In this document: piece after piece, positions 1 through 64,000 of the stretch | Position numbering within the stretch: position 1 is the first letter of the stretch | How the letters are laid out: each line of letters starts with the position of its first letter | Assembly: GCA_036172245.1 (NCBI GenBank) | Contig: JAYWIR010000122.1 | Location: forward strand, 1-64,000 | DNA from: Raillietiella orientalis | Lineage: Eukaryota | Length of the DNA stretch: 64,000 nt | Reading direction: 5' to 3' | Translations under genes and position numbers: made by a program | Notes under the pieces: generated by a model | Told to the model about the DNA's origin: nothing | Database searches by the model: none | What the model saw: only the letters and a program-made list of their open reading frames with translations

Positions 1-1624
1 GTACGAGAAATCAAAAATATTTACTTTTTAAGAATGCTGAATGCACTTAAAATTCACTCATTTCCAGTCTGTGGTTTCATTTTTTTTTCTTTGGTTTTCA
101 TTTTATCATATATATTTTTTCTAATTTGCCTATTTGTGTGCTCTCCATGGTTATGGAAAAGATCATGGGCTGTCCAGGAGTTTATCGATATCTTGAACCA
201 CTATTAGCAATACTTCTTGGGAGTGTCTTGGCTATGCAGACGCATCTCCTTAATTTTTTTCATAAGTTTGTATGCTACCATGATTACTTCCTAGGAATAT
301 TTTGTCTATGTATTTAAGACTTCAAAGTTGTAAACTTGTTTCATTTGCTTGTGCTTGTTTCTTTTTAAAGCAGTTTGCTTGATTTCTGCTATTAATTGGA
401 ATTGCTCACTTTCTGATGTGCAGTTGTTCTTAATTTTCTACCACATTTGTGTATTTAAAATAAAATTAACCTGCATTTGTGTGCTGGATGATTTAATGAA
501 TGTTCGAGGTTTTTCTTAACGACAGCTCATTCTCGGATGAATCAATTTAGAGAAGCCACTTAGGAAACAGATTTGTCACCTTACACACGTATGCAATCTA
601 AATCAAGTGAGGAAAATTACATTGAGCAAAGTTTTCTTCTGTATGGGTGCAGTTTAGACCCCAGCAACATTTTTGTGAATTACTGTATATTGAATTGTAG
701 TTTATAGAATAAGATTTTTATGTTTTTATTTTAAAAAAATGGGAAAATGTGAATTAGTAATATAAAAATAGAAATGACCCCAAAAAATTACGGTTATTGC
801 TAATGTATTCAATACAAATATTGAAATTGTCATTCAGCATTTAGTTGTAATTAAGTTTTATATTTGTGATATTTGGAAATTTCGGAGTCTCTTTTCTTTT
901 GCCTTGTTGTTTGATTAAATTGATTTCTTTTGCTGTGGAAAATGGATGGATGGAGATGAGAAGAAACCATGTCAAATCAATTGTATAAACTGGGCATCTT
1001 TCTTTCTATGTCACTTGCGTACTCGTTAGTAAATGAAGTTGATATAAACTCTGTGTTATACTATTTTTTCGATTATTTCGGAATACTTATACATGTTTAT
1101 AGGATGCATTCTTGCTTTCAATGTGTTTAGTTGTGTCAGTTTTTCAGTAAAAATTAGTTTGAGATGTATTAACTGAACGAAAACATCGAATCGCCTATTG
1201 GACCGGTACCATTCGACCATTGATTTCGGATATGTTTTATAAGGTTCAGTTTTAAGTTTTCAAAGATATATTGTAATTTAAATTTATTTTAAGAGGTTTA
1301 TGTATACTATTTAAATTTCCCATTTTATCAGATGTTTTTTTTTGGCATGTTACAAGATTTCAAATCAGGGTGATGATGAAACATCAAAGATTCATGTATT
1401 AATTGAGTAAATATTTATCATTGTTTATTTATTTCATCACCCTTTGGTTTCTCATTGTTGTTATTTGACGTATGATTTTTGATTTCGTGTGGCTGGTTAC
1501 ATTTGATTCCTTTAAAGTGCTGAAGGATGTGAATTAGTGTTTCAATTGTTGTAATGAGTTTTGTATGTTGTTTTGTTACAGGAAACTGTAGAGGGTTTGT
1601 CCAGTCTGATTCTAACATTTCTTC

Positions 1625-4600
1625 ATGGAAGGCAATTCTGTTAAGCAGTACTTTATTAACAGCCCACAAGAACCCACTGTATTTGATGAGTTAGAGGTTG
1701 ATCACCATTCTACAAAATATGAGAGTCTTGCAATTAATCACAAGAATCCTGATCAGTCAGCAAGTAAAAATAATGATTAAGTTGGTAGTTGTTGTAGAAT
1801 TTGAAAAAAAATTATAGTTGCGAATGAAAATTTGAACATAGCAACATATCAAGGTCCTTTGCAAGTATTACCTCCCCATGATCATTCATGTATAAAGAGC
1901 AAAGCAACAAATGAAGCCCTTGTTAATTCAGGTATGTGCGTGTGATCTGTAAGTAGTTGAGCATGTTGAGTAGGAATAGGAAATATGGTAAATAATTGGG
2001 AATAGTGCCCAAAGATTTCCCGGAAATGAAAATATCGAATATCCTATCTATGTATCAAAAGCATTGTTTAGAAGTTCTGGATAGAATTACACTTTTTGTT
2101 GTGAAAACAATAAGTTTCTGTTAATTAATTGGTTATTTAAAGTCATGTCAATTCAAGTTCAGTACTTCATTAGCTTCAAAATTAAAAAAAAAATACCATA
2201 AATGATTTTTCTAACTGAAGTTCCCCAATTTTTTCAGATATTACTGGAAATAATACACCAGAATGTGTAGTATTAGAAGGTATTCATAATAATTTATTCA
2301 AAGACAACAGATTTGTGGAGTTACCACTTTCTGATTACATAGTCATCAAACCAGAAGTGTGGATTAAGAATGAAAAAACTGAAATGTATTTAAAACAAGT
2401 AATTAATAGCCCTCTAGGAACTTTCGTTCCAAATGAAGAAATGCTCACCCTTCCAGGAGTAAAGTTTCAGGAACAACTGGTATTGCAATTAATTCATGAT
2501 ATTATAATTAATTTGTGGTTGTTTGTTTTTGATGTGGATTTATTAGCTGTAGCCTTTAAATTTGTGCATTTCATTATATACCGTGTTCATTTTATTATTT
2601 TTATGTTTTGCTTTTTTCTTTTGATATTGTTTTCTGTTTGTGCATCTATTACGTTTTCTTTGTTAACTCTGAAACTTTGAAAGGTTGATCCTGTGTTGCT
2701 CTTTGGAAAACATTATCTTGAAAAACATGAAATAAAAAAACGCAATAGCCTTACAGCTGACTCAGTGACTCAGGATTTCAAAGGTTTATATCGATTAATT
2801 CAGGTAAATTGAAATTTCTCAAAAGTTACTATTTTCAGTTAGGTGCTCTAAAATGAATAATTATCTGTTATTGTTATCATATGAGCGTGTAAGCATCGAT
2901 ACATTTTCTTTTGCAAGGCTGTTTGCATCCTTAAGTATAATAGCATAATGTACAATGTAAGATTATTTTATGTTCACATGGTGATTCTGTGTAATTTAGT
3001 TGTCAAACTGTATTCCAATATTAACTTTGATTGATTTGTATTTCACAGTAACAAGAACAGATTAAAATCATAATTTAGATAGATAATTATTTTAGAATTC
3101 CATATCATTTGGGAAAATTCATTCAACTAAGCTAATTTGAAACTGTTTATTTAAGAATACTGTATGGACCATTATTTCTCAATTTCATATTTGGACTGTT
3201 CGTTTTGGTTTAATCTAATCAGTTTAAATTAAATGCTTTAAAATGAGGTGAAAATTGTTAAGAATTTAGATAAAATTGAAATTATGAATGTGTTTTCTCA
3301 ATTTTCTAGTCTGAAAATTTTTGTGCTGCAGTAAATTTGACTTGCCGGTTACTCACCATCTATGGTCAAGGTATTGGGCAAACTGGCCATTTAAGCAAAC
3401 ATACAGTGCATTCTATCCAAGTAAGAAACCATCCATCATAAGTAAAAATCAATGCATATAGTATAGCTGATAACTTCAGTATCTACAATGCAAACAGTAA
3501 ACACATGGATTTATATTTGAATAATTTGGTGTATACTTTGTTTTTTCAAATCTATGTTGCTTTTTAATATATTTGTGGTTCTGAAAACTACGACGGTATT
3601 TCCCTATATGTTAGTTTTTGACATACTAAACTGAACAATCATAATTGAAAGTGTCTCATTATGAATTTAAGAACTTAAGAGACCATTAACATAATGATTA
3701 TCAGTGCAGTGCAGCAAAATAAGAATATTTCTTGATTTGTATGCCTTTTTGCAAATGTTGTTTACGAATTTCTGTTATCATGTTTGAAGTCATTATGTGA
3801 AAACTTCAATAGATGGTCACAATTATGTGTGTTGAAAGTTGTTGGACTTACATTGATAAAGACAACTGAGAGATTCATTTTATGTATGTATGTTGAGTTT
3901 TGAGATTTTTACTCATTAGCCTAGAAAATTCAATAAGTCTACACAGTGTTTAAGAAAATTATTGTAGCATGTATTATTTGCTTGCTGTAAGAGACAGAGA
4001 TATGTTAGTAACAGAATTAGCAGTTTCTTATCTTATCAAGATCTATGGCAATCAAGATCTCAGTGTAATTAATTGTCAATGCATTAATACATTTCTGGTT
4101 TTGTTGATTGCTTTTATTGTTATTTCCTGATTTATATATTTATTTGGAATCTGCAGCTTTGTTATCATCGTAATTCTTTTTTGGTTTGCCTGTAGTTGTG
4201 GTACATTCGGCTGATACTTTTATGCAAACTGAGACAGTACTCTTTAGCTGAGTCTGAAGCAGAAGCTTTTGGTGATTTTGAAAAACCTGATATGTACTTT
4301 GAGTGGTCTCCTGAATTATATGGGAAACAAAAAGGATCAATGGTACCTTTTGGTATGAGACTCTTAGTTAGCAGCATTCCAAGTTTTTTAAATAAAAGTA
4401 TTGAATCTCTGAATAAACTTCATTATATTTTACAAGTTGTGAGAAAAGTAAGTTAAAGAAAACACAATTCCATCCTTATGAAGACAAAGATCCAAGACAA
4501 TCTACAAATGGGTTTAAGTGAAGATGGTTCACATCATCTTGAACAGGAAATTGAGGCCAAACAGCAAATTTCGTCACTGTGGCATAAACGACTAGTATGC

Positions 4601-5260
4601 ACATTGCATCATATGGTGAACTGTGCTTTGGTTTTTAAGGTGAGAAATGTTTGTATGCAAAAACTGAGTTTCTTTAGGATTACTTTTTGACTGTATCCCT
4701 CATTGAGGACTGCATTGCACAGGATGTAATTAACAGAACTCATCTGGTTTCTCTGCTGTCTCGTGTGCATTTGAATAATGGGAATATCGTACAAGCTGAG
4801 AAAACTTTAGAGTTATCTAGGTCTCTAACGCACCTAAATCTGCAGAATCAAGTAGAAGTCCTAATTAATGAGTTTTATTTGTTTTTGGCAAAGAATGATG
4901 CAAAATCTGCACAGATGGTTTTGGAAAGTGCTCTCCAATTAAAGCCTCAGGATCCTATTGTAAGTTCTAAATAGACATTGTGCATGGTTAGTAACTATAA
5001 ACTCCCAGTTAGTGAATAACCTAGCTGTCTGTTTAGTTTACTTGGGTAATTTGCAGCAAGCTTTGCTGCTACTTGAAGATCATATTAAATTGGATCCTTC
5101 AGCATATTTAATTGAAAGTATTGTACTCAATTTGAGTACAATGTATGAACTTAGAATGATGAGTTATAAAGAAAAGAAGCTAAATTTACTGAGACTTATT
5201 ATGCAGTATAAAGGAGATTCTTTTGCAGTATCATCCCTGAAGCTTGGTATACCATCTTAA
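1625..5260 (+). CDS. TRAPPC12: Trafficking protein particle complex subunit 12 (TTC15), multi-exon
   Basis: Spliced in-frame exons ~1625-1763, 1818-1931, 2238-2480, ~2684-2803, 3310-3420, ~4196-4447, 4490-4639, 4678-4959 and 5009-5260, with GT-AG introns. Peptides [77 protein letters not shown] and [13 protein letters not shown]...KGDSF match TRAPPC12 as remembered. The start ATG at 1625 ([10 protein letters not shown]) is inferred. Confidence 0.9.
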
Positions 5261-7860
5261 AGATCAGCAGTGCATTTCTGTTGGCAATATTTATTTCCTG
5301 CACATTTGACTGAAAATTATTAACAAATGTTTGTGGCAACATAAGGAAGAATAACATACTAATAATAATGTACTTCATATCAATAAGATGATACTTATAG
5401 TATTGACTTAGAGAACATTAATTTCTGTGAAAAAAGGAGTGCAGAATTATGGTGCATTCAATGAACAGTTTTTCACAGAGGTGCATTGGTTGAAGTCCCA
5501 TTTAGAGCTTCAGCGTGACAGTATAAAATTCCCTTTGAACAAATTCCTTAAATTCATAAATCTCACACTTGATTGTATTACTTGTAATACTGCTGGAACT
5601 AGAAAAAATTAACAGTATACATTTGTTATTTTTTTTAGAAGAAAATGGAGTTGTCTAGCAGTTCTAAAGTCTGGTTACATATAAACCAAAGTTAACGTTG
5701 TTATAAAACAAAATAATAGATACATGACAAGTATGGAAACTGGTAAATTGGACTTTGGGGTATTGTAACTGGTGTTACTTTGGTGATGCATGAATCAAAT
5801 GTTTTAGACTTGGAATTATTAATTAAGATTAATTACAGACCGAAAGTTTTACAGAATTTATTTCAAATTGGTTTTGTGAAAAACTTAAAACATCACAAGA
5901 ACAAACGTGGCATTTTTATTTTGTATTGTGAAGACAGAACATGATATTTAGAAAAAGCTGCGAATTTCAAAACCCAAAAATGATTTACTTTTATTTTTCC
6001 GTAAACTGGGGCTATTATTCTGTAGTCCAGTAACCAAAAGAATTTGCAGATTATCGGAGAAACCTTTATTAAGCTGCTAAGCTGAGGGTTTGCTTGATTT
6101 TAGATTTTAGAAGTTTTTTGATCATCATAACATTCAAATTAATGCCAACGTTCATAAGCGTATTATAAATCCAGAACATCTACTTAACACTAAGATGCGT
6201 CAACAGGTGTATGTGAAAATATCTAGTTCTCTACATTTGGTAATATGCAATGGTTTTCACAAAATGGTAAAGATTTTCTGGAATTAGCTAATATTTTTGG
6301 ATCATAATACTTTACCACCGAAGAATCACCTTGTGGAACTGAAGTGCCATTTCAAATAAGTTTTCAACGAGAGAATCCTCATTTGGAAAAATGAACAAGG
6401 ATAACTTGCCTTTTTTTGTTTGCAGCCTTATAAATGAATTATAGGAATGCAATTTTCAGAGACCTAAATTGGCAACTCTTACGCGATGCGTGACGTTGTT
6501 GCGTAATATCTGATAGTCACATTCAAGTTTGAATTTTTCCACGATGTATTTGCGAGAGATTTTTTTGCTATTCATCCTTGGACACGCGTAACTTTGACGA
6601 CTTTGATAACTTCGCATGCCATCATGCATTAAATTTAATGTTTGATAAATTGTATTTTTTATTTGCGTTTTCGTTCACCTAATTCTCAGCATCATTATCT
6701 GATATGGTCTCTTCTGAATCAAAAGAACGCAAATGGTATTATTTGTTAAATTGGAAGCAAAAAGAACCGTAAAATGCTGTTTTTAGTTGAAAACTTTTTG
6801 AAAGCCACTTGATAACAGAGATAACATTATCTTGATGTTTACGGTAGAATGCTGAGTGTTTCCAGCTCCCAGTGCATTGCAGAAAAGCATACCGAGTCAT
6901 TCATGCTGCATAGAAAAAATCCACAGGAAATGCATCGATTCAAGTCCTATTTAGTTCTGCAGGTTGGGACAGTATACAAGATCCTTTGGACACAACTCTA
7001 AGTTCATAACTTTGACATCTGATACTATTACTTATAATATAGCCGAATTATGGATATCCATGCTTATGTTCTTTGTTTATAAGTTCATACTGATCATTTA
7101 TTCCATGTGAAATTTTCTCCATACTCATCCTCATTAAACTAAAGTTAACATATGACTTATAGATAAATTTATCAATTTATCAAAAATTTGGTCATTGTGA
7201 TTTTCTCATAACTTTGAAAATTTGAATGTTATTGCTATACGAATACAGGTTAAATTAACTTTCTTGCTTATTCAAAGAGAAATCACATGTGATACGCTTT
7301 TGACAATATCATTTCCTTGACAAATAAACATGAAACAAAGCATATTGAGTAAAGATATATGGTATACACAGGTACAGCAAAATCAGAAATCTTGAGGCAC
7401 TTTTTGCAATCTTAGAGCACATCTTTTGCTGATTGGACTTGGAATTTGAAGACATTAGCAAAAGACATTGCAGTACCAATTGATATAAACTAAATAATGG
7501 TTAATCCATTAACTAAAAAATGCAGTAATTCATTATAAGCGTTTTAAAAAAATTAAAACTTTGTGACGTAATTCATTTATATTGAACTTTTAAGGGAATG
7601 TGATTAGTCGTCCTATTGACACATGCTTATCACCAAACCTGAATAGCTTGGTAATCTACAAAAGCCTGCGCTTGTCACTTATGTTCCGATTCCAAATAGG
7701 TATAGTGAGTAACGGAAGTGTTACTCATTGGAGAACAAAAAAATTAAAAGCAATAAAAAGTGAATTCTTTGGTCATGGATTTCGTTAGTTATTTAGTTAC
7801 GCTGAAGTATCTCGGTGATTTCTTATCGTGTGCAGAATACTCAGAGACGTAAAACTTAGA

Positions 7861-10800
7861 ATGTCGGCACATCGAATGACGGAAACATTTCCAGGTTTTT
7901 TGAAAGAAAGATCTGTCCATAAACCCAAAAAAGTGTGTTCCAATCGGAAGTCAAACTATCAACTAATAGCGCATAGCAGAAATTCTCAAGAATTGACACG
8001 TTTGTATACTCAAGGTAATACTGTTTAAGGTTTGGTTGCAAAAGCAATTAGGAATAGTTGTTAGCATAGAAAGTGCCATTATAACAATTATTTTGATTAC
8101 ATTGGTAATTCAGAAGAAACCATATCAGATAGTGAAGTTAAGAATTCGTGAAAGGAAACGGCAGATATTTAAGTTCAAATTTTGTAGTGATGCTTTTATT
8201 GCATATTGCTTTTAATATAATAAGGAAGTAAAACACGAAAGTAAGACGTAATTAATTCATTTTTTATATACACTCTAGTATTTAGGAAAGTGAAGATACA
8301 TTCTCATAGATGTATGATCAACAGATTATGTATTGCATCAGAGGATATTGTTTGTTATTGTTCATTATTGTCTGTTAAATAAGAAGTAACAAGATCAAGT
8401 TTGTCAGATGTAGGAAGCAATTTCTCTTTTAAGGGTAACCACATTCCCAATTCATTATAAATTAGACTGTTTCACAGTTGTGTTAAGTGTGGAAGTAAAT
8501 TATTTTTTTTTATTTTAAAGGATTTAAAAGATAATACTCTTATTTTCATGGATTTTAGAATGTTCATTAGAAAATTTACACGATCGTTGGAAATTTCAAT
8601 AAAGTGATTGCAACGAACATTGTACTGTTTTTGAAATCTTGGCATCAGTTTTGACATAGGTGCAATTTTTACCTTGTTCACTTGAACAGCATCCAGTAAT
8701 TTAAATACTCACATGCGAATCTTCGGATCTTCGAAACTGGCATACATTTTTTGACGTTAAGTTTCTATTCTTAAAAACAATATATATATTGCAGTGTAGT
8801 AGTCTACATCTATGGGTGCATATTGGTTTAGAGGTGTACATCTACTGTGTCCATTTTTACAAATGTATGTACATTATTGCATCTGATTGTTCCAGAAGAT
8901 GGTTGTTTAATGAATATTTCAAATTTCAATAAGCAGATGGCACAATTCATTTCATCTAGTTTTGAGACATGCAACTCATGTGAAAGTTTGAACAATCATT
9001 TAGCATGGAAAAAAAAAAAAAACTCTGTCATGCACCATGGTTTACAGTTTTAGAAAATTCTCTGTAAGTTCTAAATTTAAATTTCGGGTATTTTGGTACA
9101 AGCATATTAGATTTTTCCAAATAAACAAATTACAAATTAAATTTATAGCACTGTATCTTTGTTGTTAGAAAATAAGTTTGGGGTGTTACAGTTATTTTTC
9201 TAGACAGGTAGATACATTTTCATGAACATATTTGGCAAGCTGTTTTCTCAACAATGGTTTAAATTGTAAGGGAAATGATGATGATTATTATTATGATAGC
9301 ATATAATAGTATCCATCTTCATATCAAATCTTCATCCCAGTACTCTGAATCCTTGATAGGTGTGGCGGTGGTGGTATTGTAGTATGTATCTGCAATAAGC
9401 AAACATCCTACTTTGTGAAGCAAGTCTTTACTTTACAAAGTATTTCATTATTTATACACAATTTTGGGATTGTAACTCTTGTAGAGGTAAGTGCTTTTGA
9501 GCATGCTGGTCAAGTAAATGTGCTCAAAGTGTAACTAGCAACTTAATTGTTTTGTTTATTCATCTAGTAATAATGAATTTTTGCGACCTTCGCATTTTGA
9601 CAGTCTCAGGTTTTAAATGTAATGCTCATAAATTATATTTTCTGCTTTGGATGATCAGTTTTTATTTTTTTGCTGTATTAGGGTATTCTAAGAAATATAA
9701 GTATGAAAAATTCACAATCCCTGAAGTATCATACAAGTGAAGTTTCATGAAGTTGTGCAATTAAAACCTGAATTGGATTCATCTTTGAAATGTATATGGA
9801 AACTTAAGAAACATCTGTTTTCAGTAGCATGGAGAAAGTAAATTTGTTTTTAATGTAGGTAGATCACCATGTTGCTATGCAGTCACATTATTTGAAGCTG
9901 TTGAAGAACTGAATGCCAATACAGTTTTAACTAATAATTTCAATGTCATAGTTTGACAAGAAGGGAAAATGCATACTGAACACCTGTTGATTACTTGAAA
10001 TTTATAAAATTTTAAATCAGTTTCTGTTGCAAGGATTTAATAACTATCATCATTTAAATCAAATTCAAGCAAAGGTGTGGGAATGTGTAAATAGGGTTAT
10101 AAAAATATTGGAAAAGTAGTAAATTGGAAATACTGTAAAGATGGGCAGTGAATGCAACTTTCAGTGAATAATTAATGTTAATAATTCAGAGAATTCAATT
10201 TATTATACTAGTATTAGATAAAAGTTATTTGTCATATCTGAGTAATATTAAATGTACATTTTCGTGTTTTGTACAGTGTATATTAAAATGACAGCCAGAT
10301 TTCTATAGCATCATCATACTGTATTTTTGTGCTTTTATTAGGAAAAAGGATCCAAGAAGTTTTAAGTGTATATATTGCTTTCTCTTTAATGGTTTTCAAT
10401 GCATATTTCTTAATTTGGAACTTTTATACCGAAGATATAATATTTATTGTTCTTGGTGTAATACTTGGAATCTCAACTGCAGATTTGGGTAGTGGCATCA
10501 TTCATTGGTTAGCTGATACATGGGGTTCTGTTGAAACTCCTATCATTGGAAAGGTAGTGACTGCTTTGTAAGTGATTATCATTAGCACCTTAAAAAAAGT
10601 TCAAGACTGGTTGTGAAGTAAAATTGTGAAAATTCGCAATTATTTTTTGAGACTCAAGAACAGCTCTTAGTCCTTCAAACATGATATAAGCATATGAAAA
10701 ATTGGAATGTAAGCAATTATTATTAGCTTATAACATACCAGAACCTTGAATGCATGAGATTATTACTGCAATCACTTAATATTTTCTTTTTGTAAGCAGG

Positions 10801-12544
10801 ATGCAGCATAAAGAAGAGAGTGTTCTTGAATAATGAAGTCTGTGTGTTATTGGTGGCAGTAGGTTAAAGTTTGATACAAATAAAAATTATCATAAATGAG
10901 TGAAATGTGATAACAGATTGATAACAGCTATTGAAATATGTTGTGATGAAAAGTGGTGTGCAGAACTAATGATAAATTCCATTTAGCTGATACTGATTGC
11001 TAATGCAAAAATTCTGTTTTTCTTAAATTAATCAATGCTGCTTGATGAATGCTTTGCAGATGAAAAGGTTTTTAGTATTTGAAGTTCAAACATATGTAAA
11101 GAGTTCGATACTCTTCTGATATGTTATGCTTTATTCAAAGTTGATATTGAATTTTTGTTCTGGGAAAATGAATGAATTTGTTTAGTTTTATAATTTTTGT
11201 TTTTTTTCTTGAGTGATTATCTCATAATGAGTTTTCTTTTACATGCATGGTAATGGGGCATGAAATCTATGAAATGAATGGAAATTTTGGGCAAATATGA
11301 AAGTCATTGAGTTAATGGGAGATGACTTGAGTTGTGTGAGTTGTTGAGTAGCAGTTGAAATCATGCTAGCGTAAATATAGCAGTAATTTTTTTAAAAAAA
11401 GGCAAATTTTCTAAAATTAATAGTGTAATATATCTTTGTAAAATGGGAATTTTTGGACTGTAATTGCTATTTTTTCATTTTCAGGGGTGTAATTCAGTCA
11501 GTTTAATGGTTTAAAATAAATGTCTTGAATCCAGATTTCATTGGAAAATCACTTACTCTGAATGTTTATAATATTAATGTAATAGCATGAGCATTCAGAA
11601 TTGCCAGTAAAACTGTTAGTGTGTCAATTCTGTAAAGAAGATTCGCTAATTTGATTAATTGATTTCAATAACTTTGTTTTATGCGAAAAATTAAGTATGA
11701 ATTTGAGACCTTAGTATTTGTTTGGTAATTCTTTAGCTTTGGCATTTGCCAAAGAAAAGGAAATCAAATATGGCTCTAGTTCATACTTAGGAAAGTGATT
11801 AGTTTGCATATAAAAGTTTGAATGATATGAATACCATTAAAGGTCTCTTTTCTTAAACTCATATTAATATTGTTTCATTTTTTAAATAAACATTACATAA
11901 AAACTTGCTAAATTTCAGTATGTAGTCTCTAGTTATTCAGTTTTCATAATTGACTCAATGAAAAGAACGCAACTTTTTTGTGTTTTAGAACTTCTTAAGA
12001 CCTTTTCGGGAACATCATCTTGATCCTTTGTCTATTACAAGGCATGATTTTGTTGAAACAAATGGAGACAACTTTATGCTATCTTTAATTCCTAATTTTT
12101 GGATTTGTAGAGCTTTTTTTGTTAAAACCAAATCACAAATTCGAGACCAATATTTTTGTCTGATTTATTGGTATTTTTTGGCTTTTTTTACAGCTTTTAC
12201 CAATCAGGTATTCAGTTGTTCTTTTGGGATATCTGCATGTGTTGTAGTGATGATTCAAACTTTCATAACTCTATTTTTACTAGATTCATAAATGGGCACA
12301 TACTTATCAAGGTCTCCCACGAATAGTAAAATTTCTCCAGCATTATCATCTCATCTTACCCAGGATGCACCACCGTATTCACCATGAAGCTCCACATGCA
12401 ATGTATTTTTGCATAACTACTGGTTGGCTTAATTGGCCATTGGAAATGTTACAATTTTGGAAGATTTTAGAAACCATAATTGAGAAAATGACAGGAATCA
12501 AACCCAGACTTGATGATTTACAGTGGGCACAGAAGCTGCAGTGA
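7861..12544 (+). CDS. PEDS1: Plasmanylethanolamine desaturase (TMEM189/Kua)
   Basis: Exons 7861-8014, 10342-10553, 11989-12207 and 12284-12544 join in frame. They encode ELTRLYTQG|KRIQE, ADLGSGIIHWLADTWGSVETPIIGK, RPFREHHLDPLSITRHDFVETNGDN, TNQIHKWAHTY and HHRIHHEAPHAMYFCITTGWLNWPLE, which are the family histidine boxes. Confidence 0.93.
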
Positions 12545-12945
12545 TACGTGTGTAATGAAAAGCAATGAATTTTTCTACTTGAAACTTTTAAAATGATTGA
12601 AAATGATTTCTCACAGATTTATGGCAATGGCTTAATAGCTTTATCATTTCTGGAGTCATGCTGAAATTTTTATTTTGAAAGTATAGGAGAAAAATTTTTT
12701 GCGATGTTTTGCTATTCTTTGAAAAATTTTTATGTTCCCCAGCTTTAGTGAAAACTGCTAAAGGTCAAGCTTAATGCTTTTAAATATATTTAAAGATTTT
12801 TTATTAATTAATAAATTATCACATATATTCTATGCAATACGTTTATAAATTTAATATAATAAAGCTTTTCAGAAGTTTCTTTCAAGCTAATGTATGAATC
12901 ACAATTTATAATTATGCATGGGTACATGATTATAAAATATTTTGC

Positions 12946-12992
12946 ATGTCTATATATGTGTGTATGTGTATGTGTGATGTGTATATATATCA
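12946..12992. repeat. (TG/TA)n low-complexity microsatellite
   Basis: atgtctatatatgtgtgtatgtgtatgtgtgatgtgtatatatatc, directly after the formin stop codon. Confidence 0.7.
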
Positions 12993-15900
12993 TGTACCTC
13001 TTTTCATTAAATCTTTCTTTGAGGCTTGGGGTCTGTTTCTTTTTGATGGAGTTCTTGTTGTTTTTAGAAAACCTTCAAGAATATCTTTTTGTGATTCACC
13101 ACCATTTAAAGCTGAAATACAGTTAGTTTCCTTAATGAAAACAGTGTCCTTACATGGGTAGTTCCTCCTTGCTTTGCCATCATTATGACTGGCAGTCAAT
13201 AACTGCTTTAATTGGACATCACTTTGTGGAGTTGTTTTCATCTTTGTTTGCTATTTGTACAGAAAATTATTTTCATTATGAAAAAAAAATTCTAAACATA
13301 CCTTTTCCTTTAGCAGTTTTTCTTTGTGTTGACTTATTTCTTTATTTAGGTGAAGCTGTACTTTTTCTCTTGTAGTCCTGTACTCTAGTGCAAACTCACT
13401 TATGATTTTGCATACACCTTGAATTGTATAATCTCTGTTATCAGGACTTCCAAGCCACACAAGAAATTGTCTAAATCTGATGAATTCTAAAGTTCACATC
13501 AAAGCCAAGCCACAGATGCTCTACCTTTCCTTCATACACTTAAAAATTTTTTGAAGCAGGATGATACGTTGTGCTGACTCTTGTAAGAATTTTTGCATCC
13601 TAAAACTGACAATTGCTAAATAGCTAAGAATTAATTCTTACTTTATTTTGATGCCTGATTCATGCTGAGAAATTATCTTGAGATATTCTGCTGCACATTT
13701 ACAGTCATGCTCTATGTTTAAGAGCATATTGTGCACTTCATTGAAATCGACTTTTGAAGCCCTTATCAATGGGCCTATCTAAAATAGGTGATTAATTATA
13801 TACAAGAAATGGGAATTTACTAAAATTCGTACCTCTGAGTATAAATCAGTTGTTTGTGGGTATTTCTTGGAAACTGTATAGCATACATGATAAAGTAGAG
13901 AATGTTTATGCATTGTGTCTTTAACCTCGGGAACTTTCTTCAGATAATCAATCATAAAGCCTTTTGCCTACATAGGCTTGTAACATTTTGTGATTGATCA
14001 GAATAATTTCTAACTTACCTGTGTACCATTTAAAAAATTTCCTATAGTCAATATTGTTGACAGAACAAGTTTGAACGTAAGATTTTCCTGAAGCTGTGCA
14101 AGACCAACTTTCAAATCCCATAATGGTTCCGCAATTTCCTATAGAAAAAACAAACAAACAGCATGAGAATTTTCTGAGTTTGAATCCCATTCTGTATACT
14201 TTTTCAACAATGTCGAGATCGAATTTGAAAGCCCAGAGTTTTAATCGTGCTTCTAATTCTGATATGGAAGATAGTGTCAAAAGGAATCTTTCTGCAGATC
14301 CCAAAGGAATGTCAGGATTATTAATGGAAGCTTCTAGAATTTGGTGCTTCTCTTCTTCCGTTGGCAATAGATTTAAAAGTTTCTGAAACGAGATTGCTTT
14401 ATTCTTATTCCGAGTTTTTGGATCATGTTTTACTTCGATGCTTTCCCGATTCAAAATGCTGTTATCCATTTTCAGAATTGCAGCTTTGATTGTTCTTGGT
14501 GGTGGGAGTTTGGTGATTGCTATGTTAATAGCATTGGAGCGTTTTGGATTCAATACAGTTAGTTCTTTAACTTTATTCAATTCATATTGTTTCTAAAATG
14601 CATTTTTATTATTATGAGAGGGCACTCAAAATGTTTCGTTTTTGATGGTTTGTAAACTGGTATTTTTTGATCAAAATATCAAGCAAGCAAGTTATTCCTT
14701 AAATTGAATGAAAAGTAAATTTCAACTTACTTCCTAATCAGCAGCATTGATGTAGACCATGAAAAACAAAAGTAACAATTATTACATGAATATTATTCTG
14801 TACTGATTAATAAAAATCATAAGTTGCCATTTTTATGCATTTAGTGTATAGCGTATGGTTTAGACATTTTGATGATAAGCCATACTATTGCCCTTTCTAA
14901 CTTATCTGGTACTAACAGTTGGATTTATTGTGGCAATACATATGAACCAATGCACATATATGATATCCAAAAAACGTAAAGTGTTAACAATTATCTTTGA
15001 ATACGCATTCTCGAGAACTGATGTAAAATGAGATTTTTTTTGAAACGAAAACTGTTTTCCCGAAAGCATTCTATGTGACTAATACTTTGTAAAAGTCGTT
15101 TATGTTCGGGTAAGTCAAATTTTCATTATGCAAAATGAATAAGATAGGAAGGCCCGTGCTAAGAAAAAACTGCCTTATAAAATGAAAAATGCTTGGTTTT
15201 TTAGACGAAAATTCCAGGCATTTTCAAAACACTTTTTTAAAAATTGGTAGGATGCTTGTTATTAGTTAGATGAAGCAGGCTAAATAATGCTAATCACTTT
15301 TAGGGTAATGTTCGTGTTCTCAAAGTTTTTAAATTACATTACAATATTTGTGCAAAAGTAGAATGATACCAAGTAAAAAATAATGATACAAAGATACATG
15401 GTGCCAGTGGCCTAATTGACAATTTCATTATGACAATTCGAGTAATTTTTAAGAGTAACTGATTTTAAAAAAAGTGAAGTTGATACCTTCACTGATTCTT
15501 TTCCTCTATTTTCAAACAGCTGCTCCATGATTTCGTGGTCTATTGAAACTTTTGGAAGAGAATTCCATAATGCTGATTCTGTGTGATGAATTTCATTCCA
15601 GAATAATTTTATTGTTTTTTTGTTTTTAGCAGTGTTTGTTTTCAAACAGAACTCTTCATTTAGATTCTTGTTCGTATTATGATTTTCCATCTTATGCTTC
15701 AGATTTTTAAGCACTGGAGGAGGAGGAGGGCAGTGTATGCTTAAAGGAGGTGGAGGAGGAATTGATGAATTGTTTTGCTTTGTTGGTTTGCTCACTTCCA
15801 CACTATAATTTTTGTTTTCAATTTCTAAATCTTTGAAGTCTAGGTCGCCTATCACCAGTGGTAAATTGTGAGATTCATCAATTAATCTTTCCCAGAGAAA

Positions 15901-18900
15901 TGAAAAGTCTTCTTTGGAATTATGGGTTTTATTTTTACTTTGTGTCACATCCGACTCACAATCAGTTATCTGTTTTGAAGATTGTGAAGTACAAACGTTG
16001 TTTTCTTAATACATAAAAACAGTCAGTTCTTTGGAGAAAATAGTAATTATTTGCAATAAGAAGCAATGAATAAAATAATCAGACAGTGCTTTTAGACTGA
16101 AGGTCTCCGAAGCACTTTGCAATTTTTTAAATTAACAGTATTCAAAGAGGATACCTGTTTTAATGAATCCTTGATGAAATTCAAAGGCATATTTTTGAGT
16201 TCCGTTTTTTTCCAGTCTTTTCCTAAGCCCCGGTGTGATTTCTAGTTTGCTAACTATGCAGGGGAAAAAAATTATAATATTTGAATTCCCATATGTGAAA
16301 ACAGTTCACTTCGTGATGTCGTGAAATTACTTTCCAACTCATGTACAAGTTCTATAAATGCAGATTCGTTATTTAAAAAATGCAAGTAACTGTTTGATAT
16401 TAGGCTGTTGTTTGATTTTAAAGCTATAAAACAATGCATAACTCATGTATTTATGAGGTCATGCACATAAATTAAATAATAAATGAGAGCTACTGTCATT
16501 ACAGTTAAAATCTCGTGTGCATTTAACGTTGTCAACGAGTTTCAAGTTAGGTGACATTGTGTCCGAATCTCTGAATCTGGAATTACAGATTCTACTATTG
16601 GTGTTTCGTGCACCTACCGAAGACAGTATTGTTTAGATTATTTTATTCTCATCTTATGTGTTTTTATTCATTTTTGTTTTTCTCAAATGTAATTCTGTAT
16701 TTCTTCAGTGTATACAGTGACCGAAATGAATCCTGCTGTTGATTTAAAAGTCAGATATTTTATGTTTTTGTTTCCCGGGAATTTTTTTTTTTGTTTTTGT
16801 AGAAGTGTGATCTCTCAAGTCATCAGAGATCACAAGCTCTAGATTTTCTTGAAGATATTGTAGTATAACCATGAGTCCTCCGAACTCGTATTTGAATGAG
16901 CACGTTTTCTTTGTGGCTCTGCAGTTCTGTAGCTTATGGATGGATTTTAATAGTGTAAATACAGAATTCAGCACCAGCCACAAATACACAAATGCTCAGT
17001 AAACAGTACCAGTCTTCTCTTTAGGAAAGCGCTTATTACCCAGCATCTTTGGAAGCCGTTGATTGAAGAAAGGAACGTGCATTGCTTTGCTCTCCTTCAA
17101 GAAAGTTCGCAATGGAAAAAGGATGCTTAAATGACTATACATGGTTTTAATACTTGTGAATTTTATTTATTCGTTGCTGTTCGTATGATGTTTGAGACTT
17201 TCGAATTTTATATGATTGTTTCCTAGAGTAATTTGACGCACTGTGTACTGTATACATTTGGAGGCATAGGTTAAATTACAGAAATTGTTTTTGATAATTC
17301 TGAAGTTGGATTCACAAACCTATGGAATTTTTCAGTACTTTGCTTTTTCCCCCACCGTTTATTGATGTCACTTTCTACTGTATTTCACGGAAATTAATTC
17401 GAAATTCATTAATTAGTAATCCATTTTTCTGTGCGTACGTACATGGAGCACATGCGAATGCAGAAAGAATTGTAAAAATGCTTTTAGATTCTTTGGAGTC
17501 TTAAGGAAAAAATGTTTAAGTGTGAAAATGCTTTTAACGTTATAAACGACTGTAATGTCCCATATTTGAATATTAACAAAACTAGATTTGTATGTATTTT
17601 CGAGTCTTTGTGATTCAATAGAGTAACGCTTTGTTTTGATCCCAAACTGCAAATGCATATGCATTTGCTTTTTCAGTAGCTGATTTTTTCCGGGTAATGT
17701 GGTTGAGCAGCATTTAAGAATTTGATCGATTAATCTAATTTGATTAAATTATTAATTATTAGTTTAATTTGATTGATTAATCTAGGCAATCATATTTTAC
17801 TCACATGAGTCCGCAAATAGACGCTTTCTAAAAGCCTTTTTAAAGCAGGTAGAAAATGTCTTTCCTCTTCTCGATAATAAGGAGCATCTGAAAACCATTT
17901 TGAAAAACAAAACAACAAAAAAAAAAAGGTAAAGTTCAATAAACGAAACTGACAATTTTTTTACGATGCTGTTTTGTGTTGTTTCTTACCGGATTTTTTC
18001 ATCCAAGTAGCAGATGTCTTCAGAATTCCCACTTTCAAATTTATAAATGGCATTGTACGTATAAAGCAACTCCAGAAGTTGTGCATCTGTCGTTTCGCTA
18101 TTTGAATGCCTAAATGTTAATTACAATTACAACAGCCATTTGACATTATTCACAAAATTGGAAGCTTATAAGGAACATTGTTTTAATGTACTTAAATTCG
18201 ATAATTCCAATCTAATATTTGATCCAATTGTAACAACTCTAAACATGTATTTATTTTAAATAAATACGTGTTTAGAGTTATTTTAAGTAAATATATGATT
18301 TGAAATAATATGCAATACATTTTTTTTATTCTGAAATTTCTTTACTTTGCTAAATGTATAGATTTGCTGATTTGAGTGCGTACCTCTGAATCAGTTTGTC
18401 CATACCCAGTTCTTCTAAACATTCAATCTGATTCCAGCATGTGTTTTGGTCTGGTAGGCTGATTAAGGTTTTGATTATAAGAAGCATTGCGTAGCGCTTT
18501 ATTTCCGATTCTATATCTTTGTTGCACATGATTTTCATTATTGCGGTCCATGGTCTTTCTCCTGTTGGATATTTTTTACGGATAAAATATATCACAAAAA
18601 AGTTTCTAAACAAATTGAGTAGCTGATTTTCATAAAGAAGCGTATAGCTCATTCATGAAAAATGTGTTAATTCAATGATATACGAACTCTCACCTCTCTG
18701 CGTTTCCACAGCCTGTACTGCTGTTATTAAAGTTGACGAATTAGACTCCGAATAGTCAATAAACACAAGCAGTAATTTGAGGGCACTTTTAAGAATAACT
18801 TTTTGGAATGTAGTTGTTAAAGTATATAACCATTTCACAGTTTCAATATGTGCCACAATTCCATTCATGCCATCTACGTATAACATTATTTGTCCCAATG

Positions 18901-21900
18901 CTAGAAAGGAAGATATTTATTTTGAATGAAATGTAATTAGATATTAACATTAGTCTGCTTGTAAACAGTATACACTAGTTTAGAATTTTGTTGCTTCACT
19001 TAATACTTGTAGTTCACTACTACTGAGTTACGTGACGATTCGAGTTTATGGATTACTGAGAAAACAACAGCAGTTATATACGCTAAAGTACGCAAAACGC
19101 GCTTTAGTGGAGGGGAGATTTTCGACTGTACATGCCGGGCGATACTATTTGAGAGTAATTTCTCTTCTGTGAGCTAAAGTTTGGCTTGGTCTTCTTGACT
19201 AACAGACGAACAAACAGGCGGATAGTACAGATGAAGGTATATAAGAAAGCTCGTACAATTATTTTAAATAATGCGTTCAAGAGTACTATTTTAAGAAAAA
19301 AGCAATATAATAGAAAAGTTTGCACATAAACTCCCCACACCTGTCAAACATATCGAGAATTTTCCTGAAACCAGACAATATCACATGGGAACAATTAGCA
19401 GGATTAGTAGGAAGCATAAAAAATGCACGACTATTAGGTGTTTCCACCTTTAATCTGAGAGCATTCGGCAACTGCTGAACTAGCATAACTTCCTTATTTC
19501 ATAGTGCCAGTGGTGGAACCGCAAGGAATTTTGTTACAATACCCAGAAGAATGCAACTTCATTAGAAGAATTGTTTCATTCGTCATTTTAAATTTCGCTT
19601 CCTGCATAAAAGTCATTTGCAGTATTATGTAATCGGTATTTTAGAAGTCAGCAAGTGATTTTGCATATTTGTTATTTACAAACCTTGTTTTTCGTGCTTT
19701 GCTGTTTCATTACTGTTTTTACAGTGTATCTGGATAAATGTTAAGATGCAAATGTTTTCGCAGCATTAACCAATTGAATGAAAATGTATTTACTGGTTAA
19801 TTTATTGATGATAATAAAATCAGTGGTTACTGTCTTGATGAAAAACTTGTAATTATCGGTGGCAAACTTAGTGGATTCCTGATAAACATAGGAAAGCAGA
19901 TGCCAAGTAGTTGAATAAAATTTTCACGAGATGGGTGCTAGTTAAATCGAGTATTCTGCACCTTAAGATCGTTCACAAGGATCCATAAATTGTTGGAAAT
20001 TCTAAAACGATAGGATTCAAATTTATGGTAAAAAAATTAGTTTGAAGTGATGGCAATGAGTATGTAATCACATCTTTGGGGACATTTAAACTGAAGCGGG
20101 TTTTTAAGAAGCACATTAATTAGCTTTAGTTGGATCCGCTAGTAGTCTTTCACGTAGAAAATAGTTTGTCATAAACATTTATAATTGGAACTTCACTTTA
20201 AAGTATCTTAAGCCACATATTTGTTTCCTGGTAATTAGGCTGCCAAATTCATGCTTATCTTATAGTCAAGCGTAGTTTTCTTCTCTCCTAGAGACCATTG
20301 CTTTATGATGATGATCGCATTTTTTGTGTGTTTTTTGCCTTTTCGACACAAAGATGAATCACATACTTGGGTAATTATGAATTATGGAAAAGCAATCAGT
20401 ACATTCTCAATCCAAAAACATTTAAACAACAAAGATTAAAATTCCCATTAAGAAAAAGTCTTGAATTGAGGTAGAATGTTTAGTTTTCATGCACCTAAAT
20501 GTATTTGCACTTTCTAAGTCTTCCAGAAGGTATTCTGCTCACGGAAGTTTAAAAGCTTATAACTTTTATGAAGATCTTGTTTGGCTTGCTATTTTTTCCC
20601 ATAATATATTCCAAGAGAAGAATGTAAAAGGAGCTTGCAAAGTTTGGAAAATAATTAATCGTAAATATATCATAAAGTATGCGCTATCATAAAGTGCTCA
20701 TTGATTGTAAGGTAAGGGGAACTTGTGTGCGTTCGCTCACTCCATCTCCCCTACTTTCGAGAGGATCGTGAAGTCACATAAATTTAGTTGTACACGGTGT
20801 GCTGAAAACACATACCCTATTTGAAGTTTGATGGAAGTAGTCATACTTTTCTGACCGCAGTTATAACTAATGATGAAATGTGGCTCTGTTTTTGCTTCCT
20901 TGAAACACAAGCGCCTCCCTCGTGTTGCCTCTTAAAAACTTCAATTAACAAGCCACTATCTTGAAAGTTACTAATTTGAGGGATTACAAAGTTCATGTTT
21001 ATCCGCTCTGGGTACTCGTGGAACACGTTAACTGTTAGAAATCCAGAACTTCACGAGAACACCTATAAACAATCCATAAAGACAGTTTCGATATTACAAG
21101 GAATAAACTACCGATTAATGACGTGTTCATCACACTGCGGTTCCCCCTATTTCTATACGTTTCACGATACTCTACAGCTTAATCTTTGCTCTCGAGCGAA
21201 AGATTATAGGTCTTCGAATAGGTCTTTTGGATGTCTGAAAAATCATATCCTCAACTTTTTTAGTAAACAATCTCAAGAAAGAGACAGCAGACTGATCTTG
21301 AAGTAGGCAATGTGATAATTCGCTGCTTTCCTGATGCAGATTCGTATGGGCAAACAAGTAAAGTAGAGAGGTGTTAAGAAGTAGGGCTTGTATTAGGGAA
21401 TGCATTTGCGAAGTTTCATTAGATTCCAATCAGTAATTATTTTATTACTTTGTCATTTAATGTCATTCATAATACCTTTTGCCAGCACTTGCCTGCGTGA
21501 ACTTTCGTGGAAATATTGCAAATGCCTTTTTATTCGGATTTGGTTTGCTATCTCATGAAACCTTTCAGTTTTCTAATCTTGTAATTTAATGCGAGACCTG
21601 TAATTGTTTTGAATATCCTTTTTATACTTTGATGTTTCCAAAAGTGGGCTCTGATATTTGTTGAAGACTTGAGTTGTATACAGAATTGTTTTATTGTCTC
21701 TGATTAATGATCGTGGGATTAAAGAGGATTTCCCTATATAATTCCGAGTGGCTATAACTATTGTGGACGCAGTAGTTGTTTTTAATTAAGAATATTCTAT
21801 TTAATTGCTAATTATGATAAGAGTTTTAATGGATCATCCAGGAAGATTTACAAATCTTTAAACTTTTAAAGAGAATGATCAGCACCTCTAGGATGGGAGC

Positions 21901-24900
21901 AGAGACAAGTATATGTTTTTTTCTCAATAGCTATAAGTGATTAGTTTTTTAAACTATTGTAATAAAAATTGTTAACAGCTTGCAGTTGCTTAGAAAGAAT
22001 TAGAGCTCATGATAATAAGCACTTCTGAATTTGAAATCTCAAAAATTCATTTTCTTTTACCTCTCAGTAGGTAGTTCTGATAGATAGGCTCGGCAATCAA
22101 TCCAATTTTAACCATAGGTTCTAAACCTCCTTTTTGCACAAATTCTGGTATTACTCCTTGATCATCCTTTACCGGAAAAAAAACAACACAAACCGCATGA
22201 CTGGAATTGCATGTGAATTCACAGGTGCATTTTTTCTATAATTTTGTTAGTTTTCTTTATAATGTCCTGTCAGTATCTGTAGTTCAGTACTAAATGTTAA
22301 ATCGGTAAATGTTGTAGATTTAGAAGAAATATCCATCAAGTAAACCTACAAGTATTCTACAATTCATCGCTCACATTACAAAGTAATACTTTTATAGTAC
22401 ATCATAAAATAAATTCATACACGGTCTTCGTTCGGATTTATTGGTAATAGTATTTGAGAATTCTAATGCAAATAGAATTTCAAACACATTCCTGACTTCT
22501 GTTACGAAGTTATGAGCGTCTTCCAACTACGAACATTATAGGAAAACTGAGAACCAAGACAAATGAATATACTGATCATTATACTTAATCGTCTCTCAGT
22601 AACACAATAGAAATTATGTTCTGCATGCACACTATCTAGAAATAAGAAAGCAGTTTATAATTTGATTTAAATTTTGATTCATTTGCTGAAAATTCGTTGC
22701 TAGCATTAAATAGAACAAACAGTCCCTTTTGATCTTGGACTGTTTGAAGCACAATAAACCTGGTACCTGGTAAGTAACACGATGAGCAGATTGTGAAGGT
22801 TCATTCAATCAGTCAATTTAGTTGTTACTCAAAAAATGTTCTAAACCTCTACTAGTTTACGGGATGCACTTTCTTTTTCTGTTCCACATACTGTTTGAAC
22901 AGTATATAGCACTGAACTAAATAAAAGCTAAAGTCAAAATAGTTTCCAATATAGTTCCTGATGGGCACATTAGAGTGATAAACCGATCAACCACGGAGTT
23001 TTCAGTTAAAACATCTCTGACTTCTTAAAGTTGACAGACCGATTAACTAGAGATCATGTGATCTATGCAGTTTTTTCTGAACTCTAAATGCTCTCCAGAA
23101 TGTTTACTTTTAAAGAGCCTTTTCATAACGTGACTGTTTCCATATTTGAATAGCTAAAGCAAAATCTTTAATGTGTTAGTTAATTAAATTAGCATCCTAT
23201 ATGCATTTATAATTCATTTATCGTTTCTGATTCTCGCTGTTGAGCTATCTGTCGATTACTTTTATTAATTTAAAGTAAACGCATAATAATGGCAGAAGGA
23301 AAGAAACTTCGTGGTTTTCTTTTGAAACTAAGAAAATCCGAGTTTTCCAAAGTCCAACTGATGTGGATCATATGGAGTTTTTAAGCTTTTCTAAAGTTTG
23401 TTGATAGCCATCAGTTGCCCTATCTGTTCCTTATGTTTGATGTTCCAGAACTCGAACCTCAAATACTGAAAGTACCGTACATGAAAGGGAGCTTGATTCC
23501 TAATATGCAAATTAACATCAAATTCTGTCCTTCTATTTGTAAAATCACGTTGCATTCGATTCATTGATGTGTATAAATTATCTTGATATAACTGGGCTAT
23601 CCTGAATGTCTGAAGTGGCCGATTCTTTATACTTGGAGAAGTCACGACGACTCCAGCTTTTCGTAACACGTTGAGCTTTCGAAATTCAGGTAAGTTTAAC
23701 TCCGATGTTTCTTTGTTTGGTTTAGAAAAATTGTAATTCATTGTAAAACGTTCACTTCCGTAATAACAGTTCTGTTGAATCGCTAGGGTTTCTGCATTTA
23801 TCATCTGAGTTTTACAGGACTGGAACTTCATGTTTGTTCCTAATTAGGCTTAATTCTGAAAGAGTTTTTTCTCGGCAGTATACATTCTTTAACATCTACA
23901 TCTTCAGTGCTTGTAGTTCTACTTTCATCAAAATTTGTAGTTCTCTCATTTACTTAATGTCTTTGTGTATTTATCCGTATCTTTTCATGTAATGTGTTAT
24001 ATCGCTGCATGCAGCTATAATCATTGCAGTGTTGAATTTGAAGGATTTTTTTTCTTCTCATAAATTCTGGAAGATTTCTTTGAAATGGTAATATATCTTT
24101 CAATTACTTGGACTAGTTTCTTAGACCGTGTCTACTTACGTTGTACGACTTGAAAATGAATGAGCGAACACACGCATTGGATAGCCATGTGAGTTCAAGT
24201 ACTTTCAAATACTTACGAAACAGTTTTTGTTTACTAAAATTCCGGCAGACTTCATTTGCATTCCATTGAAAATCTGGAACTCAATCTGGAAGCTTACTCG
24301 ACTACTGATTCCAGAGAACTTGTTTTCTAATTGCACATGCGTCGTTAATGAACTTCCACAGTCCCCCCCCCCTCCCCCTCCTCCTCTCAGTGAATGCGAA
24401 GTTGGTGGGTGCTGTGATAACAAACAAGACGGCAAAATGCGACTTGGATTCAGGTGATAAAAAACATAATGAAATGAAATTAGTGCCGCAAATGGTTTTT
24501 TGTATAGATGAGCCATTTTCATATGGAATTTCAGAGTATGGTACTTTCGAATTTTGACTTTTATCCATATCTTCAGAATAATGAGATTTGAAAAATATAG
24601 TATTCTGAAGAAGGTTCACTTTGATATACATTTAAATGTGGTGCTACTCTCTCGAACTATGCATTCTCTTTTCACCATTTGGCACACGGTCCAGAATTCG
24701 AGTTCATTAATCTGGAACTGACAAAGTTCTTGCTGATTTATGTAGTCTTTTGTGTGTCTTTACAGGTTTTTCCATTTCCTTCAACATGGTTACAGATTGA
24801 TTAACAACTTGCAATCTTGGCTTAAGGAGCACTTTAAAAAAAAAAAAAAAAAGGGAAAGGAACTAGCTGAACTATTCCGGTTGTGGATGATTCTCGATTT

Positions 24901-25391
24901 TAAATTGAAAGCAGAGTCGCTTCCTTTTTAAAAGATGCTTACAAAATTTTTGTGCTTTTTTATCTTTCGGAACTTCACCATGAATACTTTGCGAATCATA
25001 TCACGCAATGCCGATTCCTTATTTTAAGTAAATGACGCAACCAGAACTCGACTAATTACTGCTGCTTTGTAAGTGCATTTCACATTTTATTTCGTGCTGT
25101 GATTTTTCCCCAGAAAATAACCCATTCTAAAAGTTCGTTCCTACCTTAAATATTTGTTTCAGAGAGAATAGGAGGTAATGTAATTCTCCGTTACTTGCGT
25201 TTTCTAGTTTACCTACAATAATTTGAAAAGTATGAGCTTTTTCATTTTTCCATGTAAAGTATGAAATTAAAATATAAAGTAAGCAAAGCATAGAAAAAGG
25301 GTTAACCCAAATCATACCTTACGTACCAATAATGGTTTGGACTTTTGTTGAAACTGATCCTTGATGTACTTCAGCAAAGCAATTCGGAAAT
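12990..25391 (-). CDS. FHOD: FHOD/Fhos-family formin (FH3-FH1-FH2); 5' end and middle exons unresolved
   Basis: FH3 exons 25327-25391, 25145-25212 ([22 protein letters not shown]), 22061-22166 ([15 protein letters not shown]...YQNYLLR), ~18692-18900 ([12 protein letters not shown]...[15 protein letters not shown]) and ~18384-18562. FH1 polyprolines are at ~15720-15760, followed by [12 protein letters not shown]2 exons at 13302-14590 encode [54 protein letters not shown] and [13 protein letters not shown]. The last exon is 12990-13250. Confidence 0.88.
20840..21430 (-). mobile_element. Highly decayed LINE (RTE-like) reverse transcriptase relic
   Basis: Broken translations LHQESSEL..., IEIGEPQCD...[10 protein letters not shown] and QDSGLLI loosely follow the RTE RT motif order (EK..EY, GVRQGD..SP.LF, VGL.IN). 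Weak. Confidence 0.3.
22560..23830 (-). mobile_element. Decayed Ty3/gypsy pol fragment (RT to RNase H) in a formin intron
   Basis: [13 protein letters not shown]...EQIGQLM, then [11 protein letters not shown] (resembling RFCVDYRKLN), and downstream [14 protein letters not shown]...LLSYF*IV (resembling IAYASR.LS..E..Y...ELLAV.W). Many stops. Confidence 0.45.
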
Positions 25392-26419
25392 CTGCAAGTT
25401 TCAAAGATTGTTTTATTATATTGAATCTTAATGCTTCTTAAATAGTAATTCACCATGATCAAATACAAGGCATCTTAGCTCACATCTTATACGAAATATG
25501 CAAACTGATAACCAAGGTATTTCTTGTTTACCTGCTTTTCGAAATGAGCTGTCATTTTTGGAGAGAGAGAGGGAAAAGAAATACATGAACACAAGTCTTG
25601 TTTGCACAGCAAAGTCTTTCGAAACGCATTGTGTGACTGTGTATAGATCTTTGAAAATGAGGAGGGAAGCGCATACGCTAATCCATGTGTTGTAGATAAT
25701 CGGCCTTTAAAATAAGAAAGGTAGGAGAATACTTAAAACAAAAAATAGGTCTTACCAGCCGTCATATGCAGATGGGTAAACGATGGTATGCATGAAAGTA
25801 GCCAAGCAGTGCGAGATGATTCAAGCCTATAACGTTGACAAGTGAACACACAAATATAGCTCACGCAGGGTGAAATTGATTAGAACAGCTCGATCCTCTA
25901 ATTCCAAACATCTTACAATTATGTCCACGTCTCTTAGGTATCAAGATGCTTCAGTTAAACAAGTACACAATCAAAAACTTCTTTGTGTGTTCACTACTGA
26001 GATCAATTAAGATATGCACAATTTAATACTTCAGCTGTATCGCTTAATAGTAGAAGACAATCTTGATGCTGGATATGGGGAATTTGCAGGCAGCAGCGTT
26101 TTTTTTTGTGGGGCTCTCGAGGCGTTTTTGTAATTGTGATTAAATTCCTTACTATGAGGATCGCTGATGTAAATCTACTACTTCATTCGTTTAAAAGTAA
26201 ATGCTGAAAATTCGTTGTTTGCTTTCTAACGAAGAGCTTTTTCGGTTATACAGCGTTTTCTGATTGCACAGGAGTTCGTTTTGAAGAGTGCTAGAGGTGT
26301 AGAGGCACGTGTAAGAAGTGCACTTTGCTTAGTGAGCTTTTCCTATTTCAGAATCTCAAAAATAATGTTTCCAATCTGTATAAATAATGTTCTCTTAAAA
26401 TGTCAAGTGTTAGTAGCCA

Positions 26420-27971
26420 GAAGAAAAGAAAATTTTACTAGAAGCAACAGGAAGTTTAAGTCGTCTTGGATTAAGAATTTTTCTTCATAGAAGCAAATGG
26501 GATGCTTAATTCACGGTGAATCTACTGTAGCTATGAGGAAACGTAACGCGGATCGATTATAAAAACGAAAGGAGTCTGAAAATCTTACTGGTGAAGCTCG
26601 AAAATAAGGAAGTGTTTGGCTTGAAAGGAACTCTGGAACTGTAGCAGCGATTAATGGCAAAATCTTGAATTGAAACAAGATCGTGTGTGCAACAAACTAA
26701 TAGGACAAGCCATCTTTGAGCAGTGCAAATATTTCTTTTTTCTTCTCTTTGTTATTTGACGGTACAACTAGTGTGTCAAGTACAGCTCAGGTGTCCATTT
26801 TTATAGGAGGAGTGGACAAGGAAATGAATGTTTTTGAGAACTTTTGCCAATTCCAATTCAAGGTGCTGCCACAAGAAAAGGCATGTTCAAGGAAGTGTAG
26901 CTAGTATTACTAAAATTTAACTTGCCACATGAAAAGCTTCTGCGTATACCTAGAGATGGATCTTCGCCAACGATTGGGAAAGCAATGATCTTGTAGAGTT
27001 ATTGGAAATGGAAGTTTAGCGGCTCCAATCCGGAAAGTTTGGTGTTCTGCCACTATATCAAACACCAAAGATATATTTGTATGCAATGCTTCACTAATGA
27101 TTCAGTGGTAACTAAGTATGCAAATTTATTATAAACCTGAACAGTTATCACGTCTCATCTGAACTGGAGGCAGAATACGAATCACTTCTGCATTATTTCC
27201 GTGTTTAGTGACCGATTGAAGGCACTTATAAGAGGCAGTTCTAGGAACTGAAAGAAGGGGTTGATGTATATGAAGGTTAATTGGGTCCTGAAATGAAAAG
27301 AATGAATGGCTCTATGATCTAGTATTTCTCTTGAAAATCTCTAGTCATTTAACAGAATAGACACCAAACTTCGGGGTCCTTTTTAGTTGATCAATCGCTC
27401 TATTGCGATGTACTGCTTTGCAAGTAAAAACTGAAATTACATGGAAACCAAATGCCTAACTACCTAAGACATTTCACCACACTGAAGTGAATGAATCTAT
27501 TGTGAAATATGGGAAGAAATATCGAAAGTTTAGAGGATTTTTGCAGTAATAACCCATTACGGTTAACATCAATTATTTTTTACTTCATCCTCATACAACC
27601 AGGAGTAGTTACTTCCAATTTTCGACTTGACATAATTGGTCTGATCACTTGATATCACTTGGAGCTAATTCAGTTCACCTCTACTAAAGGCATTTTATAA
27701 GGCCTGTGTTTCTGTAGAAAAAATCCTTTTATAAAAGCCGACGCCTCAAAAATGCATGTGCTCTGTTTAAAACTACACACTGGTGTAGAGGGTTTTTTTT
27801 AAAAAAAAAAAAAAAATACCATGATGAAAGTTAAAAATGATCATTCAAGCAAAAAAAGGGGTAGCTTCGAGAAAAACCTTCACAGCCAGCTCCGCACTGC
27901 TGATTCACAATCTAGTGTACAGAAGTACAGAGAAGCTTGTTCGAGGGAATTCAACATAGAAGTCTCATTAA
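26420..27971 (+). mobile_element. Decayed hAT transposase, GTF2IRD2/SPIN/Charlie-like
   Basis: Collinear motifs across frameshifts: RKFKSSW; FSLLFDGTTSVSSTAQVSIFIGGVD (FSLALDESTD...AQL.IFIRGVD); KLLRIPRDGSSPTIGK (TDGAPAMIG); HYIKHQ (HCIIHQ); ELEAEYESLLHY; EWLYDLVFL...SHL; FKTTHWC (FGSTY.CE); ends in SH* at 27971. Confidence 0.8.
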
Positions 27972-30199
27972 GATTTCATTAATCACTTTCCACAATGCCA
28001 TTTCTACTCGGCCAAAATGGTAAATAATCAATTAATAAAAGTAATGTTTTATGTCACTTTGTTTAATCAGTTTTTTTTATTGGCGTATCCACTACGGGAA
28101 GGATGATTAATGTCATACGGCATTTACAATAGATCAAAATTATTATTTTTCGTATTTTAAAATGTTCATACAAATATAAAGAAGGATGGAATCTTTGTGG
28201 TTTGGTGTAAATAACATGTTTAATCTGCTTGAGGAAAACAAATGAAGACAAAATTCAATAAATCTTAAAATTTGATCAAAATGATAAGTAATTGAAATAA
28301 GAACTTTTTTTTTTGTTTTGTTTTGTTCAGAGTTCCAGTCTTTTTGTTCCCCTCTGCATTTCTTTTGTTTCATGTTTTGTGAACGTAATCGTTATTTAAC
28401 ATATTTAACATAAACTCATTTTTCGAGCTCTTTTATTCATTTTTTCCGTCCCTTTCCAGCGCCGACAACTGAAGGAAAATAACTCACCTAATGGTTGAAT
28501 GGGTGGAATCAAAGGTCACTCATGTAGTGTAAAAGAAGAAAAATGAAATAAAAAATTGATTACAAATCTCTAGCTTAGGAAATTGGCATTCCTTCTGTCT
28601 AGAACTTGTGAGAGGCAACGACTGTGGCCCGTTGCAAGTTCCCCATGATTGCTTTAAACCATGGTGTTTTCTGGCGACGTACCTTTTTCTTTCTTTCTTT
28701 CTTCTTTTTTAATATTATAGCTGCCTAGAAATATTCTGAGTTTCTCGGGTTCACGAGTTACCTTATAAGTTAAGTTCCTGTGTATTAAACGAATGTTACC
28801 GTGAGCTAAAGTGGATATTTGCTCTACTGAGCTTTTTTTTCTCCTATCTGGACACACTCGAATTATCGTGCATTCGGATAAGCTAACTCTACCATGAGCT
28901 AACCATTTCTAAATAAACCGTTTTTTTTTTTCATGTATGATTATCAAAAGCAAAGTGCAATGTTTCTTATAATTCTCATTTGCAATCTAAACTTTTCTGA
29001 CTGATGTTTCGGGCTAGGCAATCAGAAAACAAGGCAACCAAAAGAGCAGGCTTCGGAATAATGACATAAAAACAATGGAAAAAATAAAGTAAAATGCAGC
29101 ACGAAGTAAATTCATAGCTCTGAAGAAAAACGAAATGTCCTACAGCATGTATTTTTTAAAACGTTTTATATGCCAAGGAAAATTTACAATAGGTTTCAGA
29201 TGTGAAAATGACAGGAAAATGATCATATAATCATACTACGCATTATCTGCTTATGCTATTGCTTCAGAAAATAGCTTTCCATACTTTGCAATCATAAATT
29301 CAAAGCAAGCTCTCTTCTGGTAGCAGGAACATTTTGATACTATACTCTGGTAGCACACATCGCCGCAATCATTTCCGGATGTGTTTCTCATGATGATCAT
29401 GCATCGGCTCTTGACTTCATGCAATTGGATATGCGGCATTGCTACCAGATATGGTACAACACAAGAAATCAAGATACACCAAAGTATAACAGTAAGCATA
29501 CTTGCTTCGTACATTCGTACATCCTCGTTCTTCGAGATAGAATCATGCAAGATGTAAACTACGACTGCCATTTGCTATGAGTGCTGATGCAAGCGAGAGA
29601 GAGAGCATGAGATTTTCCATAGCTAATTTCACTAGCTTCACGAAGTCGAGGGACTGATTTCGAGTCTCTTCTCACTCTTTTAGACGTCCCCATCCACGGA
29701 ATTCTTTAGTAAAAGGCGAAAGAATTATGCGTTAGAATGGGGACCAGAGTTTCTTCTCACTCTTGTAATTTTGATTTTCTTTTCAATTTCTTCTTCATGT
29801 TTCCAAAATTCCTGATATAGAAATGTGAAATTCTGAGCTTTTTTCCTGTAAGAAGATTCCTTATGCAGATTACTTATTACTTTTATCTTTTTTTTTAGTG
29901 AATAATGATGATGGTTCGTTCATAATACTTTGGCAGGAAGTATGCTCGTCCCGATGATCATCTTAAAGGTTCAGCACCCTTGACTGCATGAATATTTTTC
30001 CTACTTGTTTTATAGTCTTTAGGGATGGCATAAATATTTACTGGCCTTATGAATTTTCGTAGATGACCTATGAGCATAAAAATGGGTGTTCGGAGTAAAT
30101 CACATGGCTACTAGCTTTCTAACTCCTCTAGGCTAGAGATCTTATTCTAGTTCAGAGAGGGAAATTGACTAAAGATTCCGTTTTGATGTTCGTCACGAT

Positions 30200-31350
30200 G
30201 CATGAATGGTACAGCAAATCTTTTGGGCAGTTCCAGAGTGTCTTTGTGGATTTCTTCGTGTTCTTTACAGGATATGGGAAGACTGCACACGGAACTGCAC
30301 TTTCGTTCGTTCCTTGTTCCTCGTTCTTCCCCCCACCCCAAATCAAGTAATTCTTCAAAGTAATGGGGATTCGGAGTAGTCTTGCCATGTTGTTTGTATC
30401 GCAAAAAGATCTCGAGATCAGAAATGCAATTTTTCGCCATATCATATTCATCAAGATTTGGGAAGAATTACAACTAATCTGAAGGAATTCAAGAAAAATT
30501 TCTTTTATGAAGGTCACTCTTTTTCAGAAGATGTTAGAAATGATACAAAATCTCATTTTCATCTTGCATTTGTATTGATTCTGCATATCCAAGAAGAGAG
30601 TGGGTCATTTCATCAATACGAAAAGTTTGTCTTCTAAAACGGATGAACGAGATCAAGAAGATTTTGGTTATGAGTGGCAGAAAATGTTTGAAAGCGAGTT
30701 TGTCTTCAATAGAATTGTTCCACTGGAAGGCAAAGTGAAAAAACAAGTTGATAAATAACCAGAAGGACTGAAGCTCAACTACTTGTTTCGTATATTAGTT
30801 GGGATCTAGAATAATTCTATAAAGAACTAATCATTCGAAGCTTCTAGAGTTCTAGTTAAACTATCTCACTGATTATATATAATAATTGTTTGTTTTTCTG
30901 CAGAAAGATGCAGTCAATGCTGGGATGTATGTGATTCTGAACACCCCAGACACGAGTGATGCGTTTCTTGTTCAAGAGAATTGGTTATATGTTTGAGATC
31001 ATAAGTAGGTAATAAGGTCTAATGAGGTCATTGCATTCATCTATCAGATGAATTTTAAATGGGATTTTAAATAATGATAATTTTAAATTCCAAGTGAAAC
31101 CAAATGCTTTCAGTAGAATCCAATGTAAATTTGATGTATAGTTCCGTTTGTCTTCGGCTCTTATCTTTTTTATTATCTCTTTTCTGTTGTCTGAAATGAT
31201 AGTGTCACTTCTGAAGCTATCATTTGCTTTCCATAGTGGAAACTCCATTCTATGAATGAGTGAGTCTTGTATATCCGTTTCTGAACTCTGAGACCATCTG
31301 TAAGTTGTCTTTAGTTTTATTTTTGAAAACAAACCGAAATCTAAATTGGT
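30200..31350 (-). mobile_element. Decayed Jockey/CR1-like LINE RT relic
   Basis: DSFRSDT...HWILLKAFGFTW (resembling Q.GFR..ST...LDL.KAFD.VW), followed by SGVF (resembling SGVPQG). Confidence 0.45.
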
Positions 31351-33249
31351 CGAAAGGTGGATATGTACAACATCTTCTCTTACAACACATGTTTTGAAGC
31401 CTACTTCTCGCCTTCACATTGCTATTGTTTGTATGCGTAACTGGTGCTTCGTTTCTTCTTTTTTTTAAATCGTATTCTGAGGTTTTTCTTTTCTTTTAAT
31501 TCTCTCCGTTAGTTTCCAACTAAGAGACGTTGCACAAAGAGAACCGTGTTGCAGTATTTATTTGATTACAAACTGAGTACGTCAATTAATAGGGAGCAAA
31601 ACTCCTAGTTGTTACTTTTGATTAGTAGATAGTTGGTAGTTGATGCTCCTGATTAGTTCCAATGTTTGAATAACACTAGATTCAAAGAAGAAATACGAGT
31701 AACTTTCTTTAGAAATGGGGAAACTCATTACAATTTAGAGAATCAACGAATTTCCTCAGAACAATTCGTACAGAGAAATGATCAGAATGATCTTCAAATC
31801 TGATGAATAATAACCATGAGCATCCTTATCTACTGAATTCTTAAATTGTTAACACATTTATTATCAATGTCAGATCAAACAAGAAAATAATGAAAAGGTC
31901 GTATGTTGAAAACATTCAAACATTCATTACATTTAAAACTCCAATAAGGAGAATCAGGTCCCATTAACTGCCAGAAAGAGCAATAAGATTCTACAAGAAA
32001 CCTTTTTTTGAAACGTAGTTTTCTGAAATATAAAGGGAGCAAAAAGTATGATGCTGCCGGCACAGTTTTGCACCGAAAAAACGATCCAATTGAGGTACTA
32101 CAATTAGTTGCAAAATGTGGAATTTTTTAAGCGCATCACTAGTTAAGTAATTAATGAACTCTAAACTGCGTGTACAACCGTTTTTTTTTATATTGGTGTG
32201 AGTCTGCTGAGTGGAGGAGGAGTCGAGTCGAGGGCGGATATTTGAAATCTTGCATTTGGAGTGTGACTGCCTTTACTAAAGACGAAGAAAACATGTTTTT
32301 CTACTTTTGAAGCATATGCAGGCATGCTTTGCCTTAAGGTTTCCTTAGCATGTGAAAGATTATGTCTTCCCTTCGTTGTTTTTCATTGTGAAGTTGTATA
32401 TTTGCTTCTTTTCACATTAAATTCATTTGCACCATAATACTGGTGTTGCATTCATTGATAATTTTTCCTTCAATGAAATCTTGGAGCTGGGAAGATACGG
32501 GCTACTCGCGGGACTTGCTATCAGATAAGTTTTGCCTTGTGTAAGGAAACAAGAACAGTATTTCATAAGTCTTGTTTATCATTTTAGAAAAAGTAAGCAA
32601 TGAATCTCTGAATTCTGAAGTACGTTTTTTAGAAAAGTTATCCGAACAAGGTCTGAACACACCACGCATACTAAAAAGCAGGTAACCCCGGAGAGCTTGC
32701 ACTTTTCAGCTTCACTCTTCGTCGTACATACTGATATTAAAGCAAGAAAGCAATACTCTGAAATTTAAAAGTGACTTTAAAATAAGTGTATTGTAATAAG
32801 TGTATAAAAAGGTGTGTGTGTGTTTGCTTACGCTATTATATGAAGGTATAGAATTTCGAAAAAAGGATAAATTTTCTTGGAATCAGAAGGGACGGAAGAA
32901 AAATCTAATCCAAATACTTTGTAAAGTTATACATGATTCTGAAGTAAACAATGAAGTAAACAGTCTCTTTACATATCCATTCTAATGTACATTACAAAAT
33001 AAGGAGATAGACTACTGTAAATGTCTTAACTGATAAGTGTACTCCTTGAAAAGCAACCTTTAAAAGCAATAATCATCGAAAATGAAAGAATAGAAAAACA
33101 AATTTTTTCATTTTCTTTCGGAAATGACAGAGGCACTTGGAATGATTCGTCAATTCACATTTAGACAAAGGTGAGTTAACTTTGTAAATTGTGCCTTTAA
33201 AATGATAGCCAATCTTTAGCAGAGCACATTTCAAAATAAGATTTTGCTT

Positions 33250-34540
33250 AATTCATGCACTCTTACTTTTTTTGAAAAGAAGCCACATCATCTGCATTGA
33301 GTTCCGGCGTCAGATCCAAATCCAAATTCATGTAATGCTGATTCCAAATAGGCATAATGTAATCATTATCCTAAAAGGACAAATACATGGTTAGCAATGT
33401 ACCAAGTAATCAGTAACATGACGATTAGAGCTATATTTGAATCCTCTACAATATGTCGGAAGATTCTAGGAAGCAATCTGTCTTCGCAAGGCCGATGCAA
33501 AACTTGAAGACAGCGCTCTCGTACGAGAAATTGAATCAGCGCTCAAGAACGGCTATTGCGCTCACTGTTTCATTTTGAAAAAACAACTTAGATGTAAAAT
33601 CTGTGAATTAGAAAATCATCATAATAGGGAGGGCGAATACTCCCACGGAAAGTTCCTATTGTATATTCAACAATTGTTCAACAACAGGCATGACATCATT
33701 TCGCAATGAATTTATTGCGTTAAACAAATGATGTGACGGCATTGGCATACAGCCCGGAAGTGAGTTTTGAAGAGCATTTTTGATTTTTTTCCAGCAGTTC
33801 TCTCTGCGTCAAATACTGCTTTTAGGGCTTTGAAAGTTTCAAAAGTGATTTATTAAGCAGACATCGACATCTCATGTGGTACCCAGTTCTCTTTCCCACT
33901 CTAGAACCTCTCTTTTTCACAGGAAAATCAAAAAAAAAAAAAAGTGAAGCGATTTCTGTATGGCAACAGCAAGTTGAGAGCTGAAGATCATTTTGAAGGA
34001 AAAAAGGTTATCACTGAAGGATGGGGAAAGCCTGAACTCCCACTGCTTGCTCGTAGAAAATTTCATTCGACCTCATAACGATAACGCAGTCCTCACTGCT
34101 CGAAACGAAACTTGGAACTTGTACATCCCTAAATTGGTAACAAAAGACTTTGAACCTTGTTCTTCGAAACGTACAGATCTGGTTACTGTGGAAACACGAT
34201 CCTCTAGCTGGCCCCGATTAAACCGTTCACCGTCTAAATAAAATTTCGCGTTCATTTGCTCTCCTAAAAAAATGTGAACACACAAAGGTCGTTTGGAAGG
34301 ACACCGTGAAATGTGTTGCAGAGTTGCTCGCAAACCGTCTTCAAGTCGAGGGTTTTGACATCCATTCCATGAGAAGTCCCGACGTCGCTTCATGAATCAG
34401 AATCGTGTTTTCTATACTGTGTGTGTGTTGCTGCAAGCTGGGTTGTACTTCGAAAAAAAAAATATTTCCGACATTTAATTTGATGCAAGGAGCAAGCGTC
34501 TTTATCATAATTGATCCAAGCACAGAGGTGCTGAGCAAGT
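33250..34540 (-). mobile_element. Decayed LINE (endonuclease and RT remnants)
   Basis: HIFLGEQMNAKF (resembling ILGDFNAK) near 34260 and NADDVA (resembling YADD) near 33290. Confidence 0.35.
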
Positions 34541-35039
34541 TTTGGAACCGACAAGGAAAATCGATGTGAAACTAGAAAGTAGCAAAAACAGAGGAATAGA
34601 TGGTTGGATGATTTTAAACCCTAATTTAAGGGGTTTAAAATTTATTTGAGAAGGAAGGAATTTATATGAATGAATTTATACTGTCAAGTTCGCGAATTGA
34701 AAGGATTGAAATCATTCTTCTGGGCAGGAAAAAAGAGAGGCACTCGTATCAGTTCATAACGAGATTTTTGATAATCCGGGAGGGAGCGAGGAGGAGGGGA
34801 ACCCTTTGATAATCTGAAATCTGAAAGTCATTAAGAGAGATCATTCAATAAGACTTTGCTTTGCACCTATCTAGGAGAGCGAAACAGTCAAAGCAGTACA
34901 AAAGATTTGGAAGTGATTATGACCATGCAAGAGTCACAGAAAGTAGGGACAAGATATTTTGAGCCCATTATCTCTTACATCCGAAAGTATGATACCATAT
35001 TCATCTAGAAATGGATCTACCTTGAAGAAAAGGATCAAC

Positions 35040-36640
35040 CCTCTGGATGATGATAAATGGCTTCCCAGAACATGCCGGTTACGAAAGTTGATTAGAAGCC
35101 TTCGAGAGTTTCTGGAAAACGGTCAAGAGTCTGCATTATCGGTCTTCGGCAGATGAGTATTGCTCGTTCACATTGAGAATTAGTGAATAATCTCATAAGA
35201 GAATAATGGCATAAGCGCTGAAGAAGCAAACTACGGAAATTGAACCGGATGCGAGCTATGAAGCCATATGATGTAATCCTTCATTCTCCTTTCTTTGCAT
35301 CTTTCTTCTCCAGAAAGGAGTCTCTCTCTGCAGGAAATTATTTCCCAGCTAACTTGAATCAGCTTGAGTGATCAGGTGTTGTCTAATGAAAGGAAGCCCG
35401 GAAAAGAAACATGTGAGAATTAGACAGTAGAAGGCAGCGCGAAACGTATATGCAAAGGGAGTGAGTAGCTCACGGTGATGCATGAAATGCTCGGAGAGTT
35501 TGAAGGTGTGCTCAGTGATACCTCTCTACAGAAGTAACGATAACGAACTATTCTAGCAAGCTTGAATACTCCATTTCTTCATCAGCCGAAGCTTCGTATC
35601 TCCTTTTACTTGTGCGTTCCTCCATCCAAACCCTCAAACGGAATCTCTCATTTGATGAAACAGTGTACAAATGGATATAACTTGGAATCCAAAAACTGAT
35701 CTTTCATTTCAAGACTGCGAACTGGTGCTAAATCGTTTGTATCATTTGTACCTCTTGGTTACTCGGTTGGCTCAACCGCACTTAAGCAAACCTGCTGAAG
35801 TCTCTGAACGTGTTTCTTGAAAGCGCCGAGTTTTCGGTAGTGCAGGGCTCCTGCAGATGGCTTAGAGACAGACTCTCTAGCAGGGGTTTTAACGGAATGA
35901 ACGAAGGCGAAGCACCAACAGGCAATTAGGCGAGAATTAACAGAAGATTTTAGAAATCCAACAGCGGATTCTTGGTGATAGTACAGAAGTACTCCTCCTC
36001 TGCAGCACATCAACCTCCACAACAGGTTTTTAAAAAAATTACCAAGAGCCTCGAGAAATTTCTGCTTGTGGATCAAAAGAAACGAGAAAAATGCAGAAAG
36101 AAATAACAAACTAACGAATATGCAGTGAGTCGCCAAGAGATTAGGATTCGACATGACCGCATTATCAGGGGAAACCCTGTCTCGATCTCCCATCTTTAAT
36201 TCTTTCTTCTCTTCTTTCAAATTATGTTGAAAGGATCACTTGCTTAGACATGTCTTCGTGGAAGATATCGATGTCATGGCTGCCAATGACATCACCTCCT
36301 ACACTAACAAGTGGATTAGATCTATTTCCGATCATTACAGAGACTTCACTGCCAACCTAAGATAATTCGATCTTCTGAATCGGAACGCACAAGTGATTCA
36401 GAAATACTCTTTAAGACAGATGCTCGGAAAGGAAAATTGCCAAAGAGTCGAACAAACTGGTTCATATTCTTATCTCTTGAATGGAAGAGTTCTATTTTTA
36501 ACAGTTGGACGTGTAATAATTTCATCCTTGAACGGTGATATTTGCCAAGATTGGCAGCAGTTACGTATATCACAACTGCTGTTAATGCAATATAACCTAC
36601 TATCTACTCAAGCACTTGCATGAGAAAATGTGCACCCTTC
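35040..36640 (+). mobile_element. Decayed LINE RT relic (I/Jockey-like)
   Basis: SGETLSRSPIFNSF (resembling QGSVLSP.LFN) at ~36165, HVFVEDIDV (resembling YADD) at ~36250, and W..LRI..LLL downstream. Confidence 0.4.
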
Positions 36641-39600
36641 TCTTAGCTCTTCCGACAGGTAAAACCAATAATTGCTACGATGCAACTAACAGATCGGCTA
36701 CACTCGAAAGTGGTAAAAAAATTCCTGTAAAAAAGTCAACTCTTCCATTACATATATAACGACAATTAAATTGGCAGAATGCAAGAAGAACGGCGAAAAC
36801 GAAAGCATGTTTCGATGATGCTCATTTCAAATGCCTACACTTCGACTGGGGAGGGGTGAGGTGGGGGGGAGTACTCGGGTATTCTTTACAAAGTGCCATC
36901 TGTTTCCCGATATGTGCACTCTGTCTATGCGTCCGTCGAATCGGAATCGCCTGTTTCAGTAGGTAAAACAGAAACTACAGATTTTAACATGAATACATTT
37001 ACTAACACTTTATTTTCCATGAGAATAGAAGAATCAAGATCACGTGCAACAAGTACGAATGAATACAAATACAACTGATTCGATCTACCCTAAAATATCA
37101 CAAGATATAGCTTTCATTTGCTGCATATAAAAGTTGTGCAGCCTGCATAACTTCCTCATGAGAACATTGCTGGTGATTTGACCAGCTCGTATCACCGTAA
37201 GTTCATAAAAGCATTTATGCAGACAAATATCGGGAAAAAGTACTAGTTGTTCCTCAAGAATACCTTGTAAAGAGTTCCATTTGTTTCTGGAAATTGCTGC
37301 TTCCCAGAGCTCGAATAACTAAAACAAAATACATCTATACATATACATGATTTCTAAGCGTTTTCTTTCAGTTATACTGCGCATTCTAAATGCCAAGGAT
37401 TCTACATTTTCCTTTTAGTCTGAATATTCGTTTTAAAGAATGTTGGGTTGATCTTACCTGAGATTGGGCGTTTCTTTCTCTTTTTCATTTCCGATCTCGG
37501 TTTCAAGTCGCAAGTTCGGTTTGCCTAGAATACAAAAATTTTTTTTTTTTTTTAAATTTTCCATTAAGGAATTGTTTAATATTTTGGATCTGTTAAAAAT
37601 GAAAATGGATTAAAGATGAGGAATTGCGTGCTGAGTCCTTTCAAACGTTTTCTCTCCATTAAGATAAGGGAAGACTTCGAAAGCTCTGTCAGTTTTTCCC
37701 AGTGGGCAAATGTCGAGCTTCCTTAAACGCGGTGTCCATCGGATGACAGTTTGCTATATTTTTAACATGATACACGTTTGCTGGACAAACAAATATATGT
37801 GTGTACACTGATACACGTGTATGTGGCAAGAGCAAATTATACACATATGTAGCAAATTTAAGATGACATTTTAAAGCTATGTAAGTAGAAAAGAACTATT
37901 AGAAAAACACTATTTTTATTGATTTTTTCTTTATAAACTCGTTTACGAAAAGTCTCTTTAAATACAGTACCATAGTATCACAAAAGTGCAAGAACATCAA
38001 TTAGGAATATTGATTTTGTAGTCAATCTACAGAGTTTTGTGTATTCATCGCTGTATTAATCAGCTTCTCTCGAGATCGTAAAATACGAATCAGGAAGGAG
38101 CTAAACCTTCCAACGTGTGCACAGTCAACGAAATGAAAGTTCAACTTTTTCCGTTCTGTACTGCGTTTGGATTTTGTAAAGCTGAGACTGGAAATTTCAC
38201 AAGATACGTGGTTGCAGAAACGGCATCTGCTCTCACTAATCACTTAGTTTCTTGACATTTTGATTCATTGAAGCAGCTTCTAGTGGATTCCGGTGTTTTT
38301 TTAATTTGGAAGTGAAAAACACTATTTAAATGATAACAGAGTGCTTTGAATGCAATTCAAATAAAAAAAATTTTCCAATCTCGATGCTTCATTGGGAGAT
38401 TCCAACGCGTTCTTCTAAGACACAAAGAACAAAGTGTACATCATAGGAAGATGAGAAGATAAGCTTCAAGGAATCCACATGGTGTACTAGGAACCGCAAT
38501 GCCTGGATGATTATCAAAAAATGAATCCCAGCTTTATTCCGTGAGGTGCAAAATTGATTTTGAGTTTGGTAAGTTTCGGATTTCCAAAACTGTAACACTG
38601 AACCAACGAGTAAATAAACCGTAGGTTTGTGGAGAGCACTTTTTCCACATTGCAGAAATCGTGTGACGGAATTTTTTTATTCCCCCTCACTCCCACAGTT
38701 TCTCCATTCGTTCAACTATATTTAAAGCTTATAATGGCTAGTTCTACCAAATTTCACAGAAAATGATTATGAAAACTTCTCTTGTGACTTTTTTTTTTTT
38801 TTCATCGTAACTGTGATTTTTTTTGCTTTTTTTTTTAGAATAAAGATGCTTCATACAAAAAGATACGTTTCCCTTCAATAAAGATACGTTTCATTTTTCG
38901 AAACATCAAAAACGGTGTCATTCCAAAGAAAGAAACACTCCTGAATCGGTGGGTACAAAAAGCAAAAAAATGATCCCAATATGTTGTGATGGTTCAATAA
39001 AGGCTAGGGAATAAACAAGGACTATATAGACTGTCGCTTCTTTGAGTATCTTTCTTTAACAAAATGCAGTTTTTTATTCAGGACACTTTACTTATCAGTA
39101 CTAGCAGCAGTCAATTTCTTGCTTCAATGATGTCATTAAAATCATTTCTCGCTTTCTTTTTTTTGCAAAAATTTATAGAATTTTGCGTTAAGGAGTCCAC
39201 AGTTGGGAATTCTGGGATTTAAACGGTTGCATATCTCCATTGTTTGTAAACTTAGGGTACTCTCGATGGTATCATAGAAAACCCAAGTGACACTTTGAGG
39301 AACCCAATAAAATGCACAGTGATTTTTCTTTATGGCAGAACTGCTAAAAAATCTGTTGTACGTCGAAAATCTCTCATTGTAATGAGATTGTACTTTTGAA
39401 ACATTTAGCAATTCAAATTTCGCATGCGGACAAGCTTGCCATGCGGATATCTCGTTCGTTTTTTCATTTTCGTTAAGCTAAATTCGAGGTCTTTCGCCTC
39501 TACTTATTTTTGTGCAAAGTGGAAACTCCTCACCCTTCTGATCCTAAGCGAACACGTAAGTCTGCTGACATTTGTTGCATTGCAACACTTATTGGTTCCA

Positions 39601-42600
39601 CTTTGCAAGTTCGTTCACTCGCCTGCGCATGAACCAGCAGCGTTATTCTGTACCCGTATGAAGGTGAAGTAAATGTCTCAGTCCGCGCACTTTCCTACTG
39701 TCATGACTAATCCGAGACAAAGACCACTATTATTACTGAAGCATGCTGTTTTTGAGCGTACAAAGAGAGTGATCATACGCGCAGTTCCATTTTACAACTG
39801 CAGCAACAGGATTGTTGGTCTCGTCTTGTGATCCTTGCTCCAGACTCATGAAAGTGATTTTCCGGTTCGTGCAGCTTGCAAATTCCTTGCGTCCCTTTCT
39901 TAGTCCTTTTTTCAGCATCATCTGATCGGATACGCTCTGCTTGGCTTTGGCTTGTATTTTTTAGTCCATCTTACTAAGATCAATTCACGAGGCTGCACTC
40001 CAGCAAAGGATCTATTTCTGGAACACTTTATCAACGACGAAGTATAATACGTAAATTCGAAATAATTCATGAGAGAATCGAAACATACTTTGTCTGTGTC
40101 TGTTTGTTTGTTCCTCGTTTAGTTCCTTTGCACACCAGCTTTCTGCAAATACTTTTCTTGAAGCACATTCGATCTGGGTCATGCTTCCCCTGTTTTTGGA
40201 TACGGAAGAAAGGATCTTTCATTGCAGCGTAAGAAGTACCCCGAACAATCGAGCGCCCCAAGACAGGCTTTTGAAAGCTTTAAAATCGAATGATATACGG
40301 AGAAGGATGGCGAGGAAAAGCTAGAAAAGGAAACGGAAGACCAAAGACCTTGGCATTCGTTCACCTATACAACGCCATGGATTCGGTTCTTGTTCTATTA
40401 TCAGTAAGAAAGTTAATTGGCTCCTGCAAATTCTCTGCTCATTCACAACTCAGTATGCCAAATATTGCTACTCTAATTGTGTGCTGAACCAAAGGTTTCA
40501 TGCCTTCCTCCCTCTCGCTTTCAATTTGCTGGAATCATATGGGAAATGGAGTAGTGCATTGCAATGACTCATGAACCTCTTTGGGATGTTCAGGCTTCCA
40601 TCGGTCGACTCTGAAGTTCAACTGTGCGCTTCTTCGACTAATTAAGAACTCTGATGAAGCGTTAGAGCGAGAAATATTTGCAAACACCGATTTGTGGTCG
40701 TGTACTTTCAAACCAAGACTTTTCTTGAGTAATATTGAAGGAGCTCCTTGGATTGTCTTATTGCAGACGCACAAGAAAAGAAGAAACTGTTGTACAGATG
40801 TCTCAAGATTGTATAGTACTTAAAACATGGTTTCCTCGGGTGTTTGTCCGCTTTACCCCCATTTAGAACATATTGATTTGCTGGAAAAAACACAAAGAGA
40901 ATTTTTGTGTAGAAACTTTGCTGTTTTTATGCTTTGATAAAAGGATATAAAAAAAACGGGAGAAATAAAGAAAAGAAGACATACTACGATCGACAATAGA
41001 TTTATCTTCAGACAAGGTGAATTTAGTTCCCATCCGATGTTTCCTTATCACATGATTCGTTATCAATCACGAGTTCACTCATATGAAGTGCCAATTATAC
41101 ACCTTTGCTAGGCAGAACAACCACATCTCCAAATAAAAGACGTTTTCATGCACATTAGAAAGCAAAAACAAAAAAAAACATGTTTTTTCCTTCCACGATC
41201 ACATCATGTAGTCTTTAATGATCGATGGTGTCTCCTTGCGTTTTTATAAAGTGAAAACGATAAGAACGAAAAAGGAAAAAGAACGGTACCTTTCGGAGAT
41301 CCCTCTGCTACTTGTTTGCTGTAGAGTCTCATTTCAGAAGAAAGCTTGGACTTGCTTAGATTACTTCCAAACTAAAATACATGCTAGTCGTCACAAGTTG
41401 TCATGATTACACCGCGCAAGGTAATACAGACTCACGGCAGGAAGTCTCGCACTAAAAGAAGGGAAATGATGCCTTCCGCTTTTATATGCTGAACCCATGC
41501 CAGCTCGGAAGTTAAGTCAGCTAAATTTAACTCTCCAGCAGTCTACATCCTGTCATCCAATGCAGCTCACACAACTCAAATTTTTTAAAATAAAGAAAAA
41601 TCATGATTGCAACCAAGAAAAAAACATGAGGAAGTGCATTACCTATTCATCAGAATGTAATCGTACTCTTGTAACTTTTGTGTGTGTGACCTTAGAAATA
41701 GATGCCAATGAATCCAGTGAATGACACCACAGAATAATAAATGCTTAGAGATTTTTCTGCATCTCATCTACGCTTGTTTAATCTGGTCTATTTCTTCCTC
41801 TGGTACATATAAGTCTTCAGACAGTGAGTTTCTTCAAACTCAGTGAAGTGGAGTTTATCAATTCTTTGCCTTTCTCTGCTGTTTCCTTTCTTTTCTGCAT
41901 CTTATTCAGAGATAGATCATAGTACTTTGCCTTGATAAACTCTGACCTCAAAATTTTATATTTTTCCGCAAACATATCATTAGACTTCTGGATATTTACA
42001 TGTAAGACAGACTGAAATTCTTCTAAACATTTTCGAAAATTAAAGAAAGTAGGCAAGGAAGCGATAAGGGACAACTGCACACAGCAAAAGCTACTGGAGA
42101 GAACTTCATTATCAGTCTGTATTTATTTATGAAATAAAAAAACTTATCGTCTTGGGAAACTGGATTTAATATGAAAGTATCAATCATTTTTTGTTCAGTA
42201 AAAGCGAAGAAAATCAAATTTTAGGAATTTAAGAATTATGCACTAGCTTCAGAATATCTGTATTTTATTCACAATGATGCATTTAGAGTAAAAAATAATA
42301 ATGATATGGGTCCTTGTGCAATTATTAACGTTGCGTAGTTGTGATGAGGATTGATCTCAAATGACGAGGAAAGTTTTTTTATATCGTCGCACTCCCATTT
42401 GTCAGTCAAAGTTTGCAATATAAATTCTGTATTCATTTTGTGTTTTCAGAAATAAACGACACTGAGGACTAAAAACACTGAATCAATCAGAAAAACATCG
42501 TGGTAACCGATTACAGACACCAGCTTTGTTCGGTAACCGATCATCCTAATTTCTTAATCAGAAAACAGAACCAGTGATTTCCTCGTGCGATTAAAATTCC

Positions 42601-42649
42601 TCGTCAAATTAAAGTTCATTCTTAAAAATGAATTAAAAACTCTTTAATT

Positions 42650-45600
42650 GATTTCAAAATGCGAAGATCCCTAACCCATTCGTTTACTTAATGGATTCAG
42701 CTGTCAGCAAGTACCACTATGATTTAGTAGTCAGAAATATATATTGCTTTCTTTCCATCTCAAGGGATTTTCCTGTGCTATTTCAGTTTTCAGGTTGAGA
42801 GGAAGGGTGCACGAAATAAGTTTATCTGTTTACGAGCTATTGACCCTTCAGTTCTGAATTCCGTAGCGCCAGCTTCCATGTTTACTTATGTTGAATTGTA
42901 AATTCACTGAATTTTTTATCTGCAATAACACTCAATAGAAAAGCACCGAATCCAGCAATAACAGAACTATGACTTCTAGGATTCGTACTCCTCATGTACT
43001 GAAATAAGAATTTTTAATATGGTTAAGACAGTTTCATTACGAATTTCAATCTGATAAACTGCTTCTCATATTCGAAAAACATTCAGCGAAGCATTGGTCA
43101 ATCACGATCAAATTTGAAAACCGCCAAAATCAGAATGATGAAACTGATGATAAAAACTATTTTTTAGAAGGTTTCTCTTCATCAGCCTGAGCAACCAGCT
43201 TCCTTCTCCCTCGTTAATCTGAAATCCGCTCTGAGCACGGAACGCAAAGCGTTTCTGTACGGAATACTTGCATTCCATTGCAATTCAGGCGTCCTTTAAA
43301 CTTGAACCTGTCCAAAGAAGTCTAACAGTTATTAGGAGCAGCTTGTATCACTTCGTCAACAACTCGAGCTTATAAATGGAATTTTGCCCTAGAACTCAGT
43401 TCTTTGAGAAACGTGGCTACTCAAAAAAACTGGCAAGCTTCTGAATTTGAATTCTCTGCAACTAAAAGTATTTCAGGTAATACTTTTGCGCTTTTCTCAT
43501 GCTCAGGCTGCATGCTCAGTACATACGAATTTAACGCAGATTTATGAAGCATATGTGTATAATAATGCAGTATAAAGTATAGCTGCACAAGGGTACATAT
43601 GTGAGTATGCATATCTAGTGCGAAACAGTCATATAACATACGCTGCGCATAATTATATATTTATATGCACACGATTAAACAAATGAATGCAAGTCAAAGA
43701 TGAAAGAAATGTAATTTAAATGCACAGACACAACGAATGTTAAATTTGTTGGTATTTAACGTAGACATTTCTTAATTTCGAAAATATGTGAACTACATGT
43801 TTTATAGTGAGAGACGGCATGTTATCAGAGAGTCCTTCCAGCATAAAGTTACTCATCCTCTATCACCAGAATTTTGGATTTTATAGGTCCATTTCTGCTT
43901 TCGGAATTCCTTTGGGGGGTCAAAAACTACAAGGAAAGTTTTTTCAAAACGATCAACATTTCAAGCTGATTTAAGTTGAGTGCTCACATTTGAGATTACA
44001 AAATTCATTTCTGATTAAAATTGTAATTTTGTTAATACTTACTCGACGGTAATCCAATTGAGCGACAATCAGAAGAGGGCTGGACCTCTAATTCTGAAGT
44101 GCTACCTTGTAACATCATTCGATTCTTGGAATGTAGTCGTTATTTTAGCCTAAAGTTTTAGGTTACTTCGCTTGTTTGGTTGTAACAGTTTAGCTGTTCG
44201 AAAGGCACTCCTCAACATCGACCTGCACACAAGCAACCATCGGCAAACCTATAGAAACTGTAAAAGGTTCCAAAATCAAAGTTAATAAAACACGGAAGCT
44301 GTTTATGCATCACAATACTTAGCATCATGCTTCCTTGGATTTTCAGTAATCACTTAGAAAATTTAGTAGTTAGGGATAAATTTGCTTTTCCTTGCTTATA
44401 ATCCAATAGTTTTGAAAACCTTCAAGCAAATAATGGATCCACATCGGTTCTCCTGACATTTAGATGAACTGCTTTCCAAGGGCTAAAAGGTATTTCTGCA
44501 TCATTTCGGCCCCTTACATCACCATTTGTCTGCGTTTTCAATTCTTGAAATTCACCACAACCTTTCATTCAGCTCTTTCGGAAAATGCTGATTCACGGGG
44601 CATGTTCCATAGATATTATCCTTAGTACGTGGTTAGAATTCGAGTCTTTCAGAAAATCACAGTTCGATTACTGTTAAGTATTTTGAAGTGTTAAGATATT
44701 ACAATTTGTATGGATTTCGAAGTTTTGAGTTTTTTTCCAAAATATTTCAAATAAAATCATTCATTTGTTAACTGGAATTCTTCTAAAACATGCTTGATGA
44801 CGATTAAGTGCAGATTTTTCTGGTTTCCGTGTATCTGAAAGACGAAAAAAGCATTTTCAGTGCTTCTCTCAGAATCGAAAAGTGTTTTTATTAGATGAGT
44901 ATGATCAAAGGCAACTTTATTTTGAATAATTTTGATGTACAGTATAGGTGAAAATGCTTAAAATAGTATTGGTTCGATTTCTTTATTCCCAGAAGCACAT
45001 TTTCCCCTTTTCCGTAGCTCCGTTTGGCACCCTCACTTTCATTATTTAATCTTATCACTGAATGGATACCATCTGCCCATCATAGGCTTGAGGCGTTTTG
45101 AAACATTAAAGGCACTCGTTAAGCATGGGATATTTTCCTCCATCTGTTAAATCATGCTCCTACATGTTAAGGTGAGACCTTGACTGCTTATGAGCAAGCG
45201 TTGTTACACACTTTTCCATAACCCACTGTGCGGACTCTTTGGAACAAGAGTTCTTGCCATTCTGAAAGTCCCAGCGAAAACACAACTTGCAGGGGAATAC
45301 CGATTTACTCATTCAACAGGACAGTTTCTTGCCACAATTCCACAATATGATGAATAGTACATGTAGTCAGACATTACGATTGGTGGAGATTGCGACTCCT
45401 AGTCAGTGCATTCATGTTCTGATTGTTATTTTCAAGTATATCTTACTGTAAGATTATGCAAATGATGCAATCTGTTGCCTAACAAAGCTTGGTTGCCACG
45501 ACCAACTGAAGATCAGAGGCAGCTTATCCTTTAAACTCACAGGATCACATGCAAAATTCAGATCCAAACTTTATTTCTAGCTTTAAACTTTTCAGAGATA

Positions 45601-45700
45601 ATCGTGGTCCAGGATTACCAGAATTTTATAGGGTTACAAGCTGTCAGCATGATGTTTTCCACTATTTCTGTCTATACAGTATTGCTGTGCACACTAACAT
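42650..45700 (-). mobile_element. Decayed Ty1/copia LTR retrotransposon pol
   Basis: Motifs occur in copia order (integrase, RT, RNase H): WADGIHSVIRLNN...GIKKSN (FWAEA..A.YL.NR...G.KP) at ~45060; ICLKVFKT (CKWVFK.K) at ~44420; LVQVDVEECLSN (QMDVKTAFLNG) at ~44220; IPYRNALRS (VPYREAVGS) at ~43255; VLADS (QLAD) at ~42705. Confidence 0.6.
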
Positions 45701-48700
45701 ATTCAAACCATAATTACCATTCGGGACTGATTCTGAATTTTGTATGCACATTCAGAAACATGCAAACCCCTCCTGCTTTTTAGCTCTGAAGCGGGCCAAG
45801 CTAAAAGTGCCCTTCCAATCCAAATTCATGCAACCATTCCAAGAAAGCACGATCCAATTGACTTTACATAATACGCTCTGCTGCCAGATTTCAGATTCCG
45901 TTTTGTTTAATTCATTCATCTCACATCATAGTAAAAAACAACTAGGACGAAAAGGCTGGATAAAGTTGAACACAGCTGCCAGCTCGCAAAATCACAATGT
46001 TGTGAAAATCTATATTTTGCATCGTTCCAGGATTTCTCAGAAAAGCACAGTAGCAGGAAGTGCGCCGCTTGTGTTTCGTGCTGGATACCGCGTAGTTCTT
46101 TTTTCTTCTAAAGGGTGCATAGCATATTCACGTCAAATTGGCTTACTCTAAATAATGCTTTGAGATTCATCATCGACTTTCATGTTTGCGCGTTCACATT
46201 CGATCTATTTCTATTTTGGCGTTTTCCCAAAGATTTTCAGGATACTTTTGGGATATTTCTCAAAAGCAAATGCATGGCAGGAGGCGGATTGAGTCCCCAT
46301 GCATTTTATTCATTAAAGAACAGAGTTTGAATAAGGCTGAGTAGATAGTTGAAGTTGTATTTGCATTTCGCAACCTTTATTCTCATAGTTTGCTGGAGCG
46401 TTTGAGTTTCTCGATGAGGCTACTAGCTCGGATGTAAAAACGCTCAGACATAAACGAGAGAAAGTGCTGGATCTGCTTGTCTAGTTGAGACTACGTTTGT
46501 TGCCACTTTAGCTGAGTGAACCGCTGTCATTAAAGCGCCTCTGTGGCTGAGAAGATGGTTCCTTAACACTCTGAACTATCATATCATGAGTTATTGGCCT
46601 CGTAAAAAAAAATCAACTTTCTAAGGAACCATTCATTGCGAGAGAGGGGGGATTATCTTTCAGCCAACCTAAAAACGCAAGAGCGACCAAGGCAAAATTA
46701 ACCATCAAGGCAGATGGAAGCTGTATCTCCAAAGCTTAAATCTTCAGAAAATATAAGTTTAAAATGATTATTTCAAAACTTCGTATAACTGCACTGATTA
46801 GAACTACTCAAAACCGTGTCGCCTATGGAGGGCAACTGGAAGATTCGCTTCTTCTCTGTCACTGAGTAAATCAAACAAACTAGGACCAATAGAATCAAGT
46901 AGCTCTTCGCTGGTTTTCTTCAAATAGATACTTGATTCTAGTGCTCCCAATTTGTTTGGTTTACTCAGTCTCAGAGAAGAAATGAATCTTCCAGTTGTGA
47001 CATGGAAGTAATGATATGAATGCACATGAATCGCTGCTTCTGGTGAAACATTTAGCAACAAACATGGAGTAGTTCAGATCTCTGCAACAGCAGAATTGTT
47101 CCACTGTAGGAAAACAAACCAGTAATTAAGAACTTAGGAAAAAACAAGCAATATTTCCTTATTGCATGCTTCGTTTAGGTTAATCTCGTTACCATCAATG
47201 AAGCATCCCAAGAAAATGTGTAAGGAAGAATGCTGCAACGAATAAAAACTTCACATTTGGGAGCATCCTGATTATTTTGAAGTCACAGGTCCTTCAGTAG
47301 GGGTTGAGCTAGCATTCCTTTGTAGGTACATTAAAAGACACTATTTCGTCAAACCCGAGGAGTAATGCACAATTGAGGAGACCTCTTTAATGTAATGCAG
47401 ATTTTGAAGCAAAAAAGTTCGAAAACTAATTTTAGCTAAATCACCTTCATGAAAGTAATATACTCAACATTTTTGTGACTATGGAATATTGTAATGAAAA
47501 TTTTCCTATGATTGCCAGGTGCTACTAGTACATTTAAGAATTCTTTAAGGAAAGCAGTCACCTCGACTCGGCATTTGATACGCAAAAGTGGGAAAAAAAA
47601 GAAGAGAAATATCACATGGCTGAAGTGAAATATTATAAAACTGATGCAATCGCTCGTACTTACGATGAAAAAGTGCTTAACTCAATTTCTGTTCAACTCT
47701 TTAAAATCTTAATATTCATTACACTATTTAGCATAATGTGATAATCATCGTTACATGCTTTCTCACAATTTGCTCAGTGAATTTGTATTTGAAGAATAAA
47801 AACCTTTTAAAGAAACTCCTTTCAGCAAGAAACAGTATTGCTGATGGTTTATACGAAGTCATGGGGATAAAATTCTCATTCTCTAACTCCTGAAGGGGAT
47901 GCAGAAATGATAAACAAACGATTCTGAAAGGACGGAATCTAATACTATTTCATTATTCAGAATATATTTGTAGAAAATAATGAATTTTTTTAGCATAAGT
48001 TAAGTTATCATAAATATGAGGGCAAGCGAATGCTGGAATTTCCTAGCTAAATAGAACGCAGTAGAAACTATGAAACGTAGAGCGGATGTGTGTAGACGTA
48101 TGTCGTAGGAATGAAAGCATTTGAGCGAAATTCCAATGATCATACAATTGCAGTCACCAAATATTAATTTTTGCGGTTTCAACTGGTATAATCTAGAATG
48201 TGGCCAGGTTCTAAAGTATTCTGTAAGCAGAATGGGTTTTCAATGGCTAAGGATGCTTTCCTCAGCAAAGGTCAGATGGTAAACCTAATAAAAGATACAA
48301 CATAAATTCCAAGAATTAGAGGAATAGAAAAAAAACACTAAAACAAAAATAGGATACTGATCAAAACTCAAGACTCAAAAGAAAGAAAAGGTATCAACTT
48401 GAATTTGGTAATATGTCTGAATACGCTTTCATAATAAAAAACATGCACGTATAAGTGGAAGCTATTTCGAATTGCCGCCTTGCGAACAAGCTCGACAGCC
48501 TGTGCTTTTGGATAAAAATGACTAATTAAAGTGGTTGGTTTTTTTTCATGAAGTTATAAATGTGAACAGATTGTTGCGTACAATGCATTTTATTTCAGCA
48601 TAATTAACAATGGAGTTTTATTTTTAATTACGGGGGATCCTGAAGACATTTATCTGTGGATGTGAGATCCGTATGTTAATAAAAAGTGAATTCTTGAATA

Positions 48701-49199
48701 ACTTTTATGCATAAGTGAAAATTGTCATTGCCAGGCACTATTTATATCGAGTGGTATGTCCGTCATTCACGAAACAATGTGATAATCATCTTTTATAGTA
48801 TTAGTGAAAATTTCCGTTTTCTGAAAATGAATATTATGAGATAATTTAAGCCCAGCGTTCCCATATTAATCCATATTTCAGCATTTTTATCCATATTTGC
48901 AATTACTGCAGTAAGTATTGAGAAATCATCGCTATAAAAGAAACAGTTCGAAAATATACTTCGAAAATCAGGACAGTTCTTAGATCTAAATGGAATTAAA
49001 GACTTTTTAAAAAAGTTGCCTGCTATTATGTGTAAATGTAAACGAAATTTACATTGGAAATTAAGCAAAGAAAATAAAAGTAAACTAAAGATTATTGAAA
49101 TCTTACCAAACTTTAACAGTTGTTTAACATCTCAACAATGCATGTTGAATGATCCTTATTCCATTAACATTAGGCCACTTGATAAATTACAAGCATATG

Positions 49200-50450
49200 G
49201 TTTTTGCAGATAGTTGTTTTTTTCTCATGGAGTTATAATGTTCTCACATTAGTTTTGTTAACAGTACCACTCCATCATTCCAACATGTGTACCTGTCTTG
49301 GTCAACAAGGAACATGTTTTTCTCCAAATTCCATTTAATTTAAAAACATGTTTCACTGTTCCTGGGGCAAGCTCATGGCTGACTGGCTGTTGATAAAGAT
49401 TACGTTTACTGTTGTCTGCTTTCATATGATATTTCCTTTTTTTAATTTAATTTGCTGAACAGTATTTTTTTAATTACAGTAAGCATCAAAAACAATTCCA
49501 GGAAAAATGTACATCTCCACAGATAATGCTCCTTCTAGGAATTTCATTTGCATTTAGGCATAATAGCAAACAACTTTCTTAAAAAGTCTTTAATTCCATT
49601 TTAGATATAAAAGCTCTTCTGACGGGAGTTACATTCTTGAACTGTTTCTTTTATAGCAAATAAGCTTTATCAGTAGCATATAAATACATTGTTTAACAAT
49701 AACTGATTTCTTAATGAGTTAAGGAATCATTTGTCTTATATATCACTGTAAAAGTATTCACTATCAAGAAACTCTTACCATTCATTTTTTTTAAACAGAG
49801 TTCAGTATTTTATTTTTTTTAAAGAAACACATGTTGATTTAGTTCGAAATATATGAGTATAAAAACTAATCTATGTATGTTAACAACTAATGTGTACGAT
49901 GTTTCAACAGAAATAGTGTTTTAACTGGATTTTCCAACTTCAAAAAATGTCACAAAGTCCACGTATTTTGCAAAAAAATGGTATCATATAAACAGATGGC
50001 ATTCTTTCCCAATTTAACATTCTTTTGGCTAATTTGCTTTGCCTAGCAAGTAATCATTGTAGTAAGCATTCTGGCATTCTTAGACATGATTGGCTAAAGC
50101 TCAATATGATCATGATTGGTTTATGCTGTTAAATTATAATTTTTCCTGGTCTTCAATAAAACCCAGACTTTAGGAACATTTAGAATTCACCTTGTTTTCA
50201 AGTGGATAAAATGTTCTACACCTCAATTCTCCTGAATTACATTAGTTCAATGCAGTAATAAAAAGCTTCCCCCAAATTAACAATTGCCAAGAATTTGCAT
50301 TTCTGCACCCTTGGGACATAGTATGTTTGTATCATATACACTTCCAACAACTTTGCAATGTCAGTTGATTTAATATGTCCTTTATCCTGGATTATATCAC
50401 CTCTATTCCCTTTAAATTCTGTTTTGGGGATTGCTTTCATCAGGCATTTT
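49200..50450 (-). mobile_element. Decayed I/R1-like LINE with RT and RNase H remnants
   Basis: IAKLLE...FLAIVNLGEAF (resembling KLLE...VFLDL.KAF), then VIFINSQSAM (SDSQSAL) and GTHVGM (PGHVGI). Confidence 0.4.
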
Positions 50451-50836
50451 TCTAACAGTAATCTGGCTACTCATTAACTATACATCTAACAAGGTTTCAT
50501 GCTGTTATTCATTAACTGAGGAAAGAAAAGAATACTTTATTTTGACAATAGCATTATTCAAAATTGAGGTGATACAGAAATGTCAAGAATACTATTCTTG
50601 TTTTAATAGTTAAAGTTAAATGCTTAATGAAATACTTAATCCATCTTCCACTACAGACTGCTTTGTAGTGTCATTTAATTCAAAATTTCAAAGTCATGAA
50701 TGTGGACTTCAGAAATATAACATATCCAAAATGAATTTACTGTTGATAATTCTCAACTCTTTTATTTGAGTGATAACTAATACTACTGATATGACATGAA
50801 AGTACTCACATAACAGGATAGAAATGAAAACGATAT

Positions 50837-50874
50837 TTGTGATTATATAACAATAATTGTGATTATATAACAAT
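50837..50874. repeat. 20-bp tandem duplication
   Basis: ttgtgattatataacaataa followed by ttgtgattatataacaat. Confidence 0.8.
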
Positions 50875-51026
50875 GTATAAGGCTGTTTATTCAGTGACTG
50901 TCAAAAAATCCAATTGCAAAATGAAATTGCACATTTTTTCTAAACTGAAACTAACATGCAGTGATCAAATGCTTTCCAGTTGAAACTAATGCAACTTCAA
51001 AAATAAGCAAGATCTTCTGTCTGGTC

Positions 51027-53426
51027 TCAATAGAAAATGGATTTGACTTTGTGGAATGGAAATTTTTTCAATTCTTCTTGGTGTTTTCTTCTATAGTCCC
51101 AGAGGTAAAAATCAACAAAGATCGAATTTATGATATGAGATGGATCAGAAACCAGTTGTTTCAATTTATATACGACTTTTTCAACTGCATGAATAGAACA
51201 ACCTCTTATTTCTATTTCTTCAGAACAACCAGGAGATAATGGCTGATCTACAAAAGTAATGTTAAAACAATATGCTCCAAATGTGTTTTGTCTGCAATAG
51301 TAAACAAGTAATTAATCCCCAAATTTTTAGTACCAACAACTATAAAGAAAAACATGAAAAGGCAAAATCCAAAGGCAGACTGTTTTCCTATCTAGAAATG
51401 CGCTATACTCTTTGTTCCATAACATTATATTACTTCATATTTGCAAAACTGGTAGCATCACAACATGCATGAATGAATTCCAAGAGAAAAAATGAATCTT
51501 GTATAAGCAAACGGCAAAAGTACTTCACATAGCATGATACTTAGATACCATCATGTAGACAACAAATAACATAAAACTAAAAAATGCCCTCACTTGGACA
51601 AGGTACAGTTTTTGAATCCATAAAAAGCAATTTGCACAAGCATCAAGAAAACATGAAATTTTATGTAGATCTGTTGTGTTAAGTAACTATAAACTGCAAC
51701 TATACCAACTAGCAGTATGAGACCTTCATTATCAGTTTGAAAAGATATTTTCAAAAAGGTATCAACTTGCTAATAAACGGTTAATGAAATAATGCTTATC
51801 TTTAAGAGAATACAAAAATCCCTTGCAATCTCAGGAACAAATGTAAAAAAAAAATCTGCTTTATTTGTCACATACGCCTTGTTTCAAATGCTTTAATAAT
51901 TTCTATTTTCTACATACAGAACATCGGGACACAAATGCACATATTTGAACGCTTAGATTTACAGATGGTTTGGAGGCATACATCATGCACTGATTGCTCC
52001 AAAAATAACGAAATTCTTACAACCTTGAAACTTTCAAACAATTTTAGGAATAATAATGCAGATGCTTGACATTAAGAAGATACCAAAGTATACAACAATA
52101 ATAATAAATCAACAGGAAGAATGCACGAAGAACAGATTTCAGTGCAAAGACCACAATTTCAAGGTCTATTTTAAATGTAAGATTAAACACAAACTAAATG
52201 AATTTGAAGGCCAAAAAGCAATACACACATTAAAAAAATTGCAAAAATCTTAAAATATGCAAGACTTTTCATCTTGTTCGTTTCATTGTTTTGAATCACA
52301 TCAAGCATAATCACACAAATTTCCCTACACACAACTTTTGACTATTTGAAAATCACTTTCATACATCTCACATTACCTGAAAGCAAAGATTCTAGTAATT
52401 CTGTAGAATATGATAACGCACCAAAAGACAACAACACCTGCGGTACTCTGCAACATATCAATGTGACTGCTATCACACAAGATAACTCTTCACACAAACA
52501 AACCTATAGTCAGCAAACATTGTTAACTGGTCAATATCATCAAAACATCCTAATCCCTGTCCTTCAAAACAACACCAAAGGTCAGCAATCAAGATCTGTG
52601 CTTTCTTGTGAAATGCAACTGCAATTAACATTGCATGATGAAACAATATTATAAAACTCACCAACATAACCCTCATAAATGGCAGTGTCACAGAATGGAG
52701 GGAAGTCACTGGTTAGCACCTTCAGCAAAGCATCAGCACTATGCATACAAGAGTGTACACAAACACTAAATTTGCCTTCATATTTTTCAAGCAACTTTTT
52801 CCCTATCTGATGTAATGCATGACAAAACAAAAAAACTTCGCAGTATAGGATACCTGGTGCAGTACATGGCAACGCTCATTCAGCAAGGGGATATCACCTC
52901 CATCATCAGATTGAAGAATGAACTTAAGCTCTTGTAAACTAATTTTGGAATAAAAAGTGGCATCAGTGATTGGGATCCCTGCCTGTTCAAGTGAGAAATG
53001 TTCTCTTCGAAAGACCTCCTTACCTCAGATGCTTTATTTAAGGCAGCACACAATGCCATATATCCTGTGTATTGTTTATTCTTCCATGTTACTGCATATG
53101 ATTTGCATCCACTATTCCAGAAACAGAAATTCAAAGCATCCACTACAAAAAGCCACTCAGCTGCTTGATCACTTGCCACAATGGGATGAACATCGTTCTC
53201 CTTCCATGAATGCATGCCAAATTGATTCTTGTTCAAAGCTCGTAAAATCTACCAATACAAAGTAATACAATAGAACTATTCATGATGATGGATGTGCCTC
53301 ATTTCACAGTACCTCTCTGACAATAGCAGCAATGCCTTCATCTTGAATGTGGACATGGTGTGCTTGAGATGCTATCATATGAGCACCTTCTCGTGGATCC
53401 AATAAGATTGAGTACGTAGGACTATC
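51027..53426 (-). CDS. QNG1: Queuosine 5'-phosphate N-glycosylase/hydrolase (queuosine salvage protein, C9orf64/DUF2419); start codon probably in an upstream exon at 56093-56073
   Basis: Exons 53426-53313, 53248-53024, 52982-~52854, ~52806-52662, 52618-~52504, ~52447-52377 and 51247-51027. Peptides LLDPREG, WLFVVDALNFCFW, YTGYMALCAALNKA, GIPITD, AFHKKAQILIADLW, DIDQLTMFADYRVPQVL, EIEIRGCSI and NSIFVDFYLWDY...PFHKVKSIFY*. Confidence 0.93.
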
Positions 53427-53537
53427 CTGAAACCAAATTGTGAAAATTTGCAGTCAAAAATTGTGCATGCAGCAAAATGGGCAACTATTTATAAGAAAAT
53501 TTCCTTGACCCAAAATGCTGTTCTCTAATTTATCTAA

Positions 53538-53543
53538 TTTATT
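53538..53543 (-). terminator. Candidate polyadenylation signal of PLA2G15
   Basis: AATAAA on the minus strand ~40 nt after the PLA2G15 stop and ~110 nt before the QNG1 acceptor. Confidence 0.55.
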
Positions 53544-53581
53544 GCAAATTATGTTGACACAATAACAATTGTGAGCCACTT

Positions 53582-55909
53582 TTAAGTTTTTTCGTTTTCA
53601 AACTGTAAAAACAATGATCTCAAGTAACTGAGTACTAGTTCATTGTGCAATATTGTCATATGGTCCACACCATGGTATGTTTGATAATAAACTTTTTGTG
53701 GCTGTGTTTTCTTCCATTCTAGACATGCAGCTAAACTTCGCAAGTTCACAGTGCCATCACCATCTCCATAACTTATATAAGGATCTTTTCGTAACCATGT
53801 TCCAGCAGGATATTCCAACCTGAAAGCATGAAATGAATCACTTTATTTTCAAATTTATTTACTATAAATCGAAACACCTATTTATTGTTGGTAATCCTAT
53901 TCCATGAAGACAATGTACTTCCACTCCTGGTGCAGTCAGATCAGCTATCAAATGTTCAGTATCCTTCCTCATTTCCCAACCTACTAAATAATCCACATCT
54001 CTAAAAACCAAAACAATTGAAAGGCATAGAATCACTATGACTCAAAACATACTTAAAAAAACGTTCATAATCATTAACTGTATAGTTGAAAAATTCATTA
54101 GCAACCAGAACTTCATCTGATCGCCAGAACTTTTTGGAAGGCATCAAGAAAGAAAGACTTGGAGAAGAAATCTGCTGTATCTTAAGAGAATGCGCATTTA
54201 ATAAATAGACACCTAAATCATCACCTGTAAACACAAACCTCAGCATATGCACTATTGTCTGGCACTTACCAGCAACATATACTTTTAAAGCCTTAACAGT
54301 TCCAGCTAGACATCCATTAAGACTAACAAATGCTCGAATATATTTATCTTTCCATGACTGTTTCATTTGGTTCAAAAAAAACAAAGTAAATGCTGAACCC
54401 ATGCTATGGGAAATTAAAGTAACTCGAACATTTTGATTTTTTTCAAATGTAGTCTCAATAAGCATTTTTAAATTGTCAAAGAATTCTGAATGTTCATCTG
54501 GAAATATGTGTGATCTAATGTAAACTAACAGATGTACATAATTGGAAAAAATGAATGCATACTCATTTTCAATACAGCATGTGAAAAGAATGAACAGTGA
54601 AAAGTGGAATCACAATAAAGTTACTAGATGAGAATCCAAACTTACTAGGAGCTTTCCTAAAATCAAATGGTGCACCATGCAAGTGAACTCCTCTTACATA
54701 CTTAAATTCTAGCAATAATTCTACTATGCTATTAAGGTACTTGCTAAGAAAAATCTGACTAGGATCAAGATATTCTATAGTGGTTGTATTTCCAAATCCC
54801 GGTACATGTATTGTGACACCTGGTGTATTTGATGTTGTTCGTGTTACATTATTGTAATACAGCCTCATGTTATCAACCTAAAATTTGTCTCAGAAAAGTC
54901 ATTCTACAATTTATTAGACAGTATCAAAGGTAAGATACAATTTGCAACATCCTTAAAAAAATCCACTATAGCACTAATTTTGAAAAAATTAAAATTATCA
55001 TGATCTTCATAATTTGCATCAAAAATAACCACTTACAAGGCAATCAATAACATAAGGAACCAAAAGCTCAAGGTTCAGCCATAAATCAAAATAATATGAA
55101 CTTTGCTTTTGGCAGAAATAATGTACAGAAGTTGATTTACTCAAATAAGCTTCCAGCTGACTTCCTCCATCACCTGGAACTATAAAAAAGACCAGTTTAT
55201 ACTCACAAACATACCCAAAGGATTTGCGAGCAAATACCAAATGAACAGAATTAGCATTTAACATTCATAGGCATAAGAAGTTTGGTAGACTTTGTAAACA
55301 TTATATATTTACAAAGTCTACTTAACTTCTGAATCACAATACACAGACAGATACAAAACTAACGAAATTATAAGTAAAAGAATAACAAGAAAAAAACAAA
55401 TGAAAACTTTAACGAGCATTTCAAGTACAATTAGTTAAAAAATGAAATTGCTGTCTTATGCTTCCCTCAGTATCTGAAACCTACCTGAAATAGGAAACTA
55501 TTGAATGCAATGAATTGACAATGAGCATTGATTGCAATAACAAAACACTTATTCCCAAAGTAACTGTCGTTACGTAACAAATTAACTTTTTAAGTGTACA
55601 TGCTTTACTCTTGTGGTTGCCATCATTCTAGAGTTCATATTTATTGTACAATTATATATTTACACAGCATACTGTATCTAAAATTCAATGTTTGTGTATG
55701 AAATATGTAGAGGTACACACTCTACACTTGGAATCCACAATTCATATAGCATCTTTTTTTAACTAGCAATAACAAAGTATACTGTAGTTCGAAGATGCTT
55801 CGTGTTTATTTAACATACTATACTTACCAAGTACAACAGGAGAAATGCTCCATACATCCTTGTAAACACCAACAAAACAGAGTGCTATAAGATAGTTACT
55901 CAGGCACAT
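53582..55909 (-). CDS. PLA2G15: Group XV (lysosomal) phospholipase A2 / LCAT family
   Basis: Signal-peptide-like first coding exon 55909-55828 (MCLSNYLIALCFVG...SPVVL), then VPGDGGSQLEA, WLNLELLVPYVIDC, VPGFGNTTTIEYLDPS, GAPFDFRKAP, catalytic SHSMG, APGVEVHCLHG, YGDGDGTVNLRSL and GVDHMTIL. The Ser/Asp/His triad motifs are intact. Confidence 0.92.
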
Positions 55910-56072
55910 TCTCAAATACTACCCATAGTCTAACACACACTGTAATCTGCTAAGAAAAAATCAATAACTATTTGATAATTGCAGTTTTTAATAAACCGGC
56001 AATTTGAAAACGGTATGAAGCTGCAAAAAACAACTTTAGCCCAATCATTCCTAGATGGCCAATGGGACGTAC

Positions 56073-56130
56073 CCTGCTGCTTACACAACGCATATTGGCA
56101 ATAGAACCACATAAAAATATGCGATGCAGA
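56073..56130 (-). other. Candidate first exon shared by PLA2G15 and QNG1
   Basis: Ends in the donor AGG|GTACGT at 56073/56072 and contains ATG CGT TGT GTA AGC AGC AGG (MRCVSSR, phase 0). The 5' boundary is approximate. Confidence 0.55.
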
Positions 56131-57025
56131 TTTTGGACCGAAATAAAATTGACACGATTTTACTGTTTCATTAAGTTTTCAAGGATCGCCTAATTTAATT
56201 TGCTGATTGAATTCTTTTTTCAAAATCTTTCGCGTACAAAACCATACAGACCAAGTTACAAATTTTGCATTACTATGATCTTAAACTATTATGTATTTTA
56301 CGTAATACCGTGCTTGGTGAATTCCTAAGGATTTCCGTTAAAACAGAGCGGCTCTCGACTACTTCGCAAAGAACTTCTGACCACTTTGAAATTGCAGATC
56401 CTGGAACCTACAAATTAACGTTTGTGCAAACAGCTCGCGAATTGTTTCATTCATCTCCGAAAGTTGAGAAACAAGGAAATCTTTTAGATGAAACAGGTGA
56501 TAAATCTTATTGTGCAAAATCGATTAGTTACAAATGCAACAGATCCTATTGCAATAACACTTCCAGTCATGATGTTTTCATAGTGGACACAAAACTAATG
56601 TAAACCAGTAGGTTAATGTACACCCATAGGTTGATGTATGAGTAATCAAATCCAAGTACTTATCAGAAATTTAGAATAATTAGTGCGAAATATCTCGATC
56701 ACATAGAAAAACTCATGTTTTCTTTACAAAAGTACATTCTTTGGCTCCTGTCACTAAAAATGAAAAGATGTTCTATTTGCTTGAACTCTCAGCATGCTAG
56801 GGGATATTAAATAGCACATGTCTAATTACTAGAATCAATGAAGTTTTATCGTATGCGAAACTGCAAAGAGTGATGTATTAACAAAACCACAATTTTCCCC
56901 AAGTCCCACAAGGGGTGGGGTAAATTTATTTTTCAATTTTTAAAACATTCATACTACAATTTCCATTCACACAATACACTACCACTTTCACTTGAAGGCC
57001 CTTTGGGTTACTCAAAGTTCTGCAC

Positions 57026-59331
57026 TCAGGGTGGGTTTCCAGATGTTTGGTCCCGGGCGTCGTCCTCAATCCTCTTCAGGATGAATCGGGACGTCCAGGC
57101 CTGGAGTCGTCCACAGTTCCTGATACCGATCTCCCTGAGGATGAGTCCTTGTAGGATCTCCATGGGGGTTCTGGTTCTCCTGGCTTTCCTCATATTCCAC
57201 CACCGCACAAGTATGGCGGTGAAGAGAGCAATGGTCATCCTCACCATGGGATTGTACCAGGGAACATTACCATCTCCCTGAAACATCCCGGCGAGGATTT
57301 CCATCACAGATTTGTTGTTTTGTCCTATGATCCTTTTCAGGATCAGCCAGTCGCGTAGCAAAGTGGGATACGTCAAGATGTGGAGTCTCGTATCGATGTC
57401 TCCACATGCCGTGCAGTCTTCCCGTCTTCCTGTGAAGTGCTTGAGCCTGGACCCGCTCTGGATTCCTCCATGATAGAACATCAGGAGGTCGTCCAGGGTG
57501 TCCGGCGGAAGGTCACTCCTCCAGAGTGTCGTGCCAATCGCCAACAGGTTAAAACGGTTACTCCCGTAGCGATCGGAGGCTTTTTGGAGGGTACTGGTGT
57601 CTTGGTCTTCATCCTTAATCATTCTTCGGAGGTTCATCTTGGTTACCCTAGACCATGCGAAGTCGTTGTGGTTTTTCCAGACTTCGCGAGTCTTGTGGGT
57701 AAACCTACCTAACATCATCTCTATATACCGAAGTATACGAGTGTGATGTGGGTATACTCCTCTTCTGAACTCCTGGATGCGTTGTAGGGTAACTCTGGAC
57801 CGCTGGTAGATCCAGCTTCTGGTGTCCTGGAGGACCGGAAGCATCCATGGGATCACCAGGATGGACTCCTCCTGCCAGAGTTCCCTACTTTTGGGCACGA
57901 TTTTTATCTTGTGCTTTCGCACTAGCCTTTGTTTTCTTGTCCAGGTGGGGTCGATGGTTCTCCATTCCCCTGTTCGGCCTAGCAGCGCAGTCATCAGGCC
58001 TTTCGAGTTGTTCAACAACAACGCGTAGGCCCTGTGTGCCGCGTATGACCAGTCGTCCCAGTGAGTAGCGATATCCAGGATGTGTCGCGTATCCATGATT
58101 TCCATGGAATGTGCAAGCGACTTCATCCCGGAGCCGCCTTCTTCCCTGGGACGACACAGTTGTTTCAACCGACTCTTGGGCGATAGTGTCCCCACAATGT
58201 CTTTCTCTGCAGCTTTTCCACTTCTCTGGTGTTTTCTTTGTTCAACCTGGAGAAGGCCGTTCCGAAGAGCACCTTTGGAAGGAGTACTCCATTCCATAGG
58301 TTGGCCTTTCGCTTCATGTCAAAACCCAGTCGGGTGTACTTCGCTGCTTCCTCTGCCGTTTTCCCCAGCATTTCCTTCCACAGTAGCTCCGACGCAGAGT
58401 CGTCGCCAATGTGGACTCCCAGGTACTTGGACGTGTCCAACGTTCGGAATCCTCTCCCCGTGTGAGCGGAGAGGTCCAGGATTCCGACGGGCAAAAGCTG
58501 GCTCTTCTGGGCGTTGATCTTCAGGCCCAGTCCCTCCTTCATGAGCATCACCACATCCAAAAACGCTTGTTGATCCCTCTTTCCCCTGATGAAGAAGAGA
58601 AGATCATCCGCGTAGGCGAGATGGGTGAGCTTCTGGTTGTCCATTTCCATCCCTTGTAATCTCCCACTCTTCTCAATGAATGAAGAGAGCGCCTCCATAT
58701 AGATAACAAACAGCATCGGACTTAGCGAGTCTCCTTGCCGGACTCCTCGTTCCATCCGAATAGCTGCTGTTTCCAAACCGTTGATCTTTATCCGGAAACG
58801 TTGATTCCGGAGGATCATTTCCACGAAGGTACTGGAGTATTCCGGAAGTCCCAGCTTTTCCAGAATCTTCAGCAGCATCCCATGGTCGATGGTGTCGAAG
58901 GCTTTCTCCATGTCGGTGAACGCCAGCACCAGGTTCTCGCCGACGTATCTGCTACGTCCCACGGTAGCTTGCGCACACTTAACATTGTCCGACATGTGGC
59001 GTCCGGGTACCGCACATGTCTGGACGGGAGAAATCAGCCTCGACATAACTTTGCTTCAGAGGTTGGCCCAGATCTTTGCAACCACTTGGCATCCGAGTTA
59101 AGGATTGAGATTGGCCTCCATTGAGTGACCTGCGTTAGATCACCTCCTTTTCGGCAGCAATCTCGTCCTACTCCCTCAGAAGGACTCCGGCAATCGTCCT
59201 TCTTAGAAGCACACGATGTCTTGTTGTGCGATGATCCGCACAATCCTTCTTCTTTTAACCTGGTCGATCAGACCATTTACATTCCAGGAGGCGATGTTAA
59301 TCCTCCTGGCGGTCGATAGGGTTGAGGCCAT
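57026..59331 (-). pseudogene. ORF2 (APE stub fused to RT and C-terminal zinc knuckle) of the Tx1-like element
   Basis: RT motifs lie in ORF 58165..59046 and the C-terminal part in 57026..58297. There are stops and frameshifts at ~59000-59205 and ~58200-58290. Confidence 0.88.
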
Positions 59332-59343
59332 AAAGGGGAAGAC

Positions 59344-61211
59344 CTACTTCTTGGCCTTCCTGAGCTTCTTCTGTCTGGGAGAGCGTGGTGCTCTTCCAGA
59401 CGAAGAAGAGGGAGCGGGTTACTCGCTGCCAGCGTCTCTCTCCGTCCCGGTGAGATTGGTGATATCGGTCTCCTCGGTGGAGTGCTCGGCTCGTGCGACG
59501 AGCTTGCGTGGGAGGGCTTCCAAAGCCATCTTGGCTCAGAAGTTTGCCTTTACGTCGAGAAGTTTGTCTTCCAGTTTCTCGCGCTCGGCAACCTCCACCA
59601 CCTGGTTGACGGTTTCTTGTGCGTTGCAGATCTTCTGCAGGAGTTGCTCCTGCTGAGGTCTGCTCTTCACTTCCATCACCTCCTCCGCCAATTTCTCGAC
59701 CTCTTCGGTAGTCTGCAGGGCCTCCTGCGACACCGGAGTGGATTCCACCTTTTCCGCCCTATCGCTTTCTTCCGCTACTTCCATCTTTTCGCCTTCCACT
59801 GCCAATACTTCCTGGGTTAGAGGAGTTTCCTGCTCCTTGACGAGCATCTTCCTCTTCCCCTTCTTCCCAACTTCAACAAAGCCGTCCGCCGAAACCGGAG
59901 AGGCCTCCCTCGCCTTCCTCTGCTTTAATTGTTTTTGCGGTTTCATAACCTCCGCCAAGACCTCCCTTACGGGAGACTGGCCACGCATCGTCCGGTAGTT
60001 TGCGAACTCCGGGCAGCTCCACCTCGCGTGCCCTGGCTGCTTGCAAAACGAGCAGACCTCGGGCATATCGCAACTGCGTACCAGGTGCCCTGCTTCCCAC
60101 AGCGGAAGCAGCGAGACCTGGGGCAGGCACCCTGACGATGGCCGAAATGTTTGCAACCTGTGCGGAACACAGGTTGCTGCCTATGAAAGATAGAGACCTC
60201 CTGGGAGTCTCCATCAATATGCACAATCCCAGGGTTCTGTGCCTCCTCCTGCAGCTTCACCTTGGCGATCACCTCGCCAGAGAAGATTTTTCCTGAGAAG
60301 AAGTTCTGGAACTCTACCTCCAGAATCTCCCCAAACTTGGACAAGAATTCCCAAACGGCATCCTGCTCGGTAGTGACGCCAACACCTCTCAGGAAGACGG
60401 TCATGTACGGCATTTCGCCGATCCCACAGACCATCCGCCCCTGGATGTTGATGCCCTTCTCGATCAGGGCCTCCCTCAGTGGTTCACTATCTGTATAGAT
60501 AGTGAACCCCGATGTACTCGGAATGATCGCCTCCAGACGATCAAGTCCACATTGGTCTTATATAAGGCCATAAGGCCTTACATTATTGAAGCGGATCAGT
60601 CCGGTCTTAAACGTTATCGGTTTGGATTCCGGACTAAGCCGCACAATCGGCTCCTTGACCCGGGTGATCTTTACCCTCTCGGCTCTGCAAAATTTTCTCT
60701 GCGGCTGGGCACTTGCCTGGCCCGCCGCCACCGCTGCAAAAGGAAAAGGCTGCACCGCCGCAGCCGAGCAAGATGGCGTCGCGATGTTCGCCATGTGGAC
60801 GCCCGCGGGTCCCGCCTGGGACGCCGCCTCGGGCGTGACCTTATCCGCCGCCGCGAGCGCGACCCTTGGCATCGCCGCCGCCGGCGCGACCGTTGCGGCC
60901 GCGGGCGCGATCCTCGGCGTCGCCGCCGCGGGCACGACTTCCACTGTCGCCGCCGCGGGAGCGATCCTCTGCCTCGTCGCCGCCTCGCCACTGCCGTACT
61001 GTACCTCCATTTCTTCTATGGGGGACGTCGGCCTCCTCGCTCCTCCTACTGTTGCCTGCATCCTGGCGGCTGGTACTGCCGCTGAGGAAGTTTGCAGGTT
61101 TTCCGCCGTGGTCTCCTCGGCGCTTCTGCTGCAGTTGTAAGAGATGATCCTCGGCAGCACTGTCTTTTCCACACTCACTTTCTTATTGACACTTGTCCTC
61201 TCAGGGCACAC
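59344..61211 (-). pseudogene. ORF1 (gag-like, RRM plus 3x CCHC) of the Tx1-like element
   Basis: Overlapping ORF pieces 60558..61211, 59967..60434 and 59536..60156, and a basic tail SPRQKKLRKAKK* ending at 59344. Confidence 0.85.
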
Positions 61212-61234
61212 ACGATCACAACTGACTACAATTA

Positions 61235-61279
61235 ATTAACCGTCGTGATCACAATCAAACCTTGAAGCCAGGTAAGTAT
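61235..61279 (-). ncRNA. U1 snRNA 5' fragment (splice-site-binding end plus stem-loop I)
   Basis: The minus strand reads ATACTTACCTGGCTTCAAGGTTTGATTGTGATCACGACGGTTAAT. The first 13 nt equal the metazoan U1 5' end. GATCACGA (U1-70K loop) starts at nt 30, versus nt 28-29 in human and fly U1 as remembered. No stem-loop II (ATTGCAC) follows. Confidence 0.75.
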
Positions 61280-63635
61280 AACCACAACCGATTCGCCTTT
61301 CTCGCACGTGCTCTTTTCCGAATTTCAAAACTGTGAAATTTATAATTTTCCCAACTACCTAAACGTGACGTTCACGCTAACTTGTATCGGAGCAGACTAC
61401 AAGTTTCTTGAAGAAAGAATACTAAATCACAGATCTCTATCTAAGAAACAAGAATCGGATTGTTTGTTTTTATAATTTCTTCTCCCATTTGAATTTTTGA
61501 AAGTTACATACAATGTATGCAGCTTCGTATGCAAGCAGCATTCTCAAAACTCAAAACAAAATTCTATTTTCAAAACTAAAGTATATTGAATTAAAAAAAA
61601 CAACATTCTCTCAAAATTTTTATAAGTACGAACAGTGGAGACTTCTCCAAGACAGACTTTTAAAGAGCAGCGGCGGCGGCGCCGGTGGAGGGCTTCAAAG
61701 ATCTCGAGTTACCTGGTCGGCACCTGGCAGCTATTGGTGCCGTGGACTAAAGGACATGGATCAATGACGTTGCATCTGAACTGGTGACTCCAGGTCTGAG
61801 GGTGCCTAGCATCGAAATGTGGGGAGTTCGAATTGCTCTTTGTGGTATATCTGGAAACACAGGAGTGAGGGTCACGAACTGAGAAATGAACCTTGTGAAT
61901 CTGAAATGGATGACCAGGAGACGGAAGGAAGAAACAGAAAGTTGTTAGGATTTGATGCGTCACTGCCCCATCTCGCGTGGGTGATCATATGAATTCCGCT
62001 GGACTTTCTCGAATTCAAGTCCCTCAGAAGAAACTGCTGCAATCCTCTCTTACGAGCTGCCTTTCCATTACCACATCTAGACAGTCAGACAGCTAACAGA
62101 TCTATCAACCTGGTGGAATCAAATAAGAGTAGGTGGGAAAGGTCTGCTCCCTGACAACAAAGCCTATTGAATGATTTGCATACAATGTTTCACGGAGGAC
62201 TGGGGTCTTGCAGAATGTTCTTAAAGAAAATCATAAAGGTAGTGTTTTTCTGCTAGGCAAACACCACACACATCTGTCACAAGTAGAAAAAAATATTTTT
62301 TTGGGTGGGATTAGATACCTAAGAAACGTGAATGACTGTCCACTGTCACTGTACGATGATAATTCATCCGATTCAACATGCACAAAAACGCAAAAACATC
62401 GTGCATGCCACGGAAGAGCATCTCCTTGTCGAGAAAGGAAACTTCAGGGATGCTTGGAATCGTACATCCTAAATTCTGAAAAAAAACAGCGTTTTTCTTT
62501 TCAGAATTAGCGTTTTAGAGCTTTTCAGAACTTTTCGAATTAGCGCTTCTGAGAAAAGCTAAAATGCTTCTGCTTTGAAATGAGTTTTATTTGCTCGTTT
62601 CTACTTTTCTGTAGGCAGATATCCTCTCTTTCCATCAAATATTTTACTACAATAATCGTTGTTCTGAATATGCACTGAAGTTGATTTAAAAGTTCGGATT
62701 AATGATGCCAAACTCACTCCTTGAACTCCATTAATTACCTGTTTGTTCTGTGTTATAAGTATTTCCAATGTATTGAACAAAAGACTTAAAGTAAACTACT
62801 GCCCTGAATTGAAAGAAAAACTCAGATTAGGTGCAACGATATTTGCTATCATCAAGAATAATATGTATCGATGCCTCTTTTATAGATTGAATTCACCCAA
62901 AGCAATAATATTTATGCTGCACATAGACAGTTTCGGCTTCTTATTCAGCTATATAGGCACTGAAAACTATTATGGTATAACATCATGTTGCCTCTGATTT
63001 GATGAATTAGGCTACATGGCTCCAATTGCTTGATCTTGACTCATATATTTATTTTCATTACATAGATTTTCGTTTTTAATGGAACACTGTTTAACCATGC
63101 AGATTTGTCTTTTTTTATTTAGTTCTTAAGGTTTGCGTCTAGGCAATGAAGAGCATCGTTGACTTGAATTTCAGACATGCAAACATAATTTGCTCCTTTT
63201 CCAAATGTTTATATTAATGTCCAATACGAAATGTATAAGTTACGAAATGTTTTGGAATTTCTGAAGGTTTAGATGTCCTATCATACTTTATCCATATCAT
63301 ATTAAGATTGGGTATTTGTTAAAAGTAATGTCAACATGTACAAATTTTTGCTTCATTTCACTTGCATTCTTGTTTCTTTCTATCGCTTTCTCTCAGAGTA
63401 TCACAATTTTTTATTCATGGATCAACAAGATTTCGATTGACGGTTTAAATTATTGATAGAGAGTATAATTCGTTAACTTGGCATAATTTTCGAAATTGCA
63501 TAAAAGCCCATTACAGGGAAAAACGAATTTACGGACGTCATGGAAACAGAAATCACAGGAAAAAAGAAAAACTGAGTTAGTATTTAAAATACAAAACCTG
63601 AAAAGACAAATCGAGGCACGACAAAAAATTCTCGA

Positions 63636-64000
63636 AACAACTCGAGAGTCCAGGTGACTGCGTTACTGGGCCAAGCAGGGGAATGGTCAGACATTGACCC
63701 CACTTGGAGAAGGAAGCAAGCACTAGTGCAAAAGCACCAAATCAAGATTGTGCCTAGAAGCAAGGAACTCTGGGAGGGAGAATCCATCCTGGTGATCCCC
63801 TGGATGCTTCCGATATCCAGTGACACAAGGATCTGGATCTACTACCAGCCCTACAAAGAATATAACAATGGAGAAGGAGTGGGTTCTTCCACCACGCCAG
63901 GATACTAAAATATGTCGACATGATGACGGGAAAGTTCACCCACAGGACCCGCGAAGTGCGGAAAGACCATGGTAACTACGCGTGGTCCAGGGTAACCAAA
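63636..64000 (+). mobile_element. 5'-truncated copy of a related Tx1-like subfamily, running off the window
   Basis: TALLGQAGEWSDIDPTWRRKQALVQKHQIKIVPRSKELWEGESILVIPWMLP aligns with TALLGRTGEWRTIDPTWTRKQRLVRKHKIKIVPKSRELWQEESILVIPWMLP of the first element (~58020-57640). Homology starts abruptly at aacaactcga. Confidence 0.92.

Follow-up and report, generated by a model that had tools for sequence, protein, structure and literature searches.

A candidate shared 5′ exon as the source of the QNG1 start codon in a PLA2G15–QNG1 gene pair

The locus described here raises the question of how QNG1 obtains its start codon when its first conserved exon opens directly at a splice acceptor just behind the stop codon of an unrelated gene, PLA2G15. 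In the window analysed, the whole stretch of 64,000 nucleotides, the two genes are intact neighbours on the minus strand with 155 nt between them:

51027..53426, minus strand: QNG1, an open frame with Pfam Q_salvage (PF10343) above the cut-off
53426-53313, 53248-53024, 52982-52854, 52806-52662, 52618-52504, 52447-52377, 51247-51027, minus strand: the seven coding exons of QNG1
53427..53581, minus strand: the spacer, with AATAAA at 53543-53538, no CpG, a blocked ATG at 53468 and the acceptor end at 53427
53582..55909, minus strand: PLA2G15, an open frame with GT-AG introns and a Pfam LCAT match
55909-55828, 55179-55037, 54877-54646, 54497-54270, 54224-54053, 54000-53878, 53819-53582, minus strand: the seven coding exons of PLA2G15

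The PLA2G15 model encodes 405 aa with a signal-peptide-like N-terminus, ends in a TAA at 53584-53582 and has intron phases 1,0,1,1,2,2, so that intron 1 is phase 1. In a comparison of one exon, its closest solved relative was group XV phospholipase A2 (E 2e-14, against 3e-7 for LCAT), with which its HSMG nucleophile motif aligned. Sequence similarity thus places the product as an LCAT-family hydrolase nearer PLA2G15 than LCAT, and the term lysosomal-type applies to it by family only. QNG1 is present in a single copy of 339 aa without an initiator Met, and the model is 46% identical to a full-length relative across 338 aa. It carries HKKAQ, with the lysine of the HhH motif, FADY, with the catalytic aspartate, and a terminal FY, the human counterparts being YKRAQ, FADY and YY (residue roles as given in the part of PMC9881137 used here). 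Seven of the 12 introns of the two genes measure 41-58 nt. A protein database search returned no copy of this QNG1 and two relatives among 27 candidates, and an exact 20-mer from QNG1 exon 1 had no match in metagenome contigs.

The QNG1 acceptor, TTTCAG, ends at 53427 and opens a phase-0 reading, DSPTYSILLDPREG, from 53426; 8 of the 13 positions in its tract are pyrimidines, where the 12 internal acceptors range from 6 to 10. The first ATG behind it is Met17 at 53378, in frame, and the conserved motif LDPREG, whose region carries the same motif in human QNG1, lies upstream of that ATG. Residues 9-16 occupy columns filled in 36 of 38 full-length relatives, the Met17 column is Phe in 22 of 36, and a score equal to that of the eight residues before Met17 was reached by just 4 of 4845 open non-coding 8-mers. 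Judged from this conservation, translation of QNG1 must begin before Met17, which speaks against the suggestion, made in the first-pass annotation, of a dicistron using the internal ATG (HMIAS). The spacer does not provide the start. Its sole ATG, at 53468, is in frame with QNG1, is followed by no GT and is blocked by the TGA at 53456-53454, as had been noted, and the distance of about 155 nt from stop to acceptor and the scarcity of room for a promoter (155 nt, no CpG, no usable ATG exon) were likewise borne out by our coordinates. The would-be host intron also contains a candidate poly(A) signal for the nested gene, the AATAAA at 53543-53538, 117 nt ahead of the QNG1 acceptor. Because QNG1 appears to have no start codon of its own, the start codon must reach it by splicing.

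The upstream region contains the elements from which such a start could be drawn:

55950..56500, minus strand: CpG-rich promoter-like patch, CpG o/e 1.17, the only such patch before either gene
56073..56093, minus strand: candidate shared 5′ exon with the coding end MRCVSSR and donor AGG/GTACGT at 56072, phase 0
56084, minus strand: weaker phase-0 donor within the candidate shared 5′ exon
56021..56036, minus strand: competing acceptor, 52 nt behind the 56072 donor
55947..55965, minus strand: PLA2G15 5′-UTR acceptor, a NAGNAG at 55950/55947
55828..55857, minus strand: another ATG (55857) in the first exon of PLA2G15, out of that gene's frame but matching that of QNG1 via the intron-1 donor

CpG o/e is 0.31 in the body of PLA2G15, 0.29 in that of QNG1 and 0.21 around the gap, while the starts of PLA2G15, TRAPPC12 and PEDS1 are CpG-rich, and we infer that the patch at 55950..56500 acts as a promoter. 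Since this sole promoter-like patch sits upstream of PLA2G15, it is very probable that the two genes form one transcription unit.

The exon end at 56093-56073 was re-read in the sequence and gives MRCVSSR in phase 0, as had been proposed. Its donor at 56072 is the highest-scoring GT of the 990 nt from 56900 to 55910 and outscores nine of the two genes' 12 true donors, as scored in windows picked after the sequence had been seen and with a generic donor matrix. When the segment 56500-55950 was shuffled (n=3000), an open phase-0 ATG accompanied the top donor in 23% of shuffles, and a donor as strong as 56072 had such an ATG in 7%. Taken alone, then, the in-frame fit of the 56072 donor at this locus is weak evidence. 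The further claim that this donor also serves PLA2G15 stands in that acceptors at 55950/55947 exist; it is weakened by the out-of-frame reading frame that the junction opens, ending 14 nt beyond the PLA2G15 ATG, a difficulty that splicing to the 56021 acceptor would avoid, which lies at a normal intron length for these genes and through which the upstream reading frame closes 78 nt before the PLA2G15 ATG. It had also been argued that the signal-peptide exon cannot join QNG1 in frame. This is correct for PLA2G15's own frame, intron 1 being phase 1, but the off-frame ATG at 55857 does fit; such an ATG occurs by chance in 81 of 716 comparable coding stretches (11%).

We consider it an even call that a shared 5′ exon, cis-spliced to QNG1, is the source of the start codon. 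That the exon ending at 56073 is this 5′ exon is a tentative assignment which we hold to be somewhat short of probable, and there is a small chance that the role falls to either the PLA2G15 exon-1 donor with ATG 55857 or the donor 56084. Under the shared-exon explanation, transcription of the unit would be driven by the CpG-rich patch near 56.0-56.5 kb; in the majority of transcripts the PLA2G15 exons would be spliced and the RNA cleaved after the AATAAA at 53543, while a minority would escape cleavage and have an ATG-bearing 5′ exon cis-spliced onto the 53427 acceptor, whereby the whole of PLA2G15 would be removed as the first intron of QNG1. With the 56073 exon, this would give a 346-aa QNG1 starting MRCVSSR, and the borrowed ATG would be coding for QNG1 and a mere upstream ORF for PLA2G15. 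The promoter, the read-through, the junction 56073>53426 and any regulation are all predicted steps. The earlier shared-promoter reading therefore keeps its support for co-transcription and for an upstream start, from the CpG profile and the residues conserved before Met17, but its junction 56073>53426 competes with at least one further in-frame cis route, and its switch between the two enzymes is conjectural. Against the shared exon, the 56072 donor should be captured by the acceptor 52 nt off, and seven exons would have to be skipped for QNG1, as would about 9.3 kb for CCDC134, one of the comparison genes considered below. Two other cis routes were tried and rejected: a fusion via the last PLA2G15 exon, in which the phase-0 donor in the PLA2G15 frame scores -4.6 bits, and a skip from the phase-0 intron-2 donor, which is formally in frame but would give QNG1 a signal peptide and is unsupported.

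QNG1 is not the only downstream gene of this kind in the genome. Three further ATG-less downstream genes, MMAA, SNAPC1 and CCDC134, were examined as preselected comparison loci, and in all three the top donor in the 5′ region of the upstream gene has an open ATG in the required phase. For MMAA the ATG exon of PAM16 fits in phase 0; for SNAPC1, exon 1 of PCED1 (phase 1) matches the strongest SNAPC1 acceptor (phase 1); and for CCDC134 a near-perfect donor lies right behind an ATG within the PI3K-C2 first coding exon, in phase 0; an in-phase ATG together with a donor of that strength came up in 2.3% of shuffles. The N-terminus predicted for MMAA looks mitochondrial-peptide-like by eye and that for CCDC134 signal-peptide-like. 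An ATG donor in the right phase lies upstream of all three, one of the matches being in phase 1, which favours a shared 5′ exon over its rivals, with the qualification that at two of the comparison loci the donor simply belongs to the initial coding exon of the upstream gene. No motif of more than 9 nt is common to the six candidate 5′ exons, which are therefore not dispersed copies of a leader. COMMD5 was not located in the genome, the COMM search giving two other paralogues. The acceptor-to-ATG distance is a multiple of three at three of the four strongest acceptors, which are too few to count.

A survey for more pairs covered 670 kb, in which 290 of 458 and 300 of 406 CpG-poor ORFs were tested by Pfam. 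It yielded two tight same-strand clusters with four junctions, at all of which the downstream gene has its own ATG behind an AG; these four junctions do not discriminate between the models. One four-gene cluster, found without prior choice, resembles an operon. Another candidate pair turned out to be a single long UTP20 gene, and one further candidate lies upstream of an aldo-keto reductase. A wider picture can be drawn in which many housekeeping genes of this arthropod-like animal are grouped into units resembling operons, some of whose downstream members (QNG1, MMAA, CCDC134, SNAPC1 and perhaps COMMD5) no longer possess a start and need a leader. This would be either an AUG-ending spliced leader or the 5′ exon of the unit itself, carried over an entire multi-exon gene and perhaps supplied in trans, as a private spliced leader, once the 3′ end has been cleaved. 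We regard this picture as doubtful.

The rival that deserves most attention is an AUG-ending spliced leader, added at 53426 after 3′-end cleavage of PLA2G15, which would place the QNG1 Met directly before DSPTY and which we judge fairly unlikely. All four acceptor regions do offer a phase-0 AG, which is the first open AG for QNG1, MMAA and CCDC134; in SNAPC1, where the strongest AG is phase 1, it is only the second AG past the pyrimidine tract, 5 nt on. Nine residues ahead of the motif are within the range of the relatives (mostly 3-16), other parts of the genome also contain tightly packed genes on one strand, and AATAAA lies 93-144 nt ahead of the acceptor in all four ATG-less pairs, the spacing described for nematode operons in the part of PMC1657053 drawn on here. 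Flatworm leaders donate AUG in this way according to the passages used from PMC9851317 and PMC12582326. On the other side, the strongest SNAPC1 acceptor requires phase 1, the cis donors that match in phase at all four loci would be a coincidence, and the four Parhyale leader sequences given in the consulted part of PMC5111886 have ACTG as their last bases instead of ATG. A leader RNA gene did not come up in the Rfam, pattern and 5S-neighbourhood searches or in a sequence scan, all of them insensitive. The Rfam SL1 search gave no match with 50 of 32641 candidates scored and a blank control. Of the guessed patterns, donor-plus-Sm gave 13 matches against 11 in the control, none of them multi-copy; the U5-derived promoter gave 11 against 13, drawn from only four U5 genes; and Sm-plus-3′-box gave 21 against 10, of which five were U4/U5 and the other 16 not leader-like by eye and Rfam. 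Ten loci among 43 5S matches had no leader family in their neighbourhoods, and a scan of 1.03 Mb (overlaps included) gave 350 donor-plus-Sm-like matches with no recurring leader.

An operon or read-through with a leader lacking AUG, in which QNG1 translation would open with Met17 (53378) or with a near-cognate codon, for instance the TTG of Leu9, is less probable again. Met17 is in frame and the first ATG behind the acceptor, Leu9 falls at the initiator-Met column of cladoceran-like relatives, and the own-ATG genes of the survey can be counted in its favour; the family motif before Met17 is far above chance, however, the TTG has a pyrimidine at -3, other animals usually have Leu at that column, and MMAA and CCDC134, with targeting-peptide-like starts directly behind the acceptor, would be left unexplained. 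Promoters within neighbouring genes are common in compact genomes, and a cryptic QNG1 promoter in the 3′ part of PLA2G15 could make QNG1 a separate gene by means of a micro-exon that holds an ATG and ends at 53671 or 53761:

53670..53673, with a second at 53760, minus strand: ATG/GT in the last PLA2G15 exon, a possible micro-exon, dictated by conserved codons

Both sites are phase 0 and, at 2.6 and 0.9 bits, inside the range of true donors, but both are fixed by conserved PLA2G15 codons and the region is CpG-poor like the gene body, unlike the three CpG-rich gene starts, and we rate this explanation as improbable. Very improbable is an assembly or allele artefact, with the TGA at 53456 wrong and the in-frame ATG at 53468 starting an unspliced QNG1. 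The TGA does follow a run of five T, but a promoter would still be needed within the CpG-free 115 nt that contain the poly(A) signal, the ATG-less layout is repeated at three other loci, and the reading frames of PLA2G15 and QNG1 are otherwise without frame errors.

If the shared-exon explanation is true, the locus is one more shared-first-exon pair, in which queuine salvage would be tied to a lysosomal-type lipase by an accident of gene order. It is more interesting within a genome-wide, operon-like pattern than alone, since for ATG-less downstream genes cis exon sharing and spliced-leader trans-splicing predict different, readable 5′ ends. For annotation, gene finders would cut QNG1 at Met17 or fuse both genes. 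In a synteny comparison of 80 metagenome loci that contain a relative of QNG1, none has PLA2G15 and only three are intron-bearing and animal-like; two of those three have more than 4 kb upstream, where an activin/BMP-type receptor lies on the other strand, and have an ATG directly at the motif.

In SL2-type operons the downstream genes have their own AUG behind the acceptor. QNG1 differs in that its first ATG is Met17, behind a conserved motif, and in that no leader RNA gene was found; it resembles the C. elegans operons as outlined in PMC1657053 in that unrelated housekeeping genes lie on the same strand and roughly 100 nt separate the poly(A) site from the acceptor. In the part of the SLIDR paper (PMC7986045) used here, operons are unreported in copepods and amphipods, the arthropods listed there with leaders. 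The flatworm leader with a 3′-terminal AUG (Cheng et al. 2006, via PMC9851317 and PMC12582326, in the sections drawn on) is similar in that coding begins at the acceptor with the AUG coming from the leader, and in the literature consulted such a leader is described only in flatworms; the present case is unlike it in that the animal is arthropod-like and shows no clear sign of being a flatworm, an AUG-ending leader gene was not found and one of the four loci prefers phase 1. Human CPNE1/RBM12 also have 5′ exons in common and differing coding sequences, but the shared exons are non-coding and tight stop-to-acceptor packing is not a feature described in the portion of that account cited here (PMC2568002). 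The same portion proposes poly(A) recognition versus run-through as the control of human promoter-sharing pairs (PMC2568002).

The shared-first-exon mechanism is documented in arthropods (PMC4528330; PMC7524744, in the extracts used). The fly orthologue names of QNG1 and PLA2G15 are absent from the 12 searched supplement files of the FlyBase shared-exon class. ChAT/VAChT of Ixodes ticks, as presented in the extract of PMC7524744, is alike in having a same-strand gene nested in intron 1 of its host, a common first exon and separate 3′ ends. Its genes are functionally linked, however, a single exon holds the VAChT ORF and RT-PCR has confirmed the shared exon (PMC7524744), whereas PLA2G15 and QNG1 are unrelated, the coding sequence of the nested gene is split over seven exons and the shared exon is a prediction. 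In Su(var)3-9/eIF-2gamma, according to the section of PMC1435931 relied on, unrelated proteins likewise arise from one promoter and first exon by the choice of acceptor and poly(A) site, the difference being that here the ATG would serve the downstream gene only and form an upstream ORF for the nested gene. The shared-exon arrangement is thus an unproven new case of an already known type and not a new type.

The first-pass annotation's claim that PLA2G15 lies directly ahead of a QNG1 gene without an initiator ATG was confirmed. Both are on the minus strand and have seven coding exons without internal stops (PLA2G15, 55909-53582, 405 aa; QNG1, 53426-51027, 339 aa, no initiator Met), and seven of their twelve introns are only 41-58 nt long. 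The products match Pfam LCAT and Q_salvage, respectively. The closest solved-structure relative of PLA2G15 is group XV phospholipase A2. QNG1 is single copy in the 210-Mb, 491-contig assembly searched, and by sequence comparison its model has the lysine, aspartate and terminal tyrosine of the family (PMC9881137, in the part available). The 155-nt spacer has an AATAAA 117 nt ahead of the QNG1 acceptor, no CpG, and a single ATG that is blocked by TGA and has no donor after it. Two more LCAT-family genes lie about 16 kb apart elsewhere in the assembly (L007-L013; G000:C24 ~146,700-164,300).

The earliest ATG 3′ of the QNG1 acceptor is Met17. Of 38 full-length relatives (those of 300-400 aa out of 151 matches), 36 have residues in the columns of residues 9-16, and among 4845 open non-coding 8-mers 4 fit the profile of these eight columns equally well. 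The Met17 column is Phe in 22 of the 36, and human QNG1 has the corresponding motif at its N-terminus. As judged from these alignments, QNG1 would need a start codon from upstream. The occupied columns argue against a leader or read-through transcript translated from Met17 or a near-cognate codon, a reading that we consider rather improbable. Three cladoceran-like metagenome loci have an ATG directly at the motif, and both of those whose flank is long enough have another gene, on the opposite strand, as upstream neighbour; therefore neither the ATG-less state nor the gene order is common to them. PLA2G15 was beside a QNG1 relative in none of 80 metagenome loci, most of them intron-free and apparently microbial.

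The ratio of observed to expected CpG is 1.17 at 56500-55950, 0.31 in PLA2G15, 0.21 around the gap and 0.29 in QNG1, so that gene bodies are depleted and gene starts are near expectation. Because invertebrates methylate gene bodies, we take this profile to suggest one unmethylated promoter region with a single methylated unit behind it. It is very probable that PLA2G15 and QNG1 are co-transcribed.

The first-pass annotation had proposed that a shared 5′ exon ending at 56073 is cis-spliced onto QNG1, in which case poly(A) use at 53543 versus read-through would decide which mRNA forms. Scored with a generic donor matrix, AGG/GTACGT at 56072 is the top GT site in 56900-55910 and outscores 9 of the 12 true donors, and an ATG 21 nt ahead of it is open and in phase 0. 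The support that this lends to a shared exon is modest: such an ATG accompanied the best donor in 23% of 3000 shuffles, and an equally strong donor with one occurred in 7%. A rival acceptor, 56021, is merely 52 nt from the donor; splicing there yields an ORF ending 78 nt ahead of the PLA2G15 ATG, and joining 56073 to the PLA2G15 acceptor yields an out-of-frame ORF ending 14 nt beyond it. An off-frame ATG at 55857 could also reach the QNG1 frame through the ordinary intron-1 donor (chance, 81/716). The proposal is partly supported: donor, ATG, phase and the single CpG-rich patch speak for it, and the shuffle frequency, acceptor 56021, the out-of-frame ORF over the PLA2G15 start and the second cis option speak against it.

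The pair is one instance of a wider question on downstream genes lacking an ATG, and three others, preselected as such, were compared. MMAA lies 144 nt behind PAM16, and CCDC134 follows a class II PI3-kinase after 167 nt; in both, the first open AG has phase 0, and its use means passing over an AG richer in pyrimidines, 19 nt upstream in MMAA and 10 nt upstream in CCDC134. The PAM16 5′ region has an ATG immediately before GTAAGT. In the first coding exon of the PI3-kinase (stretch L106, 199-191, minus strand) an off-frame ATG directly precedes a near-perfect GTAAGT donor, the strongest within 1.5 kb and 9.3 kb upstream of CCDC134, and CCDC134 would take its Met from there. Upstream of the start of this kinase gene, some 700 nt of its internal exons and introns occur in duplicate (L106 ~3880-3150, L105 ~4700-3975, minus strand). 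SNAPC1 lies 280 nt behind PCED1, and its strongest AG (12 of 13 pyrimidines) requires phase 1, as PCED1 exon 1 provides. Its second AG is phase 0 and, since richer AGs are skipped in MMAA and CCDC134, may be used instead. With QNG1 included, the best donor in a 550-nt 5′ window has an ATG in the required phase at all four loci (0.22-0.29 each in shuffles), a fit to be discounted because windows were set after inspection and loci preselected, and to which PAM16 and PCED1 contribute phase match alone.

A survey of 670 kb not selected for close gene pairs yielded these operon-like groups of same-strand neighbours:

G000:C6 ~4,402,400-4,396,500 (L202 3400 to L201 7478), minus strand, ZMAT2-CCDC93-NDUFA5-C2H2 zinc finger cluster, one CpG-poor block, spacers 75, 164 and 217 nt
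L215 7356-7116, minus strand, RING-finger gene then RPIA (ribose-5-phosphate isomerase), spacer 241 nt

None of the three ZMAT2-cluster spacers has an AATAAA, and a strong AG precedes each downstream gene; RPIA has an AATAAA 16 nt ahead of its ATG, between acceptor and start. Each of the four downstream genes in the survey has an AG followed by an ATG of its own. An AATAAA 93-144 nt ahead of the start occurs in 4/4 ATG-less pairs versus 0/4 survey junctions, and in these small numbers there are perhaps two classes of junction, with and without it.

We regard a cis-spliced shared 5′ exon as the best explanation for QNG1 and give it an even chance; in genomic DNA, cis- and trans-splicing of the same exon look identical. 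A spliced leader would resolve the four-gene ZMAT2 cluster more easily than exon skipping. The phase 1 requirement of the strongest SNAPC1 AG tells against a leader ending in AUG, over which the four ATG-less loci together favour cis splicing, by our rough weighing, by a factor of a few. An AUG-ending leader is unlikely at QNG1, and only slightly less so if the case in which an exon of the unit itself serves as a private leader is counted with it; either, if true, would make the finding more significant. Rfam SL1, pattern searches, 5S neighbourhoods and a scan of genome stretches, all insensitive, found no leader RNA gene. A cryptic promoter with an ATG micro-exon inside the last PLA2G15 exon seems to us improbable, and a sequence error more improbable still.

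Other features of the window are:

~1500-5260, plus strand, a gene that we take, from its translation, to be TRAPPC12-like
~10290-12540, plus strand, PEDS1 (TMEM189), database match
~13000-22200, minus strand, presumably an FHOD-like formin, named from its translation
29662-29752, minus strand, 3′-truncated U5 snRNA copy without Sm site, one of 22 genome U5 matches
56920-61280, minus strand, broken LINE starting with the U1 snRNA 5′ end

The 3′ end motif of the LINE also lies directly ahead of a U5 gene 3′ half in L053 and L098, suggesting that this family inserts into U5 genes. U5 genes in L040, L041 and L043 have an element in common ~57 nt upstream of their starts, as well as a box downstream; these may be the snRNA promoter and the 3′ box in this animal. 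5S rRNA genes (L018-L025; G000:C24, C40) form inverted pairs ~1.7 kb apart, with a diverged 5S copy adjoining each pair. Among the matches of a PEDS1 exon a beetle protein ranks first (74% identity), closely followed by rotifers and chordates; the sole named match of a QNG1 exon is cladoceran, and QNG1 intron 1 falls at the identical codon in the three cladoceran-like loci. In kinship the animal appears arthropod-like.

Literature searches, mostly at title and abstract level and with few subscription journals, found nothing on the PLA2G15-QNG1 pair or on arthropod AUG-donating leaders. As far as the available parts of the sources go, flatworm spliced leaders donate AUG (PMC9851317, PMC12582326), Parhyale has spliced leaders (PMC5111886), and operons are unreported in copepods and amphipods (PMC7986045); dispersed leader copies have been described (PMC8527503). 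Compared with partial accounts of known systems, QNG1 matches the spacing of an SL2-type operon but lacks its own AUG, a defining feature (PMC1657053). By its candidate junction, the layout resembles ChAT/VAChT (PMC7524744), Drosophila shared-exon pairs (PMC4528330), Su(var)3-9/eIF-2gamma (PMC1435931) and CPNE1/RBM12 (PMC2568002). PLA2G15-QNG1 would be a new, unproven candidate member of this known kind of arrangement.

Follow-up and report, generated by a model that had tools for sequence, protein, structure and literature searches.

The locus described here raises the question of whether a LINE-type retrotransposon begins with the 5' end of U1 snRNA and, if so, by which route the U1 segment came to stand at its head. 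The window is the whole stretch of DNA that was analysed, with a length of 64,000 nucleotides. A first-pass annotation had quoted U1-like letters at the upstream end of a Tx1-like element, and these letters are present as quoted, on the minus strand and in the place given for them.

The U1-like head

The head opens with ATACTTACCTGGC, which is an exact copy of the 13 nucleotides at the 5' end of U1 (61279-61267, minus strand). Sixteen bases separate it from GATCACGACG, and an A/T-rich stretch with pairing ability comes next. The loop motif GATCACGA stands downstream of the 13-mer at the spacing of stem-loop I, and the arms on both sides of it are able to pair. The stem pairing announced in the first-pass annotation is thus possible, except that the end set there at 61235 falls short, as the pairing extends to about 61229.

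The 13-mer has a single site in the 64-kb window when two mismatches are permitted. This count is weak by itself, because 57 of 100 shuffled sequences also have at least one site at two mismatches. The composite pattern ACTTACCTG-N(12-24)-GATCACGA has one match in the window, against none in 100 dinucleotide-preserving shuffles.

The alignment to the Rfam U1 model (RF00003) begins exactly at 61279 and spans model positions 1 to about 52. It matches all 12 of the 12 conserved letters at the U1 5' end, and 10 of the 11 pairs of stem-loop I are standard or G-U when the alignment is read by eye. The loop reads GAUCAcGAcG (GAUCACGACG) against GAUCAaGAAG, the consensus of the U1-70K loop, so that a single conserved letter is altered. 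The head as a whole differs from the conserved U1 letters of Rfam at 3-5 places, namely the GG of the stem, the CC paired with it and an A in the loop, with the reservation that the Rfam consensus may not equal the U1 of the host.

A covariance search with the U1 model had been put forward as the check on this identity, and its scores lie far under the gathering score of 69.5 bits: 10.4 bits (E 6.2) when 901 nt were searched and 12.8 bits (E 0.14) when 101 nt were searched, with E-values multiplied over 4,227 families. The Rfam scan of the whole window returned no U1 gene at the gathering score. No counterpart of stem-loops II-IV was recovered, the 3' part of the model being aligned at low posterior probability or left unaligned; nor does the 5' UTR, read by eye, contain an Sm site, since it has no run of at least four U between purines. 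Because of the sub-gathering score and the lack of an Sm site and of stem-loops II-IV, identity with a U1 gene fails, and the head is, judged by its letters, a U1 fragment of ~45-52 nt. The hairpin of the head is about as stable as shuffled sequence (z 0.14), and this, together with the low covariance score, means that the 3' arm of the stem is possibly not U1-derived, in which case the head could be only ~41 nt long. Folding energy was accordingly given no weight as evidence for the head. We consider it highly probable that the head is U1-derived and that it is part of the transposed unit.

Two short words of the head region recur in the element. The 8-mer TTGTGATC of the U1 hairpin (61214-61254 region) is repeated in the 5' UTR 33 nt further down, at 61221-61214 (minus strand), and its count over the window equals the chance expectation. 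The 9-mer AATTGTAGT (minus strand) is found both just past the hairpin (61225-61233) and in the 3' UTR (56953-56961); the window has four such sites where 1.13 are expected. These recurrences may represent partial duplication or microhomology.

Organization of the element

Downstream of the head, a G+C-rich block that extends from 61279 to 56893 (0.52-0.53, against 0.31-0.38 in the surroundings) has the anatomy of a two-ORF LINE (Table 1). The head starts 218 nt 5' of the first ATG of ORF1 (61061), a distance that the first-pass annotation had put at about 70 nt; position 61235 is reached only by the stop-to-stop open frame of ORF1.

Table 1. Features of the element, its boundaries and the host-gene open frames in the 64-kb window
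Feature	Position	Strand	Evidence or remark
Target-site duplication, 5' copy, TTGTGGTT	61280-61287	-	Directly upstream of U1 position 1
Probable U1-derived head, ~45-52 nt	61229-61279	-	Letters, Rfam U1 alignment, composite motif
5' splice-site-pairing end of the head	61279-61267	-	Exact 13-mer
Stem-loop-I-like hairpin of the head	61264-61229	-	Loop GATCACGACG at 61250-61241
Remainder of the 5' UTR (whole 218 nt)	61062-61228	-	No snRNA similarity
ORF1, N-terminal part, Ala/Pro-rich	60558-61061	-	ATG at 61061 to in-frame TAA at 60560-60558
ORF1 continuation, two frames (60557-59967, 60180-59536), one frame change	59536-60557	-	Translations: RRM-like stretch, putative CCHC zinc knuckles
Putative internal-deletion junction, ~1.3-1.5 kb lost	59186-59209	-	Alignment start of relatives, divergence points of contigs
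ORF2, reverse transcriptase, two frames, one frame change near 59040	58165-59267	-	Pfam RVT_1, E 1.2e-25
ORF2, C-terminal part, 430 open codons, frame change relative to the reverse transcriptase	57026-58318	-	Stop at 57028-57026
3' UTR, 133 nt, ending in ...GGGGAAAA	56893-57025	-	Sequence; related contig alignment to 56903
Target-site duplication, 3' copy, TTGTGGTT	56885-56892	-	Directly after the 3' end of the element
Host-gene open frames	52883-55264, 13951-18916, 11989-12541	-, -, +	Pfam

The putative zinc knuckles of ORF1 have the spacing CxxCxxxxHxxxxC when the translation is read by eye; the Pfam matches to zf-CCHC_2 (E 0.011) and zf-CCHC (E 0.12) are both below the cut-off, and the matches to RRM proteins in PDB are weak (E 0.024). 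A 28-nt stretch in the ORF1 region (60481-60508) is self-complementary, with a 93% match to its reverse complement.

The last 430 amino acids of ORF2 had neither a Pfam family nor, in the protein search, a homologue of similar length. In the L1 group an apurinic-type endonuclease stands N-terminal to the reverse transcriptase; the Pfam search found no endonuclease domain in this copy. None of the 11 full-length relatives aligns ahead of its own residue 444, the alignments lying at 59208 and below, and related contigs assembled from DNA sequencing run X1 continue unlike the window at 59151, 59186 and 59209. The absence of the endonuclease is read as a deletion because the related X1 contigs diverge at 59151-59209; the endonuclease domain and the linker of ORF2 would have been removed together by this internal deletion. 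With one in-frame stop, three frame changes and the endonuclease apparently deleted, the copy is dead. It nevertheless looks young, given that the stop and the frame changes are all that is seen in ~4 kb and that 17 of the 145 related X1 records are at least 95% alike.

Relatives and clade assignment

The best relatives of the reverse transcriptase are 31-34% identical in one protein library, and none in the HMMER library of 1.84 billion representatives exceeds 39%; across these two very large libraries, the nearest proteins are 27-39% identical. Among the 10 top relatives scanned, the Pfam domain RVT_1 is present in all 10, Exo_endo_phos in four and zf-RVT in three. By the endonuclease-RT-zf-RVT architecture of these relatives, the element is assigned to the L1/Tx1 kind of LINE. 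The label "Tx1-like" of the first-pass annotation is plausible in view of this architecture and of the putative CCHC knuckles of ORF1, and a survey (PMC5203782, in excerpt) regards the RRM/CCHC type of ORF1, when found in an animal, as consistent with Tx1.

A metagenome scan gave 11 LINE loci, comprising eight substantial matches with 25-33% identity and three matches of 17 residues with 71-76%. The word ATACTTACCTG is present in none of these 11 loci, and the head pattern had no match in prokaryote-genome contigs or in viral contigs.

Sequencing run X1 shares 6% of sampled words, and its contigs were aligned at 80% likeness. Related LINE copies in this run cover 56903-59900 and, thinly, 60557-61207; their coverage leaves out 61208-61279, which includes the head, and the flanks. 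In addition, a second LINE fragment of a related family lies at 63636-63999 (plus strand), is 5'-truncated and runs past the end of the window. This fragment and 57639-58012 are 72.5% identical, and when translated it is similar to the C-terminal part of ORF2.

Boundaries of the inserted unit

The 8-nt direct repeat TTGTGGTT adjoins U1 position 1 on one side and the 3' end of the element on the other. With random boundaries and a search zone of 160 nt, the null frequency of such an 8-mer repeat is 0.005 (~0.5%). At the 3' end, a related X1 contig aligns down to 56903, so the similarity within the family reaches to 10 nt or less from the boundary. No remainder of U1 was matched beyond the 3' end at E<=10, either in 55500-57300 (1.8 kb) or in 56650-56960 (311 nt).

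Because TTGTGGTT brackets both the head and the LINE, and U1 does not resume on the 3' side, the 4,387-nt unit 61279-56893 is best described, from its letters, as inserted in a single piece, head included, into a TTGTGGTT site and not into a resident U1 gene. Some of the 8-nt repeat could be due to microhomology of the element's tail with the target. The description of the element as a two-ORF LINE with a U1-derived head, one of two offered in the first-pass annotation, agrees with the duplication and the LINE anatomy as far as this copy is concerned.

Genomic surroundings

A U5 copy is located at 29662-29767 (minus strand) with an Rfam score of 64.1 bits, above gathering, and retains the 5' stem-loop only. 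Six nucleotides replace the last 33 positions of the U5 model, which hold the Sm site and the 3' hairpin. The copy is flanked by 21-nt direct repeats (29662-29682 and 29747-29767) that are identical at 19 of 21 positions and 85 nt apart, and no tandem array was found around it. Its appearance is that of a U5 retro-pseudogene without a tail and truncated at the 3' end, or else of a partial duplication. Since the copy is truncated between direct repeats, it is suggestive of snRNA retroposition in this genome.

A match to the H/ACA snoRNA SNORA14 at 55688-55800 (minus strand) is sub-threshold (27.5 bits against a gathering score of 36, E 0.014) and lies between the exons of the LCAT family and the LINE. 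The open frames with Pfam matches to host genes belong to the LCAT family, queuosine salvage, an FHOD-type formin (FH3, FH2) and the lipid desaturase PEDS1/Kua. The first LCAT-like open frame has the same strand as the LINE, which lies ~1.6 kb upstream of it. The PEDS1 exon has at best 74% identity to a beetle, 69% to a rotifer and 67% to a bird; because it is only 67% identical to the bird and 74% to the beetle, the host is taken to be an animal that lacks close kin in the protein library searched, and is not a crocodilian.

Origin of the head

As the head is the 5' end of a unit bracketed by an 8-bp duplication, the RNA that was reverse-transcribed would already have begun at U1 nucleotide 1, and the head would have travelled with the LINE. 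We propose, tentatively and at little short of an even chance, the following course. The reverse transcriptase of a LINE would have copied the LINE RNA as far as its 5' end, switched template onto U1 snRNA and copied it to the U1 5' end; the switch most likely took place in an ancestor, and the head would now be inherited within the 5' UTR of the family, as proposed for the crocodilian families Tx1-2_Crp and Tx1-4_AMi. Inheritance is favoured over a fresh event because the copy looks young and yet its head departs from the conserved U1 letters of Rfam. The snRNAs of the host need not be A-U-rich, since the U5 copy in the window keeps G-C-rich stems. The number of copies seen with a 5' end is one, the present copy, and a 5' end exactly at U1 nucleotide 1 would equally result from a new template switch or from transcription driven by a genuine U1 promoter.

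The promoters of snRNA genes lie upstream of the gene, and a transcript devoid of an Sm site is unlikely to enter the canonical snRNP route. Because the head carries no Sm site and such a promoter would remain outside it, the head probably does nothing essential. Any effects on capping, export or splicing, as put forward in the first-pass annotation, are conjectural. A stronger proposal would make the head a module of a Tx1-like lineage that is ancient, handed down and under selection, shared by this animal and the crocodilians, in which a putative U1-70K site or a donor-pairing 5' end aids nuclear handling or target choice. The shared U1 segment of ~50 nt and compensating changes that preserve the hairpin would speak for it, and the head would then be more than a passive relic of template switching; we regard this as improbable.

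The main competitor of family inheritance is a one-off chimera, in which the reverse transcriptase jumped onto U1 snRNA or a fragment of it during this very insertion and the other copies of the family are headless. This would be an ordinary template-switch chimera, with a head limited to the present copy. It would account for a unit whose 5' end is exactly U1 nucleotide 1 within a single duplication pair, and the truncated U5 copy between 21-nt direct repeats in the same window also speaks for it. Precedents are the mammalian snRNA/LINE chimeras formed by template switch and the 26 SINEU-2 copies that individually carry U1-like 5' extensions, both described in the excerpted text of PMC4494074. 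The departures at 3-5 conserved positions fit it poorly, however, as the rest of the copy looks little decayed. Moreover, in the human cases of the same source, fragments of L1, Alu or processed pseudogenes come after the snRNA part, whereas here the snRNA piece is 3'-truncated and a LINE with its whole 5' UTR and ORF1 comes after it. We hold this origin to be unlikely, although it is the nearest to family inheritance.

An improbable origin, by comparison, is that the copy is an off-target insertion of a LINE specific for U1 genes (at about position 50), which would be co-transcribed from the U1 promoter and carry the U1 part along as a 5' transduction. A U1 promoter would start the RNA exactly at U1 nucleotide 1, the Tx1 clade includes families that target U2, U5 and 5S genes, and co-transcription with the target, as described for R2, offers a parallel (PMC4494074, in excerpt). 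Against it, no U1-targeting LINE is named in the literature searched; the targets given for Tx1 in the same excerpts are U2, U5, 5S, satellites, microsatellites and transposons. The window holds no U1 gene, the divergence from the conserved U1 letters applies here too, and target specificity is not readable from a copy whose endonuclease appears to be deleted.

The first-pass annotation had offered, as its other reading, an insertion ~45 nt into a U1 gene whose promoter the element uses. A resident U1 gene or pseudogene would then have been interrupted by the LINE at about position 45-52, with the U1 promoter in the DNA upstream. U1-like sequence does run from position 1 and ends where LINE-specific sequence starts, and the 9-mer AATTTCACA occurs at -61 to -53 here and, by eye, also upstream of the U5 copy. 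For this copy the reading is disfavoured by the duplication, which encloses head and LINE together, and by the lack of a U1 remainder past the 3' end at E<=10, and we give it very little credence. The sharing of AATTTCACA was rejected as promoter evidence, since it is one 9-mer at different distances (-80 to -72 from the U5 copy) and the U5 copy is itself truncated.

A chance resemblance, by which GCCAGGTAAGTAT on the plus strand would simply match at random or be a splice donor of consensus type, and the rest would be coincidence, can draw on the definition of such donors as complementary to U1, on the 11-mer occurring twice in the window at one mismatch (0.89 expected) and on an Rfam score that is not significant alone, but it is highly implausible in view of the exact 11-mer being unique in the window, the loop motif following at U1 spacing in none of 100 shuffles, the match starting on the base that adjoins the target-site duplication, and the two plus-strand ORFs scanned ahead of the supposed donor (60297-61085 and 60574-61140) being antisense to the LINE ORF1 and without a Pfam family.

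Comparison with known snRNA-linked retroelements

The first-pass annotation had named Keno and the SINEU elements as precedents. A closer one had been overlooked, namely the Tx1 LINE families of crocodilians with heads that originated from U1 (Tx1-2_Crp, Tx1-2B_Crp and Tx1-4_AMi), reported by Kojima (2015, PMC4494074). The present finding is less new for that reason. The excerpts of that paper used here state that U1 or U2 sequences were joined to 5' ends repeatedly, most likely via template switch; they mention no internal snRNA promoter as known and leave open how the headed elements are transcribed. The point on U1-headed LINEs is restated in a paper on mollusc SINEs (PMC4758252, in excerpt).

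Keno, of the Tx1 clade, and Utopia are both found in U2 genes and also adjoin spliceosomal snRNA sequence (PMC4494074; PMC4640811, both in excerpt). These elements interrupt resident genes, whose remainder follows the element, whereas in the present case the head is inside the duplication and no U1 remainder follows.

Chimeric retrocopies of the U6/L1 type, made by template switch or RNA ligation, were reportedly described by Buzdin in 2002 and by Garcia-Perez in 2007, both as cited in PMC4494074; PMC4476161 and PMC6789731 reportedly concern the same type. Like the present element, these chimeras, as far as their accounts were available, have the 5' part of an snRNA fused to a LINE within one duplication pair. 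They are independently made copies, with the snRNA part continued by pieces of L1, Alu or processed pseudogenes. Here a U1 that ends after stem-loop I stands before a LINE with the 5' UTR and the beginning of ORF1 retained.

The SINEU elements resemble the present one in that a U1 5' part heads a retroposon which Tx1-type machinery mobilises, and partial duplications are found in their heads, as with TTGTGATC here. In the excerpted description they are non-coding and shorter than 500 bp, while the present element is a LINE with ORF1 and a reverse transcriptase. The head of SINEU-2 has its U1/U2 junction at positions 53-58 (PMC4494074, in excerpt), which gives it about the same length as the present head (~45-52 nt).

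The crocodilian headed families differ from the present case in that the host here is not a crocodilian, that a single copy is seen and that its reverse transcriptase is at most 39% identical to any relative in 1.84 billion representatives. Within the literature searched, U1-headed LINEs are reported from crocodilians only, and the present one is in a non-crocodilian animal. That a U1 segment of similar length occurs in another host, unrelated to the first, suggests either repeated capture by Tx1-type reverse transcriptases or an old association, and either option bears on how 5' ends are acquired and how promoter-less heads are transcribed. In the remaining respects the resemblance is close: as excerpted, the crocodilian Tx1-Mar families are, like the present element, two-ORF LINEs of the L1/Tx1 kind with a U1-derived extreme 5' end, and the headed families carry no snRNA promoter and have template switch as the proposed origin, as here.
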